A stretch of DNA of 64,000 nt from an uncultured delta proteobacterium (GCA_963792965.1 CAWBYW010000030.1:64001-128000), one strand, 5' to 3'; positions 1-64,000 are shown, counted from the stretch's first letter. Program-made: numbers and translations. The notes: a model not told the origin generated them from the letters alone.

Positions 1-501
1 CATAGTGCTCGTGTTTTCTTCGTCATGCCCCGCGAAAGAGGCGAAATCATGGAGACCCACAAGAACCGAGCCCGCCCGCCGCATGGCATCGACATCGAGG
101 ACCGCGTGAAGGTGCCAGACATACCGGCGCATAAAGGGGGACACTACGGGGCCGGTATAGACGAGGTATCGATAGACCCTACGGATCGCGGATCTTCGTG
201 AGTCAAACGAATCGGGGACCTCACCGACGTCAAGGATCCGAACGTCCGGCGGGAGCAGTGCATTGAGGGCCCTTTTGACCGCCGCGCATTCGATGCGGGC
301 CTCGGTCCTGAAGTTCGCCGTCTGCTCCAGCGCGTGTACTCCCGCGTCGGTTCTTCCTGACCCGGTGACCCTCACGTCATGGGCCAGGATTGTCGAGAGG
401 GCGGCCTCGATGGCCCCCTGGACCGTCCTGTCGTGCGGCTGATACTGCCACCCCGAAAAGTGAGTTCCCTCGTAGGAAAGGGTCAGCCGTATGTTCCTCA
501 T
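1..501 (-). CDS. truA: tRNA pseudouridine(38-40) synthase, 3' part outside window
   Basis: Not in the ORF track. Manual translation from ATG at 501 gives MRNIRLTLSYEGTHFSGWQYQP...GSGRTDAGVHA...GLHDFASF, the TruA signature motifs; frame open to position 1. Confidence 0.95.
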   Translation of the reverse strand, partial: MRNIRLTLSYEGTHFSGWQYQPHDRTVQGAIEAALSTILAHDVRVTGSGRTDAGVHALEQTANFRTEARIECAAVKRALNALLPPDVRILDVGEVPDSFDSRRSAIRRVYRYLVYTGPVVSPFMRRYVWHLHAVLDVDAMRRAGSVLVGLHDFASFAGHDEENTSTM

Positions 502-502
502 A

Positions 503-1300
503 TCAGATGAAGAAAAAGGGAACCATAAGCGCTATGACGATGATCGAGATGAGGTCCCACCTGGTAAACGTGATCTCACGGTAGCTCGTGCGCTCTTTCC
601 CCGTGGCGTATCCCCGCGAGATCATCGCCACCGCAAGGTCGTCGGCCCGCATGAACGAGAGATGAAACAGCGGTATCAGGATCGGCACGAGCTTCCTCGC
701 ACGTGAGATGAGCCCCCCCTTCTCGAAGTCGATACCCCGGGACTTCTGTGCGTTGATGATCCTTTGCGATTCAAGCAGGAGTATGGGCACAAACCTGATA
801 GTCAGCATCATCATCATGACGAAGTCATCGACCGGCGCCCGAAAGGCCTTCAGGGGAGACAGCACTCGCTTGAGGGCGGTGGTCAGTTCAAGCGGCGTGG
901 TGGTGAGGGTCAACAGAGATGAAAGGACGATAATCAACAGGATCCTGGTCGATACGATCAGCCCGTTGATCAACCCCTGCCAGGTGACGTTAATGAAGCC
1001 GATGGGAAAAGGAGGTATCGAGCGCCCCGGTGTAAAGAAAAGGTGTGCCGCCGCGGCGAAGAGGAAGAGCCATACGAAAGGGAGGACACCCTTCAGGACG
1101 AAGTAAGCGGGGACACGAGACATCCTGATGACCAGCAGAATGAAAAGTCCCATGAGGACAAACGGGAGCGCCGTGGAAATGAAAAAGACCGAAATCATCA
1201 ACAGCATCAACGAAACAAATTTCGTGCGCGGATCCAGCCGATGGATAAAGGAATCGATCGGCATATACTGTCCGAGGGTTATGTCCTGGAGAAATTTCAT
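503..1300 (-). CDS. ecfT: Energy-coupling factor transporter transmembrane component T
   Basis: N-terminus DITLGQYMPIDSFIHRLDPRTK, hydrophobic helices, TTTP motif, conserved AQKSRG and AMISRG motifs. Confidence 0.9.
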   Translation of the reverse strand: MKFLQDITLGQYMPIDSFIHRLDPRTKFVSLMLLMISVFFISTALPFVLMGLFILLVIRMSRVPAYFVLKGVLPFVWLFLFAAAAHLFFTPGRSIPPFPIGFINVTWQGLINGLIVSTRILLIIVLSSLLTLTTTPLELTTALKRVLSPLKAFRAPVDDFVMMMMLTIRFVPILLLESQRIINAQKSRGIDFEKGGLISRARKLVPILIPLFHLSFMRADDLAVAMISRGYATGKERTSYREITFTRWDLISIIVIALMVPFFFI

Positions 1301-1309
1301 ACGTCCGGA

Positions 1310-3589
1310 TCACTTCTTTGCGGCACTGATCGATGTGAGAACCCAGGTTGTGGAATTCTTGTTCCATGCATAGACGAAAATGGATTTTTCGGTCTCGAGT
1401 CTCATGAAGACGACGTTATATCTTTTTGCCTGTTCTTGCCCGTCTCCCGACAGAGTCAGGTCGACGCGGGAGACGGTCTTGTAGATATGATAGCGCATAA
1501 ACGACGAGATATCGTCGACATCGGCGACTTTTCTTTCCTCGATATAGTGTGAAAGCAGCAGGAACATGATTAGGTTGTCACCCGTCAGGGTGGGCCGATT
1601 CTTCCGCTCACCCTCGAGGACCCTGAAGTTTTCCTTTTCTGCCTTGATTTCCTTTTCGGCGATCTTGTTTTCCGTGACGAGCCGTATTCTCTCCTGTTCA
1701 AGCTCCTTGATATTCTCATCGACCGTGTCGAGCCAGACGGCATCATTGAGCATGTTTTGGTATTGCTGCCGAATATTCCTCAGCTTTGTGTCATAGGTTG
1801 ACTTTCTCTTATCGTACTGTGGCTTGAGCTTGGAGTACTCCTTCGACAGGTCCTCAAGCTCCATCTTGTTGGCCATATACCCGGGGTCATTGCCCCCGGT
1901 CCCGTAGATCGTCTCGTATTCGGTTATTCGCTTCTTGGCGTCCGCCATGTCCTGCTCAAGCTGTGTGACTTTGTCCTCAAGGTTCTTGAAGTCGTCCTTG
2001 AAAGCTTTCACTTCCTTCTGATACTCCTGCTCGATCGAGGCGGGGTCAAGCCGGTTTTTTTGCTGCAGATCGATATATTTCTTCTTATCCGCGTTGAGCG
2101 TTACCATGGTTTCGTCGATTTCGGAGATCCGCTCCTGGTTCGTCTTGAACGTTATCTCCTGGTCACCGAGCGAATTCTTTGCCTCTTCATAGGCAATCTC
2201 TTCGGAAAAGCTGCTCTTGAACGTTTCGAGCATCTTCTTGAGATTCCCCGAGCTCACCTCGGACTCTTTTGACGAGTCGACAAAATCCCAAGCCGAGAGG
2301 GAAAAACCCGGAGCAAAGGGAGAGGCGATTTTCGAATTCAGTCCGTCTTTCTTAATACCGTAAAAGACCCTGTTGACGCCGCTGTCCATATCCTCGACCG
2401 AGGGACGCGTCTGTGGGAGCGCGAGCCATGAGACCAGGAGGATAATGATGACTGCAACGATTGGAACGGCGATTTTGATCAGCTTTGCGAAGATTTCGAA
2501 GGGAGAGACCTTGTAGAAATATCTCCCCATGGGAAGCCGTGCAACGAACTTTCCGGTGGAAACGGCGACTTCCTTTCGGCTGTCGTTCATCACCACTTTC
2601 GCCGGGGCGGGCCCACCTTTCAGCCCCGCGGAGAAATCCGGTCCGACCGGCGCGCCGCCCCGATCCCCCCACGCCCCTGCCCGGGGAGGCATCCCCGCAC
2701 CGCCGGAGGAAGCCGCCCGTCCTCCTATCTCCAGCTCGTCCCCGAGGCTGGTGATAAAGGACTCCCGATCGGCGGTCTCTCCTCCCTTCGTGTCGACGGA
2801 AAAAACGTCCGCCACCGTTCCCTCGATGGCTTCCACCGCCGAAGAGAATTCCCCTTCCTTGGCCGAGCCCGCGTCTTCGGCGCCGATTCGGGACTCATCG
2901 ATAGTGATCGTGAGATCCTCGGCGAGCGCAGTGACTTTTTCTTCAGGGTGTGATCCGTCGGCGATGTTGCGCTTGAGCAGGTGATCCTCGAGTACCTCTT
3001 CTTCTCCCTCTTGTACCCCGATCACGACCTCCATATCGTCATCGGAATATCGCTCCCGCTCAAGGAAGGTGCCTTTCTTGTCTTCCCGATCATCGAGCTC
3101 AACGGTAACTTCAACATCATCGGCGGAATCCTGTGCGCGGTCGCCGCCCATGATGTCATCGACCTCGAATTCGACCTCTTCCCCGGATCCCACCCCGCTG
3201 GATTCGCGAGTGACATCCTCCTCCGACTCGTCGATCTCGCCCTGGAGGTAATAGAGGACCTTCTCGGTGGTGTTCCTGTTTCCGATGATGGCGGTCCCGA
3301 TTCCGGGAGAGTCGTGGAAGTGCTTTGCGAGAAAGAGCAACACATCCGACTGGGTCGAGTCGTCGGAGGCGATTTCCATGAGGGACGGCTCATCGAGGTG
3401 TAGGATCGATTTCTTCGCCTCGACCCGGACCATCAGATCGGGATCGACGACGAGCCGTGCGAGTGTTCTTGGGGGGGTCGACGTGTCCTCGAAGGTCAGC
3501 CCCTTGGCAAGCTTGAGGCGCTCCTCTTTCGAGAACGTCCCCTTCTCGAGCGACGCAAGGTATTTCGTATCCCGATCGTTTTGAGCCAT
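1310..3589 (-). CDS. Hypothetical membrane protein: N-terminal HEAT/LRV-like helical repeats, long acidic linker, one TM helix, large C-terminal coiled-coil domain
   Basis: 759-aa ORF with ATG just after the asd stop; D/E-rich aa ~115-290; TM IAVPIVAVIIILLVSWLAL; K/E/Q-rich heptad region aa ~460-660. Confidence 0.8.
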   Translation of the reverse strand: MAQNDRDTKYLASLEKGTFSKEERLKLAKGLTFEDTSTPPRTLARLVVDPDLMVRVEAKKSILHLDEPSLMEIASDDSTQSDVLLFLAKHFHDSPGIGTAIIGNRNTTEKVLYYLQGEIDESEEDVTRESSGVGSGEEVEFEVDDIMGGDRAQDSADDVEVTVELDDREDKKGTFLERERYSDDDMEVVIGVQEGEEEVLEDHLLKRNIADGSHPEEKVTALAEDLTITIDESRIGAEDAGSAKEGEFSSAVEAIEGTVADVFSVDTKGGETADRESFITSLGDELEIGGRAASSGGAGMPPRAGAWGDRGGAPVGPDFSAGLKGGPAPAKVVMNDSRKEVAVSTGKFVARLPMGRYFYKVSPFEIFAKLIKIAVPIVAVIIILLVSWLALPQTRPSVEDMDSGVNRVFYGIKKDGLNSKIASPFAPGFSLSAWDFVDSSKESEVSSGNLKKMLETFKSSFSEEIAYEEAKNSLGDQEITFKTNQERISEIDETMVTLNADKKKYIDLQQKNRLDPASIEQEYQKEVKAFKDDFKNLEDKVTQLEQDMADAKKRITEYETIYGTGGNDPGYMANKMELEDLSKEYSKLKPQYDKRKSTYDTKLRNIRQQYQNMLNDAVWLDTVDENIKELEQERIRLVTENKIAEKEIKAEKENFRVLEGERKNRPTLTGDNLIMFLLLSHYIEERKVADVDDISSFMRYHIYKTVSRVDLTLSGDGQEQAKRYNVVFMRLETEKSIFVYAWNKNSTTWVLTSISAAKK

Positions 3590-3595
3590 TACCCC

Positions 3596-4622
3596 TTACA
3601 TGTAATGGGTTATATAATACTCGGCGATCTGCACGGCGTTAAGCGCGGCCCCCTTGCGTATGTTGTCGGAAACGATCCACATATTGAGTCCGGATTCGAT
3701 CGTGAAATCCTCGCGTGATCCTCCCGACGAAGGTCTCGTCCTTCCCCGCCGCGTCGATGGCCAGGGGATAGACGTTGTGTGCCGGATCGTCGGCCACCAC
3801 GACGCCCGGCGCCTTCCTCAGGATCGCACGGGCCTCGTCGGGGGTCAGTTTTCTCTCCGTCTGGATATTCACCGACTCGCTGTGACTGTAGAAGACGGGG
3901 ACACGAACGGTGGTCGCGGTCACGGCAATGGTGTCGTCCCCGATGATCTTCTTGGTCTCGTTGACCATCTTTATCTCTTCCTTGGTGTATCCGTTATCAA
4001 GAAAGGAGTCGATATGGGGCAGACAGTTGAAGGCGATGGGATGGGGATAGACCTTCATCTCAAGAGGCTTGCCCGCCAGTGCCGCGCGCGACTGCCCATC
4101 GAGCTCGTCGATCGCCTTCTGGCCGGTTCCCGAGACCGACTGGTACGTTGAGACCACCACCCGAATGATCCGCGCCGCGTCGTGCAGCGGCTTGAGGACC
4201 AGCACCATCTGTATCGTGGAGCAATTCGGGTTGGCGATGATGCGGCGCTTCTTGTAGTCCGCGATGTCGTGGGGATTGACCTCCGGGACGACCAGCGGGA
4301 TATCCGGCTCCATCCGAAAGGCGCTCGAGTTGTCGATCACGACGGCTCCTGCCGCCGCGGCGGCCGGCGCAAACTCGAGGCTCCGGGAGGCCCCCGCCGA
4401 GAAAAGGGCGACGTCCACGCCGGAAAACGATTCCTTCGTCATCGTGCGGACCGTGACCTCTTTGCCGCGAAACGGGAGCTTCTTGCCGTCGGACCTTTCC
4501 GAAGCCAACAAGCGAATCTCGCGCACGGGGAAATTCCTGCGCTCCAGTGTCTTGATCATCTCATTACCGACGGCGCCGGTGGCTCCGGCTACCGCCACAC
4601 AATATTCCTTTTTCGCTGCCAT
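3596..4622 (-). CDS. asd: Aspartate-semialdehyde dehydrogenase (one frameshift near 3716, probably sequencing error)
   Basis: [29 protein letters not shown]; after a +1 base the other frame gives [32 protein letters not shown], stop at 3596. Confidence 0.95.
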
Positions 4623-4630
4623 AGTCGTGT

Positions 4631-5725
4631 CTACTTCCCCTTTCTGCTCATCAGGATTTCTACGATATGATTTCCCATCTCACGGGTCGATACCTCCTTA
4701 CCCACTCCCCGGTAGATGTCTTTGGTTCTGAGTCCGCCTGCGATCGCCCCCCGTACCGAATCTCCCACCGCTGAGGCCGCCGCCGCCTCGCCGCACGAGA
4801 GCTCCAGCATCATCGCCGCCGAGAGGATACAGGCGACGGGGTTGGCGCACCCCGTGCCCGCGATATCCGGGGCACTCCCGTGCACCGGCTCGTAGAGTCC
4901 CGGCGAACCTTTATCCCCGAGGCTCGCCGAGGGAAGCATCCCGATAGAGCCGGTCAGCATCGCCGCTTCGTCGCTCACTATATCACCAAAAAGGTTCGTT
5001 GTCAAAATAGTATCGAATACCTGTGGATTTCGGATGAGCTGCATGGCGCAGTTGTCGACGTACATATGATTCAGAGTCACGTCGGGATACTCTCTTGCCA
5101 CATCCGTGACCACCTCCCGCCAGAGCACCATAGATTCCAGCACGTTGGCTTTATCGACGGAAGTGACCTTTCTCCTGCGTTTTTGGGCGAGCGAAAAAGC
5201 TACGTGGGCGATGCGGCGTATCTCCGTTTCGGTGTAGACCAGGGTATTGATGCCGACGCGCTGGCCGTCTCTGGTCACGATCCCCCGGGGCTCGCCGAAA
5301 TAGACGTCCCCGGTGAGCTCCCGCACTACAATCAGGTCGATCCCCCGGATCACCTCCTCCTTGATGGAGGACTCACCGGCGAGCTCGTCAAACAGGAGCG
5401 CGGGCCGGAGGTTCGCAAACAGGCCGAGCCCCTTTCTGATGCCGAGGAGCCCCGCCTCGGGTCGCCGCGCGGTGGGAAGCCCATCCCACTTCGGCCCCCC
5501 CACGGCGCCGAGGATGACTGCCGAAGAGTCCCGTGCCTCCTTGAGCGTCGGACCCGGGAGCGGCGTGTCATATCGATCGATGGCCGTTCCCCCCACGGGA
5601 CATTCAGTGAAATCGAAGGCGAGATCAAAGAGGGATCCCACTGCCTCGAGGACTTTCCGTGCCTCGGCGACCACCTCCGGGCCGATCCCATCGCCGGGAA
5701 GCAGTGCTATTCGATATCTCTTCAT
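4631..5725 (-). CDS. leuB: 3-isopropylmalate dehydrogenase
   Basis: [58 protein letters not shown]. Confidence 0.97.
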
Positions 5726-5729
5726 CTCC

Positions 5730-6224
5730 TCACCGCCCGGCCTTCTTCTTCAGGTGCCCGATGAGGCCGCCGTCGGCCAAGAGCTCCGCCATGAACGGAG
5801 GGATCGGGCGTGCACGATAGGTCTTGCCGCTCGTCAGGTTCTTAATGATCCCCTCCTTTGCGTCCACCTCGATCCTGTCGCCCGGCTGTATCTCGCGGGA
5901 GGCCTCGGCCGATTCGAGAATCGGGAGCCCCGTATTGAAGGCATTACGGAAGAAGATCCGGGCGAAGCTCTCGGCGATGACGATTTTCGTCCCGGCGGTC
6001 TTCATCGCAACCGGGGCGTGTTCGCGGGAGGAGCCGCATCCGAAGTTCCTGCCCGCAACCACGATGCCCCCCTCCCGGACGGACGTGCGGAAGTCCGGCG
6101 CGAAGTCCTCGAAGGCATGGCTGCCCAGCTCTTCGGGGTCCGTGGTATTCAGGTAACGGGCGGGGATGATGGCGTCGGTATCGACGTCGTCCCCGAGCTT
6201 GTACGCGGTGCCTTTATATTTCAT
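5730..6224 (-). CDS. leuD: 3-isopropylmalate dehydratase small subunit
   Basis: [40 protein letters not shown]. Confidence 0.95.
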
Positions 6225-6341
6225 ATCAGACCCGGATTCCTCTCGATTATATATACGCCCGGAAGACCAACGTCTCTCTATGAGGAGACGGACTATCCTC
6301 GGACGACCCCGCCGAAGGGAACAGGGCTCAAAAGCCGCCGG

Positions 6342-7608
6342 CTACAGTCCCAGACTGCCGGGACCCGCGACTTTGCCGAGCACCGCAGACGCCGCCGCGA
6401 CGGCCGGACCGGCAAGGTAGACCTCGCTCTTGGGGTCGCCCATCCGGCCCATAAAGTTGCGGTTGGTCGTGGATACCGCGCGCTCCCCCTCGCCCAAGAT
6501 GCCCATGTGGCCGCCGAGGCACGGCCCGCACGTGGGCGGCCCGATCACCGCGCCGGCGTCGAGGAATATCGTAAAGAGCCCCTCTTCCATCGCCTGCCGG
6601 TAGACCCGAGGCGTGGCGGGGATGACGATGAGCCGCACGTCGCTGTGCGCTTTCCTGCCGGCCAGAATCTCGGCCGCGAGCCTGAGGTCCTCGATGCGCC
6701 CGTTGGTGCAGGAGCCGATGATCACCTGGTCGATCGGGATGTCTCCCACATCGCTCACCGGGACGGCGTTGGACGGCAAGTGAGGGAGGGCCACCTGCAG
6801 CTCCATCGCGCCCACGTCGTACGTGCGCACCTCCACGTACTCCGCGTCGGGATCGCTCATGACCGGGCGGTAGTCTCGTTTCGTCTTCGACGTGAGGTAT
6901 TCCCTGGTCCTCTCGTCGGCGGCGAATATCCCGTTTTTCGCCCCCGCTTCGATGGCCATGTTGGCCATCGTCAGCCTCCCCTCGACGGAGAGGGCACTCG
7001 CGGCGGGGCCGACAAACTCCATCGCGCGGTAGAGTGCCCCGTCCACCCCGATGTCGCCGATGATCGCCAGGATATAGTCCTTGCCCGTCACCCACTTTCG
7101 GGGCGTTCCCTTGAGAACGAATTTCATCGACTCGGGGATCCTGAGCCACGCCTCGCCGGTCATCATCACGGCGGCAAGATCGGTGCTCCCCACCCCGGTG
7201 GCAAAGGCCGAAAGCGCGCCGTAGGTGCAGGTGTGGCTGTCGGCCCCGATAATGAGGTCCCCCGGGGCCACCAGGCCCAGCTCCGGCAGCAGCGCGTGCT
7301 CCACCCCCGAGCACCCCCCGTCGTATACGTGCACAACGCCGAAGGTCTTCCCGAACTCGCGGATGCGCTTGCACTGGTTGGCGCTCTTGATATCCTTATT
7401 CGGGGTAAAGTGGTCGCAGATCAGAACCACCTTCTCGGTATCGAAGACGTGATCCCCCCCCGCTTCCTCGAAGACGTCTATGGCCAGCGGCGCCGTAATG
7501 TCGTTGCCCAGGCACAGGTCAACCTTAGCCGTCACAAGGTCGCCGGGCGACCACCGTCTTCTTTCCGGCATGCGAAGCGAGGATCTTTTCACTTATCGTC
7601 ATCGGCAT
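6342..7608 (-). CDS. leuC: 3-isopropylmalate dehydratase large subunit (frameshift near 7550)
   Basis: True start MPMTISEKILASHAG at 7608 is in another frame; body has GADSHTCTYGA, IGSCTNGRIEDLR, CGPCLGGHMG, STTNRNFMGRMG. Confidence 0.95.
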
Positions 7609-7702
7609 GGCTATACCATTCAGTTATCGAGAGCGGACCGCCCAGACTCACGCCTCAGGGCCGCGCCATCCGAGTGCTCCGCTCATTGTGCGCGTGGAGT
7701 CG

Positions 7703-9243
7703 TTACACCGTCTGGGATGCCCGGAGGTCCTTCTTCTTGACCGCCTCCAGTTTGTTGAGGGCATTGATGAAGGCCATCGCCGAAGCGACCAGGATATCGG
7801 TGTGGGAGCCTGCCCCCGCCGAGCGGTCGGGGCCGTCCTGAAGACGGACCGTCACCTCGCCGAGGGCGTCGGTCCCGCCGGTGATCGCCTTGACCTCGTA
7901 GCTGGCCAGCTTGCATCGGGTCTTGATCATCTTGGATATCGTCCGGTACACCGCGTCGACCGGGCCGTCGCCGAAAGCGGCGTCTTTGACCCTGTTGCCG
8001 TCGATAGAGAGGATAACGGTGGCCGTCGGCACCGCCTCGGTCCCCGAGCTGACGGAAAGCGATATCAGACGGTAGCGGTCGGGGATCCTCAGGATCTCCT
8101 CGGCGATGATGGCGGCGATATCCTCGTCGTAGACCTCTTTCTTCTTGTCGGCCAGCTTTTTGAACGCCTTGAAGGCGAGCTCGATCTGGGTATCCGTCAG
8201 GTCATAACCGATTTTCTTGACCCGCTCGACTAAGCGCGTGTCGTCCCGAGTGCTTGCCGAGCACGAGGCTCGTCTGGGCATAGCCGATGCTCTCCGGCGT
8301 GATGATCTCGTAGGTGGTCCTCTTCTTCAACAGACCGTCCTGATGAATGCCGGACTCATGGGAGAAGGCGTTGGCGCCGACGATCGCCTTGTTGGGCTGC
8401 ACCACGATGCCCGTGATCGCCGAGACCATGCGGCTCGTGGGGTAGATCAACTCCGTCTTGATGCCGGTGACAAGCCCGATGCGGTCTTTTCTGACCGAAA
8501 GCGCCATGACCAGCTCTTCCAGCGAAGTGTTTCCCGCCCGCTCGCCGATCCCGTTGATGGTGCACTCCACCTGGCCCGCCCCGGCGCGCACCGCGGAAAG
8601 GGAGTTGGCCACCGCAAGGCCGAGGTCGTTATGGCAGTGGACGGAGACGACCACGTCCCCGATCCCGGGCACATGGCCGGCGAGATACTCGATGAGCTGG
8701 GCATACTCGTCGGGGACGGTATAGCCCGACGGTGTCGGGGATGTTGACGGTGGTCGCACCCGCGTCGATCGCCGCCGCGATGACCTCGGCAAGATAGGCA
8801 TGGTCGCTGCGCGTGGCGTCCATCGCCGAGAATTCCACGTCGCTGCACAGCGACTTTGCCCGCTTGACACAGGCCGCCGCGATCTTGAGCACCTCGGCCC
8901 TCGTTTTCTTCAGCTGGTATTCGAGATGGATATCGGAGGTGGAGATGAAGGTATGAATCCGCGGCTTTTTGGCGTCCTTAATGGCGTCGAAGGCCACGTC
9001 GATATCCTTGATCTTGGCGCGAGCCAGCGCCGCCACTGTCGCCTCTTCGAGGGTCCCGGCAATCCTCTTGACCGCGTCGAAATCGCCGGGGCTTGACACC
9101 GGGAACCCGGCCTCGATGACGTCGACGCCAAGGCGCTCAAGCTGGCGGGCCACCGTGATCTTTTCCTCAGCGTTCATGCTGGCGCCGGGAGACTGCTCGC
9201 CGTCACGGAGCGTCGTGTCGAATATGATAACCCTATCGCTCAT
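7703..9243 (-). CDS. leuA: 2-isopropylmalate synthase (frameshifts near 8726 and 8232)
   Basis: [14 protein letters not shown] (8629-9243), HCHNDLGLA and GIGERAGN (8202-8870), regulatory domain GDGPVDA and GGTDALGEV (7703-8281) join into one LeuA. Confidence 0.95.
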
Positions 9244-9381
9244 GGATCAAAACCATTTCTCGTCTTTATCGGCAACATGCGCGCACTTTCCACCCGGAGG
9301 GGAGGTCATACCGGGTCCTCCCAACCGATGCACCGACTCTTTGTCGGAGGGCCCACGCGCGCACGCCTATCAACGCCCCAT

Positions 9382-10185
9382 CTATGGGGTCTGTTCGAGA
9401 TCCTTTTCTTCGCACACATCGGCTGTCTTCGGCCTGAAGACGGCGCAATAGAGGATGGAGAGGGGACCGGACAGGACATAGAACGAAATCAGGCTGAAGA
9501 TCATCATCTCGGGCCGGGTGGCGATCAGGATCGCTATGAGGATGACAAGCACCAGCACGTGAAAGGGCTTCCTCTTGACCACATCCGGCTCTTTGAAGCT
9601 CGAGTACTTTACGTTAGAGACCATGAGGAGCCCCACACAGTATACCATCACCAAGAGGAAGGCCCGCCAGTCTTCGGGGTCGATACCCATGTCGTCAAAG
9701 TAGAGCACCGTGGCCGTGAGCATCAGCGCCGCCATGGGCGAGGGGAGACCGTTGAAGATCCTTTTTTCGACCGTGTTGATTTGCACGTTGAAACGGGCAA
9801 GCCTCAGCGCCGCGCATATCGCAAACAGGGCGGCGCCCAAGAACCCGAAGCGCTCGAAGGGAAAAAGCGCCCACTGATACATGAGGACCGCCGGGGCGAT
9901 GCCGAAGGAGACGCAGTCGGCCAGCGAATCATACTCGACACCGAACGCGCTCTCCGTATGGGTGAGCCGCGCCACCCTGCCGTCTATACCGTCGAATGCC
10001 GCGGCAATAAAGATCGCCCATACGGCATGATCGATTTTCCCAGACATCGATGCGACGATCGAGTAAAATCCCATGAAGAGGGATCCCGTCGTCAGGAGGT
10101 TGGGGAGAATATATATCCCTTTTTTGAGATCCTCTCTCTGGATTCTCGACATTACCCTCGGAGCTCTGGCTCTCTTCTCTCTCAT
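9382..10185 (-). CDS. pssA: CDP-diacylglycerol--serine O-phosphatidyltransferase (alternative start 10152)
   Basis: LPNLLT, DGIDGRVAR...FGVEYDSLADCVSFG, ALRLARFN, FNGLPSP. Confidence 0.95.
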   Translation of the reverse strand: MREKRARAPRVMSRIQREDLKKGIYILPNLLTTGSLFMGFYSIVASMSGKIDHAVWAIFIAAAFDGIDGRVARLTHTESAFGVEYDSLADCVSFGIAPAVLMYQWALFPFERFGFLGAALFAICAALRLARFNVQINTVEKRIFNGLPSPMAALMLTATVLYFDDMGIDPEDWRAFLLVMVYCVGLLMVSNVKYSSFKEPDVVKRKPFHVLVLVILIAILIATRPEMMIFSLISFYVLSGPLSILYCAVFRPKTADVCEEKDLEQTP

Positions 10186-10826
10186 GGTAAAACTCCCATA
10201 ATGGTCTGGCCCCCCTTGACCTTATCCCCCACCGTCACTCTGACGCTGACGTTCGTTGGGAGATAGAGGTCGAGGCGGGAGCCGAAACGGATCAGGCCGA
10301 ACCGATCGCCCGTCTTGACCGTGTCTCCTTCCTTGAGGTAGCTGACGATCCGCCTGGCGACCAGCCCCGCGATCTGGATCACGAGTATCTTGACGCCGCC
10401 CGTCCGCTCGATGAGGACGGCGTTACGCTCATTTTCTTCCGAGGCTTTGTCGAGGCTGGCCACGAGGAACTTGCCGGGGAAGTATCGGACTTTTTTCACC
10501 TTTCCCCCGAGGGGGATGCGGTTGATGTGCACGTTGAAGACGTTCATGAAGATGGAGATGCGAATCGCGCGGCCGCCCAGGAGCTCCTTCTCCTGAATCT
10601 CCTTGACCTCGACGACCTTTCCGTCCGCCGGCGAGACGACCACCTTAGGGTCCGCCGGAACCTTTCTCTGCGGGTTACGGAAGAAGGCGGTCACAAAAAG
10701 GAAGACGGCGGCAAAGATTGTCGTGGCCCAGATTGGAAAGACAATCGCGCTGACGATCACAAGCAGCAGCGCCGGTACGATAAACGGCAGCCCCTCGACC
10801 GCGACAATGCTCTTTTCATTCTTCAT
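10182..10826 (-). CDS. psd: Phosphatidylserine decarboxylase proenzyme
   Basis: FFRNP, SPADGKV, IFMNVFNVH, QIAGLVARRI, cleavage motif IRFGSR; adjacent to pssA. Confidence 0.95.
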   Translation of the reverse strand: MKNEKSIVAVEGLPFIVPALLLVIVSAIVFPIWATTIFAAVFLFVTAFFRNPQRKVPADPKVVVSPADGKVVEVKEIQEKELLGGRAIRISIFMNVFNVHINRIPLGGKVKKVRYFPGKFLVASLDKASEENERNAVLIERTGGVKILVIQIAGLVARRIVSYLKEGDTVKTGDRFGLIRFGSRLDLYLPTNVSVRVTVGDKVKGGQTIMGVLP

Positions 10827-10827
10827 C

Positions 10828-11850
<1,023 letters not shown>

Positions 11851-11895
11851 TCACCTCTAAAAGCGTATCTTCAAAGTTAAATCCTTATTATTTTA

Positions 11896-13593
11896 TCATA
11901 CCAACAGCATCCTGTCCAGCGGCGAGCCGACCGGCACCATCGGGTAGACGTTCTCCTCCCGGCTCACCACAAAATCCATGACGACCAGCTTCTTCACGCG
12001 CACCGCCTCCTGGATCGCCGGCACCACGTCCGAGGGTTTCTCGATGCGCATCCCCACGGCGCCGTAGGCCTCGGCCAGCTTCACAAAGTCCGGAGAAAAG
12101 TCCATCTCCGTGTGAGAATAACGCTCGTCGTAAAAGAGCTGCTGCCACTGTCGGACCATGCCGAGGAATCGGTTGTTGAGGATGGCGATCTTCACCGGGA
12201 GGTTGTGCTGACCGCGGTGGCCATCTCCTGGATGTTCATCTGGATGCTCCCGTCTCCGGCGATATCGATGACAAGGCTGTTCCGGAAAGGCGGCCTGGGC
12301 GCCGATCGCCGCCGGGAACCCGTAGCCCATCGTGCCGAGGCCGCCGGAGGTGAACAGCGTGCGCGGGCTGGTCGAAGGTGAAGAACTGGGCGGTCCACAT
12401 CTGGTTCTGCCCCACTTCGGTGGCGATGATGGCGTCGCCCTTGGTCACTCGATAAGATCTATCTCGATGACGAACTGGGGCTTGATCGCATGGTCACTCT
12501 GCGTATACCCAAGGGGATGGCTTTTCTCCCACTCGGCGATCTGCCTGAGCCACTCCTGTCGCGCACGTCGCGCCAATCCGTGAGCCGGTCTGCCTCGATA
12601 AGCACAAGCAGCTTCTTCAGGACGTCTTTGACGTCGCCCACGATCGGGATATCCACGATGGATATTTTTGCATGATGGACGTCGGGTCGATGTCGATGTG
12701 GATGATCTGTGGCGCCGGGGGCAAACTCATCGATCTTGCCGGTAACCCGGTCGTCGAAGCGGGCGCCGACGGCGATCAGAAGGTCGGAGTTCGTGACGGC
12801 CATGTTGGCCCGATAGGTCCCGTGCATCCCGAGCATGCCCAGGAAGAGGGGGTGCGAGCCCGGGGAACCCGCCCAGTCCCATGAGAGATGCGGTCACCGG
12901 GATGGAAAGCCTCTCGGCAAGTCGGATGAGCTCATCGGAGGCCGATGAGCTGATGACGCCGCCGCCGATATAGAGGACCGGCCGTTGGGCCTTGAGGATG
13001 GCCGCACAGGCCTTCTCGATGCTCGGTCCGTCGGCCTCGCTCTTGACCTGGTAGCTCCTGATGAAGACGTTTTTGATCTGCCCGTATTTCGCGCGGCCCG
13101 TGACGACGTCCCGGGGGAGGTCGACAAGGACCGGACCGGGCCTGCCGGTCGAGGCGATAAGAAAGGCCTCTTTGATCACCTCTTCAAGGTCGGCGGTTCT
13201 CTTGACGAGGTAGTTGTGCTTCGTACAGGGGCGGGTAATCCCCACGATGTCGGCTTCCTGGAATGCGTCGTTGCCGATGAGCATGGTGGGTACCTGCCCC
13301 GTGAAAACAACGATGGGGATGGAATCCATATTGGCCGTGGCGATACCGGTGACGGTATTGGTGGCGCCGGGACCCGAGGTAACCAGGGCCACACCAACCC
13401 TGCCCGTCGCCCGGGCATAACCGTCGGCCGCGTGTACCGCCGCCTGCTCGTGGCGGACCAGGATGTGGCGGATCGGATAGGCGGGCATCCGGTGATAGAG
13501 GTTCAACACGGCCCCGCCCGGATATCCGAAGATGGTGTCCACCCCCTCGTCGAGGAGGCTCTTAAAAAAGATATCGGTTCCTTCCTGAGTCAT
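11896..13593 (-). CDS. ilvB: Acetolactate synthase large subunit (several frameshifts between ~12200 and 12860)
   Basis: [32 protein letters not shown]; fragments LGMHG...[52 protein letters not shown] lie in successive frames. Confidence 0.93.
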
Positions 13594-13734
13594 AGCCAAA
13601 AATTCCCGCTTTCCGTCTCCCCCCAACCGCACGCCGCGCCCGAGTGCGACACCGTACCCCTCTATCGTGGCATCGCCTGGGCCGTGCCGCACCAAGCGGG
13701 CAGAGGGCGCACGGTCGGCGCCTGACGGGAGAAA

Positions 13735-13959
13735 CTACTTTCCCCGGTACTTTGCGAGGATCATCTCCATCTTGTCTTTGCCCACGAGCTTGAGCTTCTG
13801 GATTCTCTTTCGCTCCATCTCCTCGGCCGGGGTGAGGTGAGTGCGCGCGTTGAAATCATCGAGCGCCTTCTCGAACTGGGCATGCTCTTCCATGAGCTTT
13901 TTGAATTCAGGGTCTTCTTCCATGAGCCGCTTTTTCAGCAGCCCCTCCTTGTCTTCCAT
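13735..13959 (-). CDS. DUF465/YdcH-like small coiled-coil protein
   Basis: 74 aa with EFKKLMEEH...LTPAEEMERKRIQKLKLVGKD, typical of DUF465; GAGGGG SD-like sequence upstream. Confidence 0.8.
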   Translation of the reverse strand: MEDKEGLLKKRLMEEDPEFKKLMEEHAQFEKALDDFNARTHLTPAEEMERKRIQKLKLVGKDKMEMILAKYRGK

Positions 13960-13989
13960 GTCCGGCCCCCCTCAAAATATAATTTGTTG

Positions 13990-14018
13990 ATTTTATTAGA
14001 TAAAATAAGGAGTGTCAA
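13990..14018 (-). promoter_or_regulatory. Putative sigma70 promoter for the DUF465-ilv-leu region
   Basis: Minus strand TTGACA-17 nt-TAAAAT in an AT-rich gap. Confidence 0.7.
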
Positions 14019-14027
14019 CAGATATTC

Positions 14028-14717
14028 TCAAATGCCTTTCTCTTTTTTCTCCAAGTTCGTCTCGGCGTCCGACTTCCTCACGTAAATCGGCACGATACTC
14101 GCCGGTTCGTCCCCCCCCTGTTTGCCAAAACGTGCGGCGCCGAGCCGGCACACCGCCGATGCGTCCACGTCCCCGTACTCCTGGGGCAACACGCGCCTTT
14201 CGCGGAGGATCTCTTCGGGGAGAAGCGCGGTCCCTCCTCCTACAAGCGAGCAATCGCCCCCGACGAAGCTCCCGATGTTTTCCGGAGACGCGAGAAAGAT
14301 ACTCCCCCGGCTCCTTACAACGCCTGCGCCGTCGACCTCAAAGATCGCGCCGTATACCTCCCCGCGCCGGGCATCGATGACTACGGCAAGCCGCCCCTTC
14401 TCGTGGGCCGCCCCCGCGGCGATCGCCTCGAGGCTCGAAACCCCCACGATCGGGATCGTAAGGGCGTAGGCCAGGCTCTTTGCCGTCGTCGCCCCCATCC
14501 TGAGCCCCGTCCATGCCCCCGGCCCAATCCCCACGGCGATGAGCCCGACATCCCCGATCGATATCCCCGCCTCGGTGAGCGCGTCGCGTATCATGACAAG
14601 GAGGGTTTCGGAGTGGGTCTTGGATCCCTCGCTCGCGCGCAAGGCCAGTGTCTTTCCGTTAGCCGTCAGCGCGACCGCGGCCCGTTTCTGAGAGGTATCG
14701 ATCCCGAGACAGATCAT
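14028..14717 (-). CDS. tsaB: tRNA t6A37 threonylcarbamoyltransferase subunit TsaB
   Basis: LGIDTS, HSETL, VGIGPGAWTGLRMG, IDARRGEVY, C-terminal PIYVR. Confidence 0.93.
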   Translation of the reverse strand: MICLGIDTSQKRAAVALTANGKTLALRASEGSKTHSETLLVMIRDALTEAGISIGDVGLIAVGIGPGAWTGLRMGATTAKSLAYALTIPIVGVSSLEAIAAGAAHEKGRLAVVIDARRGEVYGAIFEVDGAGVVRSRGSIFLASPENIGSFVGGDCSLVGGGTALLPEEILRERRVLPQEYGDVDASAVCRLGAARFGKQGGDEPASIVPIYVRKSDAETNLEKKEKGI

Positions 14718-14720
14718 CGA

Positions 14721-15782
14721 CTATCCCGAAAAGATGAGCCGCTCGATGTCGAAATAGAAGGCGAGGATCATCAACAGCACGAGAAGGCCCAGCCCGATCT
14801 GGAGGGCGATCTCCTTTACTTTCAGGCTGATGGGCCTGCGTATGATCCCCTCGATGGCGAAGAAGAGGAGATGCCCCCCGTCGAGGACGGGCACCGGCAG
14901 GATGTTGAGGACCGCCAGGTTTATCGAAATGAGCGCCATAAAGTTAAGGTACGGCATGATCCCGAGCCGTGCCGCCTCGCCGGCGACCTTGGCGATGAGG
15001 ATCGGGCCACCCAGGTTGTTGAGGGCCACCTCGCCGGTAAACATCTTGCCGATCACCAGAAACGTGAGGTAGATGAGGTTGCCCGTCTGTTTTACCCCCT
15101 CGACGACGGCCAAAATGGGGCCGCGCTTCACGACGTGGTAGTCCCCTGACGGCGTGATGCCGATCATGAATTTCTTCTGCGGGGTCATTATGTCGCTCAG
15201 GCCCTCCTCGAAGATCGGCTTCACGCCGAAGACGAGCTCCTTGCCGCGGCGCAATACCCGAAAGCTGAGCTCTTTGCCTTTGGACCCCGAGATGACCTTC
15301 GCCATGGACTCCCAGTCGTGGACGGTGACACCGTTTATCGTGACCACCCTGTCCCCCGGCAAAAGACCGGCCTCGGCGGCGGGATATCCCTTCTTGAGCT
15401 CTCCGAGCACCGGATCGGTCACCGGCACCCCTGCCATGAAGACCACCCAGAGCACGAGGACCGCAAAGACGAGATTGAAAAAGGGCCCCGCCCCCACGAT
15501 CAGGATCTTCTTCCAGTTCTTCTGCGTCAGAAACGAGCGGTCCTTCTGTTCCTCCGGCGTCGTTTCCGACGGATCGTCACCCATCATCCGGACATAGCCG
15601 CCCAGCGGGAATGCCGAGATCCGATAGTCGGTATCGCCGATCTTCTTGCCGACGACCCTCGGCCCGAAGCCGAGGGAGAACTTGAGAACCCCGACCCCCA
15701 TTGCCTTGGCCGCAATGAAGTGGCCCAGCTCATGGACGAAGATCAATACACCGAGAAGGATAATAAAATAGACGACCGTCAT
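14721..15782 (-). CDS. rseP: RIP metalloprotease RseP (site-2 protease with PDZ)
   Basis: HELGH, FSLGFGP, PLGGYV, AGPFFN, NILPVPVLDGGH. Confidence 0.95.
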   Translation of the reverse strand: MTVVYFIILLGVLIFVHELGHFIAAKAMGVGVLKFSLGFGPRVVGKKIGDTDYRISAFPLGGYVRMMGDDPSETTPEEQKDRSFLTQKNWKKILIVGAGPFFNLVFAVLVLWVVFMAGVPVTDPVLGELKKGYPAAEAGLLPGDRVVTINGVTVHDWESMAKVISGSKGKELSFRVLRRGKELVFGVKPIFEEGLSDIMTPQKKFMIGITPSGDYHVVKRGPILAVVEGVKQTGNLIYLTFLVIGKMFTGEVALNNLGGPILIAKVAGEAARLGIMPYLNFMALISINLAVLNILPVPVLDGGHLLFFAIEGIIRRPISLKVKEIALQIGLGLLVLLMILAFYFDIERLIFSG

Positions 15783-16933
15783 GCCTCTTCTCCGATTTTG
15801 TTTGTCTTGTCGCGAGCCCAGCGATCGATCTCGATGAGCTCGCCGAGCGACGGGTTATTGCTGGCCCGATGCCGGCCCATCACCTTCTCCACCAGCCGCA
15901 CGATTTCGGGAAACGCGATCTTCCCTGCGAGGAAAAGCTCCACCGCCGCCTCGTTTGCCGCCGACATGACCGCCGGCATCGTCCCCCCTGCGTCGAGCGC
16001 CTCCCGGGCCAGCGCAAGCGGCCGGAAACGGGCCTCGTCGGCCCTGAAGAAGGTCAGCCCACCGATCGTGGAAAGATCGAGCGGCGCAACCATGCTCTCG
16101 ATCCTCTCCGGATAGGTGAGCGCGTAGGCGATCGGGATTCTCATGTCCGTCGGCCCGAGCTGTGCGACGATGGAACCGTCGATATACTCCACCATCGAGT
16201 GGACGATACTCTCCGGGTGGATGAGAACCGCGATTTTCTGATGCGGAACATCAAAGAGCCATCTGGCCTCGATGAGCTCGAGGGCCTTATTCATGAGGGT
16301 GGCCGAATCGACGCTGATCTTCCTGCCCATGTTCCAGCGCGGATGTTTTACGGCCTCCTCAGGGGTCACGGACTCAAGCTCCTTTTCGGGCCTCTTCCAG
16401 AATGGCCCGCCGGAGGCCGTGATGATGAGCCGTCCGACACACGCCCTGTCGTGGCCCAACAACGACTGGAAAAGCGCACTGTGCTCGCTGTCGACCGGTA
16501 TGAGCCCAACCCCCTTTTCCCGTGCCCGCCCGGTCACGAGTTCCCCGGCGCACACGAGCGTTTCCTTATTGGCGAGCGCCACGTCGATACCCGCGTCGAT
16601 GGCCGCCATCGTCGGAACGAGCCCCGCGCTTCCCACCATTGCCGCAAGGACGATATCGGCGCCGGACTCGACGGCGGCGCTCCTTACGCCGTCCTCACCG
16701 GAAAGGACGGTTATGCCCGCGGGGACGAGCTTTCTTAATTCACCCGCGGCCGACTCGTCGGCCAGCGCCACGACGGCCGGCCGGAGCCTGCGCGCCTGCT
16801 CACTGATGAGCGCGACATTCTTATGGGCGGCAAGCGCCGAGACGATAAACCGCTCGGGGTTGTCTTCAATGATGCTTACCGCCTGGGTCCCGATGGAGCC
16901 GGTCGACCCAAGGATCGCCACCTTCTTCATCAT
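15779..16933 (-). CDS. dxr: 1-deoxy-D-xylulose-5-phosphate reductoisomerase
   Basis: Start MMKKVAILGSTGSIG overlaps the cdsA stop; ALANKETLV, PVDSEHSA, TASGGPF, HPRWNMGRKISVDSATLMNK. Confidence 0.97.
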   Translation of the reverse strand: MMKKVAILGSTGSIGTQAVSIIEDNPERFIVSALAAHKNVALISEQARRLRPAVVALADESAAGELRKLVPAGITVLSGEDGVRSAAVESGADIVLAAMVGSAGLVPTMAAIDAGIDVALANKETLVCAGELVTGRAREKGVGLIPVDSEHSALFQSLLGHDRACVGRLIITASGGPFWKRPEKELESVTPEEAVKHPRWNMGRKISVDSATLMNKALELIEARWLFDVPHQKIAVLIHPESIVHSMVEYIDGSIVAQLGPTDMRIPIAYALTYPERIESMVAPLDLSTIGGLTFFRADEARFRPLALAREALDAGGTMPAVMSAANEAAVELFLAGKIAFPEIVRLVEKVMGRHRASNNPSLGELIEIDRWARDKTNKIGEEA

Positions 16934-17730
16934 CGGAGACAGTATACCGCATAGTAGTAGATAAAGGGCGCCGAAAAGACGAACGAGTCGATCCGGTCCA
17001 GAAAGCCTCCGTGCCCGGGCAGCAACCCGCCCGCGTCCTTGACCTTGAAACCGCGCTTGATAAGCGATTCGGCCATGTCGCCGAGTATCGCAAGGAGCGA
17101 GCCGACAAAACCGAGGATAAGGATGTCTTGCCACCTCAGCTCGCCGAGGATGACATACTTGGCCGCTATCACCAGCAGTATACACAACACGATCCCGCCG
17201 ATCGCTCCCTCGACGGTCTTCTTGGGGCTGATGACCTGATAGAGGGGGTGTTTGCCGAAGAGCCTCCCGGCAAAATAGGCCCCGGCGTCGGTCCCGAAGT
17301 TCATTGCCAGCGCCAGCACGACCCATGCGGCCCCGTGGGGGAGCATCCTCAACACGATCAGGTACGAGAGGAGAAAGCCGACATAGAAGATACCGAACAG
17401 GCGTATGAAGAGGTTCTCGGCCTTTCGCTGCGGATCGGTGACCCGGAAGAGAGCAAACGCCGTAGTGAAGATGATAATGAAGGCGACAGTCGGCGCTATG
17501 TAGTCCGGGTAGCCGAGGTAGAAGGAGGCCGGAAGGAGGAGGCCAAGGATCGTATGCGCGATGATCTGGATATTGATCTTCTGGGGATAGATGAAGGAAA
17601 AGTACTCGTACAAAGCCAGGCCGACCACGGCGAAGACGAGTAGAAATACGCCGATAACGCCCCCGTATATGATGATCGCCAATACGAGGGGAATGGCCAC
17701 AACGGCCGTGAGAAGACGGGCCGCAAGCAT
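16930..17730 (-). CDS. cdsA: Phosphatidate cytidylyltransferase
   Basis: DAGAYFAGRLFGK, ISPKKTVEG, GDMAESLIKR, KDAGGLLPGHGGFLDRIDS. Confidence 0.96.
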   Translation of the reverse strand: MLAARLLTAVVAIPLVLAIIIYGGVIGVFLLVFAVVGLALYEYFSFIYPQKINIQIIAHTILGLLLPASFYLGYPDYIAPTVAFIIIFTTAFALFRVTDPQRKAENLFIRLFGIFYVGFLLSYLIVLRMLPHGAAWVVLALAMNFGTDAGAYFAGRLFGKHPLYQVISPKKTVEGAIGGIVLCILLVIAAKYVILGELRWQDILILGFVGSLLAILGDMAESLIKRGFKVKDAGGLLPGHGGFLDRIDSFVFSAPFIYYYAVYCLR

Positions 17731-17951
17731 AAGCAGTACTCCATGGTTACTCTGAAAATCGGCCCCGAAGGGCCCCCTTTATCGGCCGACCGACGCTGCG
17801 GGAGGTCGGGCCGACTCTCACCCACGGGCCGACCGCACCGGCGAGACGTCGCTTACTCAGCTTCGGGCCGGCCGTGAGCCGGCGGACGGGGAGCCAACCC
17901 CTGTCATGCTGCGTGGCATGCCGCGGCGTTCGCCTCCGATCTGCGGCCGCC

Positions 17952-18725
17952 CTATGGCTTGCCCTTCAATTGCTCGCTGGTGAGCCCGAACCGTCGCTCC
18001 CTCGTGGAGTAGTTCTCGAGGATGGACAGGAACTCCTTGTCGGTGAAATCAGGCCAGAGGGTGCGGGTGAAGAAGAACTCCGTATAGGCCGACTGGAACA
18101 GAAGAAAGTTCGAGATCCGCATCTCCCCGCTCGTGCGGATGAGAAGGTCGGGATCGGGGAGCCCACGGGTGTAGAGATGTTGCGCAATGAGCCTCTCGTC
18201 GATTTCGCCGGGAGTGATCTTTTTTTCCGCGACGAGCGCCGCGATCTCCTTTACGGCATCGACGATCTCGCCCCGCGCGCTGTAGGCCAGGGCAAGGACC
18301 AGCGTCATACCCGTGTTGTTCCTGGTGATGTCAATCGTTTCCAGGAGGATCTTCCGAACGACGGCCGGCAGTGACGAAAATCTTCCGAGGGCGGCCAGCC
18401 GGATACCCTCTTTCATCATCTCGGGGAGCTCCGACTGGAGAAACTCCGCCAGCAGGCCCATGAGGAAATTCACTTCGTCCTTCGGGCGGTTCAGATTCTC
18501 CTCGGAGAGGGCGTAGAGGGTCAGCACCTCGATGCCGATCTTACGGCTCGTCTCCAGGACCTTTCTAACGTTGTCGCTCCCGCGCCTATGCCCCTCGATG
18601 CGGGGGAGGTTGCGCTCCTTGGCCCAGCGCCCGTTACCGTCCATAATGACGGCCACGTGTCGCGGGAGATTCTTTATATCGGTCATACTGAGTCGGGTAT
18701 CGCCCTCATCAAAGCTATGGGTCAC
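17952..18725 (-). CDS. uppS: Undecaprenyl diphosphate synthase (start may be 18686)
   Basis: HVAVIMDGNGRWA, PDPDLLIRTSGEMRISNFLL, LWPDF, ERRFG. Confidence 0.96.
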   Translation of the reverse strand: MTHSFDEGDTRLSMTDIKNLPRHVAVIMDGNGRWAKERNLPRIEGHRRGSDNVRKVLETSRKIGIEVLTLYALSEENLNRPKDEVNFLMGLLAEFLQSELPEMMKEGIRLAALGRFSSLPAVVRKILLETIDITRNNTGMTLVLALAYSARGEIVDAVKEIAALVAEKKITPGEIDERLIAQHLYTRGLPDPDLLIRTSGEMRISNFLLFQSAYTEFFFTRTLWPDFTDKEFLSILENYSTRERRFGLTSEQLKGKP

Positions 18726-18738
18726 GATGGATCATGGA

Positions 18739-19293
18739 CTATATTTCCATGATCTCCTTTTCTTTCTCCACGAGTATCGAATCGGTATCCTTGATATACT
18801 CGTCGGTGACTTCCTGGATTTTCTCGTGGAGCTTGAAATATTCATCCTCCGAGATCTCTTTCTCCTTTTTCAGCTCTTTGAGAAACTCGATCGAATCACG
18901 GCGATGATTCCTCATGGCTACCTTATATTCTTCGCACATCTTCCTGACCATCTTGACCAGCTCTTTTCTCCGCTCCTCGGTCAGGGCCGGGATGGAGATC
19001 CGAATGATCTTGCCGTCGTTGGCGGGGGTGAGCCCGAGGTCGGACTTCATGATCGCCTTTTCGACCTCACCGATGGAGCTGGCGTCCCAGGGCTGAATGA
19101 TGATGAGCCGCGACTCCGGCGCCGAAACGGTGGCCATTTGAGTGAGCGGTGTGGGGTTTCCGTAATAATCCACCCTGATCCCATCGAGAATCGCCGTGGA
19201 GGCCCTTCCCGTTCTCACCCGCTTGAGCTCGTTGGTGAAGCCCTTAACGGTCTTTTCCATCTCTTTTTTTAAATCAGCGAGCACCTCTTCCAT
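18739..19293 (-). CDS. frr: Ribosome recycling factor
   Basis: Start MEEVLADL at 19293; VRTGRAS, VDYYG, GLTPANDG, IPALTEERRKELVK. Confidence 0.96.
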   Translation of the reverse strand: MEEVLADLKKEMEKTVKGFTNELKRVRTGRASTAILDGIRVDYYGNPTPLTQMATVSAPESRLIIIQPWDASSIGEVEKAIMKSDLGLTPANDGKIIRISIPALTEERRKELVKMVRKMCEEYKVAMRNHRRDSIEFLKELKKEKEISEDEYFKLHEKIQEVTDEYIKDTDSILVEKEKEIMEI

Positions 19294-20009
19294 CACTCTT
19301 TTCCCTTTACAATGGTTCCTATCGTTTGTCCCGACACGACCTTTTTGAGATTGCCCGGGGCAAGGAGGTTGAACACGATGATGGGCAGCTCGTTGTCCAT
19401 ACACAGAGACAGCGCGGTGGAGTCCATCACCCCGAGGCCGAGGTTGAGGGCCTCGATATAGGTGATTGTGCTGAACTTCTTGGCATCGGGAAACCGCACC
19501 GGGTCCTTGTCGTAGACGCCGTCCACCTTTGTCGCCTTAATAATAACATCGGCCCCGATCTCCATGGCCCTGAGCGCTGCGGCGGTGTCGGTGGTGAAAT
19601 ACGGGTTTCCGGTCCCTCCGGCAAAGATCACCAACCGCTTCTTTTCAAGATGACGGACGGCCCTGCGGCGTATATAGGGCTCGGCGACGGCCCGCATCTC
19701 GAGGGCCGTCTGAACACGCGTGACCAGCCCCGCCTTCTCGAGCGAATTCTGAAGCGCAAGGGCGTTGATCACCGTGGCCAGCATCCCCATGTAGTCGGCG
19801 TTGGCTCGATCCATCCCCTTTTCGCTTGCGGATATGCCGCGGAAGATATTCCCGCCGCCGACCACCAGCGCCATTTCGGTGCCAAGGGTGGCGGTCTCCT
19901 TTATTTCTTCCGTGATGAATTTGATGGCGTCGGGGAAGATACCGAACTTCTGTGGGCCCGCCAGGGCCTCGCCGGAAAGTTTTACCAACACCCTTTTATA
20001 GAGCATCAC
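19293..20009 (-). CDS. pyrH: UMP kinase
   Basis: [49 protein letters not shown]. Confidence 0.97.
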
Positions 20010-20102
20010 GGGCCGCCTCTGTTACGCATCCCGGGCAGACGTTCTTCCCCCGGGGGTTGGCCTGGTGCCGGTGAACGGCGCACAAAGCGCCGCCTGGCTC
20101 AT

Positions 20103-20705
20103 CTATTCGAGACCCTCACCCAGCTGAAAACGGACAAACCTCCTGATAATCATATTCTCGCCGAGCTTGGCGATCATATTGGTGAGGTGTTCGGAGACCG
20201 ATACGTTCGTATCCTTGACGAAGGGCTGATCGAGGAGGCATACCTCCGTATAATACTTCTTGAGCTTGCCCTCGACGATCTTTTCGATAACGTTCTCGGG
20301 CTTCTTTGAGTCCTGAACCTGGGCCCGATAGATCTCCTTTTCCTTTTCGAGGACGTCGGCGGGGACATCCGAGCTTGACAGATAGAGGGGGCTTGAGGCC
20401 GCCACGTGCATGGCGATGTCCTTTACAAACGCCACAAAGCCGTCGGTCCGAGCCACGAAGTCGGACTCGCAATTCACCTCCACCAGGACGCCGATCTTTC
20501 CCCCCATATGGATGTACGAACCGATCATTCCCTCTTTAGCGGCTCTGCCGAGGCGCTTGGCCGCTTTCGAGAGTCCCTTCTTCCTCAATATTTCAACGGC
20601 CTTCTCGGCATCGCCTTTGGCCTCGGTCAGCGCCGTCTTGCAGTCCATCATCCCGGCTCCGGTCTTCTCCCGCAAATCCTTTACCATTTGAGCACTGATT
20701 TCCAT
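20103..20705 (-). CDS. tsf: Elongation factor Ts (short form)
   Basis: [43 protein letters not shown]. Confidence 0.96.
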
Positions 20706-20741
20706 GATCCACTCCTTGTAACCCTTCGGACTTTCTCTTAT

Positions 20742-21584
20742 CTATTGTTCATCCAGCGTCTTTTCTTCTTTGGCGTCCTGCTCGTCCTCGGCGACGGAGG
20801 CCCTCTTGGCCTTCCTCACCTCGACCTTTACCTCTCTCTCTTCGGCCGGCTCCACGCTCGTCGGCTCGGCCTTTTTCGCCTCAACGGCGGCCTCCACCCC
20901 GGTCTCCTGCTTACCCTCGAGGATGGCGTCTGCGATTCGAGAGGAAAAGAGGCGAATGGCCCGTATGGCGTCGTCGTTTCCGGGCACAACATAATCTATC
21001 TTGTCCGGATTACAGTTGGTGTCGACGATGGCGACAATAGGTATATGGAGCTTATTGGCCTCGCTGACGGCGATCCGCTCTTTTTTCGGATCCACCATAA
21101 AGATACAGTCGGGGAGGTCCACCATCTCCTTGATCCCCCCGATATTCCGGGTGAGCTTTTCTTTCTGCGAGTTAAGACCGGCGACCTCTTTCTTCGGGAG
21201 GGAATCGACGGTTTCCGCGGAGAGAAGGGCCTCGAGCCTTTTTAGTCGATCGATCGTCTTTCGGATGGTGACGAAGTTCGTGAGCGTCCCGCCCAGCCAC
21301 CGCTCGTTGACGTAAAACATGCCGCAGCGCTCGGCCTCGGCGCCGATAGATTCCTGCGCCTGTTTCTTCGTCCCGACGAAGAGGATCGCGCCTCCTCCGG
21401 CGGATACCTTCCTGATGAACTCGAAGGCTTTGTCGAAGAGCTCGATCGTCTTCTGGAGATCGATGATGTAGATACCGTTTCGCGCTCCGAAGATATACGG
21501 CTTCATCTTCGGGTTCCACCGTTTCGTTTGATGGCCGAAGTGAACGCCGGCCTCCAGCAGCTCCTTCATGTTGATGTAACTCAT
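20742..21584 (-). CDS. rpsB: 30S ribosomal protein S2
   Basis: [46 protein letters not shown]. Confidence 0.98.
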
Positions 21585-21589
21585 ACCAC

Positions 21590-21676
21590 ACTCCTTCTGT
21601 TGGTTTTTCTTCCGCCCATCGGGACCCGGGAACCCACCTTCGGGTCACCACCCTGTCCCCCTGTATAGGGCGTGTC
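21590..21676 (-). promoter_or_regulatory. Putative S2-autoregulated rpsB leader (t44-like) and SD
   Basis: Minus strand ACACGCCC...GGGCGGAAGAAAAACC...AAGGAG: CGCCC/GGGCG closes a structured region with an inner ACCC-GAAGGT-GGGT hairpin, resembling known rpsB leaders. Confidence 0.55.
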
Positions 21677-21928
21677 AATTGAGAGACACACGAACCGTCC
21701 GCGCGTGCGGGCGGACTCTTACGTTCAGATTTTCGGCCGTCACTCCCGCGGGCGAAGGTAAGGCCCGGGAGGCTTCACAAAAAGTGGCCTCCGACCAGAG
21801 CCCCTTTCCCTTGGGACCGGTCATCCCCTCATAAATTATGGCACCGAAGAAACCGAATCTGCATACACAAAATTATTTATGTAACACATACTTTTTTATT
21901 ATGCAATATAAAAAATCTCAAAATCTCG

Positions 21929-22861
21929 TCATCCGACAAGAGCGCTTGCTCCAATGCCGAGCGCCAGCAAGAGCCCCGTGACCAGATGGATCACCACCGT
22001 CATCCCGCAGACCGCGACGACCCCCCGCGGGTCGTCGTAGACCTCAAAGAGCTTCTTCACGGCGACAACGGAAATGGGGATCGTCAACAGAGACAAAAGC
22101 GACAGGGCCGGTATGATCCCGATCACGACCCCAACGACAACCGACAGGTAGGTGGCTATGAGGATCAGCGCGTACGCATAGCGCGCCGCCGATCTCCCGA
22201 GCGTGACCACGCCCGTGCGCTTGCGCGTCGCCAGGTCCGCATCAAAGTCCGGATACCCGTTGACGAAGAGGATAAGCGCGATCAGGAGCGCGGGAACGAT
22301 AGACAGAAACCAGGCCGAACGCGAGAGCGTCCCCGTCAGGACGTAGTAGGTGCCGAGCACCATCAGCGGCCCGAACCCCAACGCTACCGCCAGCTCGCCG
22401 AGGCCGTGGCCGATATAGGCAAGCCCCCAGCGGGGAACCGAATAGATAAGGACGAGGATCGTTCCCATCAACCCGAAGAACAGGACGACGATCCCGGCCC
22501 GGTATACGAGGTAAAGGCCGACAGCGACCCCGAGCGCAAGCAGGCCGGCCCCGAGCGCGAAGGTCTGCCCCGGCGTCATGAGGCCGTCCTGGATCATGCG
22601 GCTCCCGCCGGAGAAGATATTGTGGTATCGATTTATGTTGTCCGTTCCGCCCCGGTAATCGTAGTAGTCATTCAACACATTTGCCGAACCGTGAAACGAG
22701 AGGGCACCGATAAGACACAGGACAAAAAGGATCAGGTCAAAACGGCCGACACGGGCAGCGTCGACCGCGCCGATGACGACGGGGACGACGGTCCCCGTAA
22801 AGAAGGGTGCGCGAACGGCCTTGAAAAAGAGCTTCATCGGTTCAACTCCTGTAGTCGGCAT
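21929..22861 (-). CDS. menA: UbiA-family prenyltransferase, MenA-like (start may be 22837)
   Basis: KAVRAPFF, NVLNDYYD..G.D, FSGGSR, GLGELAV, NGYPDFDAD...KRT; many TM helices. Confidence 0.8.
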   Translation of the reverse strand: MPTTGVEPMKLFFKAVRAPFFTGTVVPVVIGAVDAARVGRFDLILFVLCLIGALSFHGSANVLNDYYDYRGGTDNINRYHNIFSGGSRMIQDGLMTPGQTFALGAGLLALGVAVGLYLVYRAGIVVLFFGLMGTILVLIYSVPRWGLAYIGHGLGELAVALGFGPLMVLGTYYVLTGTLSRSAWFLSIVPALLIALILFVNGYPDFDADLATRKRTGVVTLGRSAARYAYALILIATYLSVVVGVVIGIIPALSLLSLLTIPISVVAVKKLFEVYDDPRGVVAVCGMTVVIHLVTGLLLALGIGASALVG

Positions 22862-24035
22862 TGATCTTCACATAGCCGATGGAAAGGTCCGAGGTATAGG
22901 CCGTAAACGAAGAGACCCCGGCATTGAGGTCGACGACGACGGCAAACTCACGGCCGCGCATAATCTCTTTGGCCTTTTCCTCGTAGCGCACGCCGCGCCC
23001 GATTCCGCCCGTGACCACCTCGACGTCCCCGAATGAGATGTCGGCCCGCGCAGGGTCAAAGTCTCCCGGGACGGAGCCTATCGCCCCCATGATCCGGCCC
23101 CAGTTGGGGTCCTCGCCGAAGAACGTGGTCTTGACCAGCGGTGAATTGGCGACCTGAAAGGCGACACGCCGGGCGACCTCTTCGGTGGGCGCCCCCTTTA
23201 TCGTGATCGTCACGAACTTTGTGGCCCCCTCGGCGTCTCTCACCAGGCCCGTGGCCAGCTCCACGAGTAGCTCCGTCAACTGCTGCCCGAACAGACGCGC
23301 AGAGCCGGCGTCGACTTTATGCGTTTTGTCGCCCCCCGACATGAGCAGGATCATGTCGTTCGTGCTCATGTCCCCGTCCACGGTAATCGCATTGAAGGAC
23401 GGCTGGGCCGCTTGGCGCAACGCTCCATCCAGCCCCCCGCTTTCCATGGGAAGATCGGTGACGACCACACAGAGCATAGTCGCCAGGTGCGGGAAGATCA
23501 TCCCGGCCCCCTTAGCGATCCCGAGGATCGTATAGGTACGGCCGTCGGCCGAAAAACATCGTTTCGCGCATTTGGGACGCGTGTCCGTCGTCATGATGGC
23601 GTGGGCGGCGCCGAGAAAACCCGTGGGGGAAAGTCCGGACACGAGCGCCTCGAGCGAACGGGTGATCCGATCCGCAGGGAGCCGCTGCCCGATTACGCCG
23701 GTGGAGGCGGCGATGACCGACTCCTCCGGGATCGAAAGCCGCCCCGCGCAGAGACCCGTGAGGTCCCGTGTATCCCGATCGCCCTCGGGCCCCGTACAGG
23801 CGTTGGCATTGCCGCTGTTGAGCAGAATCGCCCGCGGCGTCGTCTTCCCCATCCGCTCGATACTCAAGAGGACCGGGGCCGCCTTGACACGGTTTTCGGT
23901 GAAGAGCGCCGCGGCGCCGACGGGGGCGTCATTTATAATCAGCGCGAGGTCCGCCTCCGGCGTCTTTTTGATCCCCGCGGCGACCGCCGCGGCCCGAAAA
24001 CCCGGGCAGATGAGATTTGATTCAGGAGTATCCAC
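22842..24035 (-). CDS. argJ: Bifunctional glutamate N-acetyltransferase/ornithine acetyltransferase
   Basis: NSGNANACTG, ASTGVIG, IMTTDT, AKGAGMI.P.LATML, DGDMSTND, DAEGATK, DPNWGRI, VKINADYRS. Confidence 0.97.
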   Translation of the reverse strand: MDTPESNLICPGFRAAAVAAGIKKTPEADLALIINDAPVGAAALFTENRVKAAPVLLSIERMGKTTPRAILLNSGNANACTGPEGDRDTRDLTGLCAGRLSIPEESVIAASTGVIGQRLPADRITRSLEALVSGLSPTGFLGAAHAIMTTDTRPKCAKRCFSADGRTYTILGIAKGAGMIFPHLATMLCVVVTDLPMESGGLDGALRQAAQPSFNAITVDGDMSTNDMILLMSGGDKTHKVDAGSARLFGQQLTELLVELATGLVRDAEGATKFVTITIKGAPTEEVARRVAFQVANSPLVKTTFFGEDPNWGRIMGAIGSVPGDFDPARADISFGDVEVVTGGIGRGVRYEEKAKEIMRGREFAVVVDLNAGVSSFTAYTSDLSIGYVKINADYRS

Positions 24036-24247
24036 AGTATCCTTATCGTCGCCGTCTCTCTTGCGCCTTGGAGAAATTTATGAGTCGTTATGTTAAGAGC
24101 GCGACCTTCATGGAAATCGTCAGAGAGAGAACCGGCCTGTCGCTGTGGTATCGGACTATTTCAATGCGGCCCTTTGTCCGCAGGCGATTCAGGCCCTCAT
24201 TTTTCTCGTCGGGCCCCATGGAAAATACGGTCTCCCGTGGCCGTCGC

Positions 24248-27172
24248 CTATCCGTAGGCCTCTTCCTTTCCGTGGCACTTCTTATATTTCTTGCCGCTTC
24301 CGCAGGGACAGGGGTCGTTCCGACCGACCTTTGGCGTCTCCCGCACGACCGGCTTCTGCTTCTCTCCGGGGGGACGGGAGGCCGCCGGTGGATAGCCGCG
24401 GGGGGCCTCCCCTTCGGGGGTCTGTTCGGCGGCAGGTCCCGTAAATTCCCGGTGGACCAGCGTGAGCCGATCCTGCGCCGCCCGCGCGGCCGCCGTATCG
24501 TCTCGGGCGATCTGGACCCGGAAGAGCTTGGCAAGCACCTCCCCCTTCACGTTCTCGCCCATTTCCACGAAGAGGTCGTATCCCTCCTTCTGGTACTCGA
24601 TAAGGGGGTTACGCTGTCCGTAGGCGCGCAGCCCGATCCCCTCTTTCAATTGATCCATCGCCTCCAGGTGATCCTGCCACGCCTCGTCGAGAACCCGGAG
24701 CATGAGGATCCTCTCCAGCCGCCGCATGAGGGGCTCTCCGATGTGCTCCTCCTTGGCCTTGTATATAGAAACGACCTTGTCCAGCAGCCACTCGGAAAAT
24801 TCGAGCTGGCCCATCTCGGCAAGGCCGGGCTCGGAGAAATTGAGCGGGATTGAAAAGTAACGCATGACCGTCTCGGCGATCCCGATGGTATCCCAGTCCT
24901 CGAGGAAGCCCTTCTCGGAGGTGTAGGTATAGACGATCTCGTCGACCTTCTCCTCGATCATCTCCATGATATCTTCTTTGATATCTTCGTCGGAGAGTAT
25001 CTCCCGTCGGCGGGCGTAGATGACCTCCCGCTGCTTGTTCATCACGTCGTCGTACTCGAGCAGGGTCTTCCGGATGGAAAAGTTGTTGCTCTCCACCTTC
25101 TTCTGGGCGTTTTCTATGGCCCGCGTGAGCAGGGAGTGCTCGATGGCTTCGCCCTCCTCCATGCCGAGCCGATCCATCACCGACATGATCCGGTCGGCCC
25201 CGAAGATCCTCAAGAGGTCGTCCTCGAGTGACAGATAGAACTGGGACGACCCGGGGTCTCCCTGGCGGCCCGAGCGGCCGCGCAGCTGGTTGTCGATGCG
25301 GCGGCTCTCGTGCCGCTCGGTTCCGATGATGTGGAGCCCGCCGAGGGTCGGCACGCTCTCGCCGAGGACGATATCGGTGCCGCGTCCGGCCATATTGGTC
25401 GCGATCGTGACGTTCTTGGCCTGCCCCGCCAGGGCCACGATCTCGGCCTCCCGCTCGTGGTGCTTGGCGTTGAGGACCTGGTGGTTGATCTTCCTCATCT
25501 TAAGGAGCCGGGAGAGCTTCTCGGACTTATCGATGGAGGTAGTGCCGACCAGCACCGGACGTCCCTCCTCAAAGAGCTCGGTGACCTTGTTTGCGACCGC
25601 CAGGAACTTGGCGTTCTCGGTCTTGTAGATCAGGTCGGGATACTCCGACCTCCTGAGGGGCCGGTTGGCCGGGATGACCATGACGGGGAGTTTATAGACC
25701 TTATAGAACTCCTCCGCCTCGGTTTCGGCGGTGCCGGTCATGCCCGCCAGCTTCTCGTACATCCTGAAGTAGTTCTGAAGCGTGATCGTCGCCACGGTCT
25801 TCGTGGCCTTGGCGATGGTCACTTCCTCCTTGGCCTCCAGCGCCTGGTGCAGGCCGTCGCTGTAGCGCCGCCCCGGCATCATCCTCCCCGTAAACTGGTC
25901 GACAATGATCACCTCGCCGTTATTGACGACGTAATCGACGTCGGCTTCGAAAAGCGTATAGGCCTTCAACAGCTGGCCGAGGTTGTGGATCTTCTCCGTC
26001 TTGTCCTCATGCAGGGCCCCTTCTTCCCGCTTCTTCTCTTCCTTCTGCGACGGTGAGAGACTCTCGTCCTGCTCGATCTTGATATATTCTTCGTTAATGT
26101 CTCCGAGGTCGAACAGGTCCCCGACCGCCGATCGGATGATGGCCTGTCCCTCCTCGGTAAAGGAGACGTTGTGCTCTTTATCCGAGAAGATATAGAGGAG
26201 GCCCTCCTCGAACTCGGGCGTCCGTTTGTCCCGCATATAGATGCTCTCCCACTGGGTCATCGCCCGCTTGACCTCCTTGTGGTCGGCAATGTACTTGAGG
26301 AGCCGCTTGTTCTTCGGATCACCCCTCTCGACCCGGAGGAGGTTGGTCATCATCGTCTCCTCGTTGTCGTTCTTATCGGCCTCCATCGCCTTGGAAAAGA
26401 GGGTAGCCATGAGGTCTTTCTGCCGGGAGACGAGCCGCTTGATGAGGGGCTTGAGCTGATCGTACTGGTGCAGGTCCACGTCCACCTGGCTGGAGATGAT
26501 GAGGGGGGTCCTCGCCTCATCGATAAGGATGGAGTCCACCTCGTCGACGATGGCAAAGTGGAGCTCGCGCTGGACATAATCCGCGAGCTCGTACTTCATG
26601 TTATCCCGGAGGTAGTCAAAGCCGAACTCATTGTTTGTCCCGTAGACGACGTCGGAGGCGTACGCGATCTTACGTTCGGCGTCGTCCATGTCGTGGAGGA
26701 TGACGCCGACCGAGAGTCCGAGGAACTCGAAGATCCGTCCCATCCAGAGCCGGTCGCGCCTGGCCAGATAGTCGTTGACGGTGACGATATGGACGCCCTT
26801 TCCGGTCAGCGCGTTGAGGTAGGCCGCCAGCGTCGCAACGAGGGTCTTGCCCTCGCCGGTCTTCATCTCGGCGATCTTGCCTTCGTGCAAAACGACCCCG
26901 CCGATGAGCTGGACATCGAAGTGTCTGAGCCCGATCGTCCTGCGGGAGGCTTCCCGAACCGCCGCAAACGCCTCGGGGAGGAGATCGTCGGGCTCCTCAC
27001 CTTCCGCGAGCCTTTTCTTGAACTCGTCCGTCTTATTCCTGAGCTCATCGTCGGACAGCGCCATCATGCGTCCCTCGAGCTCATTGATCTCGTCGACGAT
27101 CGGGATGATCCGCTCGATCTCCCGCTCATTCTTCGAACCGAAAACCTTTTGCAAAAGGTCAATTATCGGCAT
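24248..27172 (-). CDS. secA: Preprotein translocase ATPase SecA (long form with SEC-C motif)
   Basis: [92 protein letters not shown]. Confidence 0.98.
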
Positions 27173-27228
27173 ACTCTGTTCCTTATCATGTCATTTATTT
27201 CTCGTCGCAGGGCGCACGCCCTACAACT

Positions 27229-27261
27229 AAAACCCCGAAGGAGGTATACTCCATCGGGGTT
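27229..27261 (-). terminator. Hairpin, possible intrinsic terminator between the M23 gene and secA
   Basis: Minus strand AACCCCGA-TGGAG-TATAC-CTCC-TTCGGGGTT followed by TTAGTT. Confidence 0.45.
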
Positions 27262-27342
27262 GTTTATTCTCTCCTTATGAATCTCCCTTTCCCCGCCTTT
27301 TTATCCGTGCCCGGCGCCGTTGCTCCCCCGAAAGATATCCCG

Positions 27343-28260
27343 TCAGTTGAGGATATAGGTGCGCGGGTTGACCGTTACGCCATTGATCCTCACCTCATAG
27401 TGGAGGTGGGGACCGGTGGTGCGGCCCGTCATACCGATCGTTGCGATCTTATCTCCCCGCTTGACCTTGTCTCCCTCCTTGACGAGGATCGTATCAAGGT
27501 GGCCGTATCGGGTCGTGAGCCCGTACCCGTGATCGATGGAGAGAATCTTCCCGTAGCTCCCTTCGATCCCGGTGAAGTTGACGACGCCGTCGGCCGTCGC
27601 GTAGATAGGCGTCCCGACTTTATTGGCGATATCGAGTCCCTCGTGCATCCTCAACGTCTTGGTGTAGGGAGACCTTCGGTACCCGAAGGTTGAGGTGACG
27701 AACCCGCGAGTCGGCCAGATGGAAGGAGTGCGCGCCAACAGGTTCTTCTGATCCTCGAGGAAGCTGAGGAGCTCCTGGAGGTTTTCCTCCTGCTTCTTGG
27801 ATTCCTCCTGGAGGTTTTCGAGGTCTACCTTGATCTCTTTGATCATCGAGTCGTGGCGTTTGTCAAGCTCGGTGACGCTGTTACCCTCCTCAGGTGTCGG
27901 ACCGCCGACCCCGAACACATCGGTACCACCCGTCGGGGTCTCGCCGATGTTGGTAATGATGCGCAGTTTCTCGTCGAACTGCCGTATCTTTTCCATCTCG
28001 GCGTTGAGATCCTCCAGCTTAGAGGCAAATTCCCTGATCTGGTCCTTCTGAACGCGGTTCTCTTCCCTGAGCGAGTTGAGTTCCATGACTTTGAGGCGGA
28101 CGTCAAGGTAATTATAAAGCATGAAGACCGACGCAAGGGCAACTATGCCGGCCACGCCGGCGACGATATAGAGCGCGATGTCCGAGATCTTGAATCTGAG
28201 GACGTTCTGTGCTTTCTGGGGCACGATCATGATCGTGTAATATTTTTTGGGTCTCTTCAT
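27343..28260 (-). CDS. M23-family murein endopeptidase with N-terminal TM and coiled coil
   Basis: TPSIWPTRG.VTS.FG.R, HEGLDIA (HxxxD), YGHL, TGRTTGPHLHYEV (HxH). Confidence 0.92.
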   Translation of the reverse strand: MKRPKKYYTIMIVPQKAQNVLRFKISDIALYIVAGVAGIVALASVFMLYNYLDVRLKVMELNSLREENRVQKDQIREFASKLEDLNAEMEKIRQFDEKLRIITNIGETPTGGTDVFGVGGPTPEEGNSVTELDKRHDSMIKEIKVDLENLQEESKKQEENLQELLSFLEDQKNLLARTPSIWPTRGFVTSTFGYRRSPYTKTLRMHEGLDIANKVGTPIYATADGVVNFTGIEGSYGKILSIDHGYGLTTRYGHLDTILVKEGDKVKRGDKIATIGMTGRTTGPHLHYEVRINGVTVNPRTYILN

Positions 28261-28366
28261 GGGTTTACCTTATTGGACGTCTGTTAATCTGTCCGCGCGG
28301 CGCATATGTGCTCGATGAAAAGCGGCGCACGCGACAGAAAAGGGGCATATACTACCCCGACTTGTT

Positions 28367-28395
28367 TTTTTATCACGAAAAGGGGCCGATGTCAA
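28367..28395 (-). promoter_or_regulatory. Putative sigma70 promoter for the M23 peptidase gene
   Basis: Minus strand TTGACA-17 nt-TAAAAA with TG just upstream of the -10. Confidence 0.5.
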
Positions 28396-28471
28396 GAATA
28401 TTTCATCTCCATCACGCACAGCCGGCCGTTCGCCGACGGACGGGGAATGAGAATGGTCCGGCGATGAGGTC

Positions 28472-29839
28472 TCATGTCCTGTTCAGAATTTCTCCTTTCA
28501 TCTCCCCGACGGTGATCCCCTTCTTCCTGAGCGCATTTCTCATCGCGAGATAGTAAACGATCCCCCCGATCACCAGCACGAAGAAGAACCAGAACATGAT
28601 CGGGTCCGTCTTCCACAGCTCGCCGAAGAGCGCGACGATCGCGACGATAAAAAAGAGGATCCCGATGACGATGCAACCGACCAAAACCGGAGTCGGCACT
28701 TTGAATTTCGAGGCCGCGTACGCCTTCGGCATTTTTTTCTTGAGCATTACCGAGGAGATCAGCACAGGAATAAAGATCACCAGCCCCCCTATTGTCGAAA
28801 AGATCGCAAACGACTTCACCGGGACCCCGCTCAACACCGCGATGACGGAGAGCACCCAGATGACCGTCAGCATATTGATCGGCGTCCCGAACCGTTTGTT
28901 GACCCGCGTGAGGGCCTCGGGCAACAGCCCGTCCCTCCCCACGATCATGAGGGACTTTGTCCCCCACATGAAGGTGGCGTTAAGGGTCGTCGCGATGGCC
29001 AGCACCGCCCCGCCGACGACGAAGAAATTGAGCATGATCGGCGAAAGAAAGGCCTCGGCGGACACGGTCAGCGGCTTGTCCGCGCATGCCTCCCAACCCG
29101 TTACCCCCACGGCAACGAAGCTCATGGCGATGTAGATGACGGCTACCATCGGGATGGAGATGAGAAAGGAGATCGGGATCGTCCTCTCGGGCCGCTTGAT
29201 CTCCCCGCCGAGCTCGATGATGGCGTTTGCCCCCATATAGGGGAACGTTAGGAGCGCCGCCGCCGAGATGACCGAGACCGTCCCCTTAGGCATCATGACC
29301 TGGAAGTTCCCGAAATCGATATGGAAGAACCCAAGCACGATGTAGACCACGAGCGCCACGACCATTACCAGCACCATCACTCCCTGAAACTGTGCCGCGA
29401 AGCGGATTCCGAAGAGGTTTACAGCGTAAAAGAGTGTCAGGACAAGCGCCGAGGCGATCGGCACGTTTATGCCCGGAAGAAAATGCTTGAGGTATTCTAC
29501 CATTGTCATGGCGTAGAGCGGAAAAAAGCCAAGGAAAGCCCCGACGGCGTAGATCCACAGGCCCATGAAGGCCGCCATCGGTGAAAAGAGGCGGGAGGGA
29601 TAGGTGTAGTTGCCGCCCACCGTCGGGACGGCCGCTCCGAGGACCGCCAGTGGAAGCATGAAAAAGGCCACCGGGATCACGGCAAGCGTATAGGCGATGG
29701 GGAGGCCTGCGCCGCACATGCCGATCGCTATCCCCGTCATCGCAAAGACGCCCGCCCCAATCGTCTGTCCTACCTCGATGGCCACCACCTCTCCGAGCCC
29801 GAGCACCCTTTTGAGGCCGAGAACTCCCTCGTCTTTCAT
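28472..29839 (-). CDS. APC-family amino acid permease
   Basis: GGAGG SD before MKDEG; LKRVLGL...GQTIGAGVF, PTVGGNY, GGEIKRPERTIP, GRDGLLP..L..VNKRFGTP; about 12 TM helices. Confidence 0.9.
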   Translation of the reverse strand: MKDEGVLGLKRVLGLGEVVAIEVGQTIGAGVFAMTGIAIGMCGAGLPIAYTLAVIPVAFFMLPLAVLGAAVPTVGGNYTYPSRLFSPMAAFMGLWIYAVGAFLGFFPLYAMTMVEYLKHFLPGINVPIASALVLTLFYAVNLFGIRFAAQFQGVMVLVMVVALVVYIVLGFFHIDFGNFQVMMPKGTVSVISAAALLTFPYMGANAIIELGGEIKRPERTIPISFLISIPMVAVIYIAMSFVAVGVTGWEACADKPLTVSAEAFLSPIMLNFFVVGGAVLAIATTLNATFMWGTKSLMIVGRDGLLPEALTRVNKRFGTPINMLTVIWVLSVIAVLSGVPVKSFAIFSTIGGLVIFIPVLISSVMLKKKMPKAYAASKFKVPTPVLVGCIVIGILFFIVAIVALFGELWKTDPIMFWFFFVLVIGGIVYYLAMRNALRKKGITVGEMKGEILNRT

Positions 29840-29962
29840 AGCAACCTCCCTCGTGGGTAATGGTACTATTTTCGCCCATTTGACGTTCAAAGGTCAAGGA
29901 TAAACCACGGGCGGGCGGGATTTCACGTAACGCCGCCGGATAGTGTGGCCTTCTTTAAAAGC

Positions 29963-29991
29963 TTGACTTATCCGCTCTATTCATATAGCAT
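29963..29991 (+). promoter_or_regulatory. Putative sigma70 promoter for the ftsB-like gene
   Basis: TTGACT-17 nt-TAGCAT, 27 nt before the ATG at 30019. Confidence 0.6.
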
Positions 29992-30018
29992 TAATTCAGT
30001 ATCAATATTTCAGTCATT

Positions 30019-30297
30019 ATGAATACCAGACGCATCGTTATCATCACCGCCCTTATCGTGACGCTTGCCGTGTTAATTGTTGCCGCGTTCGGCAAGCGGG
30101 GTATCTTCGCGCTCGCGAGCCTGAGCGACCGGAAGGAAAAGCTCACTACGGAAATCCAGCGGCTGAAATCGCAAAATGAAGGGCTCAGGCAACAGCTCAA
30201 CAGACTGGAGCGACCCGACTACCAGGAGCAAACCATCAGGGCTCAAATGGGAATGGCGCGCGAGGGTGAGGTCATTTATATCTTCACCACAGAGTAG
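30019..30297 (+). CDS. ftsB: FtsB/DivIC-family septum formation initiator
   Basis: N-terminal TM, FGKRG, coiled coil, C-terminal EQTIRAQMGMAREGEVIY matching the FtsB E..AR..LG..K.GE motif. Confidence 0.8.
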   Translation: MNTRRIVIITALIVTLAVLIVAAFGKRGIFALASLSDRKEKLTTEIQRLKSQNEGLRQQLNRLERPDYQEQTIRAQMGMAREGEVIYIFTTE

Positions 30298-30300
30298 ACG

Positions 30301-32155
30301 ATGTTTTGTAACCTGTGCGGGGCCAACATCCCTGACGGCTCCCCCCAGTGCTCCAAATGCAAGAATTTCTTCCCCAGGAACCTCGGCAGCTATTCCTATA
30401 AAGCCGTTCTTACCTCGTTTGCCGACTACAACGCAAAGAAAGAGACCGCAAAATACCTCGCCGCCCACACCCCGAGCGCGAGCCTATCGGAGATCATCAA
30501 GAAGCTCGATTCCGTCCCGCTGATCGTCGCCAAGGAAGTGGACGCCGCAAAGGCGCGAGAGCTTGAACAGACGTTCGCCCGCCTCAGGGCGCGCCTCAGG
30601 TTCGTCCCGGTCTTCAGGAGCGAAGAAGAAAAGCAGCGTCTCATCGCGGACCTCAGAAAGCCGCTCAAGCATTCGTATGTCGAAAATAGGGAGCTCCCGA
30701 TACCGAAATCGGTCGAGCGCCTGGAGACGGAGCCGAAGAAATCCGTCGTCAGCGCGAGGTTTATCCTTATCGCGGTATCGATTCTCCTGTTGGCCGTGAT
30801 CTTCGGTGTGCTGCCCCAGTACTATAAGAGGTTCTACGAAGAGCAAAAGCGAGAGCGGCTCGCACCTTTGAACCCGACGCCCGAATCAGTCGTCCCATCC
30901 CCGAAGAAAACCGGCGACGTCGAAGCGCCGCCCGAGGCCGCAAAGCGAAAGATCCCCGTCATCGTGCCGGAGATCATCCCGAAGCCTCAGGACCCGACGG
31001 CCCAGGAGGGAATCTCCCTCTATCAGAGGGGCCTCTACGCCGAGGCGTTGAAAAAGTTCCTTTCGGCCTTGACGAAGGACCCCCAGGACGAAACCCTCAA
31101 AAAGAATGTTGCCGCCTCCTATCTCGCCCTCGGGCTGGAACAGATCAATAAAGAGAACTTCGAGGACGCCCAGAGCTATATCACTGCGTCTCTCAAATAC
31201 TCGGAGGAATACGAGGCCTATGAGGGCCTCGGATACATCGCCGAAAAGAAAAGCGACTACGCGTCGGCGGAGAAGTACTACAAGAAGGTCCTTCAGCTCA
31301 ACCCCGGCGCGGATGAGGCCATGCTTTCTCTCGGGGTCGTTTACTATTACCAGGAGAGGCTCGACGAATCGCTGACCCTCCTTTCGAAATTTTCTGCAAA
31401 GTATCCGACGAATGAAACCGCGAAATACTATATCGGCAAGATCCAGCGCGAAAATCCGGTCGAGAGCGATCTGGTCACCCGCGAGACGGGACATTTTATC
31501 GTCAAATATGCCGGATCCTCCAAGAACCTCGTCGCCGACTTCATCCTGCCCATGCTCGAGGACGCTTACGCCACCGTCGGCGCAAAACTCGGGTACTACC
31601 CGGACCACAAGATCACCGTGATCCTCTACACGGATCGAAGAATTTACGGCCGCAACCGACCTGCCCGGCTGGGCGGGGGCGGTCTTCGACGGAAAGATCA
31701 GGATACCGATCAAGGGGATCTCCCAGTCGACCGACGATCTCAGGAAAATGATCCTCCATGAATACACCCACGCGGTGGTCTTCGACATCGCCGGCGAGAA
31801 CTGCCCCACCTGGCTCAACGAAGGGCTGGCCCAGATGATGGAGGGAGCGCCGACGGACCAGGCCGACCATCTCGTCATCGATTACATGAACCTCAAGGGG
31901 AAGAACCTTCCGCTCGAGTCCCTGGACGGCAGCTTTACCGACATGCCGGCCGACAGCGCCTATACCGCATATATGATGAGCCTTTCGGCCACGAACTTCC
32001 TGATCACCAAATATGGGATGAGCTCGGTTACGGGGATCCTTGCTGATATCAAGAACGGCAAGACCATCGATCAGGCAATTAATGATACGCTGCTCCTCTC
32101 GTTTGGTGACTTCGTCGACCGATGGGTGGTCTACCTCCAGAATAGGCAGGGCTGA
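30301..32155 (+). CDS. Zinc-ribbon / TM / TPR / zincin (peptidase MA-like) protein (frameshift near 31636)
   Basis: MFCNLCG...QCSKC; TM; TPR-like repeats; after removing one extra base YTDEEF...PGWAGAVFDGKIRIP joins ILHEYTH...PTWLNEGLAQ. Confidence 0.82.
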
Positions 32156-32243
32156 TGGGACATCGACGCCCGCTATGGGGTATGCGAGGTATTCGTGAGC
32201 GTCCGCGACGGGATTATTTTAGGATTTCTTGAGAGGGATCAGT

Positions 32244-33777
32244 ATGACCAGGGCGATCATTATCGGGTCCGGCATGTCCGGCCTCACCACGGCGGCTTAC
32301 CTTGCAAAAGAGGGGTGCGCCGTCCAGATCTATGAGCAGTCAGCGACCGTCGGCGGCGTCACGCAGACAATTAAGCGGGACGGCTTTTCGTGGGACATGG
32401 GGCCGCTCGTCGTCGAGGGCCTCGCGACAAAACCAGCCGGGCGGGCTCGTCCTTTCCCAGATCGGGGTCTTTGACCGCGTCCCGACCGTCTTGGGCGATC
32501 GGGGTGTCTCATTTCCCGACTTTCGCGTCTTTCACCCCGCGGTCTACGGAGGACCCTACTGGCGCCGGGAGCGCCTCACGGAGCTCTTCCCAAAGGAGGC
32601 CGGCGCCATCGATCGCTTCTATGAGCTCATCGATAGGGTGACGGATCTGGTCGCCCTCGAGCGGCGGTCAGTCGTCTCGGACGGGCCGGCGTCCCTCGCC
32701 CTCAAGATGGGGATGCTCGCGAAATTTCTTCCCATCAAGAAATACGAGACGTGGACGGCCGAGCGTCTCATGGATCACTATTTTTCCGATCCGAAGCTCA
32801 AGGCGTTCTTTACCGGGATCCTGGCCGACCTCGTGGTCAAGCCCTCGGAGTTCATCGGGCTGGGCATCCCCTACTTCAACATGGACTGCTTCATGGAGGC
32901 GCGCATCCCTTCCACGAAGGTCTTCGGCGTCGCCCCGCGGATCGGCAGTTTCTTCATTAAGGGCGGTATAAAGCATCTCTCCGGCACGATCGCGGATCGG
33001 ATCGTCGAGCTGGGGGGGCGCATCTTTACCAAGAGCCCCGTGAAAAGGATCATCACGGAAAAGGAGAGGGTCACGGGTGTCGAGCTTGTGGGCGGAAAGC
33101 GTATTGATGCCGACCTCGTGCTCGTATCCGGCGGCGCCCGGGAGTGTTTCTTCGGGCTGATCGGACGCGATCGTCTGCCGGCAGAGTTCGCCGCGACAAT
33201 CGACGACATCCCGCTCATGGAATCGGTCTTCATGGTCCAGCTCGGGCTGACCATGGACCCGACCCGGTATCAGGATCGGTCGCTCGTCTATTATTATAAT
33301 ACGTACGATATCGAAGGAGACGTGCGCGAGCTCAGGGCGCGCCATTATCACGAGGGCAAAGAAGGCTTTTTGATCTTCATCAACTCGATGCACTCGCCCG
33401 AGATGGCCCCGAAGGGGTGCCACTCGGTGACGATCTACACCGTTGCCCCAAGCGAGCTGGAGGGTGGCTGGGAGGGCCGAAGGAAGGAGATGACCGATAA
33501 GCTCCTGATCGAGGCCGAAAAGATTATCCCCGGCCTGAGGAAGCATACTAAGACAATGGTGACCCTCACCCCCGACGATTTCAAGAAGATCGCCTACACG
33601 CCCGATCACCACTCCTTCGGCGGGATCTGCCCGGTGATGGGCAGGCCCGGCGCGCCGCATAAGACGCCCTACCGCGGGCTCTGGTTCATCGGGGCGCAGA
33701 GCGAGGCGGGGGGCGGCGTCACGACCCAGCTGATCTCGTCAAAGAAGGTGTTCAAGATGCTGAAGAAGGAGATATAG
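32244..33777 (+). CDS. Phytoene desaturase-family FAD-dependent oxidoreductase (frameshift near 32427)
   Basis: AIIIGSGMSGL...YEQ...VGG...RDGFSWDMGP dinucleotide-binding fold; IKGG; MAPKG; TPDDF; TPYRGLWFIG...GGGV. Confidence 0.82.
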
Positions 33778-33881
33778 AGGCTCCCAGGAAAATCGGTGGC
33801 TCGATTCTTTTAGACCGGTTCTTACGTGAGGCGCCGCATCTCGGCACGAGTGACGATACCATTACACATGAGGAGAAAGCG

Positions 33882-34554
33882 ATGAATGTGACCAAGAATA
33901 TCACCACCGTCACCTGTCCCCACTGCAACCACACGACGACCACGGACGTGAGCCTCGATGGGCTCGCGGCGGGGCAAAAACTCGTCTGTGAAAAATGCGG
34001 CAAAGAGATCGTCATCGATCGGTCCGCACTCGCAAGCGCGGAGAAGATGCTCGAGAATCTCCCCATCCAGGACATCCTGAACAAGGCTACCGTAAGTGAG
34101 ACCTCGCTGTCGCTCTCGTGCCCGCACTGCAATACCATGTCATCCTACAAACTGAGCCTGGAAGCAGCTTGCCGATGGCCGGAAGGTCTTCTGTTCAAAT
34201 TGCGGCAAGGAAATAGCGGTAGACCGGGAGAAGCTGCAAAAGGCCGAGGATATTCTCAAAGGGCTGAAAATCCCCACGGGGGACGGCAAGACCGAGACAC
34301 TCGACGCGGATGGGAACAGAGTCGTCATCCAGACGACAACAAAAACATACAACCTGAGCTCAAAAGATATAACCGATCCCGGCGACGTCGCCGAGGTCGT
34401 CTCGGGAGAAATCCCTCCGGGGACAGGCGCCCCGACGACTCCCCGCGCCATCGGGCCGAAAGGGGGATGCTTCGGGGTGTTGGCGATGCTTTCTTTTCTA
34501 ACGGCTACTGTTTTAATCCTTAGTCTATTTATTATTAATCACATCTATGCCTAG
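33882..34554 (+). CDS. Tandem zinc-ribbon protein with C-terminal GGC + hydrophobic tail (frameshift near 34161)
   Basis: AGGAG SD; two repeats CPHC-x20-CxxCGKEI; the corrected frame ends KGGCFGVLAMLSFLTATVLILSLFIINHIYA*. Confidence 0.72.
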
Positions 34555-35223
34555 GGCTTCAACGAAACGCGTAAAATTCGGAGTGAGCATACCCTCATCC
34601 CCCGCATAACCGAATATAGCGCCGGTGAAGGTCTTATACAAGCCCGTCCTGTTTAAACGCGTTAGATAGCCTAATATCTCTTCGACCGGCATTCCCAGAG
34701 TATTTCCAAGATCTCCCAAGAGTTCCTTCCAGAAGTGGTCTACCCATTGGTAATCGGTTTCGCTATCAGCGCGAGGAGTTCTCGACTCATAGCTACTAAT
34801 TGTTTGTAGTATTGTGAACTCCCGGAAACTTAGGTCATCTAGGATTTCTAGAAATTCTTCGTATTCATCGGTTTGATCGAACTTCTCTTCCCCGCAGTAG
34901 GTAGAAAACAGATTGGCAAAGAGTCTTATTTTCTCTTCCCTCCTTATGTTTAGGACGTATCTAACCGTAGAGAAATAGGCGTGGAGAAAATCGTTATTCT
35001 TAATGGTATCTTCAGTAAGTCTTATCTTCCGTTTGTCTAGGGCATCAAAGAAAGTGCGCAGGCGTTCCTTTTGAATCTCTCTTATCTTTTCAACTACAAT
35101 GACATCTAGCGCTGAACCGACTCCGTACGGGATTAGCTGAATAAGACCACGAATAACTGGATAGTCTGCGTAGTATTTCTCCACATAAGAAACCAGACTC
35201 TTAATGTTTTCGTCTTCTTCCAT
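34525..35223 (-). CDS. AT-rich hypothetical protein, resembles Abi-alpha/DUF4393-type proteins
   Basis: 232-aa intact ORF with many ATA/CTA/AGA codons unlike its neighbours; IPYGVGSAL...REEKIRLFANL...FLEILDDLSFREFTIL...LNRTGL pattern. Confidence 0.65.
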   Translation of the reverse strand: MEEDENIKSLVSYVEKYYADYPVIRGLIQLIPYGVGSALDVIVVEKIREIQKERLRTFFDALDKRKIRLTEDTIKNNDFLHAYFSTVRYVLNIRREEKIRLFANLFSTYCGEEKFDQTDEYEEFLEILDDLSFREFTILQTISSYESRTPRADSETDYQWVDHFWKELLGDLGNTLGMPVEEILGYLTRLNRTGLYKTFTGAIFGYAGDEGMLTPNFTRFVEALGIDVINNK

Positions 35224-35312
35224 TTAGAGCTCTATTTTGGTGTGAGAAATCGTTGCACATATTCCTCTAACAGTCTTCGCGCATCACGACCTTCACTCTG
35301 ATAGACTGTGCC

Positions 35313-38059
<2,747 letters not shown>

Positions 38060-38151
38060 TCAGTTCTTTTCTAAAGGATACGGGACGGGCCCGAGCGGCG
38101 AGGGATACTCCGATGGTCCGGTGCAGATTGGCGTCCTTCCAGCGGCACTAA

Positions 38152-38607
38152 TCAGAGCTCCTTGATCATCTCGGAGGCCGTGTCCCATCCGAACCCCCGC
38201 GCCATGAGGCGCGAGACGATCTTCTTCTTGGCCTCTTCCGTGATCTGGCCGCCCCTCTTCTCCTTTTCTATAAACCTGCGCGCCCCTTGGCGCTCCATCT
38301 CGGTCGCCTCCGGTCCCGCAAGGAGCTCATTGACGATCTCCCGGTCGACCCCCTTTCCCATAAGGCCCGCCCTGACCTTCCGTGTCCCCCACGACTTTCT
38401 CAAGAAGCCGTATTCAAGATAGTCGTGCGCGAATTTCTCGTCATTGAGGAGGTCGATTTCTTTGAGCCGCTCGATGACCCGGTCGACGGCTCGCGCGTCC
38501 ATCCCCTTGATCAGGAGTTTTCGTCTGAGCTCGGAGGCGGCGTGGGGCCGCATCGAGAGGCTCCTCATCGCGGAATTGAGGACCCGTTCGTCCTCGGAGG
38601 ACTCCAT
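38152..38607 (-). CDS. recX: Regulatory protein RecX
   Basis: AMRSLSMRPH...ELRRKL, LLNDEKFA, WGTRKV...L..KG, LMARGF; downstream of recA. Confidence 0.88.
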   Translation of the reverse strand: MESSEDERVLNSAMRSLSMRPHAASELRRKLLIKGMDARAVDRVIERLKEIDLLNDEKFAHDYLEYGFLRKSWGTRKVRAGLMGKGVDREIVNELLAGPEATEMERQGARRFIEKEKRGGQITEEAKKKIVSRLMARGFGWDTASEMIKEL

Positions 38608-39777
38608 CTAAAACCTCTCGATCTTGACGTCGTCCCCGCCCGCACCTTCCTCTTTTTCCTCCACGGGCTCCTTGTCGAACGCATCCCAGGTGGAATCGCT
38701 GGTAGACGAGATCCCCTTCACCCTGAGGGCGAAGTCGTCCGGGTTGCTGCTCTGGCGCAGCGCCTCGTCGTAGGTGATGAGCCCTTTCCTGTACAGGAAC
38801 ATCAGCGACTGGTCGAAGGTCTGCATCCCGTGGACGGTGAACCCCTTGGCTATGGCGTCATGGATCTCCTTGGTCTTTTCCTTATCGAAGATACACTCGC
38901 GGATAAGGGCCGTCGATATCAGCACCTCCACCGCGGGAACCCTCCCCTTGCCGTCGGCCCGGGGGACGAGTCGCTGGGAGACGATGCCCTTCAGGATCCC
39001 GCCAAGCTGATATCGGATCTGCTGCTGCTGATAGGGCGGAAAGACCGAGATGATACGGGTGACGGTCTCCGTGGCGTCGACCGTATGGAGGGTGCTCATG
39101 ACCAGGTGGCCCGTCTCGGCCGCCGTGAGGGCGGTCTCGATCGTCTCGAAGTCCCGCATCTCGCCCACGAGGATGACGTCCGGATCCTGCCGCAAGGCGC
39201 TCTTGAGCGCGACGGCAAAGCTCTCGGTATCGAAGCCGATCTCTCGCTGGTTGATGATGCTCTTCTTGTCCCGGTGGAGGAACTCGATGGGGTCCTCGAT
39301 CGTGATGATGTGGCAGGTCCGGTTGGAGTTGATATAGTCGATCATCGCCGCCAGCGTCGTCGACTTGCCGGAGCCGGTGGTCCCGGTCACCAGGATAAGA
39401 CCCCGCGGGTCCGAGGCGATCTTTTCGAGGATCCCGGGGAGAAAGAGCTCCGTGATGTTCTTTATCTTGACCGGGATCGAACGGAGGACAACCCCCATTG
39501 TCCCCCGCTGCTGGAAGACGTTGACACGGAACCTTCCGAGCCCGGGGACGCCGTACGCAAGGTCGACTTCGTTGATCTCCCGAAACCGCTCGAGCTGTTT
39601 CTTGTTCATGATGGTCTCGGCAATTTTGGAGATCTCGTCGGGCGTAAGACGCGGCGCGTTCTTGAGCGGGTACAGCGACCCGTCGATACGAAAGACCGGG
39701 GGGAGTCCCACCTTGAGATGGACGTCGGAGGCCCCCTGCTTTACCGCGATCTTTAAAACTTCATTGATTTCCATCAC
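38608..39777 (-). CDS. pilT: PilT/PilU-family type IV pilus retraction ATPase
   Basis: ASDVHL, RFRVNVF.QRG, GTTGSGKST, ITIEDPIE, ALRQDPDVILVGEMRD, AETGHLVMSTLHT, GMQTFDQ. Confidence 0.93.
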   Translation of the reverse strand: MMEINEVLKIAVKQGASDVHLKVGLPPVFRIDGSLYPLKNAPRLTPDEISKIAETIMNKKQLERFREINEVDLAYGVPGLGRFRVNVFQQRGTMGVVLRSIPVKIKNITELFLPGILEKIASDPRGLILVTGTTGSGKSTTLAAMIDYINSNRTCHIITIEDPIEFLHRDKKSIINQREIGFDTESFAVALKSALRQDPDVILVGEMRDFETIETALTAAETGHLVMSTLHTVDATETVTRIISVFPPYQQQQIRYQLGGILKGIVSQRLVPRADGKGRVPAVEVLISTALIRECIFDKEKTKEIHDAIAKGFTVHGMQTFDQSLMFLYRKGLITYDEALRQSSNPDDFALRVKGISSTSDSTWDAFDKEPVEEKEEGAGGDDVKIERF

Positions 39778-39784
39778 ACACCTC

Positions 39785-40807
39785 TTATGACGGAGCCTGC
39801 TCGCTCTTTTTCATAAACCCATGTTTTTCCAGTATCTTGTTCCGTATCTCGTCGCGCAGATTCGGGTTCTCGACGAGGAACTTCTTGGCGTTTTCCCTTC
39901 CCTGGCCGATCCGCTCCTCGCCGTAGGAATACCAGGTGCCGCTTTTCTCCAAGATGCCGTCGTCTGAAGCGATGTCGACAAGCTCCCCCTCTTTCGAAAT
40001 GCCCAGCCCATAGATGAGATCAAACTCCACCTCCTTGAAAGGAGGGGCGATCTTATTCTTTACGACCTTCACCTTGGTGCGGCTTCCCACCACGTCCTGT
40101 CCCTCTTTGAGCGCGGCGGTCCTCCTGATATCGAGCCTGACGCTCGAGTAGAACTTCAGGGCGTTGCCGCCGGTGGTCGTCTCGGGGTTGCCGAAGATCA
40201 CCCCGATTTTCATCCGGATCTGGTTGATGAAGATGACGGAGGTCTTGGACTTGGAGATCGACCCGGTGAGCTTACGCATGGCCTGCGACATGAGGCGCGC
40301 CTGCAGGCCCATGTGGGAATCCCCCATCTCTCCCTCGATCTCGGCCCGGGGCACGAGGGCCGCCACCGAATCGATGACCAGGATGTCCACGGCGCCGCTC
40401 CGGACCAGGATATCGGTGATCTCAAGGGCCTGCTCGCCGGTGTCGGGCTGGGAAATGAGGAGCTCGTTTGTCTTGAGACCGAGGTTGGCCGCATAGTTGA
40501 TGTCCAGCGCATGCTCGGCGTCTATGAACGCCGCCACACCGCCTAATTTCTGGGCCTCGGCAATGATATGGAGCGCCAGCGTCGTCTTGCCCGACGCCTC
40601 GGGCCCGAATATCTCGATGATTCTCCCCCGCGGGATGCCCCCGATCCCGAGGGCCATATCAAGGCTGATGGATCCGGTGGGAATGACCGAGATCTCGGGG
40701 ATGGTTGCATCATCGCCGAGCTTCATGATCGATCCCTTGCCGAACTGCTTTTCGATCTGAGACAGGGCAAGGCTCAATGATTTCTCGCGATTCTCTTCTA
40801 CTGTCAT
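39785..40807 (-). CDS. recA: Recombinase RecA
   Basis: [45 protein letters not shown]. Confidence 0.99.
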
Positions 40808-40823
40808 TATATATCCTCGTGTT

Positions 40824-41388
40824 TCACGTTAACGGATAAGAGGAGAGTGTCGTGTACACGGCCCCGGACGGCTTCAGATCGCTCTTGATCAGCTCGATGT
40901 GGTCAACGTTCATCTCCCCGAGCACTACGTTCTTATTTTGCTCGATCTTCTTGAGCGTCTCGGTCGAGAGCCGCTCCTTCACGCGCCCAAGGGTCAGGTG
41001 GGGCCGAAAAGCCCTCCCCTCCTTAGGGAAACCGAGGGAAACGCAGGCTTCCTCCAGCGCGTCGCGCAGCCCCACGAGCTTTTCTATATCTCCCGAAAGG
41101 CCGACCCAGATAACCCGGGGACGTCTTGCGTCCGGGAACATCCCGACGGAGCCGACGGAAAGCCGGATCTCGCCCACGCCGTGGGCGCACCGCGCTGCCG
41201 CATCGTTGATCGAGCCGACCATCGCCTCATCGACGGCCCCCAAGAAACTTCAGCGTCAGGTGAATCCCGCCGCTGTTCACCCATTTTACCCCATCGCCCC
41301 TGAAGGCAAGCAAGCCCGAGAGCTCGTCGAGTTTTTGCCGCAGCGCGTCGGGCGGCTCGGCCGCGATAAAGAGCCTGAGATCCGCCAC
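40824..41388 (-). CDS. thpR: RNA 2',3'-cyclic phosphodiesterase (frameshift in a G-run near 41238)
   Basis: GTG start MADLRLFIA; 2H motifs HLTLKFLG and PHLTLGR; PRVIWVG; [10 protein letters not shown]. Confidence 0.9.
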
Positions 41389-41391
41389 CCC

Positions 41392-42679
41392 TTATCCTCC
41401 CTGTGCCGCATCCTCGGCGGGCGATCCAACCAGGAGATAGCGCCGTATCCACTCAAGCGCCATCTCGGAGGAGATGAGCCGGATTCGGCCTCGGTCGCCG
41501 TGAAAGCGGTAGCTCCGGGAGCGGATGCGGATCGTCCCGTCTTCGTCATAGGCCATCCCGATGACGACCGTGCCTACCGGCTTTTCCCGCGTCCCCCCGG
41601 ACGGACCGGCGATCCCGGTGATCGAGACGCCGATGTCTGACAGAGCCCTCTCTTTAATACCGCGGGCCATGGCCTCGGCGACCTCGGTGCTCACGGCGCC
41701 ACGCTCCGCGATGAGGTCGGGAGACACGCCCAGGACGTCCGTCTTGGACTCGTTGCTGTAGGTCACCACCCCCCTGAGAAAATAGGCGGAGCTTCCCGGA
41801 ATGGTCGGTGAGGCGCTGCGCAAGGAGCCCCCCGGTACACGATTCGGCAGTGGAAACGGTGACCTTCCCGCCAATGAGCATCCCCCCGACAACTCCCTCG
41901 AGGGTCTGGTCATCGGCCCCGAAGATCGTATTGCCGAGCGCGCCGCGCACCGTCGCCTCCACCTCCGAGGCGATACGCTGCGCGTCGTCCTTGGATACGT
42001 GCGACTGTGCGGTGACGGTCAGGTGGTTTTCGGGAAAGACCGGCAAAAAACCGATCGTCACTCCCTTGGGACTATACGGCACGCCCTTCAGACGCTCGTA
42101 CACCTGCGATTCCGAGAGACCGAAGATATGGAGCACCCTCCGCGTGAAGAAGACCCCCGGCCCGCTTTCCGCCTGGAGGATCGGGACGATTCCCTGGTCG
42201 GTCATCACCCGCATCTCTTCCGGGACACCGGGGACGACAAAGATCCGCGCGGCCGCCAGTTTGACCCAATACCCCGGGGCGGTCCCGACCGGGTTGGTGA
42301 TGACGCGAGCCCCATGGGGGATGAGCGCCTGCCGGTCGGCGTCGGCGGAGAGCTGAATTCCCCGCTTCTTATAGCGGTTGCGGATCTGCTCCTGGGCCTC
42401 GGGGGAAAGCACGAGCTGCCTTTCCAGCGCCTTGGCGATGCCCCGTGAGGTGATATCGTCCGGCGTGGGGCCCAGCCCCCCCGTCACCACGATCGCTTCG
42501 GCCCGCTCCAGGCCGCGCTTCACCGCGTCCACGATGGCCCCTTCATCGTCTCCCACGGTCGTCATGAAAACGATCCGTACCCCGACGGTCATCAGCCGTC
42601 CCGCGATGTAGGCCGAATTGGTATCGGTAACCAGCCCCGAGAGGAGCTCGTTGCCGACGGTGATGATCTCGCCCTTCAC
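41392..42679 (-). CDS. cinA: Competence/damage-inducible protein CinA (molybdopterin-binding-like + NMN deamidase; frameshift near 41803)
   Basis: EIITVGNELL, TGGLGPTPDDIT, GTAPG, PGVP.EM, AESCTGG; second frame PGSSAYF, TYSNESK, GAVS, ITGIAGPSGG, KPVGTV. Confidence 0.93.
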
Positions 42680-43191
42680 TGAATCCCCCGATATGCCAGT
42701 TCCCTGACCCCCAAAAAGACCCAAAGGGATAGATTGGCATAGATGCCCGCCAGAAGGTCGTCGCTCATCACCCCCAAGCCCCCCTGCACGTTCCTGTCGC
42801 ACCAGCCGACCGGGAAAGGCTTCACAATGTCAAAGAGCCGAAAGAGGAAAAACCCCGCCCCAACGGTCAACAGGCTCAGCGGCACAAACGCCATCGTGAC
42901 CAGGAAGCCGCAGATCTCGTCGATGACAATCTTCCGTGAGTCGTGTACCTCGAAAAGCCTGTCGGCTCTGTCGGCCACCCATATCCCCGCCGCAGACAGG
43001 ATAATCGTCCCGGAGACGTAGACGATCCTCCCGCCGACGCTCAGGAGGAGACACACCGGAATGCCGAGAAGCGTCCCGAACGTCCCCGGAATGAGCGGCA
43101 TATAGCCGAGCCCGAGGCCGGTCGCGGCCGCCTTGATGAGGAACTCACCCAGGTCCCGTTTGCGCCCGGCAATTATATTAGGTGGCCGCAT
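42676..43191 (-). CDS. pgpA: Phosphatidylglycerophosphatase A (start uncertain)
   Basis: ATGLGLGY.P..PGTFGT, IVIDEICG, LFRLFDIVKPFP, GGLGVMSDDLLAG. Confidence 0.92.
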   Translation of the reverse strand: MRPPNIIAGRKRDLGEFLIKAAATGLGLGYMPLIPGTFGTLLGIPVCLLLSVGGRIVYVSGTIILSAAGIWVADRADRLFEVHDSRKIVIDEICGFLVTMAFVPLSLLTVGAGFFLFRLFDIVKPFPVGWCDRNVQGGLGVMSDDLLAGIYANLSLWVFLGVRELAYRGIQ

Positions 43192-44659
43192 CGTTGTCAA
43201 GCCGCTCAACCTCGGAAAGGAACGCCTCCACAACCGTGGGGTCAAACTGCGTTCCGGCGTTCCGCTTGAGCTCTTCCAGCGCCTTGCCGGTCCCGAGCCG
43301 CTCCCGATACGAGCGGCTGGAGGTCATCGCATCAAACGCGTCGGCAACCGCAATGATCCGCGCAAGCAGCGGTATCTTATCGCCCACGATCCCATCGGGA
43401 TACCCGTTCCCATCGTACCACTCGTGGTGATGGTAGACGATCTCGGCGATATCCTCGAACTGCTGGATCGTGGAGAGGATTTCCCTCCCGATGACCGGGT
43501 GCATCTTGGTCTCCTCGTACTCGTCGATCTCAAGCTTATCCTTCTTGTTGAGGAGGAGCTCGGACACCCCGATCTTTCCGATATCGTGCAGCAACCCCGC
43601 CTGCGCCAACAGGTCGATGTCCCTCCGGGGAAGCCTCATGGCCCGGGCGATGGCCAGCGCATACCGGGTGACCCGCTCCGAATGGCCCGAGGCGTACTTG
43701 TCTTTCGCATCGAGCGTGCGCGCGAAACTCTTGACGGTATCGTCGAGGATGCTCACGATATCGCGATAGAGACGCGCGTTTTCCACGGCCACCGAGACAT
43801 TGTTGACGAGTATCGAAAGGGCCTTGGCCCGGCCCTCGGTAAAGGAGTAGCCCTGGGTGAAGGAGACCAGGGCGACGAAGCCCGGCGTCTCGCTCTTGAT
43901 ACGGATGGGGAACAGCAGGATCGACTCGACGTCCCTGCTGCCGTTGGCCACCAGTTCCATCTTCTTGATATCTATCTCGGAAAGGAGCGCCCAGTCTTTC
44001 CCGGCAAGGTACGAGAGCGCGTTCTCAATGTGGATCAGATCGGCGGCCTTTTCCTCTGATTTCTTATCCTTTCCGACGGCTTTGCTTATGATGGATATGT
44101 TGAGGATCATATCCTTCAGATACATCGTGGCGGCGTCGGCATCACCCTCCTTGAGAAGCGCGTCAAGCAGCATCGACAGGACGCTCTCCATGTCGAGGTG
44201 GGAGCTGATGGCCCTGCTGATGTCATAGAGCGCCATCGCTTCCTTCAGCTCGAGGTTTTCCTTGATGAGCCGCTGTTTTTCGAGGGCGTGCTCGATGATC
44301 CGCAGCAGATCCGCGAACTGGAAGGGCTTCATGATATAGTCGTAGGCGCCCTTCTTGATCGCCTCTACCGCGGTCTCGACGGTGGCAAACCCGGTCATCA
44401 TGATCGTGGTAACCCGCGTCCTGAGCAGATTGATCTGGTAGAGGAGCTCCATCCCGCCCATCTTCGGCATCTTCATATCGGTGATGACGAGGTCGGGCGA
44501 TGATTCCTGAATTATTTTGAGAGCGTCGATGCCATTCTCGGCGGTATATATGGTGAACCCCTCGTTTCCGAGCACATCGCTCAGAATCTCACGGATGGAG
44601 AACTCGTCGTCCACCACCACGATGATGCCCTTCTTCTTTTCCTTCTGCTCCGGCATCAT
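43178..44659 (-). CDS. Response regulator REC-GAF-like-HD-GYP cyclic dinucleotide phosphodiesterase
   Basis: VVDDE...ITDMKMP...KP receiver; central GAF-like segment ending VAVENARLY; GHSERV, LHDIGK, HHEWYDGNGYPDG, VADAFDAM, GTQFDP. Confidence 0.92.
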   Translation of the reverse strand: MMPEQKEKKKGIIVVVDDEFSIREILSDVLGNEGFTIYTAENGIDALKIIQESSPDLVITDMKMPKMGGMELLYQINLLRTRVTTIMMTGFATVETAVEAIKKGAYDYIMKPFQFADLLRIIEHALEKQRLIKENLELKEAMALYDISRAISSHLDMESVLSMLLDALLKEGDADAATMYLKDMILNISIISKAVGKDKKSEEKAADLIHIENALSYLAGKDWALLSEIDIKKMELVANGSRDVESILLFPIRIKSETPGFVALVSFTQGYSFTEGRAKALSILVNNVSVAVENARLYRDIVSILDDTVKSFARTLDAKDKYASGHSERVTRYALAIARAMRLPRRDIDLLAQAGLLHDIGKIGVSELLLNKKDKLEIDEYEETKMHPVIGREILSTIQQFEDIAEIVYHHHEWYDGNGYPDGIVGDKIPLLARIIAVADAFDAMTSSRSYRERLGTGKALEELKRNAGTQFDPTVVEAFLSEVERLDNDAAT

Positions 44660-44661
44660 GG

Positions 44662-45861
44662 TTACGCTTGGCTCCTCTCCCTCTTTTCCAGCACGCCGTT
44701 GACCGCGCCGATAACGAGGCGATAGACCCTGTCGATGGGAAGATGATGGCGCTGGGCGGCCGCCCTGACGTCCTCATACTCCGGATAGGCCCCGGAGATC
44801 ATTCCCGTTTCATCGAACGTGACCTTTACCCTAATGTCGCCGAGCTGTGTGGGGATCGTTTCTATCCGACGGCGTGCCTTGACACGCCGCTCGCGGCCGA
44901 TCCTCACGCCGATGCTCGTCGTCTCCGACAGAATACAGTCGATAAGCCGCGGGCTCACAGCTGGCTCCGCCAGCACGGTAAGCGCCGTCCCCGGCCTCTC
45001 CTTTTTCATGATCGTGGCCGTGAGGGTAACGTCCAGCGCCCCCAGCTCAAACAGACGCCCCATCACGTAGTCATAAAACTGGGGGTTCATGTCGTCGATG
45101 TGCGTCGTGATGACGTCGACCTCGTCCTGGGCGGACCAATCTGTCTCTTGTCCCCGGATAAGCCTCAACAGGTTGGGCCGGTCGACTAATTCCCGGTCTC
45201 CCGCGCCAAACCCCGATCCCTCGATGACCATCGGGGGGACCCCCCCGAAGCCCGACGCCAGCGCCTTGACGATCGCGGCGCCCGTCGGGGTCACCAGCTC
45301 CCCATCGATGCCGGCGTCGACTACCGGGAGGCCGGCAAGCAACACCGCGGTCGCGGGTGCCGGCAACGGCAACACGCCGTGCCGTGACTTCACGAAACCT
45401 CGGCCGACCGGCAGCGGTGACGAGACGACCCGAACGGGACCCATCGCCGCCATCCCGAGCGAGACCCCAACGATATCGATGATTGAATCGACCGCGCCGA
45501 CTTCATGGAAATGGACATGGTCCGGGCTTTGGCCATGGACCTTCCCTTCCGCCTCGGCCAGGAGCGAGAATATCCTGATCGCGGTGTCCCGGGCCGGTCC
45601 GGGGGACATCTTCGATTCGAGGAGCTCCCTAATGGCTCCGTAATCGCGCTCATGGGCGGCCTTCTCGTCGTCGAGAACCGACACATTCACCGCCTCGATC
45701 CCGTTTCGCTTTATCTTTTCGGCCGCTATACGCGCGCCTATTCCGAGGCGTCCCACCTCGCCCTCAAGGACCGAGATGTCAAAGCCGAGCGCGATGAGCG
45801 CGCCCAGGAACATATCCCCGGAGATGCCTGAGAAGGCATCGATATAGAGTACCTTTCCCAT
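44662..45861 (-). CDS. larC: Nickel-pincer cofactor nickel insertase LarC
   Basis: FSGISGDMFLGAL, AEGKVHG, VHFHEVGAVDSIIDIVG, PAPAT, ELVTPTGAA, IDDMNP, MKKERPG, PEYED. Confidence 0.93.
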   Translation of the reverse strand: MGKVLYIDAFSGISGDMFLGALIALGFDISVLEGEVGRLGIGARIAAEKIKRNGIEAVNVSVLDDEKAAHERDYGAIRELLESKMSPGPARDTAIRIFSLLAEAEGKVHGQSPDHVHFHEVGAVDSIIDIVGVSLGMAAMGPVRVVSSPLPVGRGFVKSRHGVLPLPAPATAVLLAGLPVVDAGIDGELVTPTGAAIVKALASGFGGVPPMVIEGSGFGAGDRELVDRPNLLRLIRGQETDWSAQDEVDVITTHIDDMNPQFYDYVMGRLFELGALDVTLTATIMKKERPGTALTVLAEPAVSPRLIDCILSETTSIGVRIGRERRVKARRRIETIPTQLGDIRVKVTFDETGMISGAYPEYEDVRAAAQRHHLPIDRVYRLVIGAVNGVLEKRERSQA

Positions 45862-45888
45862 CGATTCCCTGAAGTCTCGGCCCCCCCG

Positions 45889-46635
45889 TTATCGGTTTAT
45901 CAGCGAGGCGACGTATCCCGCGCCGAACCCGTTATCGATGTTTACCACGCATACTCCCGCCGAGCAGGAATTGAGCATGCCCAGCAGTGCCGAGAGGCCG
46001 CCGAATCCGGCTCCGTAACCGACGCTCGTGGGCACCGCCACGACCGGCCGCTCCACGATGCCGCCGATGACGCTCGGCAGCGCACCTTCCATCCCCGCCG
46101 CGACGATCAGCACGTTGGCCTCCCTGAGCTTCTCGATATGGTTCATAAGGCGATGGATCCCCGCTACTCCCACGTCCCACAGACGCTCGGTCTTATTTCC
46201 CATCAGCTCACAGACCAGTGCCGCCTCCTCCGCCACGGGGATATCGGAGGTGCCCGCGGAGATCACCATGATGACTCCACGCCCCCGGATTTCTATCTCG
46301 GCCTCGCGTAGCACGAGGGCCCGCGCGCGCTCATGGAAGGCCATCTCCGGCATCTCGGCCCTGACCGCCGCGGCCATCTCATGGTCCACCCTTGTGACGA
46401 GGATGTTGTGGCTGGAAGACCTCAGGCCGCGCACGATACTTACGATATCCCGGGCTTCCTTGCCCTGGCCCATGACGACTTCCGGAAAGCCCTGCCTGAG
46501 GGCCCGGTGGGTATCGATCATCGCAAATCCGAGGTCTATGAAGGGGAGGGATTTGAGCTTCTCGATCGCCTCTTCAACGGGGATCTGCCCCTCCTTCACC
46601 CCCGTGAGGAGCCGCTTTACTTCGTGCTGGTTCAT
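45889..46635 (-). CDS. larB: Nickel-pincer cofactor biosynthesis carboxylase/hydrolase LarB
   Basis: D.HR..RQGFPEV, AGTSDIPVAEEA, DVGVAGIHRL, AGMEGALPSV, VPTSVGYG, VVNIDNGFGA. Confidence 0.94.
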   Translation of the reverse strand: MNQHEVKRLLTGVKEGQIPVEEAIEKLKSLPFIDLGFAMIDTHRALRQGFPEVVMGQGKEARDIVSIVRGLRSSSHNILVTRVDHEMAAAVRAEMPEMAFHERARALVLREAEIEIRGRGVIMVISAGTSDIPVAEEAALVCELMGNKTERLWDVGVAGIHRLMNHIEKLREANVLIVAAGMEGALPSVIGGIVERPVVAVPTSVGYGAGFGGLSALLGMLNSCSAGVCVVNIDNGFGAGYVASLINR

Positions 46636-47234
46636 CCGGCTCCTTCCGACAGGTACTTCATCGACTCGTTGGATAACAGGAAGAAGAAGAGGATTTTGAG
46701 TCCGGTATCTCCGACGAGAAATTCACATAGAAACACGAGGGCGAACTCCGGACCGCCGTCGCCCGCAGAGAGAACCGTGGGCACAAATTCCCCCACCTCC
46801 ATATAGGCAAGCCGCGGGACGGACGGTATCAGGGCGACGTTAAAAGAATCCCCCAGGACGTTGATGTATGCGGACGTGACGATGTTCCCGACCTCGCCGA
46901 GTACCGAATTCTTGAAATGCTCGATCTCGTCGTCGCTTATCCACCTCGTGGCGACCTTCTTGGTGATCTTGTTGGTGTCATTGGACGAAAGCACGAGATA
47001 TATATCCCCCGAGAGTATCCCGTGGACATCAAATGATATAAGCGTGATCTTGTCGTGGCCCGTTCCGACAAAATTGACGATTTCGTTGACCTTAATCACG
47101 TCTACGGCGCTATTGACCACGCTCACCGTCTCTCCCGTCATCTGGGACAGCGCCAGCGCCGAGCTGATGAGGGCGTCCTGAGAGCGCTTTTCCAAGAGCT
47201 TACTTTTGTCGATAAGAATCGAGTCAATGCCCAT
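46632..47234 (-). CDS. cheC: CheC-family CheY-P phosphatase (DifG-like)
   Basis: ALALSQMTG; SVLGEVGNIVTSAYINVL (ExxN site); PSVP; follows cheA. Confidence 0.85.
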   Translation of the reverse strand: MGIDSILIDKSKLLEKRSQDALISSALALSQMTGETVSVVNSAVDVIKVNEIVNFVGTGHDKITLISFDVHGILSGDIYLVLSSNDTNKITKKVATRWISDDEIEHFKNSVLGEVGNIVTSAYINVLGDSFNVALIPSVPRLAYMEVGEFVPTVLSAGDGGPEFALVFLCEFLVGDTGLKILFFFLLSNESMKYLSEGAG

Positions 47235-49463
47235 CTAAAAGAGGTTCCCTATGTCGATGATCAAAACGGGCTTGCCGTCGCCCAGGATGGTAACCCCCGA
47301 AAAGCCCTGTACTTTTTCGAGAGGATGGCCCAGTGATTTGATGAATATCTCCTGGCTTCCGATGATTTCGTCGACCTCAAGGCCGATGTGTTTTCCCCGC
47401 ACCTCGGAGATCACCAGCGAGATATGTTCCTTCTCGGCCCTGCCGTCGGCAATCCCGAGGAGGTCGGCAAGCCCGAAGAGGGGGACCATATCGTCATCGA
47501 TGAGGACCACTCGCTGGTTCTGGCTCTTCTGCACGGCCCGGGCGGTGACCTCGGCGGACTTGAGGGTTTTTGAGAGCGGCAACGCGAAGGTCTCGCCTCC
47601 CGACCTGATCAGGAGCGCCTGGATGATCGCTACCGTCAGAGGGAGGATCAGGATGATCTTCGTTCCCACTCCTATCGTTGATTCGAGACGCACCGATCCC
47701 CCGAGGGACTCGACCTTCGTCTTGACCACATCCATTCCCACCCCTCGGCCCGATATGTCGCTCACCTGCTTACTGGTGGAAAGATTCGGCATGAACGTGA
47801 GGAGGAGGAGGTCCTTATCGCTGAGGAGGGAGACCTCTTGCTTCTTCATGATTCCCCGGGTCACCGCCGCTTCCCGGATCTTTTCCGGATCGATGCCCCG
47901 GCCGTCGTCGGAAACATCAAGGATCACCAGGTCCCGCTCACGATAGGCGGTGAGGGTGATGCTCCCGGCCGGGCTCTTGTTCTGTTTCCGCCGCTCATCG
48001 GGGGGCTCAATCCCGTGATCAACGGCGTTGCGCAGTATGTGAACCAGGGGATCCGTCAGCTCCTCGAGGATGGCACGGTCAAGCTCGATATCGCCGCCGG
48101 TGATAACGAACTGGACCTCTTTGTTCCTCTCCCGCGCGAGGTTCCGTACGAGCCGTGGCATTCGGGACAGGATGCTTTCCAGCGGCATCATCCTGACGGT
48201 AATGACCTTTGTGTGAAGCTCTCGAATCAGGCTCTCCAGCCGGTTTACCGATTCATTCAGGGGAGTGATGTCCAGCCCCTTGGTCTGATCCTGGATACGG
48301 GATTTTGTGATAATGAGCTCCCCGACGATGTTGATGAAACTCTCCAGGAGGTCCGTCCCGATCCGCACCGACCGGGGCAGCACCGTGCCCGCCTCGCCTG
48401 AGGGGAGCATATCCTCGACGCGCGAGCCCTCTTCCTTGGGCTGTTCTTCCTTGGCGGGAGTCTTTTCCTCGGGTGGCGGTGATCCCACCTTCGGCGGAGT
48501 TTTTTCCTGAGTGGGCGTTGATTGCACCGTTGTCGTTATCTCGAACTCGGGCTCTTCTTCCTCCTCCCAGTCTATCGGAGGCTTTCCCACTAACGGCTCG
48601 TCGTCTATCACGAGCCGCGCACGCCCCAGCACCGAGGGGGTCGAGCGTTTCTTATCGGAAGCGTCACCGGCCTCTCGCCCCGGCTCGGGCTCGGAGGTCT
48701 CCGCGGGCTCTTCCGCCCATTCGCTCTCCGGCGTTTTCTTGCCCTTTACCTTGGTCTTGACGATCTCGAAGGACTCGATGGAGGGCAGGCCCTTCAGAGC
48801 CCTGTTTACGTCGTCCTCACCCACTCCCGTGACGAGGGTCGTCTTGAGCTGTCTTCCCTCCAACCCTCTCTTGATCTCTTCGAGCCCGGGAACCAGGCCC
48901 ATCACCTTACCGAGCTCGGAGATCTTTTTTATCGCCAACAATCCCTTGACATTCGGCTTGGGCTCATCTTTGGCGACCCTCAACGTGATCAGGAAGGCGG
49001 CCTGGTCCGTATCCTCCGCGCGCTCTTCTCCCTTTTCGTCCGCGACCGGCTGCTTCTCACTTTTCGGCTTTTTTTCCGGGACCACCCCTCCCTGGGCGCG
49101 CTCGATCATGCCGAGGACCTCTTTCAGCCCCCCCTCGAGATTTCCCCCCACGTCAACCGCGTTCATCTGAACCTCGAGAACGTCTATCGCCCTCAACAGG
49201 ACATCGACGATGTGGGGGCTGGCCTCGACCTCACCCTTTCTCACGAGGTCCATCAGGTCTTCCACCTTGTGCGTCAGCTCCGCGATGGGTGTGTAGCCCA
49301 TCGACGCCGCCATTCCCTTGATGGAGTGGGCCTCTCGAAAGATCGCGTTTATCACGTCCATATTTTCGGGATTCTTCTCTAAATCGAGGGAGAGCCCGCT
49401 CAACTTCGACAGGTGTTCACGGGACTCCTCCATGAATATCTTCTTATAGCGGGACATATCCAT
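47235..49463 (-). CDS. cheA: Chemotaxis histidine kinase CheA (DifE-like)
   Basis: Hpt IFREAHSIKGMA; P2-like region; long Pro/Glu linker; GELII; HILRNAVDHGIE; DDGRGID; SGRGVGMDVV; CheW-like C-terminus ILGDG. Confidence 0.96.
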   Translation of the reverse strand: MDMSRYKKIFMEESREHLSKLSGLSLDLEKNPENMDVINAIFREAHSIKGMAASMGYTPIAELTHKVEDLMDLVRKGEVEASPHIVDVLLRAIDVLEVQMNAVDVGGNLEGGLKEVLGMIERAQGGVVPEKKPKSEKQPVADEKGEERAEDTDQAAFLITLRVAKDEPKPNVKGLLAIKKISELGKVMGLVPGLEEIKRGLEGRQLKTTLVTGVGEDDVNRALKGLPSIESFEIVKTKVKGKKTPESEWAEEPAETSEPEPGREAGDASDKKRSTPSVLGRARLVIDDEPLVGKPPIDWEEEEEPEFEITTTVQSTPTQEKTPPKVGSPPPEEKTPAKEEQPKEEGSRVEDMLPSGEAGTVLPRSVRIGTDLLESFINIVGELIITKSRIQDQTKGLDITPLNESVNRLESLIRELHTKVITVRMMPLESILSRMPRLVRNLARERNKEVQFVITGGDIELDRAILEELTDPLVHILRNAVDHGIEPPDERRKQNKSPAGSITLTAYRERDLVILDVSDDGRGIDPEKIREAAVTRGIMKKQEVSLLSDKDLLLLTFMPNLSTSKQVSDISGRGVGMDVVKTKVESLGGSVRLESTIGVGTKIILILPLTVAIIQALLIRSGGETFALPLSKTLKSAEVTARAVQKSQNQRVVLIDDDMVPLFGLADLLGIADGRAEKEHISLVISEVRGKHIGLEVDEIIGSQEIFIKSLGHPLEKVQGFSGVTILGDGKPVLIIDIGNLF

Positions 49464-49466
49464 GGT

Positions 49467-50051
49467 TCACGTCCTCAAAGAGAATTGAATAATTTCCTCG
49501 GCCACCTCATGGGGGGTCAGCACCTTATCGACCAGCCCCTGCATGAGCGCGCGGCCGGGCATCCCGTATATGGCGCTGGACTCTTCGTCCTCGACAATGG
49601 TGGCCCCTCCCATCCGCTTGATGGCGGCAAATCCCTCCACGCCGTCCCTCCCCATGCCGGAGAGGATCACCCCCATGAGCCTTTCCCGATAGATGGGCGC
49701 CGCCGCGATCATGGTGATATCCGCCGAGGGCATCACGCCGGCCTTCGGACCCGAGTCGTCCAGATCGATCACCACCCCCTCCGTATCGGGGACCAGGACG
49801 AGGTGTTTTCCTCCCGGGGCCAGGAAGATCATTCCCTCGCGTATCTTCATCCCGGCGGCGCCGACGCAGGCAGGCAATTGTGAGCGCCTCTCTATACGTT
49901 TGGCAAAAGAATCAATAAAACTTGGGAGCATATGTTGTATTACTATTATTGCAGATGAAATGCCCTGGGGAATTGTTGAAAGAATATCCAATAAGACCTT
50001 GGGACCACCCGTTGAGGCGGCGATGACCACGAGCCTGCTCGCATCAGCCAT
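49467..50051 (-). CDS. cheB: CheB methylesterase, catalytic domain only (no receiver)
   Basis: 194 aa with intact triad motifs AASTGG, QHM, SGMGRDG, plus YGMP; ATG directly after the cheY stop. Confidence 0.9.
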   Translation of the reverse strand: MADASRLVVIAASTGGPKVLLDILSTIPQGISSAIIVIQHMLPSFIDSFAKRIERRSQLPACVGAAGMKIREGMIFLAPGGKHLVLVPDTEGVVIDLDDSGPKAGVMPSADITMIAAAPIYRERLMGVILSGMGRDGVEGFAAIKRMGGATIVEDEESSAIYGMPGRALMQGLVDKVLTPHEVAEEIIQFSLRT

Positions 50052-50054
50052 AAA

Positions 50055-50423
50055 CTATTTCACCCCGGCCACCCTCTTTACCATTTCGATAACCCGTTCC
50101 GGGTCGAAAGGTTTGATGATGTAGTCTTTTGCGCCGGCGTTAATGGCTTCCAGGACCAGAGACTCCTGGCCGAGGGCGCTGCACATAATGATACGCGCAT
50201 CTTTATTGATGGCGATGATCTCCCTGACGGCATCTATGCCGCTTTTGAGCGGCATGACGATATCCATCGTTATGACGTCGGGCTTGAGCATTTTGAATTT
50301 TTCTACCGCATCGACCCCGTCTGTGGCCTCCCCCGCCAGCTCAAAACCAGCCGACGTGAGAATATCCTTCAGCATGGTTCTCATGAAGCTCGCATCATCC
50401 ACGATCAAGACCTTAAGACTCAT
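50055..50423 (-). CDS. cheY: Single-domain response regulator CheY (DifD-like)
   Basis: LIVDDASFMR, PDVITMDIVMP, MCSALGQ, GAKDYIIKPF. Confidence 0.93.
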   Translation of the reverse strand: MSLKVLIVDDASFMRTMLKDILTSAGFELAGEATDGVDAVEKFKMLKPDVITMDIVMPLKSGIDAVREIIAINKDARIIMCSALGQESLVLEAINAGAKDYIIKPFDPERVIEMVKRVAGVK

Positions 50424-50896
50424 TTCGCCCCCGAACCGACAAAAGACTTGTTTACAAAATCGATGAGCTTTTCCACATCCATGATATTGATTATCCTGTC
50501 ACCCATATTGAGTATCGCCGAGACGAAACTCTCCTCTCCGGCACCTATCCTGACTATTTCCTTATTCAACGATTCATCGTCGGTCGTAATCACGTCGGTA
50601 ACCAACCCCGTGACAAATCCGACGTTCATATCTTCATAATTGAGGATAATGATCTGCTCAAGGGGCTGTTTCTCTTTCTTGAGTCGCAGCATTTGCGCAA
50701 GATCGATCACCGTGATGATGCGCCCGGCCAGATTCATGATGCCTGAGATGAACGCGGGCGCCCGCGGTACAAAGGTTATCGTCTCGGGAGGGGCGATCCT
50801 CTCTACCCGTTTTATATCCATCCCGAATACTTCGTTCGAGAGATTGAAGACGATGATCTGCCGCTCCGAGGCGGAGCTTTCGGTACTCTCGCCCAT
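50420..50896 (-). CDS. cheW: Chemotaxis coupling protein CheW
   Basis: IVFNL..E.FG, TFVPRAPAFISGIMNLAGRIITVIDL. Confidence 0.9.
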   Translation of the reverse strand: MGESTESSASERQIIVFNLSNEVFGMDIKRVERIAPPETITFVPRAPAFISGIMNLAGRIITVIDLAQMLRLKKEKQPLEQIIILNYEDMNVGFVTGLVTDVITTDDESLNKEIVRIGAGEESFVSAILNMGDRIINIMDVEKLIDFVNKSFVGSGAK

Positions 50897-50905
50897 TGCG
50901 ATCCC

Positions 50906-52183
50906 TTACGCCTCCGGCTCAAGCTTGAAGTTGTCCACAACCGACTTCAGCTGCTCCGACGTCATGGAGAGCTCCTGTGCCGACGAGGCCATCTCTTCCA
51001 TAGAGGCCGTCTGCTCCTCCGTGGCGGCACTCACCTCTTCGGTTGCCGCCGCGTTATCTTCGGCCAGCCTCGCTATCTCGTCGATGGCCGTGACCATCTC
51101 CTCGGCCTCCTTTGCCTGCTCCACGGCCAGCTGCGATATCCGGTTGAGCTCGTGGAGCGTATCCAGGGCGATCCGGATGATCCCGCCAAGGGACTGCACC
51201 ACCGACGTGATGACGTCCTTTCCGTCGTTGACGTTCTTAAGGACCTCCCTCACCTCTACGTTCGTCTCCTGGCTCCCCTTGCTGATGTCGGTCACGAGAC
51301 CCGTGATCTCCTCGGCGAATTTTGTTGTTGTTTCTGACAGCTTCCTGATCTCGTCGGCGACGACCGCAAACCCACGGCCGTACTCGCCCGCGCGGGCCGC
51401 TTCGATCGTCGCGTTGAGGGCCAACAGGTTGGTCTGGTGGGCGACGTTCCTGATGACCTCGACGATCTTTCCGATTTCCTTGGCCTTCTCGGAAAAATCG
51501 AGCATGTTCTTGCCGATCGTCTCCATGTTGTTAAAGACCACCAGCATCCGCTCCATGGCGCTATCCACCATTTTGCCGGCCGAACCGGCTTCTTCCTGGC
51601 TCTGGCTGGAGGACGCCGAGAGGTCTTGCGCCGTATCGGCAACCCGCTCGATCTTCTTTGCGATGTCTTTGATGATATTGCTGGTCTTGTCGACGAGCTC
51701 GGCCTGATGTTCGGCGCCCCTGGATATCTGCTCTATGGTCGAGGCGATCTCCTCTGTGGAAGCATTGATCTCTTCGGCCGAGGAGGACAGGCCCTGCGCC
51801 GATTCGGATACCTGTGCCGCAGTCCTCTTGACGTGGGAAACCAGATCACGGAGGCTACCCAGCATGCGATTGATGGAGTTGGCCAGGTCCACGGTCTCAT
51901 CGGGGAAAACCTTCTTGTGCGATATTTCAATATAGTGGCTCAGGTCGCCCTGGCTGATGATCTCTGTGGTAGCCGTCAAATCCCGGAAATCCTTCGTGAA
52001 GTTTCTGGTGAAGACCCACCCGATGATCAGGCCGACCAGGATCGCCGTGAGGGCCGCCAGGATGTTGGCGATAACTTCGTTGTCGACCACGTGAAGGACT
52101 TTCACCAGATACGGGATGATGACGGACGTGAGGATAACCAAAATAAATCCAAAGATGAATTTGTAGCCGATTTCTATTCTCAT
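50906..52183 (-). CDS. Methyl-accepting chemotaxis protein without a periplasmic sensor (DifA-like)
   Basis: Two TM helices joined by a loop of about 10 aa, HAMP (GDLS...DE..DLA.SIN.M), [33 protein letters not shown], methylation helices rich in EE/EQ pairs. Confidence 0.93.
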
Positions 52184-52236
52184 CTCTATCCTCCCATTTT
52201 CGAATATACTACACTAATTGTCCGCAAAAAGGAATA

Positions 52237-53082
52237 CTATTTTGAGACTTTGCGATAAATACGATCGGCGACGCTCACCGATTCGAACAACTGCTTGGTG
52301 CGTCCGACCAGGGACTCCGCCCGGCCCAGCACCAAAAAACCCCCGGGGGTAAGCTGACGGCAGAAGCTCTCTTCGATCATTTCCTGATAACTCCGCAGGA
52401 AATAGATGAGTATATTCCTGGCGAGGATCAGGTCAAACCGGTGGTACATCTTGTAGGTAAACACGTCCTTCTTTAAGAAGAGCGCCAGGTTTCTGACCGA
52501 AGGGGCTATCTGGTAGCCCTTCTTGGTTGCGACGAAATATTTCTTGAGGATCTCCTTCGGGAGTCCGGCGACCTTCTCTTCACTGTAGACCCCCTTGAGC
52601 GCGCAGAAGAGGGCGCGCTTGTCGATATCCGTCCCGATGACCCTCAGGTCGTACCTCGCGCCGAGTCGCTGAAAATATTCCAGGAAGAGGATGGCGATGC
52701 TGTATGGCTCCTCTCCGGTGGCGCATCCAACGCTCAAGACGTTGATCCTTCGACTCCCCTCCTCCTCACGCAGCCGGATGATCCGGGGGATCACCAGGTC
52801 CCTGATCTTATCAAAGGTCTCTTGATTCCGAAAAAAACGGGTGACATTGATCGTCAGCACCGAAACGAGCTTCTTGTATTCGGCGGGATCTTTCTCCGCG
52901 ATATCAAGGTACGCCTCGGTCGACGCGGCCTGTATGGCCCTCATCCTGACCTGAAGCCGTCGCCCGACATAGGCATCCTTATAAAGGTCCAGGTCGACGT
53001 TGCTGCCTCGTCTGAGCATCGCGCGTAACCTGGCAAACGTTCGGGGGGCCAGTATATCGTTTTCTTCTTCGCTTCCCGTCAT
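52237..53082 (-). CDS. cheR: Chemotaxis methyltransferase CheR
   Basis: LTINVTRFFRN, SVGCATGEEPYSIA, GTDID, FDLILARNILIYF, GFLVLG..ES. Confidence 0.95.
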   Translation of the reverse strand: MTGSEEENDILAPRTFARLRAMLRRGSNVDLDLYKDAYVGRRLQVRMRAIQAASTEAYLDIAEKDPAEYKKLVSVLTINVTRFFRNQETFDKIRDLVIPRIIRLREEEGSRRINVLSVGCATGEEPYSIAILFLEYFQRLGARYDLRVIGTDIDKRALFCALKGVYSEEKVAGLPKEILKKYFVATKKGYQIAPSVRNLALFLKKDVFTYKMYHRFDLILARNILIYFLRSYQEMIEESFCRQLTPGGFLVLGRAESLVGRTKQLFESVSVADRIYRKVSK

Positions 53083-53088
53083 ATGGCG

Positions 53089-53466
53089 TTAAAACGGGAG
53101 CAGTTCTCTGATGTCTTTGGCGACACGCCGGCTCATGACGGAAATCAGCCCGAGGTTCGAGTCCCTCTTGGCGATGACCGTCAGCAACGCCTTCCCCTCG
53201 ATGTCGGTCAACACGATCTGGCCCGACGAGCTCAGGACCAACGTGTTCTGGATGTCTCCTTTCTTGAGCTCCTTGACCGCCCGATTGATGACGCTCTGTG
53301 CGGCGGACGATATGGCCGCGATGATCTCCTCCTCAGCGCTTGTGGGGAGCGTCGACGCGAGCACCAGCCCTTCGTAGGTCTCCAGGACAATGGCCTCGAT
53401 GCCCGGTATGCCCTCGGAGAGGTCTTTTATGGTCTTGTTCAACTCGACTGCTTTGTAGGTTCCCAC
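53089..53466 (-). CDS. Roadblock/LC7 (MglB-like) protein
   Basis: IPGIEAIVL..YEGLVLAS, IAAISSA, AVKEL..G, NLGLI; paired with a small GTPase. Confidence 0.87.
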   Translation of the reverse strand: MGTYKAVELNKTIKDLSEGIPGIEAIVLETYEGLVLASTLPTSAEEEIIAAISSAAQSVINRAVKELKKGDIQNTLVLSSSGQIVLTDIEGKALLTVIAKRDSNLGLISVMSRRVAKDIRELLPF

Positions 53467-53484
53467 GGCAATTCCTTAAATGGG

Positions 53485-53997
53485 TTAGAGTCCTTTGAGC
53501 AACGTATTGAGGACCTCAAGCGATCGCTTCTTGTCGGTGGCGCTGCAGCCGACGATCATCGAACGATCGTCCAGACCCAATTCCGCCGACAGCTCCTTTA
53601 CCGAAAGCGCGCCGGAGAGGTCCTGTTTGTTTGCCGCAACCACGAACGGCTCTTCGAGGATGTCCTTGAAAAACTTGATGATCTCCCTGGCTTCCTTGAA
53701 CCTCTTGTGATCGGATGAATCGACGACGACGATAAATCCGAGCATGTTTTCGGTGAGGACCTCCCACATGAAATCAAACTGCTGCTGGCCCGGGGTGCCG
53801 AAGAGATAAATTTTCCTGTCACCGAGTGTCACCCTCCCAAAGTCCATGGCTACCGTGGTCTCCCCCTTGATCGCCGCGTGTTCCGGCAACGTCACCTTCT
53901 TTTCGGTGCTTACCACATCTATCTCGCTGACCGTCTTGATGAATTGTGTCTTACCGCTGTTGAAAGGACCGGTCACGACTACCTTCAAGCGATGCAT
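53485..53997 (-). CDS. Small GTPase of the MglA/conservon CvnD type
   Basis: AGGAGG SD; P-loop GPFNSGKT, TTVAMDFG, LFGTPGQ, ANKQD, CSA (G1-G5 motifs). Confidence 0.9.
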   Translation of the reverse strand: MHRLKVVVTGPFNSGKTQFIKTVSEIDVVSTEKKVTLPEHAAIKGETTVAMDFGRVTLGDRKIYLFGTPGQQQFDFMWEVLTENMLGFIVVVDSSDHKRFKEAREIIKFFKDILEEPFVVAANKQDLSGALSVKELSAELGLDDRSMIVGCSATDKKRSLEVLNTLLKGL

Positions 53998-54155
53998 AGA
54001 AGGCCTCCTGTCCAAAGGAATCTATTCACCATAAAGTGGTGCTCGGAGTCGCATACGAGCCCCCCGGTTCCCTTGATGTCGGACCCTCCTCACGGGTATG
54101 CCGACCACAGCCCGGTTTGAACAAAAGAAAAGAGACAAACAATAAATATATTACT

Positions 54156-54184
54156 TTTATAGTATCTTTACCGACCGTAGTCAA
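54156..54184 (-). promoter_or_regulatory. Putative sigma70 promoter for the GTPase-roadblock-che operon
   Basis: Minus strand TTGACT-17 nt-TATAAA in an AT-rich patch about 160 nt before the GTPase ATG. Confidence 0.55.
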
Positions 54185-54191
54185 GGAATTT

Positions 54192-56153
54192 TCAAGCGTC
54201 CTGTCCCATGAAAAAGGCCGCAACGTCTTCGATTCTTTCCGTTATTTGGAAATGGGAAAGGCTCTTCAGGATGATCTTGCCGTAGCTCCTCTGAAGAATC
54301 CTCGAATCAAGCACCACCAATACTCCCCGATCACTTTGTGACCGTATGAGCCTGCCCAATCCCTGCCGCAGGCTTATGACGGCCCGTGGGAGCTGATAGG
54401 AATAAAAGGGGTTCTGTTCGTGCGCGGCCAGGAACTCGAGCTTTGCCTCGATGATCGGATCGGCGGGCGAGTCGAAGGGAAGCTTATCGACGACAACCAG
54501 CGACACCGCCTCCCCGGGCACGTCAACCCCCTCCCAAAAAGACGAGGTGGCAAAGAGGACCGACGAGATATCGTCGCGCAGTATCTTAAGCAGCGTCGCC
54601 TTGGGCGCCTGACCCTGAATCATCATCGTGACCGGGATCCTCCCCTTGAGCGTCCGGTAGGCCGTCTCCATGTTTCGGACGCTCGTAAACAGGACGAGCG
54701 CCCGCCCGCGGCTCATGACCAGGAGCCGCTCGATCATGTCGATCGTCGCCCCGTTGAAATTGGTCCGATCCGGCGGCGGCAGGTCGGGGGGAACGAAAAG
54801 GAGCGTCTGGGCCTTCAGGTCAAAGCCGCTCGGGATCACCATGCCCTCTATCTCGTCTGTGAGCCCGATGCTCTTCTTGAAGAAATCGAATCCACCCATC
54901 ACCGAGAGGGTCGCCGACGTGAAGATGATCGTATCGACCTTCCGGTAGAGCTTCTTGTCCAGCTCGCCTGTGATGTCGATAGGCGTCGCGCAGAGAAATG
55001 TCTCGCCGCCCCTCATGTCGTACCAGAAGACGTACTCCCGATCGGGCATCGTCGTGATAAATTCGAGATCACCCCCGATCTCCTCGGCGCGGTGAGCCAT
55101 CGGGAGTATCCCCTCGTAATCCCCTGTTCCGCCCTGGATAGCTTCTTTGAGCAGTGTGAGCCGCACGCTCAGGGCTCCGGCGCGGGCGCGGTCGTTGTCG
55201 GTAAAGAAGTCGGAATAAATCCTCGTCTTTCCCTCGGACATCCGCGGCGCAAGACCGTTGAAGAAGTCGCCAGAGGCCTCGGTCACACTGAGGGCCGCAC
55301 GATTGATCGGGGCATCGACGATCCGCTCGGAGCTCATCTCCCGATAGAGGTCGCGCACCAGCTCGTCGATCCGGTAGGGCGACACGGCAAGCGAGAAGAA
55401 AGAGAGACAGACCCGCTCGATATTGTGTGCCTCGTCCAGCACAACCGCATCGTAGCGGGGGATCACGCCCATGCCCCCTTTATCTCGTACCAGCAGATCG
55501 ACGAAGAAGAGGTGGTGGTTTACGATCACGATATCGGCGGCCTGGGCCGCCCTCCTGACGCGGCTCACGAAGCAGTCGTCATAATGGGGACATTTTTGGC
55601 CGAGGCACGTCTCGGGGGACGACATTATATCCCTCAACAGATAGAAATCCTCCGGAAGGTCGGCGAGCTCCGCGCGGTCTCCGGTTTTCGTCTTTCTTGC
55701 CCACGATGCTATTTTGGCCGCCTCGTCGGCCGACCGTGCGAAAAACGACGTCCGCCGCATGAACCGCTCGTATTTTCGCAGGCAGAGGTAGTTGTTCCTC
55801 CCCTTGAGATGCACCGCCTGGACCCGTTTTCCGTAGGCGCGCTCAATGAGGGGGATATCGCCCTCGATGATCTGGTGCTGGAGGTTAATGGTGCCGGTCG
55901 AGACGACGACCCTCCTGCCCGACAGAAGCGCGGGAACCAGGTAGGCCAGCGTCTTTCCGGTTCCCGTCCCCGCCTCCACCATCAACGAGCGCCTATCCCT
56001 CAGCGCCGAGGATACCGCCCGTGCCATCGTGAGCTGTCCCTCCCGAAACTCGAAGCCGGAAAGCGCACGGGACAAGAACCCCTCTCTTCCGAAGAAATCG
56101 ACGATTGTCTTTTCGTCTTCTTTTATATCTCCCACCGTTGACTTCTCTTCCAC
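54192..56153 (-). CDS. DinG/YoaA-family ATP-dependent DNA helicase
   Basis: FEFREGQ, EAGTGTGKTLAY, KGRNNYLC, Fe-S Cys cluster CLGQKCP...C, DEAH, SATL, SFWEGVDVPG, QGLGRLIR. Confidence 0.93.
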   Translation of the reverse strand: MEEKSTVGDIKEDEKTIVDFFGREGFLSRALSGFEFREGQLTMARAVSSALRDRRSLMVEAGTGTGKTLAYLVPALLSGRRVVVSTGTINLQHQIIEGDIPLIERAYGKRVQAVHLKGRNNYLCLRKYERFMRRTSFFARSADEAAKIASWARKTKTGDRAELADLPEDFYLLRDIMSSPETCLGQKCPHYDDCFVSRVRRAAQAADIVIVNHHLFFVDLLVRDKGGMGVIPRYDAVVLDEAHNIERVCLSFFSLAVSPYRIDELVRDLYREMSSERIVDAPINRAALSVTEASGDFFNGLAPRMSEGKTRIYSDFFTDNDRARAGALSVRLTLLKEAIQGGTGDYEGILPMAHRAEEIGGDLEFITTMPDREYVFWYDMRGGETFLCATPIDITGELDKKLYRKVDTIIFTSATLSVMGGFDFFKKSIGLTDEIEGMVIPSGFDLKAQTLLFVPPDLPPPDRTNFNGATIDMIERLLVMSRGRALVLFTSVRNMETAYRTLKGRIPVTMMIQGQAPKATLLKILRDDISSVLFATSSFWEGVDVPGEAVSLVVVDKLPFDSPADPIIEAKLEFLAAHEQNPFYSYQLPRAVISLRQGLGRLIRSQSDRGVLVVLDSRILQRSYGKIILKSLSHFQITERIEDVAAFFMGQDA

Positions 56154-56275
56154 GCGATGGTATAAGAATAGAAACCGGCTTGGGCCGGTCGGCAGGACCG
56201 GACGGGCCTCTTTCGCATTGTACCTGAATCGGTCGGAATGATAAATAAAAAACCTCGGGACTAAAGGAGACGACG

Positions 56276-57427
56276 ATGGCCGCGACGGATAATAAGGGAC
56301 TGCAATTCTTTGTGACGTTGGTTGTCTTTCTCCTCCTCTTTCTCGGATTTTACTATTTCATGTCGAAGGGAGATAAGGGCAAGGAGACCGCAAAGGTAGA
56401 GATTGCGATCGCCTACGTCAACGACGGTGCGGCCTATATCTCCGGCCTTAAGGCGGAAAACGCATTGAAAATTGCGATCGGCGAGACGATCGTATGGGCC
56501 CCAAACGGCGCCGGCCTCTACTATCTGGACAACTACGCAAAGCTCAAATATTATGACATCAAGAGCACCGAGTCAAAAGACATCTTCATCAATGTCGCAT
56601 CGTTTGCCGTCTCTCCCAAGGGCGATCTGATCGCCGTCGTGGAAAAAAATGAGGCGGGCCATCTCAAGATCATCACCAGCAGCGGGGAACCGGTCGCCGA
56701 CCTCGACACCGGCACGGCGCCGTGCTGGTTTCGTGAGGGCGAGCGGATCGCCTATATCAGCGGGGGTGCCGTCTATGACGCCGCGGGCGGCGACTGGAAC
56801 TCGTATCCGCTCTACAATGGGGCCCCTAACGACCTTTCGGTCTCTCCCGACGGCAAATCGATTCTCTTTACCGAATGGAAAGGCACTGAGAGCCGCCTCG
56901 TCCTCTTGGATATCGCCACGAAGGGCACGTCGGTGGTAGAGTCGGCCGCCTTCGAGGCCGCTCCGACGGACGCATCCCCCCTCGGTTTTTCATACCCCCG
57001 GTTCTTTGCCGACAAGAACGCGGCCCTCTTCGTCTATAACGACAAGAAGGGGGGAAAGATCTACCGATTCGATCGCGAGACGAAGGCGATAACGGGGATC
57101 TCCGACGAGGGGGGCCCGATCGATTCGCTCTCTATCTCCCCGAGCTCCGAGCTGGTCGCCTATTTCTTCATCCTCAAATCGAACTTCCCGAACTTCACCG
57201 AGAAGGTGGGCGACAAACAGGTGCCGATGGACTTCGGGCCGAAGGACCTGAACACCGACTCCATCGCGCGTCTCTACGCCCGGGGCGCCAAGGGGGAGAT
57301 CGGCGGGGATAAGCTCAACAACCATAACACGAAACAGCTGCTCGACAGCGACGTGATCCGCATCGTCGACCTCAAGAGAAGTGTCGTCTGGTCGCTCGGC
57401 AGCGGCCAATACCCGGCGCTGAAATAG
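56276..57427 (+). CDS. Membrane-anchored TolB/WD40-like beta-propeller protein
   Basis: AAGGAG SD; N-terminal TM; repeated WAPNG, VSPKG, VSPDG, ISPSS blade motifs. Confidence 0.75.
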   Translation: MAATDNKGLQFFVTLVVFLLLFLGFYYFMSKGDKGKETAKVEIAIAYVNDGAAYISGLKAENALKIAIGETIVWAPNGAGLYYLDNYAKLKYYDIKSTESKDIFINVASFAVSPKGDLIAVVEKNEAGHLKIITSSGEPVADLDTGTAPCWFREGERIAYISGGAVYDAAGGDWNSYPLYNGAPNDLSVSPDGKSILFTEWKGTESRLVLLDIATKGTSVVESAAFEAAPTDASPLGFSYPRFFADKNAALFVYNDKKGGKIYRFDRETKAITGISDEGGPIDSLSISPSSELVAYFFILKSNFPNFTEKVGDKQVPMDFGPKDLNTDSIARLYARGAKGEIGGDKLNNHNTKQLLDSDVIRIVDLKRSVVWSLGSGQYPALK

Positions 57428-57490
57428 GCTTATGGGGGAGCAGTAACGCGATCGGCCGTGTCCGGACGCGATACCGGAGATGATAAAGAG

Positions 57491-57520
57491 AAAGGGAGAT
57501 TTTTGGATCTCCCTTTTTTT
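57491..57520. terminator. Intrinsic terminator, probably bidirectional
   Basis: AAAGGGAGAT-TTTTGG-ATCTCCCTTT-TTTT perfect stem between convergent genes. Confidence 0.8.
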
Positions 57521-57818
57521 GTGGCATATAGTGGCGGTCTTCCGGAAACCCGGGATAACCCGAGTCACTTGTTTCCCGATTCCGGAAAAGAAAACTTGTA
57601 GGGGTTCACATCGTGTGTCTTGTAACGGCGATCTGCTCTCATGCTGTTGTGTCCCGCGTATCAAAGATGAGACGGCGGCCTTTCTTGGGCTTACCCGTCC
57701 GCTAACGTGTCCTAAATTATGGAAGCCGACCACGTGTCAATACGTGAAGTCGGCCTTCTCGGACTTGCCGTCGTCTTTCCGCCCCGACTATCGGATGCGC
57801 ATCCCTCCTATGGACAAC

Positions 57819-58121
57819 CTAAAAACCCTCTACCGGCACCTTCAGGAAGCCCGCGATATGGACCTGCTCATCGAAGCTGCAGTCGGGGCAATCCAGGAAG
57901 TCCGCGTCGGAGTTATAGGTAAAGTCCTTCCCGTTGATAGTGCCGTAATAGTCACCGTCGGCCCACTTGTTTATGACGACGATCTTGTCTCCCTGTACAT
58001 CCTTGACGACGGTAGGACCCGAGCCGCCGATTAGATAGACGGCGGCCGCGATCGCCACAACAAGGATCACGACGATACCGACGATCAGCACCGTTATGGT
58101 TCCTTTCTTTCTTTCAGCCAC
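57819..58121 (-). CDS. Small membrane-anchored hypothetical protein with CxxC (3' end uncertain)
   Basis: GGAGG SD, GTG start, MAERKK then a strong TM helix, followed by a soluble segment with CPDC. Confidence 0.6.
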   Translation of the reverse strand: MAERKKGTITVLIVGIVVILVVAIAAAVYLIGGSGPTVVKDVQGDKIVVINKWADGDYYGTINGKDFTYNSDADFLDCPDCSFDEQVHIAGFLKVPVEGF

Positions 58122-58347
58122 TATGCCGCCTCCCGTATAATCGCATATTATAGATTAATTAAAACATGGATCCTCTGATTTGTAAAGAGGCCGGCCCTTC
58201 TTTTCGCGAGCCCGTAAACGCCAAAGGGATGCGGGGACCATTTCCCGTCCATCGGGTCATCGGCCCGCAGGGAAGGTCTTGAGCGGGCATGGTGCGGGGT
58301 GTACCGTCTTCTCATCGGCCTCAGTATTGCGCGCCCTACCTTCGGAG

Positions 58348-60084
58348 CTAACCTTTCCGATCCCTTACATCCGGCAGCGCGTTTATCTCCCGCACCCGTT
58401 CCGGAGGATATTTATCGCTCCTGTCGAAGTTCAACAGCCCGTTCTTCTCGTTTTCGATGTCGTAGGCCTGGGTCAGGCAGTAGCCGGTGATAAGGGGGTA
58501 CTGGTTCATAATCTCGACGTTATGCCTGAAATTTTCCATGAAACCGGCGCTTCCTTTATAATACCCGGCCCCGCCGAACTCGCTGATGACAAAGGGCTCG
58601 TGTCCCCCGTATACCCCCTGCCTGAGGTACGGCACCCGCGCCACGATGTGGGTGAGGACTATATTTATAAGCATCTTGGGCAGCCTCATGAACTGGCGCG
58701 ACATTTTTCGTCCATCGCCGAGGATTTGGTAAAGACGATGGATTTTTTTATCCGTGTCCAGGTAGTGGTGTACATCCACGATATCGGTGATCACGTGATC
58801 GTAGCCCGAGTTGTCGATAACCAAGATGTTCGGGTTGAGCTCCTTTACTTTCCGGTACATCGCCTGCAGGAATTCCCGCTTCTTTCTGCTCCAGAGGATC
58901 CCGTAGACGCCCCATGACTCGTTGAAGAGGACGACCGCCATAATACAGGGATGACACGCGTCCCGCGCCATCACCTCCTCGAGCTCTCCCTCATACTGGT
59001 TTTCGTCCACTCCTCCGAAGAGGAACGGCGACGGCATCTCCTCCCAGACGAGAAGCCCGTGCTTATCGCACAACGCCAGGTATCTCGGGTCCTCGATCTT
59101 CTCGTGTATCCTGATCCCGTTGAACCCGAGCGACTTGTACGTGATGATCTCCCTTTCAAACACGTCCTCATCCGTCGGAGAGTAGTGTCCCCCCGGATAG
59201 TATCCCTGCACGAGCAGCATCTTCAGGTAGACCGGCTCCCCGTTCAGGAGGATCCTCCCGTCTCTGGCTTCCACCCTCCTGAGGCCTACCCGCGACGACG
59301 ACCCGGTCGCTCGCGGTCCCGCTTTCATCAAAGAGCGTGATCTCGACCCGGTAGAGATGGGGGTGTGTGACCGACCAGGGCCGCGGATTGGCGATGTGGA
59401 ATGTCTTTTCGAGGGCGCTCCCTGCGATGGAAACTTTTCCTGCGCGGCCACGCGGCCGTCGGAGTCGATGACGCGCACCTCGCACAAGGACGTACCCCGT
59501 GCCTCGATGTCGGCCGCGACGGTCACGCGGTCCATATCCGGCACAAGGGTGAGGTGCTTGATATACGAATCGCCCGTGGCGGAAAGGAAGACCGGCTGCC
59601 AGATGCCGCTGGCCGGCGTATAGAAGACGGCGGAGAGCTTTTCCCAGACGTATTGCTTTCCGCGCAGGGTCCCTCTCTTCGGGTAATCGGCCACCCTCAC
59701 CGAGATCCTGTTGGACACCTGGAGAAAATCGGTTATCTCAAAGGAAAAGGGGGTATATCCGCCCCGATGGCCGCCGAGGTGATTCCCGTTTATCCAGACC
59801 TCCGCCTCGTAGTCCACGGCGCCGAAGTTGAGGAAGAACCGCGTCCCCTCAGGGAAATCTTCACGACGAAGCTCCCGCGCATACCAGAAGAGCGGAAAGA
59901 TCTGTCGGCCTTCCAGTCCGCTTGCCTCGCTCTCAAGACAAAAGGGCACGCGGACGGTATCGGGGAGACGTCTACTAAACCACGCCTCCTTGATCCCCGA
60001 GTCTTTCGGGTCGAATGCAAATTCCCAGTCGCCGTCAAGTGACAAGCAGTGCTCCCGCACCATATCCGGCCGCGGATAGTTCAT
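58348..60084 (-). CDS. Glycoside hydrolase family 2 (two compensating frameshifts near 59430 and 59290)
   Basis: YPRP.M.R...SLDGDWEF, FGAVDY, H.GGYTPF, SGIWQPV, GFNGIR.H.K, GLLVWEE, FNESWG, ISEFGG, YCLTQAYDIE.E.NGL; the middle segment NPRPWS..HPHLY is in another frame. Confidence 0.88.
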   Translation of the reverse strand: MNYPRPDMVREHCLSLDGDWEFAFDPKDSGIKEAWFSRRLPDTVRVPFCLESEASGLEGRQIFPLFWYARELRREDFPEGTRFFLNFGAVDYEAEVWINGNHLGGHRGGYTPFSFEITDFLQVSNRISVRVADYPKRGTLRGKQYVWEKLSAVFYTPASGIWQPVFLSATGDSYIKHLTLVPDMDRVTVAADIEARGTSLCEVRVIDSDGRVAAQEKFPSQGAPSKRHSTSPIRGPGRSHTPISTGSRSRSLMKAGPRATGSSSRVGLRRVEARDGRILLNGEPVYLKMLLVQGYYPGGHYSPTDEDVFEREIITYKSLGFNGIRIHEKIEDPRYLALCDKHGLLVWEEMPSPFLFGGVDENQYEGELEEVMARDACHPCIMAVVLFNESWGVYGILWSRKKREFLQAMYRKVKELNPNILVIDNSGYDHVITDIVDVHHYLDTDKKIHRLYQILGDGRKMSRQFMRLPKMLINIVLTHIVARVPYLRQGVYGGHEPFVISEFGGAGYYKGSAGFMENFRHNVEIMNQYPLITGYCLTQAYDIENEKNGLLNFDRSDKYPPERVREINALPDVRDRKG

Positions 60085-60192
60085 GGCAAGACTCCTAAAA
60101 GGGACATCTCCCTCAGACACGGGAAAGCAGCCGCCGGAGCTCTGTGGGCACGCACGATGGGGCAGTAGCTCACAGTACGCGATGAGATGTGC

Positions 60193-61160
60193 TCACTTCG
60201 CTCGTCCCTTCGCCCCCCGTCCCCGCTCGATCAGGTCTTCCCCAAAGTGCTCATAGGCCTCGGGAAACTTCTTCAAAAAGAGCGGCTTCTTGCCGGACGG
60301 GATCTTCAGCTCGTAGTTCGCTTCGTCCGGCGGAGTAACCCCCCTGAGCAGCTCGGGATTGAGAGCCCCAAGCGTCTTCTCCTGCACCCCCAACACCTGT
60401 GCGAAGAACCAGAGCGGCAGCCCCCCCGGCACCCAGACCTTGTCGTACGTAAACGGGACGACGCCTGCGGGCGGTGCGAACCCGTAGCGTTTCGGATCCT
60501 GCATGATCGCCATGATGGCAAGCACCCGCGGGACGTAGCCCTGGGCCTGGAACGTCAGCTTGCCCATCTTACCCATCTCCCACAGCGAAAGCGACCCGCA
60601 CGATTCGATCGCGGAATTAACCGATCCCGACCCGCAATTGTAGCCCGCCAGCGCCAGCTCCCAGTTGGAAAACGACGCAAAGAGCCCCGAGAAATATTTC
60701 GCCGCGGCCGTCGTTGATTTCTCGAAGTCGCGCCGCTCGTCCACCCAGTCGTTCATCTTCATCCCGAACCCCTTGGCCGTCGTCGGGATGAACTGCCAGG
60801 GCCCGCCAGCCCCCATCACGGAGACGGCCGTGGGGTCAAAGCCGCTCTCGAGGATCGCCACGTAGACCAGCGCCTCCGGCACGCCGCGGCTTCTCAATAT
60901 CCCCTTCATCAGCGGCGAGAACCTTTCGGCCGTCGCCAGCCACCTGTTAACCGAATAGGGCGCCTTTTTCAGCGTCTCGATCTCTTCTCTCACCTGTTCG
61001 TTGACGACCAAGGGAATCTCGACGGGCGGCTGTGAGCAGGTGGCGACGATCTCCTGGCCCTTTTCTGTCTCTGGCACAGGCAAGGGACCCGTCGCCGTCA
61101 GGGCCGCTCGCAGCCCGATAGGCAGATTATCATGCAAAGGAAGGCGGGTATGTTTCTCAT
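60193..61160 (-). CDS. MltD-like lytic transglycosylase, probable lipoprotein (frameshift near 61110)
   Basis: AILESGF, AGGPWQFIP.TA, DERRDFEKST.AAA.Y, LALAGYN.G, YVP, LNPEL; ATG at 61160 encodes MRNIPAFLCMIICLSGC (lipobox) in another frame. Confidence 0.87.
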
Positions 61161-61195
61161 AATTCTCTTTCGACTATATCGTTGAGGCTTTTTCT

Positions 61196-61224
61196 ACTGT
61201 AGCGAAAAACGGGCCCTGCGTCAA
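61196..61224 (-). promoter_or_regulatory. Putative sigma70 promoter for the transglycosylase gene
   Basis: Minus strand TTGACG-17 nt-TACAGT. Confidence 0.55.
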
Positions 61225-61263
61225 GGGTGAACAGCCTTGCCGTGCCCGGCGTCTCCAAATTTG

Positions 61264-61292
61264 TTGACAAAAAAACCTTTTAATCATACTAT
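61264..61292 (+). promoter_or_regulatory. Putative sigma70 promoter for nadA
   Basis: TTGACA-17 nt-TACTAT, 25 nt before the ATG. Confidence 0.72.
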
Positions 61293-61317
61293 CTTATAAG
61301 TCATTACGGGGGCGCTC

Positions 61318-62239
61318 ATGGAAACAAGCAGTCTGATCAGCGAAGTCCGCTCCCTCCTCAAAAAGAGGAACGCGATCTTCCTTGCCCACAACTACCAACG
61401 GCCCGAGGTTCAGGACGCCGCCGACCTGACGGGAGACTCCCTCGGGCTCTCCATCGCGGCCGCCGCCACCACGGCCGATATCATCGTCTTTGCCGGCGTT
61501 CATTTCATGGCGGAAAGCGCGGCCATCCTCTCTCCCAATAAGACGGTCCTCATCCCCCGGCCGGAGGCGGGGTGCCCCATGGCCGACATGATCACCAAAG
61601 AGGACGCGCTTGACTTCAAGAATCGATACCCCGGCAGCAACGCTTGTCACCTACGTCAACTCTACGGCCGACGTAAAGGCGGTCACGGATATCTGCTGCA
61701 CATCGGCCAACGCCGTGAGCGTCGTCAAGTTCTCTGGATGCCGACGTCGTCCTCATGGCGCCGGACAGAAACCTCGCCCACTGGACCGCCCGCTTTTCCA
61801 AGAAAGAGATTCACTGGTGGGACGGCTTTTGCCCGACCCACGAGCGGTTGACCGCCGATGAAGTGAAGGCGGTGAAGGCCAAGCACCCGGATGCCTTTTT
61901 CATCGCCCATCCGGAGTGCCGCCCCTCGGTGGTCGACCTGGCGGATAAGGTCGCCAGCACCTCCGGAATGCTCGATTTTGTCAAGACATCGTCCCTGAAG
62001 AAATTTATCATCGGCACGGAGCTTGGTATCCTTCACCCGCTCAAAAAGGCCAGCCCGGACAAGACGTTCATACCGGCCGCCGAGCATATGATCTGTCCGA
62101 ACATGAAGCTGACCACGCTTGCGGACGTGCTGGAGATGTCTGGCGAGACACGAAGAACGTCGTAACCGTCGCCCCCGACATTCGCCGATTCGCCAAGGAG
62201 GCGCTGGACCGCATGCTCGCCGTCAAGAGGGTGGATTAG
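61318..62239 (+). CDS. nadA: Quinolinate synthase (frameshifts near 61637, 61730, 62140)
   Basis: [28 protein letters not shown]; [18 protein letters not shown]; PDRNL, CPTH, AHPEC, GTELG, CPNMK; ends [15 protein letters not shown]. Confidence 0.93.
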
Positions 62240-62436
62240 GAGAGCCGGGGGAAGTCGGGGAGCTCGACCTCTCGACGGGTGGGAGCGATCGTTTTACCGA
62301 CGCCACGTGCCGACCCCGCGGACTCTTCTACGGCGGCTTGACTATCACACGGGCACGCCTGCGACTTTCTTGGATAACCGATACGGTGGCCAACCCGTAA
62401 GAAATAGGGCTTTTTCAACATGGTAAGGGGGAATTC

Positions 62437-63561
62437 ATGATCGGAAGAGTTCTTGGGTGCGTACTGACCGTATGCGCGATCATCTTACTCTATGCGTCGG
62501 GAGGGAGCGCCCAGCCCGACAATCCATATGCGGAGATACAGCCGCTGCTTGACGAAAAGACCGCCGTCCTCGTCTACGATACACCCTCCATGAAGGTCGA
62601 CGTCATCAGAAGTGGCTCCGTCGTCACGAGGGAGCTTCTCAAGACGGAGGAGCCCGTCGAGGTGAAGCTCGACTTCTTCACGGACATCCTTGAATCGCTC
62701 AACGCCATGACCCCTTACCAGAACGAATCCGCCGAGCTCTATACGATCCTGATCGCGCCGGTCGTCGGCGATCTCTCGGGCATCACTCGGCTCGGGATCA
62801 TTCCCGGCAGGACCCTCTCGGGCCTCACGTTTGCCGCCCTCGTCGGCAAGAAAGACCCAAAGCGGCCGCGATTCCTGATCGATGATTTTGCCCTCTTTTA
62901 CGCGCCCTCGCTTGCCCTCATGAAGCAGGCGCTAACGACCGACAAATCCGCGCTTGTGGGCGGCATCGTCATGGGCAACGCCAAATATCCCGCGGGCTGG
63001 GGCGCACTCAAGATGGCGCCCATGGAGATGAGCGATGTGACGTCCTTTGTGCCCGGGTCGGTGATGTTTGATGGTGCGGCGGCCGGTGAATCAGCGCTCA
63101 AGAGCAAGCTTGCCGAGGGACCGATCTCGGTCCTGCACCTGACCACCCATTGCTCCATCAGGCCCGGCTCGGATGATGAATCAAAGATACTCCTCTCCGG
63201 GGGTGGTGGAGACGACGGCAACCTGACCGTGTCCGAGGTCTCGTCCATGAAGATGGACGTCGATCTCGTGACGATCTCGGCCGATCGCGCAGGTGTGACG
63301 TGGGGAACGTCATACGGTTTCCCGGGAGCCTTTCTGTCCGCGGGGGCGGCCTCCGTGCTTGCGCCGATCGGAAAGATCGACAGAGGGATGACGGCAAACC
63401 TTATGAACTTCTTCTACACGAATCTCCCCACCAACGACAAGGCCGAGGCATTGAGGCGTGCCCAGCTGATGATTGTTGACTTCGAGAAGAATCTCGGACG
63501 GTACCGGTTTGCACACCCCGGCTTCTGGGCTTCCTTCGTCCTTTACGGGAGCTATAGATAG
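62437..63561 (+). CDS. Secreted stand-alone CHAT-domain protein with degenerate active site
   Basis: Signal peptide; LY..LI.P, L.IIP...L....FAAL, VLHLTTHC, DG.LT..EV, DLVTISA, FLSAGA.SV, KAEALRRAQL, HPGFWASF.L.G. Confidence 0.85.
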   Translation: MIGRVLGCVLTVCAIILLYASGGSAQPDNPYAEIQPLLDEKTAVLVYDTPSMKVDVIRSGSVVTRELLKTEEPVEVKLDFFTDILESLNAMTPYQNESAELYTILIAPVVGDLSGITRLGIIPGRTLSGLTFAALVGKKDPKRPRFLIDDFALFYAPSLALMKQALTTDKSALVGGIVMGNAKYPAGWGALKMAPMEMSDVTSFVPGSVMFDGAAAGESALKSKLAEGPISVLHLTTHCSIRPGSDDESKILLSGGGGDDGNLTVSEVSSMKMDVDLVTISADRAGVTWGTSYGFPGAFLSAGAASVLAPIGKIDRGMTANLMNFFYTNLPTNDKAEALRRAQLMIVDFEKNLGRYRFAHPGFWASFVLYGSYR

Positions 63562-63695
63562 GCCTTCGTGCCGAACGGTCGCGACGGGCGCGATCTATGT
63601 CGAGTCTTTTCGACGGGCAACGTTTATGGTGTCTCTTTTCTCACCGGTGGCCCCCGGGAAATCAGGTTTCCCCGGGGCGATACTGGAGGTAAACG

Positions 63696-64000
63696 ATTAA
63701 GGCCTTAGTAACCGGAGCCGGATCATTTGTAGCCAGGAGCCTGATCTACAGGCTTCTGTGCCTCGGTTTCTCCGTAAGGGGTTTCGACGTGGTCCCCGTC
63801 GATGACCCCATAAGCGACGTGGAGTATCTGTCGGGCGACGTTACGAGGGCCGGGCTTCTCTCGGAGATGGCACACGGGGTGGACCACATCTTTCACCTCC
63901 TCAGAATATCTCCGAAAGAAGCGCACAAAAAGACGAGGGGCGTCTCACCGGGCCTTGCCGCGGCCATCAAGCTTATCACCCTTGCCGAAAGCCTCTCGGT
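63696..64000 (+). CDS. NAD-dependent epimerase/dehydratase (extended SDR)-like protein, partial, apparent ATT start
   Basis: Not in the ORF track. GGAGGT SD, then ATT AAG GCC TTA GTA ACC GGA = (M)KALVTGAGSFVARSL...VRGFD...GDV...GVDHIFHL; open to the window end. Confidence 0.72.
   Translation, partial: MKALVTGAGSFVARSLIYRLLCLGFSVRGFDVVPVDDPISDVEYLSGDVTRAGLLSEMAHGVDHIFHLLRISPKEAHKKTRGVSPGLAAAIKLITLAESLS

Follow-up and report, generated by a model that had tools for sequence, protein, structure and literature searches.

Signal reception by the sensorless chemoreceptors of the DifA class is an open question, and the partners of Group 5 MglA GTPases pose another; no description of a partner network for the latter was found in the literature examined. 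The two questions meet at the locus analyzed here, which lies in a 64-kb stretch of DNA from an uncultured deltaproteobacterium (the window) and in which genes for a Ras-like GTPase and a roadblock protein precede a set of chemosensory (che) genes. Known links between MglA proteins and chemosensory systems rely on unlinked genes, whereas here one operon holds both. Do the two parts work as one signaling pathway and, if so, in which direction would the signal pass? The set of proteins is small and defined, and both direction and contact are testable in vitro.

Organization and conservation of the operon

Nine ORFs, all on the minus strand, were identified in the order GTPase-roadblock-cheR-mcp-cheW-cheY-cheB-cheA-cheC, with intergenic gaps of 18, 6, 53, 9, -4, 3, 3 and 0 bp (Table 1). 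Their products carry, in the same order, the Pfam domains small GTPase, Robl_LC7, CheR, HAMP plus MCPsignal, CheW, receiver, CheB methylesterase, Hpt-P2-dimer-HATPase-CheW, and CheC. The gene order and all eight gaps given in the initial annotation were thus reproduced, but the co-directional run does not end at cheC: larB, which overlaps cheC by 4 bp, larC and a gene for a REC-GAF-HD-GYP regulator continue it on the same strand. This regulator could be a CheA-linked c-di-GMP output.

Table 1. Coordinates of the operon's genes and associated elements in the window
Feature	Coordinates	Strand	Basis or remarks
Candidate sigma-70 promoter P1, ahead of GTPase	54156..54184	-	-35 TTGACT 54184-54179, 17 nt, -10 TATAAA 54161-54156
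Small Ras-like GTPase, MglA family, Group-5 type, 170 aa	53485..53997	-	Motifs, fold, clade
Roadblock/LC7 (MglB-type), probable GAP, 125 aa	53089..53466	-	PF03259, E 8e-14
CheR methyltransferase, 281 aa	52237..53082	-	PF01739 + PF03705
Conserved cheR-mcp spacer, candidate internal promoter P2 + ribosome site	52184..52236	-	TAGTAT -10-like 52211-52206, weak -35
Sensorless two-TM chemoreceptor, HAMP + 44H, DifA/GSU3196-like, 425 aa	50906..52183	-	Hydropathy, alignment, relatives
CheW, DifC-like	50420..50896	-	PF01584
CheY, DifD-like single receiver	50055..50423	-	PF00072
Stand-alone CheB methylesterase, no receiver	49467..50051	-	PF01339 only; triad S13/H40/D111 present
CheA, Hpt with His46, P2, long acidic linker, dimer, HATPase, CheW-like	47235..49463	-	Pfam
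CheC, DifG-like	46632..47234	-	PF04509 only at residues 110-142
REC-GAF-HD-GYP response regulator	43178..44659	-	Candidate c-di-GMP output; larB + larC between regulator and cheC

Among the matches listed, the operon was intact in both of two related genomes of the clade, represented by 20-kb loci (L001 and L002) that were compared with the window. Gene order and tight joins were unbroken in both despite differences of 40-65% at four-fold sites. The flanks (dinG, glycosidase, SLT, larB, larC and HD-GYP) were syntenic as well, with the HD-GYP regulator in the same position and 75-78% identical. Since all flanking genes are intact too, synteny alone is no proof of coupling, and tight joins persist here without an evident shared function, because larB, presumably unrelated, has its 4-bp overlap with cheC in each of the three genomes. 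Conservation of the adjacency in other genomes, which the initial annotation had proposed as a check, was therefore found in one lineage, but there the whole neighborhood was kept along with it. The system seems to be confined to this uncultured deltaproteobacterial lineage, and its reach is limited for that reason.

That synteny spans the whole neighborhood, and that larB is joined as tightly at the operon's other end, is in keeping with the GTPase-roadblock pair being a passenger. The pair would then be a self-contained switch whose partners, perhaps a PATAN protein or a pilus motor, are encoded at other sites; a rearrangement in an ancestor of the lineage would have fixed it beside cheR, and the che genes would be an ordinary Geobacter-type Dif-like cluster. 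In that case the locus would hold only modest interest, as a Dif-like variant whose CheB lacks a receiver. We regard this explanation as a real possibility, though one short of an even chance, and nearly as likely as coupling of the pair to the array.

Putative promoters

The region of P1 has 34 of 51 columns invariant among the window, L001 and L002, compared with 28 of 126 in the leader behind it, and on this pattern P1 is a candidate promoter of the GTPase gene. P1 was missed by a promoter scan whose rule demands T as the last base of the -10 element. One strict pattern for sigma-54 promoters had no match on the minus strand at 44-57 kb. In the cheR-mcp spacer 43 of 53 columns are invariant in the three genomes (31 of 39 after removal of the ribosome-site end), while three other spacers in the same genomes gave 28/126, 6/18 and 5/27. 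This conservation suggests that a second element exerts control from within the operon, and the internal promoter P2 is a candidate for it. The single promoter candidate of the initial annotation is thus an incomplete account, and one promoter for the whole operon is doubtful because the second element precedes mcp. With this element in between, P1 may not serve the core che genes, as would suit a passenger.

The chemosensory proteins

Hydropathy and alignment place two hydrophobic segments in the receptor with roughly 8 residues of loop between them; it thus has no sensing domain, as had been noted from the outset. The receptor has five methylation-type EE/EQ pairs and is colinear over 301 residues, with a net gap of zero, with the Thermotoga receptor 2ch7, which we take to be of the 44H class. 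Outside its clade, Geobacteraceae and Desulfuromonadales records at 44-51% are among its next relatives, and its outgroup consensus matches, by eye, the printed GSU3196 sequence. In the accessible text of PMC2577667 the Thermotoga receptor TM1143 is classed as 44H, and Dif-like systems are defined by a two-TM receptor with a periplasmic loop of 3-10 aa. The loop, the 44H domain, and cheA, cheW, cheY and cheC all agree with the definition as given there. The cheD gene of the Geobacter definition is missing; the ORFs running from dinG through cinA include no CheD. By its sequence, then, the che part appears to be a Geobacter-type Dif-like cluster, and a variant one because it has a receiver-less CheB instead of CheD. 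The match to Dif first proposed for the locus accordingly held for the sensorless 44H receptor, CheW, CheY, CheA and CheC.

Aligned to solved CheB proteins, CheB corresponds to their esterase domain, and its receiver-less layout recurs in L001 and L002. A single frameshifted CheB, comprising cheY and cheB, was considered and rejected, since the same split occurs in three genomes and the receiver is CheY-type (best NCBIfam match CheY, 128.5 bits, versus 99 bits for the CheB receiver). CheY is 93% identical in L002. In CheC, aligned to Thermotoga CheC, the second E-x-x-N site is intact and the first degenerate, likewise in L001 and L002. In conservation relative to L001 the roadblock protein and the receptor lead all others of the block, and relative to L002 both are among the first three; the figure for the receptor stands without a control comparison.

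The initial annotation had proposed that the G-protein module might supply the missing input. The GTP state of the switch would then control the sensorless receptor through binding of the roadblock or the GTPase to its HAMP domain or methylation helices, or by gating CheR, which we consider unlikely. Equally improbable, in our estimate, is its fuller form, a G-protein-coupled array in which the switch binds the receptor or CheR and sets kinase activity via receptor methylation; the receiver-less CheB would serve as a constant counterweight, and methylation would be signal rather than adaptation. A receptor without a sensing domain, a CheB without a regulatory domain, a first tight unit made up of GTPase, roadblock and cheR, and the conservation rank of roadblock and receptor would all fit such an arrangement. 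It is also favored by the situation in Myxococcus, where Dif input comes through pili, PilB and StkA and pili are linked to DifA indirectly, in a way not yet settled (PMC5544727). Several points weaken it. Adaptation is possible in E. coli with an unregulated CheB esterase. In Geobacter, Desulfuromonas and Myxococcus there are orthologous sensorless receptors too, in clusters whose gene sets, as far as the accessible descriptions go, have no GTPase, and the missing-sensor gap therefore predates the switch. Characterized MglA-family GTPases, in the systems reviewed here, moreover lie downstream of kinases. Were the input explanation true, this would be a chemotaxis-type pathway with the nucleotide state of a Ras-like protein as its stimulus, and would give a direct handle on the switching of DifA-class receptors.

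The GTPase and the roadblock protein

The GTPase has G1 GPFNSGKT, K44, T47-T48, G3 GTPGQ and G4 NKQD, all with little or no variation across 39 clade rows; T47, T48, G67, T68, G70 and Q71 are invariant in 39/39. Threonine at G2 in place of the arginine finger, together with GTPGQ at G3, agrees with MglA Groups 2-5. The AlphaFold2 model (pLDDT 84) has a small-GTPase fold. Foldseek searches with this model listed Arf-type GTPases in the best 50 ranks, which is uninformative as to MglA group, and atlas searches returned look-alikes at the family level only.

Motifs, Pfam and tree bear out an MglA-family GTPase with an MglB-type roadblock, but not the assignment of this GTPase to the conservon CvnD or Group 2 type. 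Group 2 is marked by NxFD at G4 and DAR at G5 (PMC4316618); here G4 is NKQD (N and K in 39/39 rows) and G5 is [CL]xA (CSA in the window), whereas conservon control GTPases have N-x-F-[DP] at G4 in 3/3 and DAR at G5 in 2/3. In the tree, which had been suggested as a check, the GTPase branches apart from the three conservon GTPases, its own clade having support of 100/100. All three control loci have a kinase-roadblock-DUF742-GTPase operon, and neither a CvnA kinase nor a DUF742 partner was found in the window. Because of the G4/G5 motifs, tree position and gene order, we place the GTPase as Group-5-type. It has a canonical G4 and GTPGQ and groups with Chloroflexota and Deinococcota members, the outgroup rows being assigned by motif, taxon and PATAN context rather than from the list of PMC4316618, and the trees having been built without Group 3 and archaeal Group 4 sequences.

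Chloroflexota relatives are 50-57% identical. Among the matches listed, 76 of 78 of their loci have a PATAN (DUF4388) gene upstream, and these nearest outside relatives have che core genes nearby in 0/78, a count in favor of a passenger. PATAN had no match in the window, L001 or L002; such a gene could lie elsewhere in the host genome. Arginine follows GTPGQx in 78/78 of the Chloroflexota relatives versus 1/39 clade rows, and this near-total loss implies that regulation changed on the stem of the clade. GTPase relatives often head signaling operons with V4R, REC-GGDEF, protoglobin, EAL or HD genes. A plasmid search returned 156 records with GTPase relatives, every one below 60%, and no che genes lay within 1.5-3 kb in the seven regions inspected. 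Che terms had no match in two of the three supplement files of PMC4316618, a set that may exclude the neighborhood table S2.

The roadblock protein matches solved roadblocks, CvnB5 and MfpD among them, and has in its fold the acidic-Gly beta1-beta2 loop of MglB-type GAPs: [ED]32-G33 (E in 25/34 rows, D in 9/34, G in 34/34) equals the Asp33-Gly34 loop of MfpD. Judged by this loop, it is probably the GAP of its cognate GTPase. It is 92% (L001) and 95% (L002) identical, with synonymous sites near saturation; recent transfer was rejected as the source of this identity because four-fold sites differ by 54-60%, like those of the neighbors. The roadblock is conserved above its GTPase in 3/3 genome pairs and 7/9 length-matched pairs, with the opposite trend in 8/9 within-group pairs of Deinococcota and conservon loci, although the pairs are not independent; over nine matched pairs the GTPase has a mean pairwise identity of 0.73 and the roadblock one of 0.70. 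Greater conservation of the roadblock is what an extra binding partner for it would predict. Fusions among 45 longer homologs, drawn from the best 150 of 1452 roadblock matches, joined it to AAA_22, DUF4388, receiver and MshEN domains and in 0/45 to a chemotaxis domain, again as expected of a passenger. A complex prediction that paired the roadblock dimer with a dimer of the receptor's cytoplasmic part (58-425) scored 0.00, the controls not having been folded, and was given no weight in either direction.

Relation of the switch to the array

Gene composition, intact catalytic motifs, clade structure and conserved linkage form the basis in the data, and together suggest that the GTPase and roadblock at the head of this sensorless che cluster work with it as one signaling pathway. 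The conserved candidate promoter directly ahead of the GTPase and the tight roadblock-cheR join (6 bp in the window, about 7 bp in L001 and L002) belong to the pair; these and the unusual constraint on the roadblock speak for coupling and against a passenger, as does the absence of the usual PATAN neighbor from the window as well as from the two 20-kb loci. There is a tight clade in two tiers for the GTPase, another for the roadblock and a third for the receptor. Of the 31 roadblock clusters in the distant tier, 9 have a longest contig of exactly the same length as that of a GTPase cluster, and of the five receptor clusters one does (14,340 bp; chance about 2.5%, and 0.04% for matches over 10 kb), and the link thus seems to extend to the 70%-identity tier. 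Against coupling, it should be noted that among the matches listed it is represented by at least two clade genomes only.

The explanation that we tentatively prefer, at less than even confidence, is that a Group-5-type pair lost its PATAN neighbor and was recruited in one lineage to a Dif-like operon, where it serves the same pathway. Wired to the array, the pair is more likely output than input: by the precedent of characterized MglA-family systems (Frz-to-MglA, CvnA-to-CvnD), the signal would run from array to switch. Going by their families, the roadblock dimer would bind the GTPase 2:1 as its GAP; receptor, CheW and CheA would form a membrane complex; CheY and the one-site CheC would drain phosphate; and CheR and the receiver-less CheB would set receptor methylation without phosphorylation feedback. 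This locus suggests, further, that the roadblock may be a hub that additionally touches a che component, and that the kinase state may alter GAP action and hence the GTP-bound fraction. The GTP form would then act on surface behavior, for example pili or matrix, in the manner of MglA and CvnD.

The pair might instead determine where the array or CheR sits, at a cell pole or the bases of pili, and pass no signal, which we think very improbable. MglA/MglB position motility machines, ParA-like NTPases encoded in che operons position chemoreceptor clusters, and in cyanobacteria related GTPases have PATAN partners that bind the pilus motor. Yet the intrinsic arginine finger and TVPGQ of the Group 1 polarity MglA are absent from this GTPase, DifA foci are scattered round the cell periphery, and the only pilT in the window is a recA-linked paralog whose role as a pilus motor is putative.

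Comparison with known systems

A literature search found no published system of this GTPase-roadblock-Dif-like composition, in agreement with the initial annotation. The accessible accounts of the Dif-like cluster of G. sulfurreducens (GSU3195-3202) and Desulfuromonas (PMC2577667, PMC8235581) have in common with the window cheR, cheW, cheY, cheA, cheC and a two-TM 44H receptor with a tiny periplasmic loop. The window differs in lacking cheD, in having a receiver-less cheB between cheY and cheA, and in the GTPase and roadblock genes that precede the che genes; the gene lists in those accounts, and those of the Myxococcus cluster, name no GTPase. The Dif system of Myxococcus xanthus (DifA, C, D, E, G), which controls slime and surface attachment, with exopolysaccharide regulated downstream of type IV pili, likewise has a sensorless two-TM HAMP 44H receptor with CheW, CheY, CheA and CheC, and DifA, compared by description, is similar in size (413 aa versus 425 aa), but its cluster has difB and no CheR where the window has cheR.

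Group 5 MglA systems with PATAN/DUF4388 (Chloroflexota, Thermus, Deinococcus; PMC4316618) share GTPGQ, TT at G2, [NT][KR]xD at G4 and the order GTPase then roadblock. In them the PATAN neighbor is occasional, not obligatory, and neighborhoods "vary widely" (PMC4316618). The window differs from them in having no PATAN gene, in loss of the arginine after G3, in the che operon downstream and in its long-stemmed, separate GTPase clade. The actinobacterial conservons (CvnA-D, Mfp; Group 2) also encode a GTPase and roadblock beside a membrane TM-HAMP signaling protein, with a Lys/acidic-Gly catalytic pair (K61 of MfpB and D33-G34 of MfpD; K44 and E32-G33 here), but differ in G4/G5 motifs, gene order, tree branch, and possession of the CvnA kinase and DUF742. 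The Frz-RomR-MglA/MglB polarity module (Group 1) resembles the window in tying a chemosensory system to an MglA/MglB switch; there the genes are unlinked, response regulators form the joint, and the GTPase bears the Group 1 catalytic motifs that its counterpart here does not.

Gene order and genomic context

The initial annotation had described a run GTPase-roadblock-cheR-mcp-cheW-cheY-cheB-cheA-cheC with gaps of 18, 6, 53, 9, -4, 3, 3 and 0 bp, and this order and all eight gaps were reproduced exactly on the minus strand; the feature is real. All nine products have the expected Pfam and NCBIfam domains, and the G+C and third-position G+C of their genes are within the range of adjacent genes. 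The co-directional run extends past cheC into larB, which overlaps cheC by 4 bp, larC and a REC-GAF-HD-GYP gene, whose regulator is, by position only, a candidate output. A perfect sigma-70 match lies upstream of pgpA and is probably the start of the next transcription unit.

Coordinates of features in the window and in related plasmid loci
Feature	Coordinates	Strand	Remarks
GTPase to cheC, nine ORFs	53997 to 46632	-
larB, larC	44662-46635	-	nickel pincer cofactor genes
sigma-70 motif	43200-43172
cinA	41392-42802		apparently frameshift-split or truncated
leuA	7703-9243		as cinA
nadA	61318-61851		as cinA
PilT/PilU-family ATPase	38608-39777	-	between recA and recX; TIGR01420 above cut-off
Long ORF	1310-3589	-	no confident Pfam family
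Long ORF	32302-35223		no confident Pfam family
Long ORF	56276-58121		no confident Pfam family
Stand-alone CHAT (caspase-like) protein	62437-63561	+	syntenic in L001, L002
Thermus plasmid operon	L081:2369-4498		DUF4388-GTPase-roadblock, protoglobin, EAL genes
Thermus plasmid operon	L083:2348-6441		as L081

The cheC-larB overlap is present in all three genomes (the window and the related loci L001 and L002), while the larB-larC spacer is 27 bp in the window versus about 180-200 bp in the other two. In G. sulfurreducens, GSU0140, annotated as AIR-carboxylase-like, is reported to be required for electrode growth; any orthology is putative. The frameshifts in cinA, leuA and nadA are probably assembly indels, and the genes of the GTPase-che operon are unaffected. 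The recA-PilT-recX layout is that of Geobacter pilT1, which has been associated with recA and not with the main pilus motor (PMC5065972). The long ORFs without a family include a coiled-coil-like protein of 759 aa and a probable beta-propeller of 383 aa conserved in L001 and L002.

The chemosensory genes

With two transmembrane segments and a loop of about eight residues, the mcp product also contains a HAMP domain and five pairs of methylation type. Across 301 residues, its cytoplasmic part can be aligned colinearly with the Thermotoga receptor 2ch7, consistent with class 44H. The receptor's own clade consists of five database clusters (71-91% identity, full length); the next relatives examined, 44-51% identical, include named Geobacteraceae and Desulfuromonadales records, whose consensus agrees by eye with the GSU3196 sequence printed in the PMC2577667 supplement. 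In that paper a cluster counts as Dif-like if it encodes a 44H receptor with two TM segments and a loop of 3-10 aa, together with CheA, W, Y, C and D; CheR replaces difB. DifA itself is a 413-aa two-TM, HAMP, 44H protein. Taken with the receptor layout and the GSU3196 match, this definition identifies the che part, by sequence, as a Geobacter-type Dif-like system; a match to the Myxococcus Dif pathway had first been proposed from the gene set and the sensorless receptor. Unlike such Geobacter-type clusters, it lacks CheD and encodes a receiver-less CheB esterase whose triad is intact. CheC retains one of two catalytic sites.

The GTPase and its roadblock partner

MglA-family Groups 2-5 share a G2 Thr and GTPGQ, and Group 2 has NxFD at G4 and DAR at G5 (PMC4316618). 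The window GTPase has NKQD and CSA at these positions and is therefore not CvnD; the conservon/Group 2 label was dropped. Three conservon GTPases also group apart in the tree (support 100/99), at a point where, the program warns, long branches meet. The GTPase clade is fully supported on a long stem and, in a search scoring the 8000 best candidates, comprises 38 database clusters (65-95% identity); identity then drops to 52-57%, for Chloroflexota proteins. An arginine follows GTPGQx in 78/78 Chloroflexota loci versus 1/39 aligned clade members.

GTPase K44 and roadblock [ED]32-G33 align with MfpB Lys61 and MfpD Asp33-Gly34, a proposed catalytic pair; from this correspondence, the two proteins are likely a working GTPase/GAP pair. 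The roadblock clade (31 clusters, 65-94% identity, plus one fragment) merges into one cluster at the 50% level and, as judged from such clustering, the module is lineage-restricted. Ten other roadblock homologues carry an N-terminal AAA_22 ATPase fused to a C-terminal roadblock domain (P0303, P0304, P0341, P0357, P0373, P0380, P0393, P0404, P0407, P0410) and P0392 fuses MshEN to roadblock; these fusions are possibly secretion- or pilus-linked.

Four-fold sites across the block differ by 40-65% between the window and L001/L002. Identity in this comparison is 92-95% for roadblock, 91-93% for the receptor, 84-93% for CheY, 82-84% for the GTPase, 73-76% for CheR, 67-73% for CheW, 67-71% for CheC and 66-68% for larC. 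In 8/9 within-group control pairs (Deinococcota, conservon) the GTPase is better conserved than its roadblock; in the window clade the roadblock is the more conserved of the two in 3/3 genome pairs and 7/9 matched pairs, although not in the mean over the nine matched pairs. The high conservation of the roadblock would fit an extra binding partner.

Candidate promoters and linkage in other genomes

A candidate promoter, TTGACT-17-TATAA, is conserved upstream of the GTPase. The one promoter candidate initially proposed for the run is an incomplete account: 43/53 columns of the cheR-mcp spacer are conserved and include a -10-like hexamer, so that GTPase-roadblock-cheR and mcp-to-cheC may be separately controlled.

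A single genome scan covered the best 80 of 567 confirmed GTPase relatives, two in the clade (L001, L002) and 78 outside it. Of these 80, the two clade loci are recorded as 'uncultured delta proteobacterium' and carry the entire operon in order, with apparent indel errors in L001 mcp and cheB. Every flanking gene tested is also kept; thus the expected adjacency is conserved, yet no further than background synteny. In the distant tier of less similar clade members the evidence for linkage is indirect: 9/31 roadblock clusters match a GTPase cluster in exact size of longest contig, as does 1/5 receptor clusters (14,340 bp; estimated chance of any match, 2.5%).

The genes cheR, mcp, cheW, cheB and cheC were found in 0/78 loci outside the clade, whose titles all name Chloroflexota (61 with at least 9.5 kb of downstream sequence); one of the 78 matches cheA over a short Hpt-like stretch. 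DUF4388 lies directly upstream of the GTPase in 76/78, and 1/78 has a roadblock gene; the window, L001 and L002 yielded no DUF4388. The conserved Chloroflexota operon, mostly without an adjacent roadblock, continues after DUF4388 and GTPase with genes for alpha/beta hydrolase (49 loci), V4R (48), hexapeptide-repeat (42), dehydrogenase-like (29) and REC-GGDEF (49) proteins. In Thermus/Deinococcus plasmid loci an upstream gene (DUF4388 in 2/4) precedes the GTPase and then the roadblock gene, with protoglobin, EAL or HD genes often coming next; the two tabulated Thermus operons suggest a gas-sensing G-protein system.

Relation of the GTPase pair to the array

A functional link between the GTPase pair and the che genes is plausible, and on balance the two are probably coupled in some way. 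That the pair merely adjoins the che genes remains a strong alternative, because larB is joined equally tightly at the opposite end.

We drew on passages of PMC2577667, PMC12236503, PMC8235581, PMC3945109, PMC5544727, PMC13015309, PMC5585712, PMC5065972 and PMC4316618 and of the preprints 10.1101/2022.05.07.491037 and 10.1101/2021.06.11.447907. In the mostly non-subscription literature searched, no description of a GTPase-roadblock pair inside a che operon was found, in agreement with the initial annotation; the neighbourhood table of PMC4316618 may list che-type cases, the supplement term search having covered two of three files. The parts are known; their arrangement was not found in print.

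The bolder reading, in which the switch acts on the array via the receptor or CheR and so supplies its missing input, as originally suggested, is favoured by the receiver-less CheB. Two precedents argue against it, and because of them we prefer, among coupled models, one in which the array would signal to the GTPase switch: sensorless receptors of the same class are found in clusters whose descriptions include no GTPase, and in the Frz-MglA and conservon systems, as reported, the GTPase acts downstream of the kinase.
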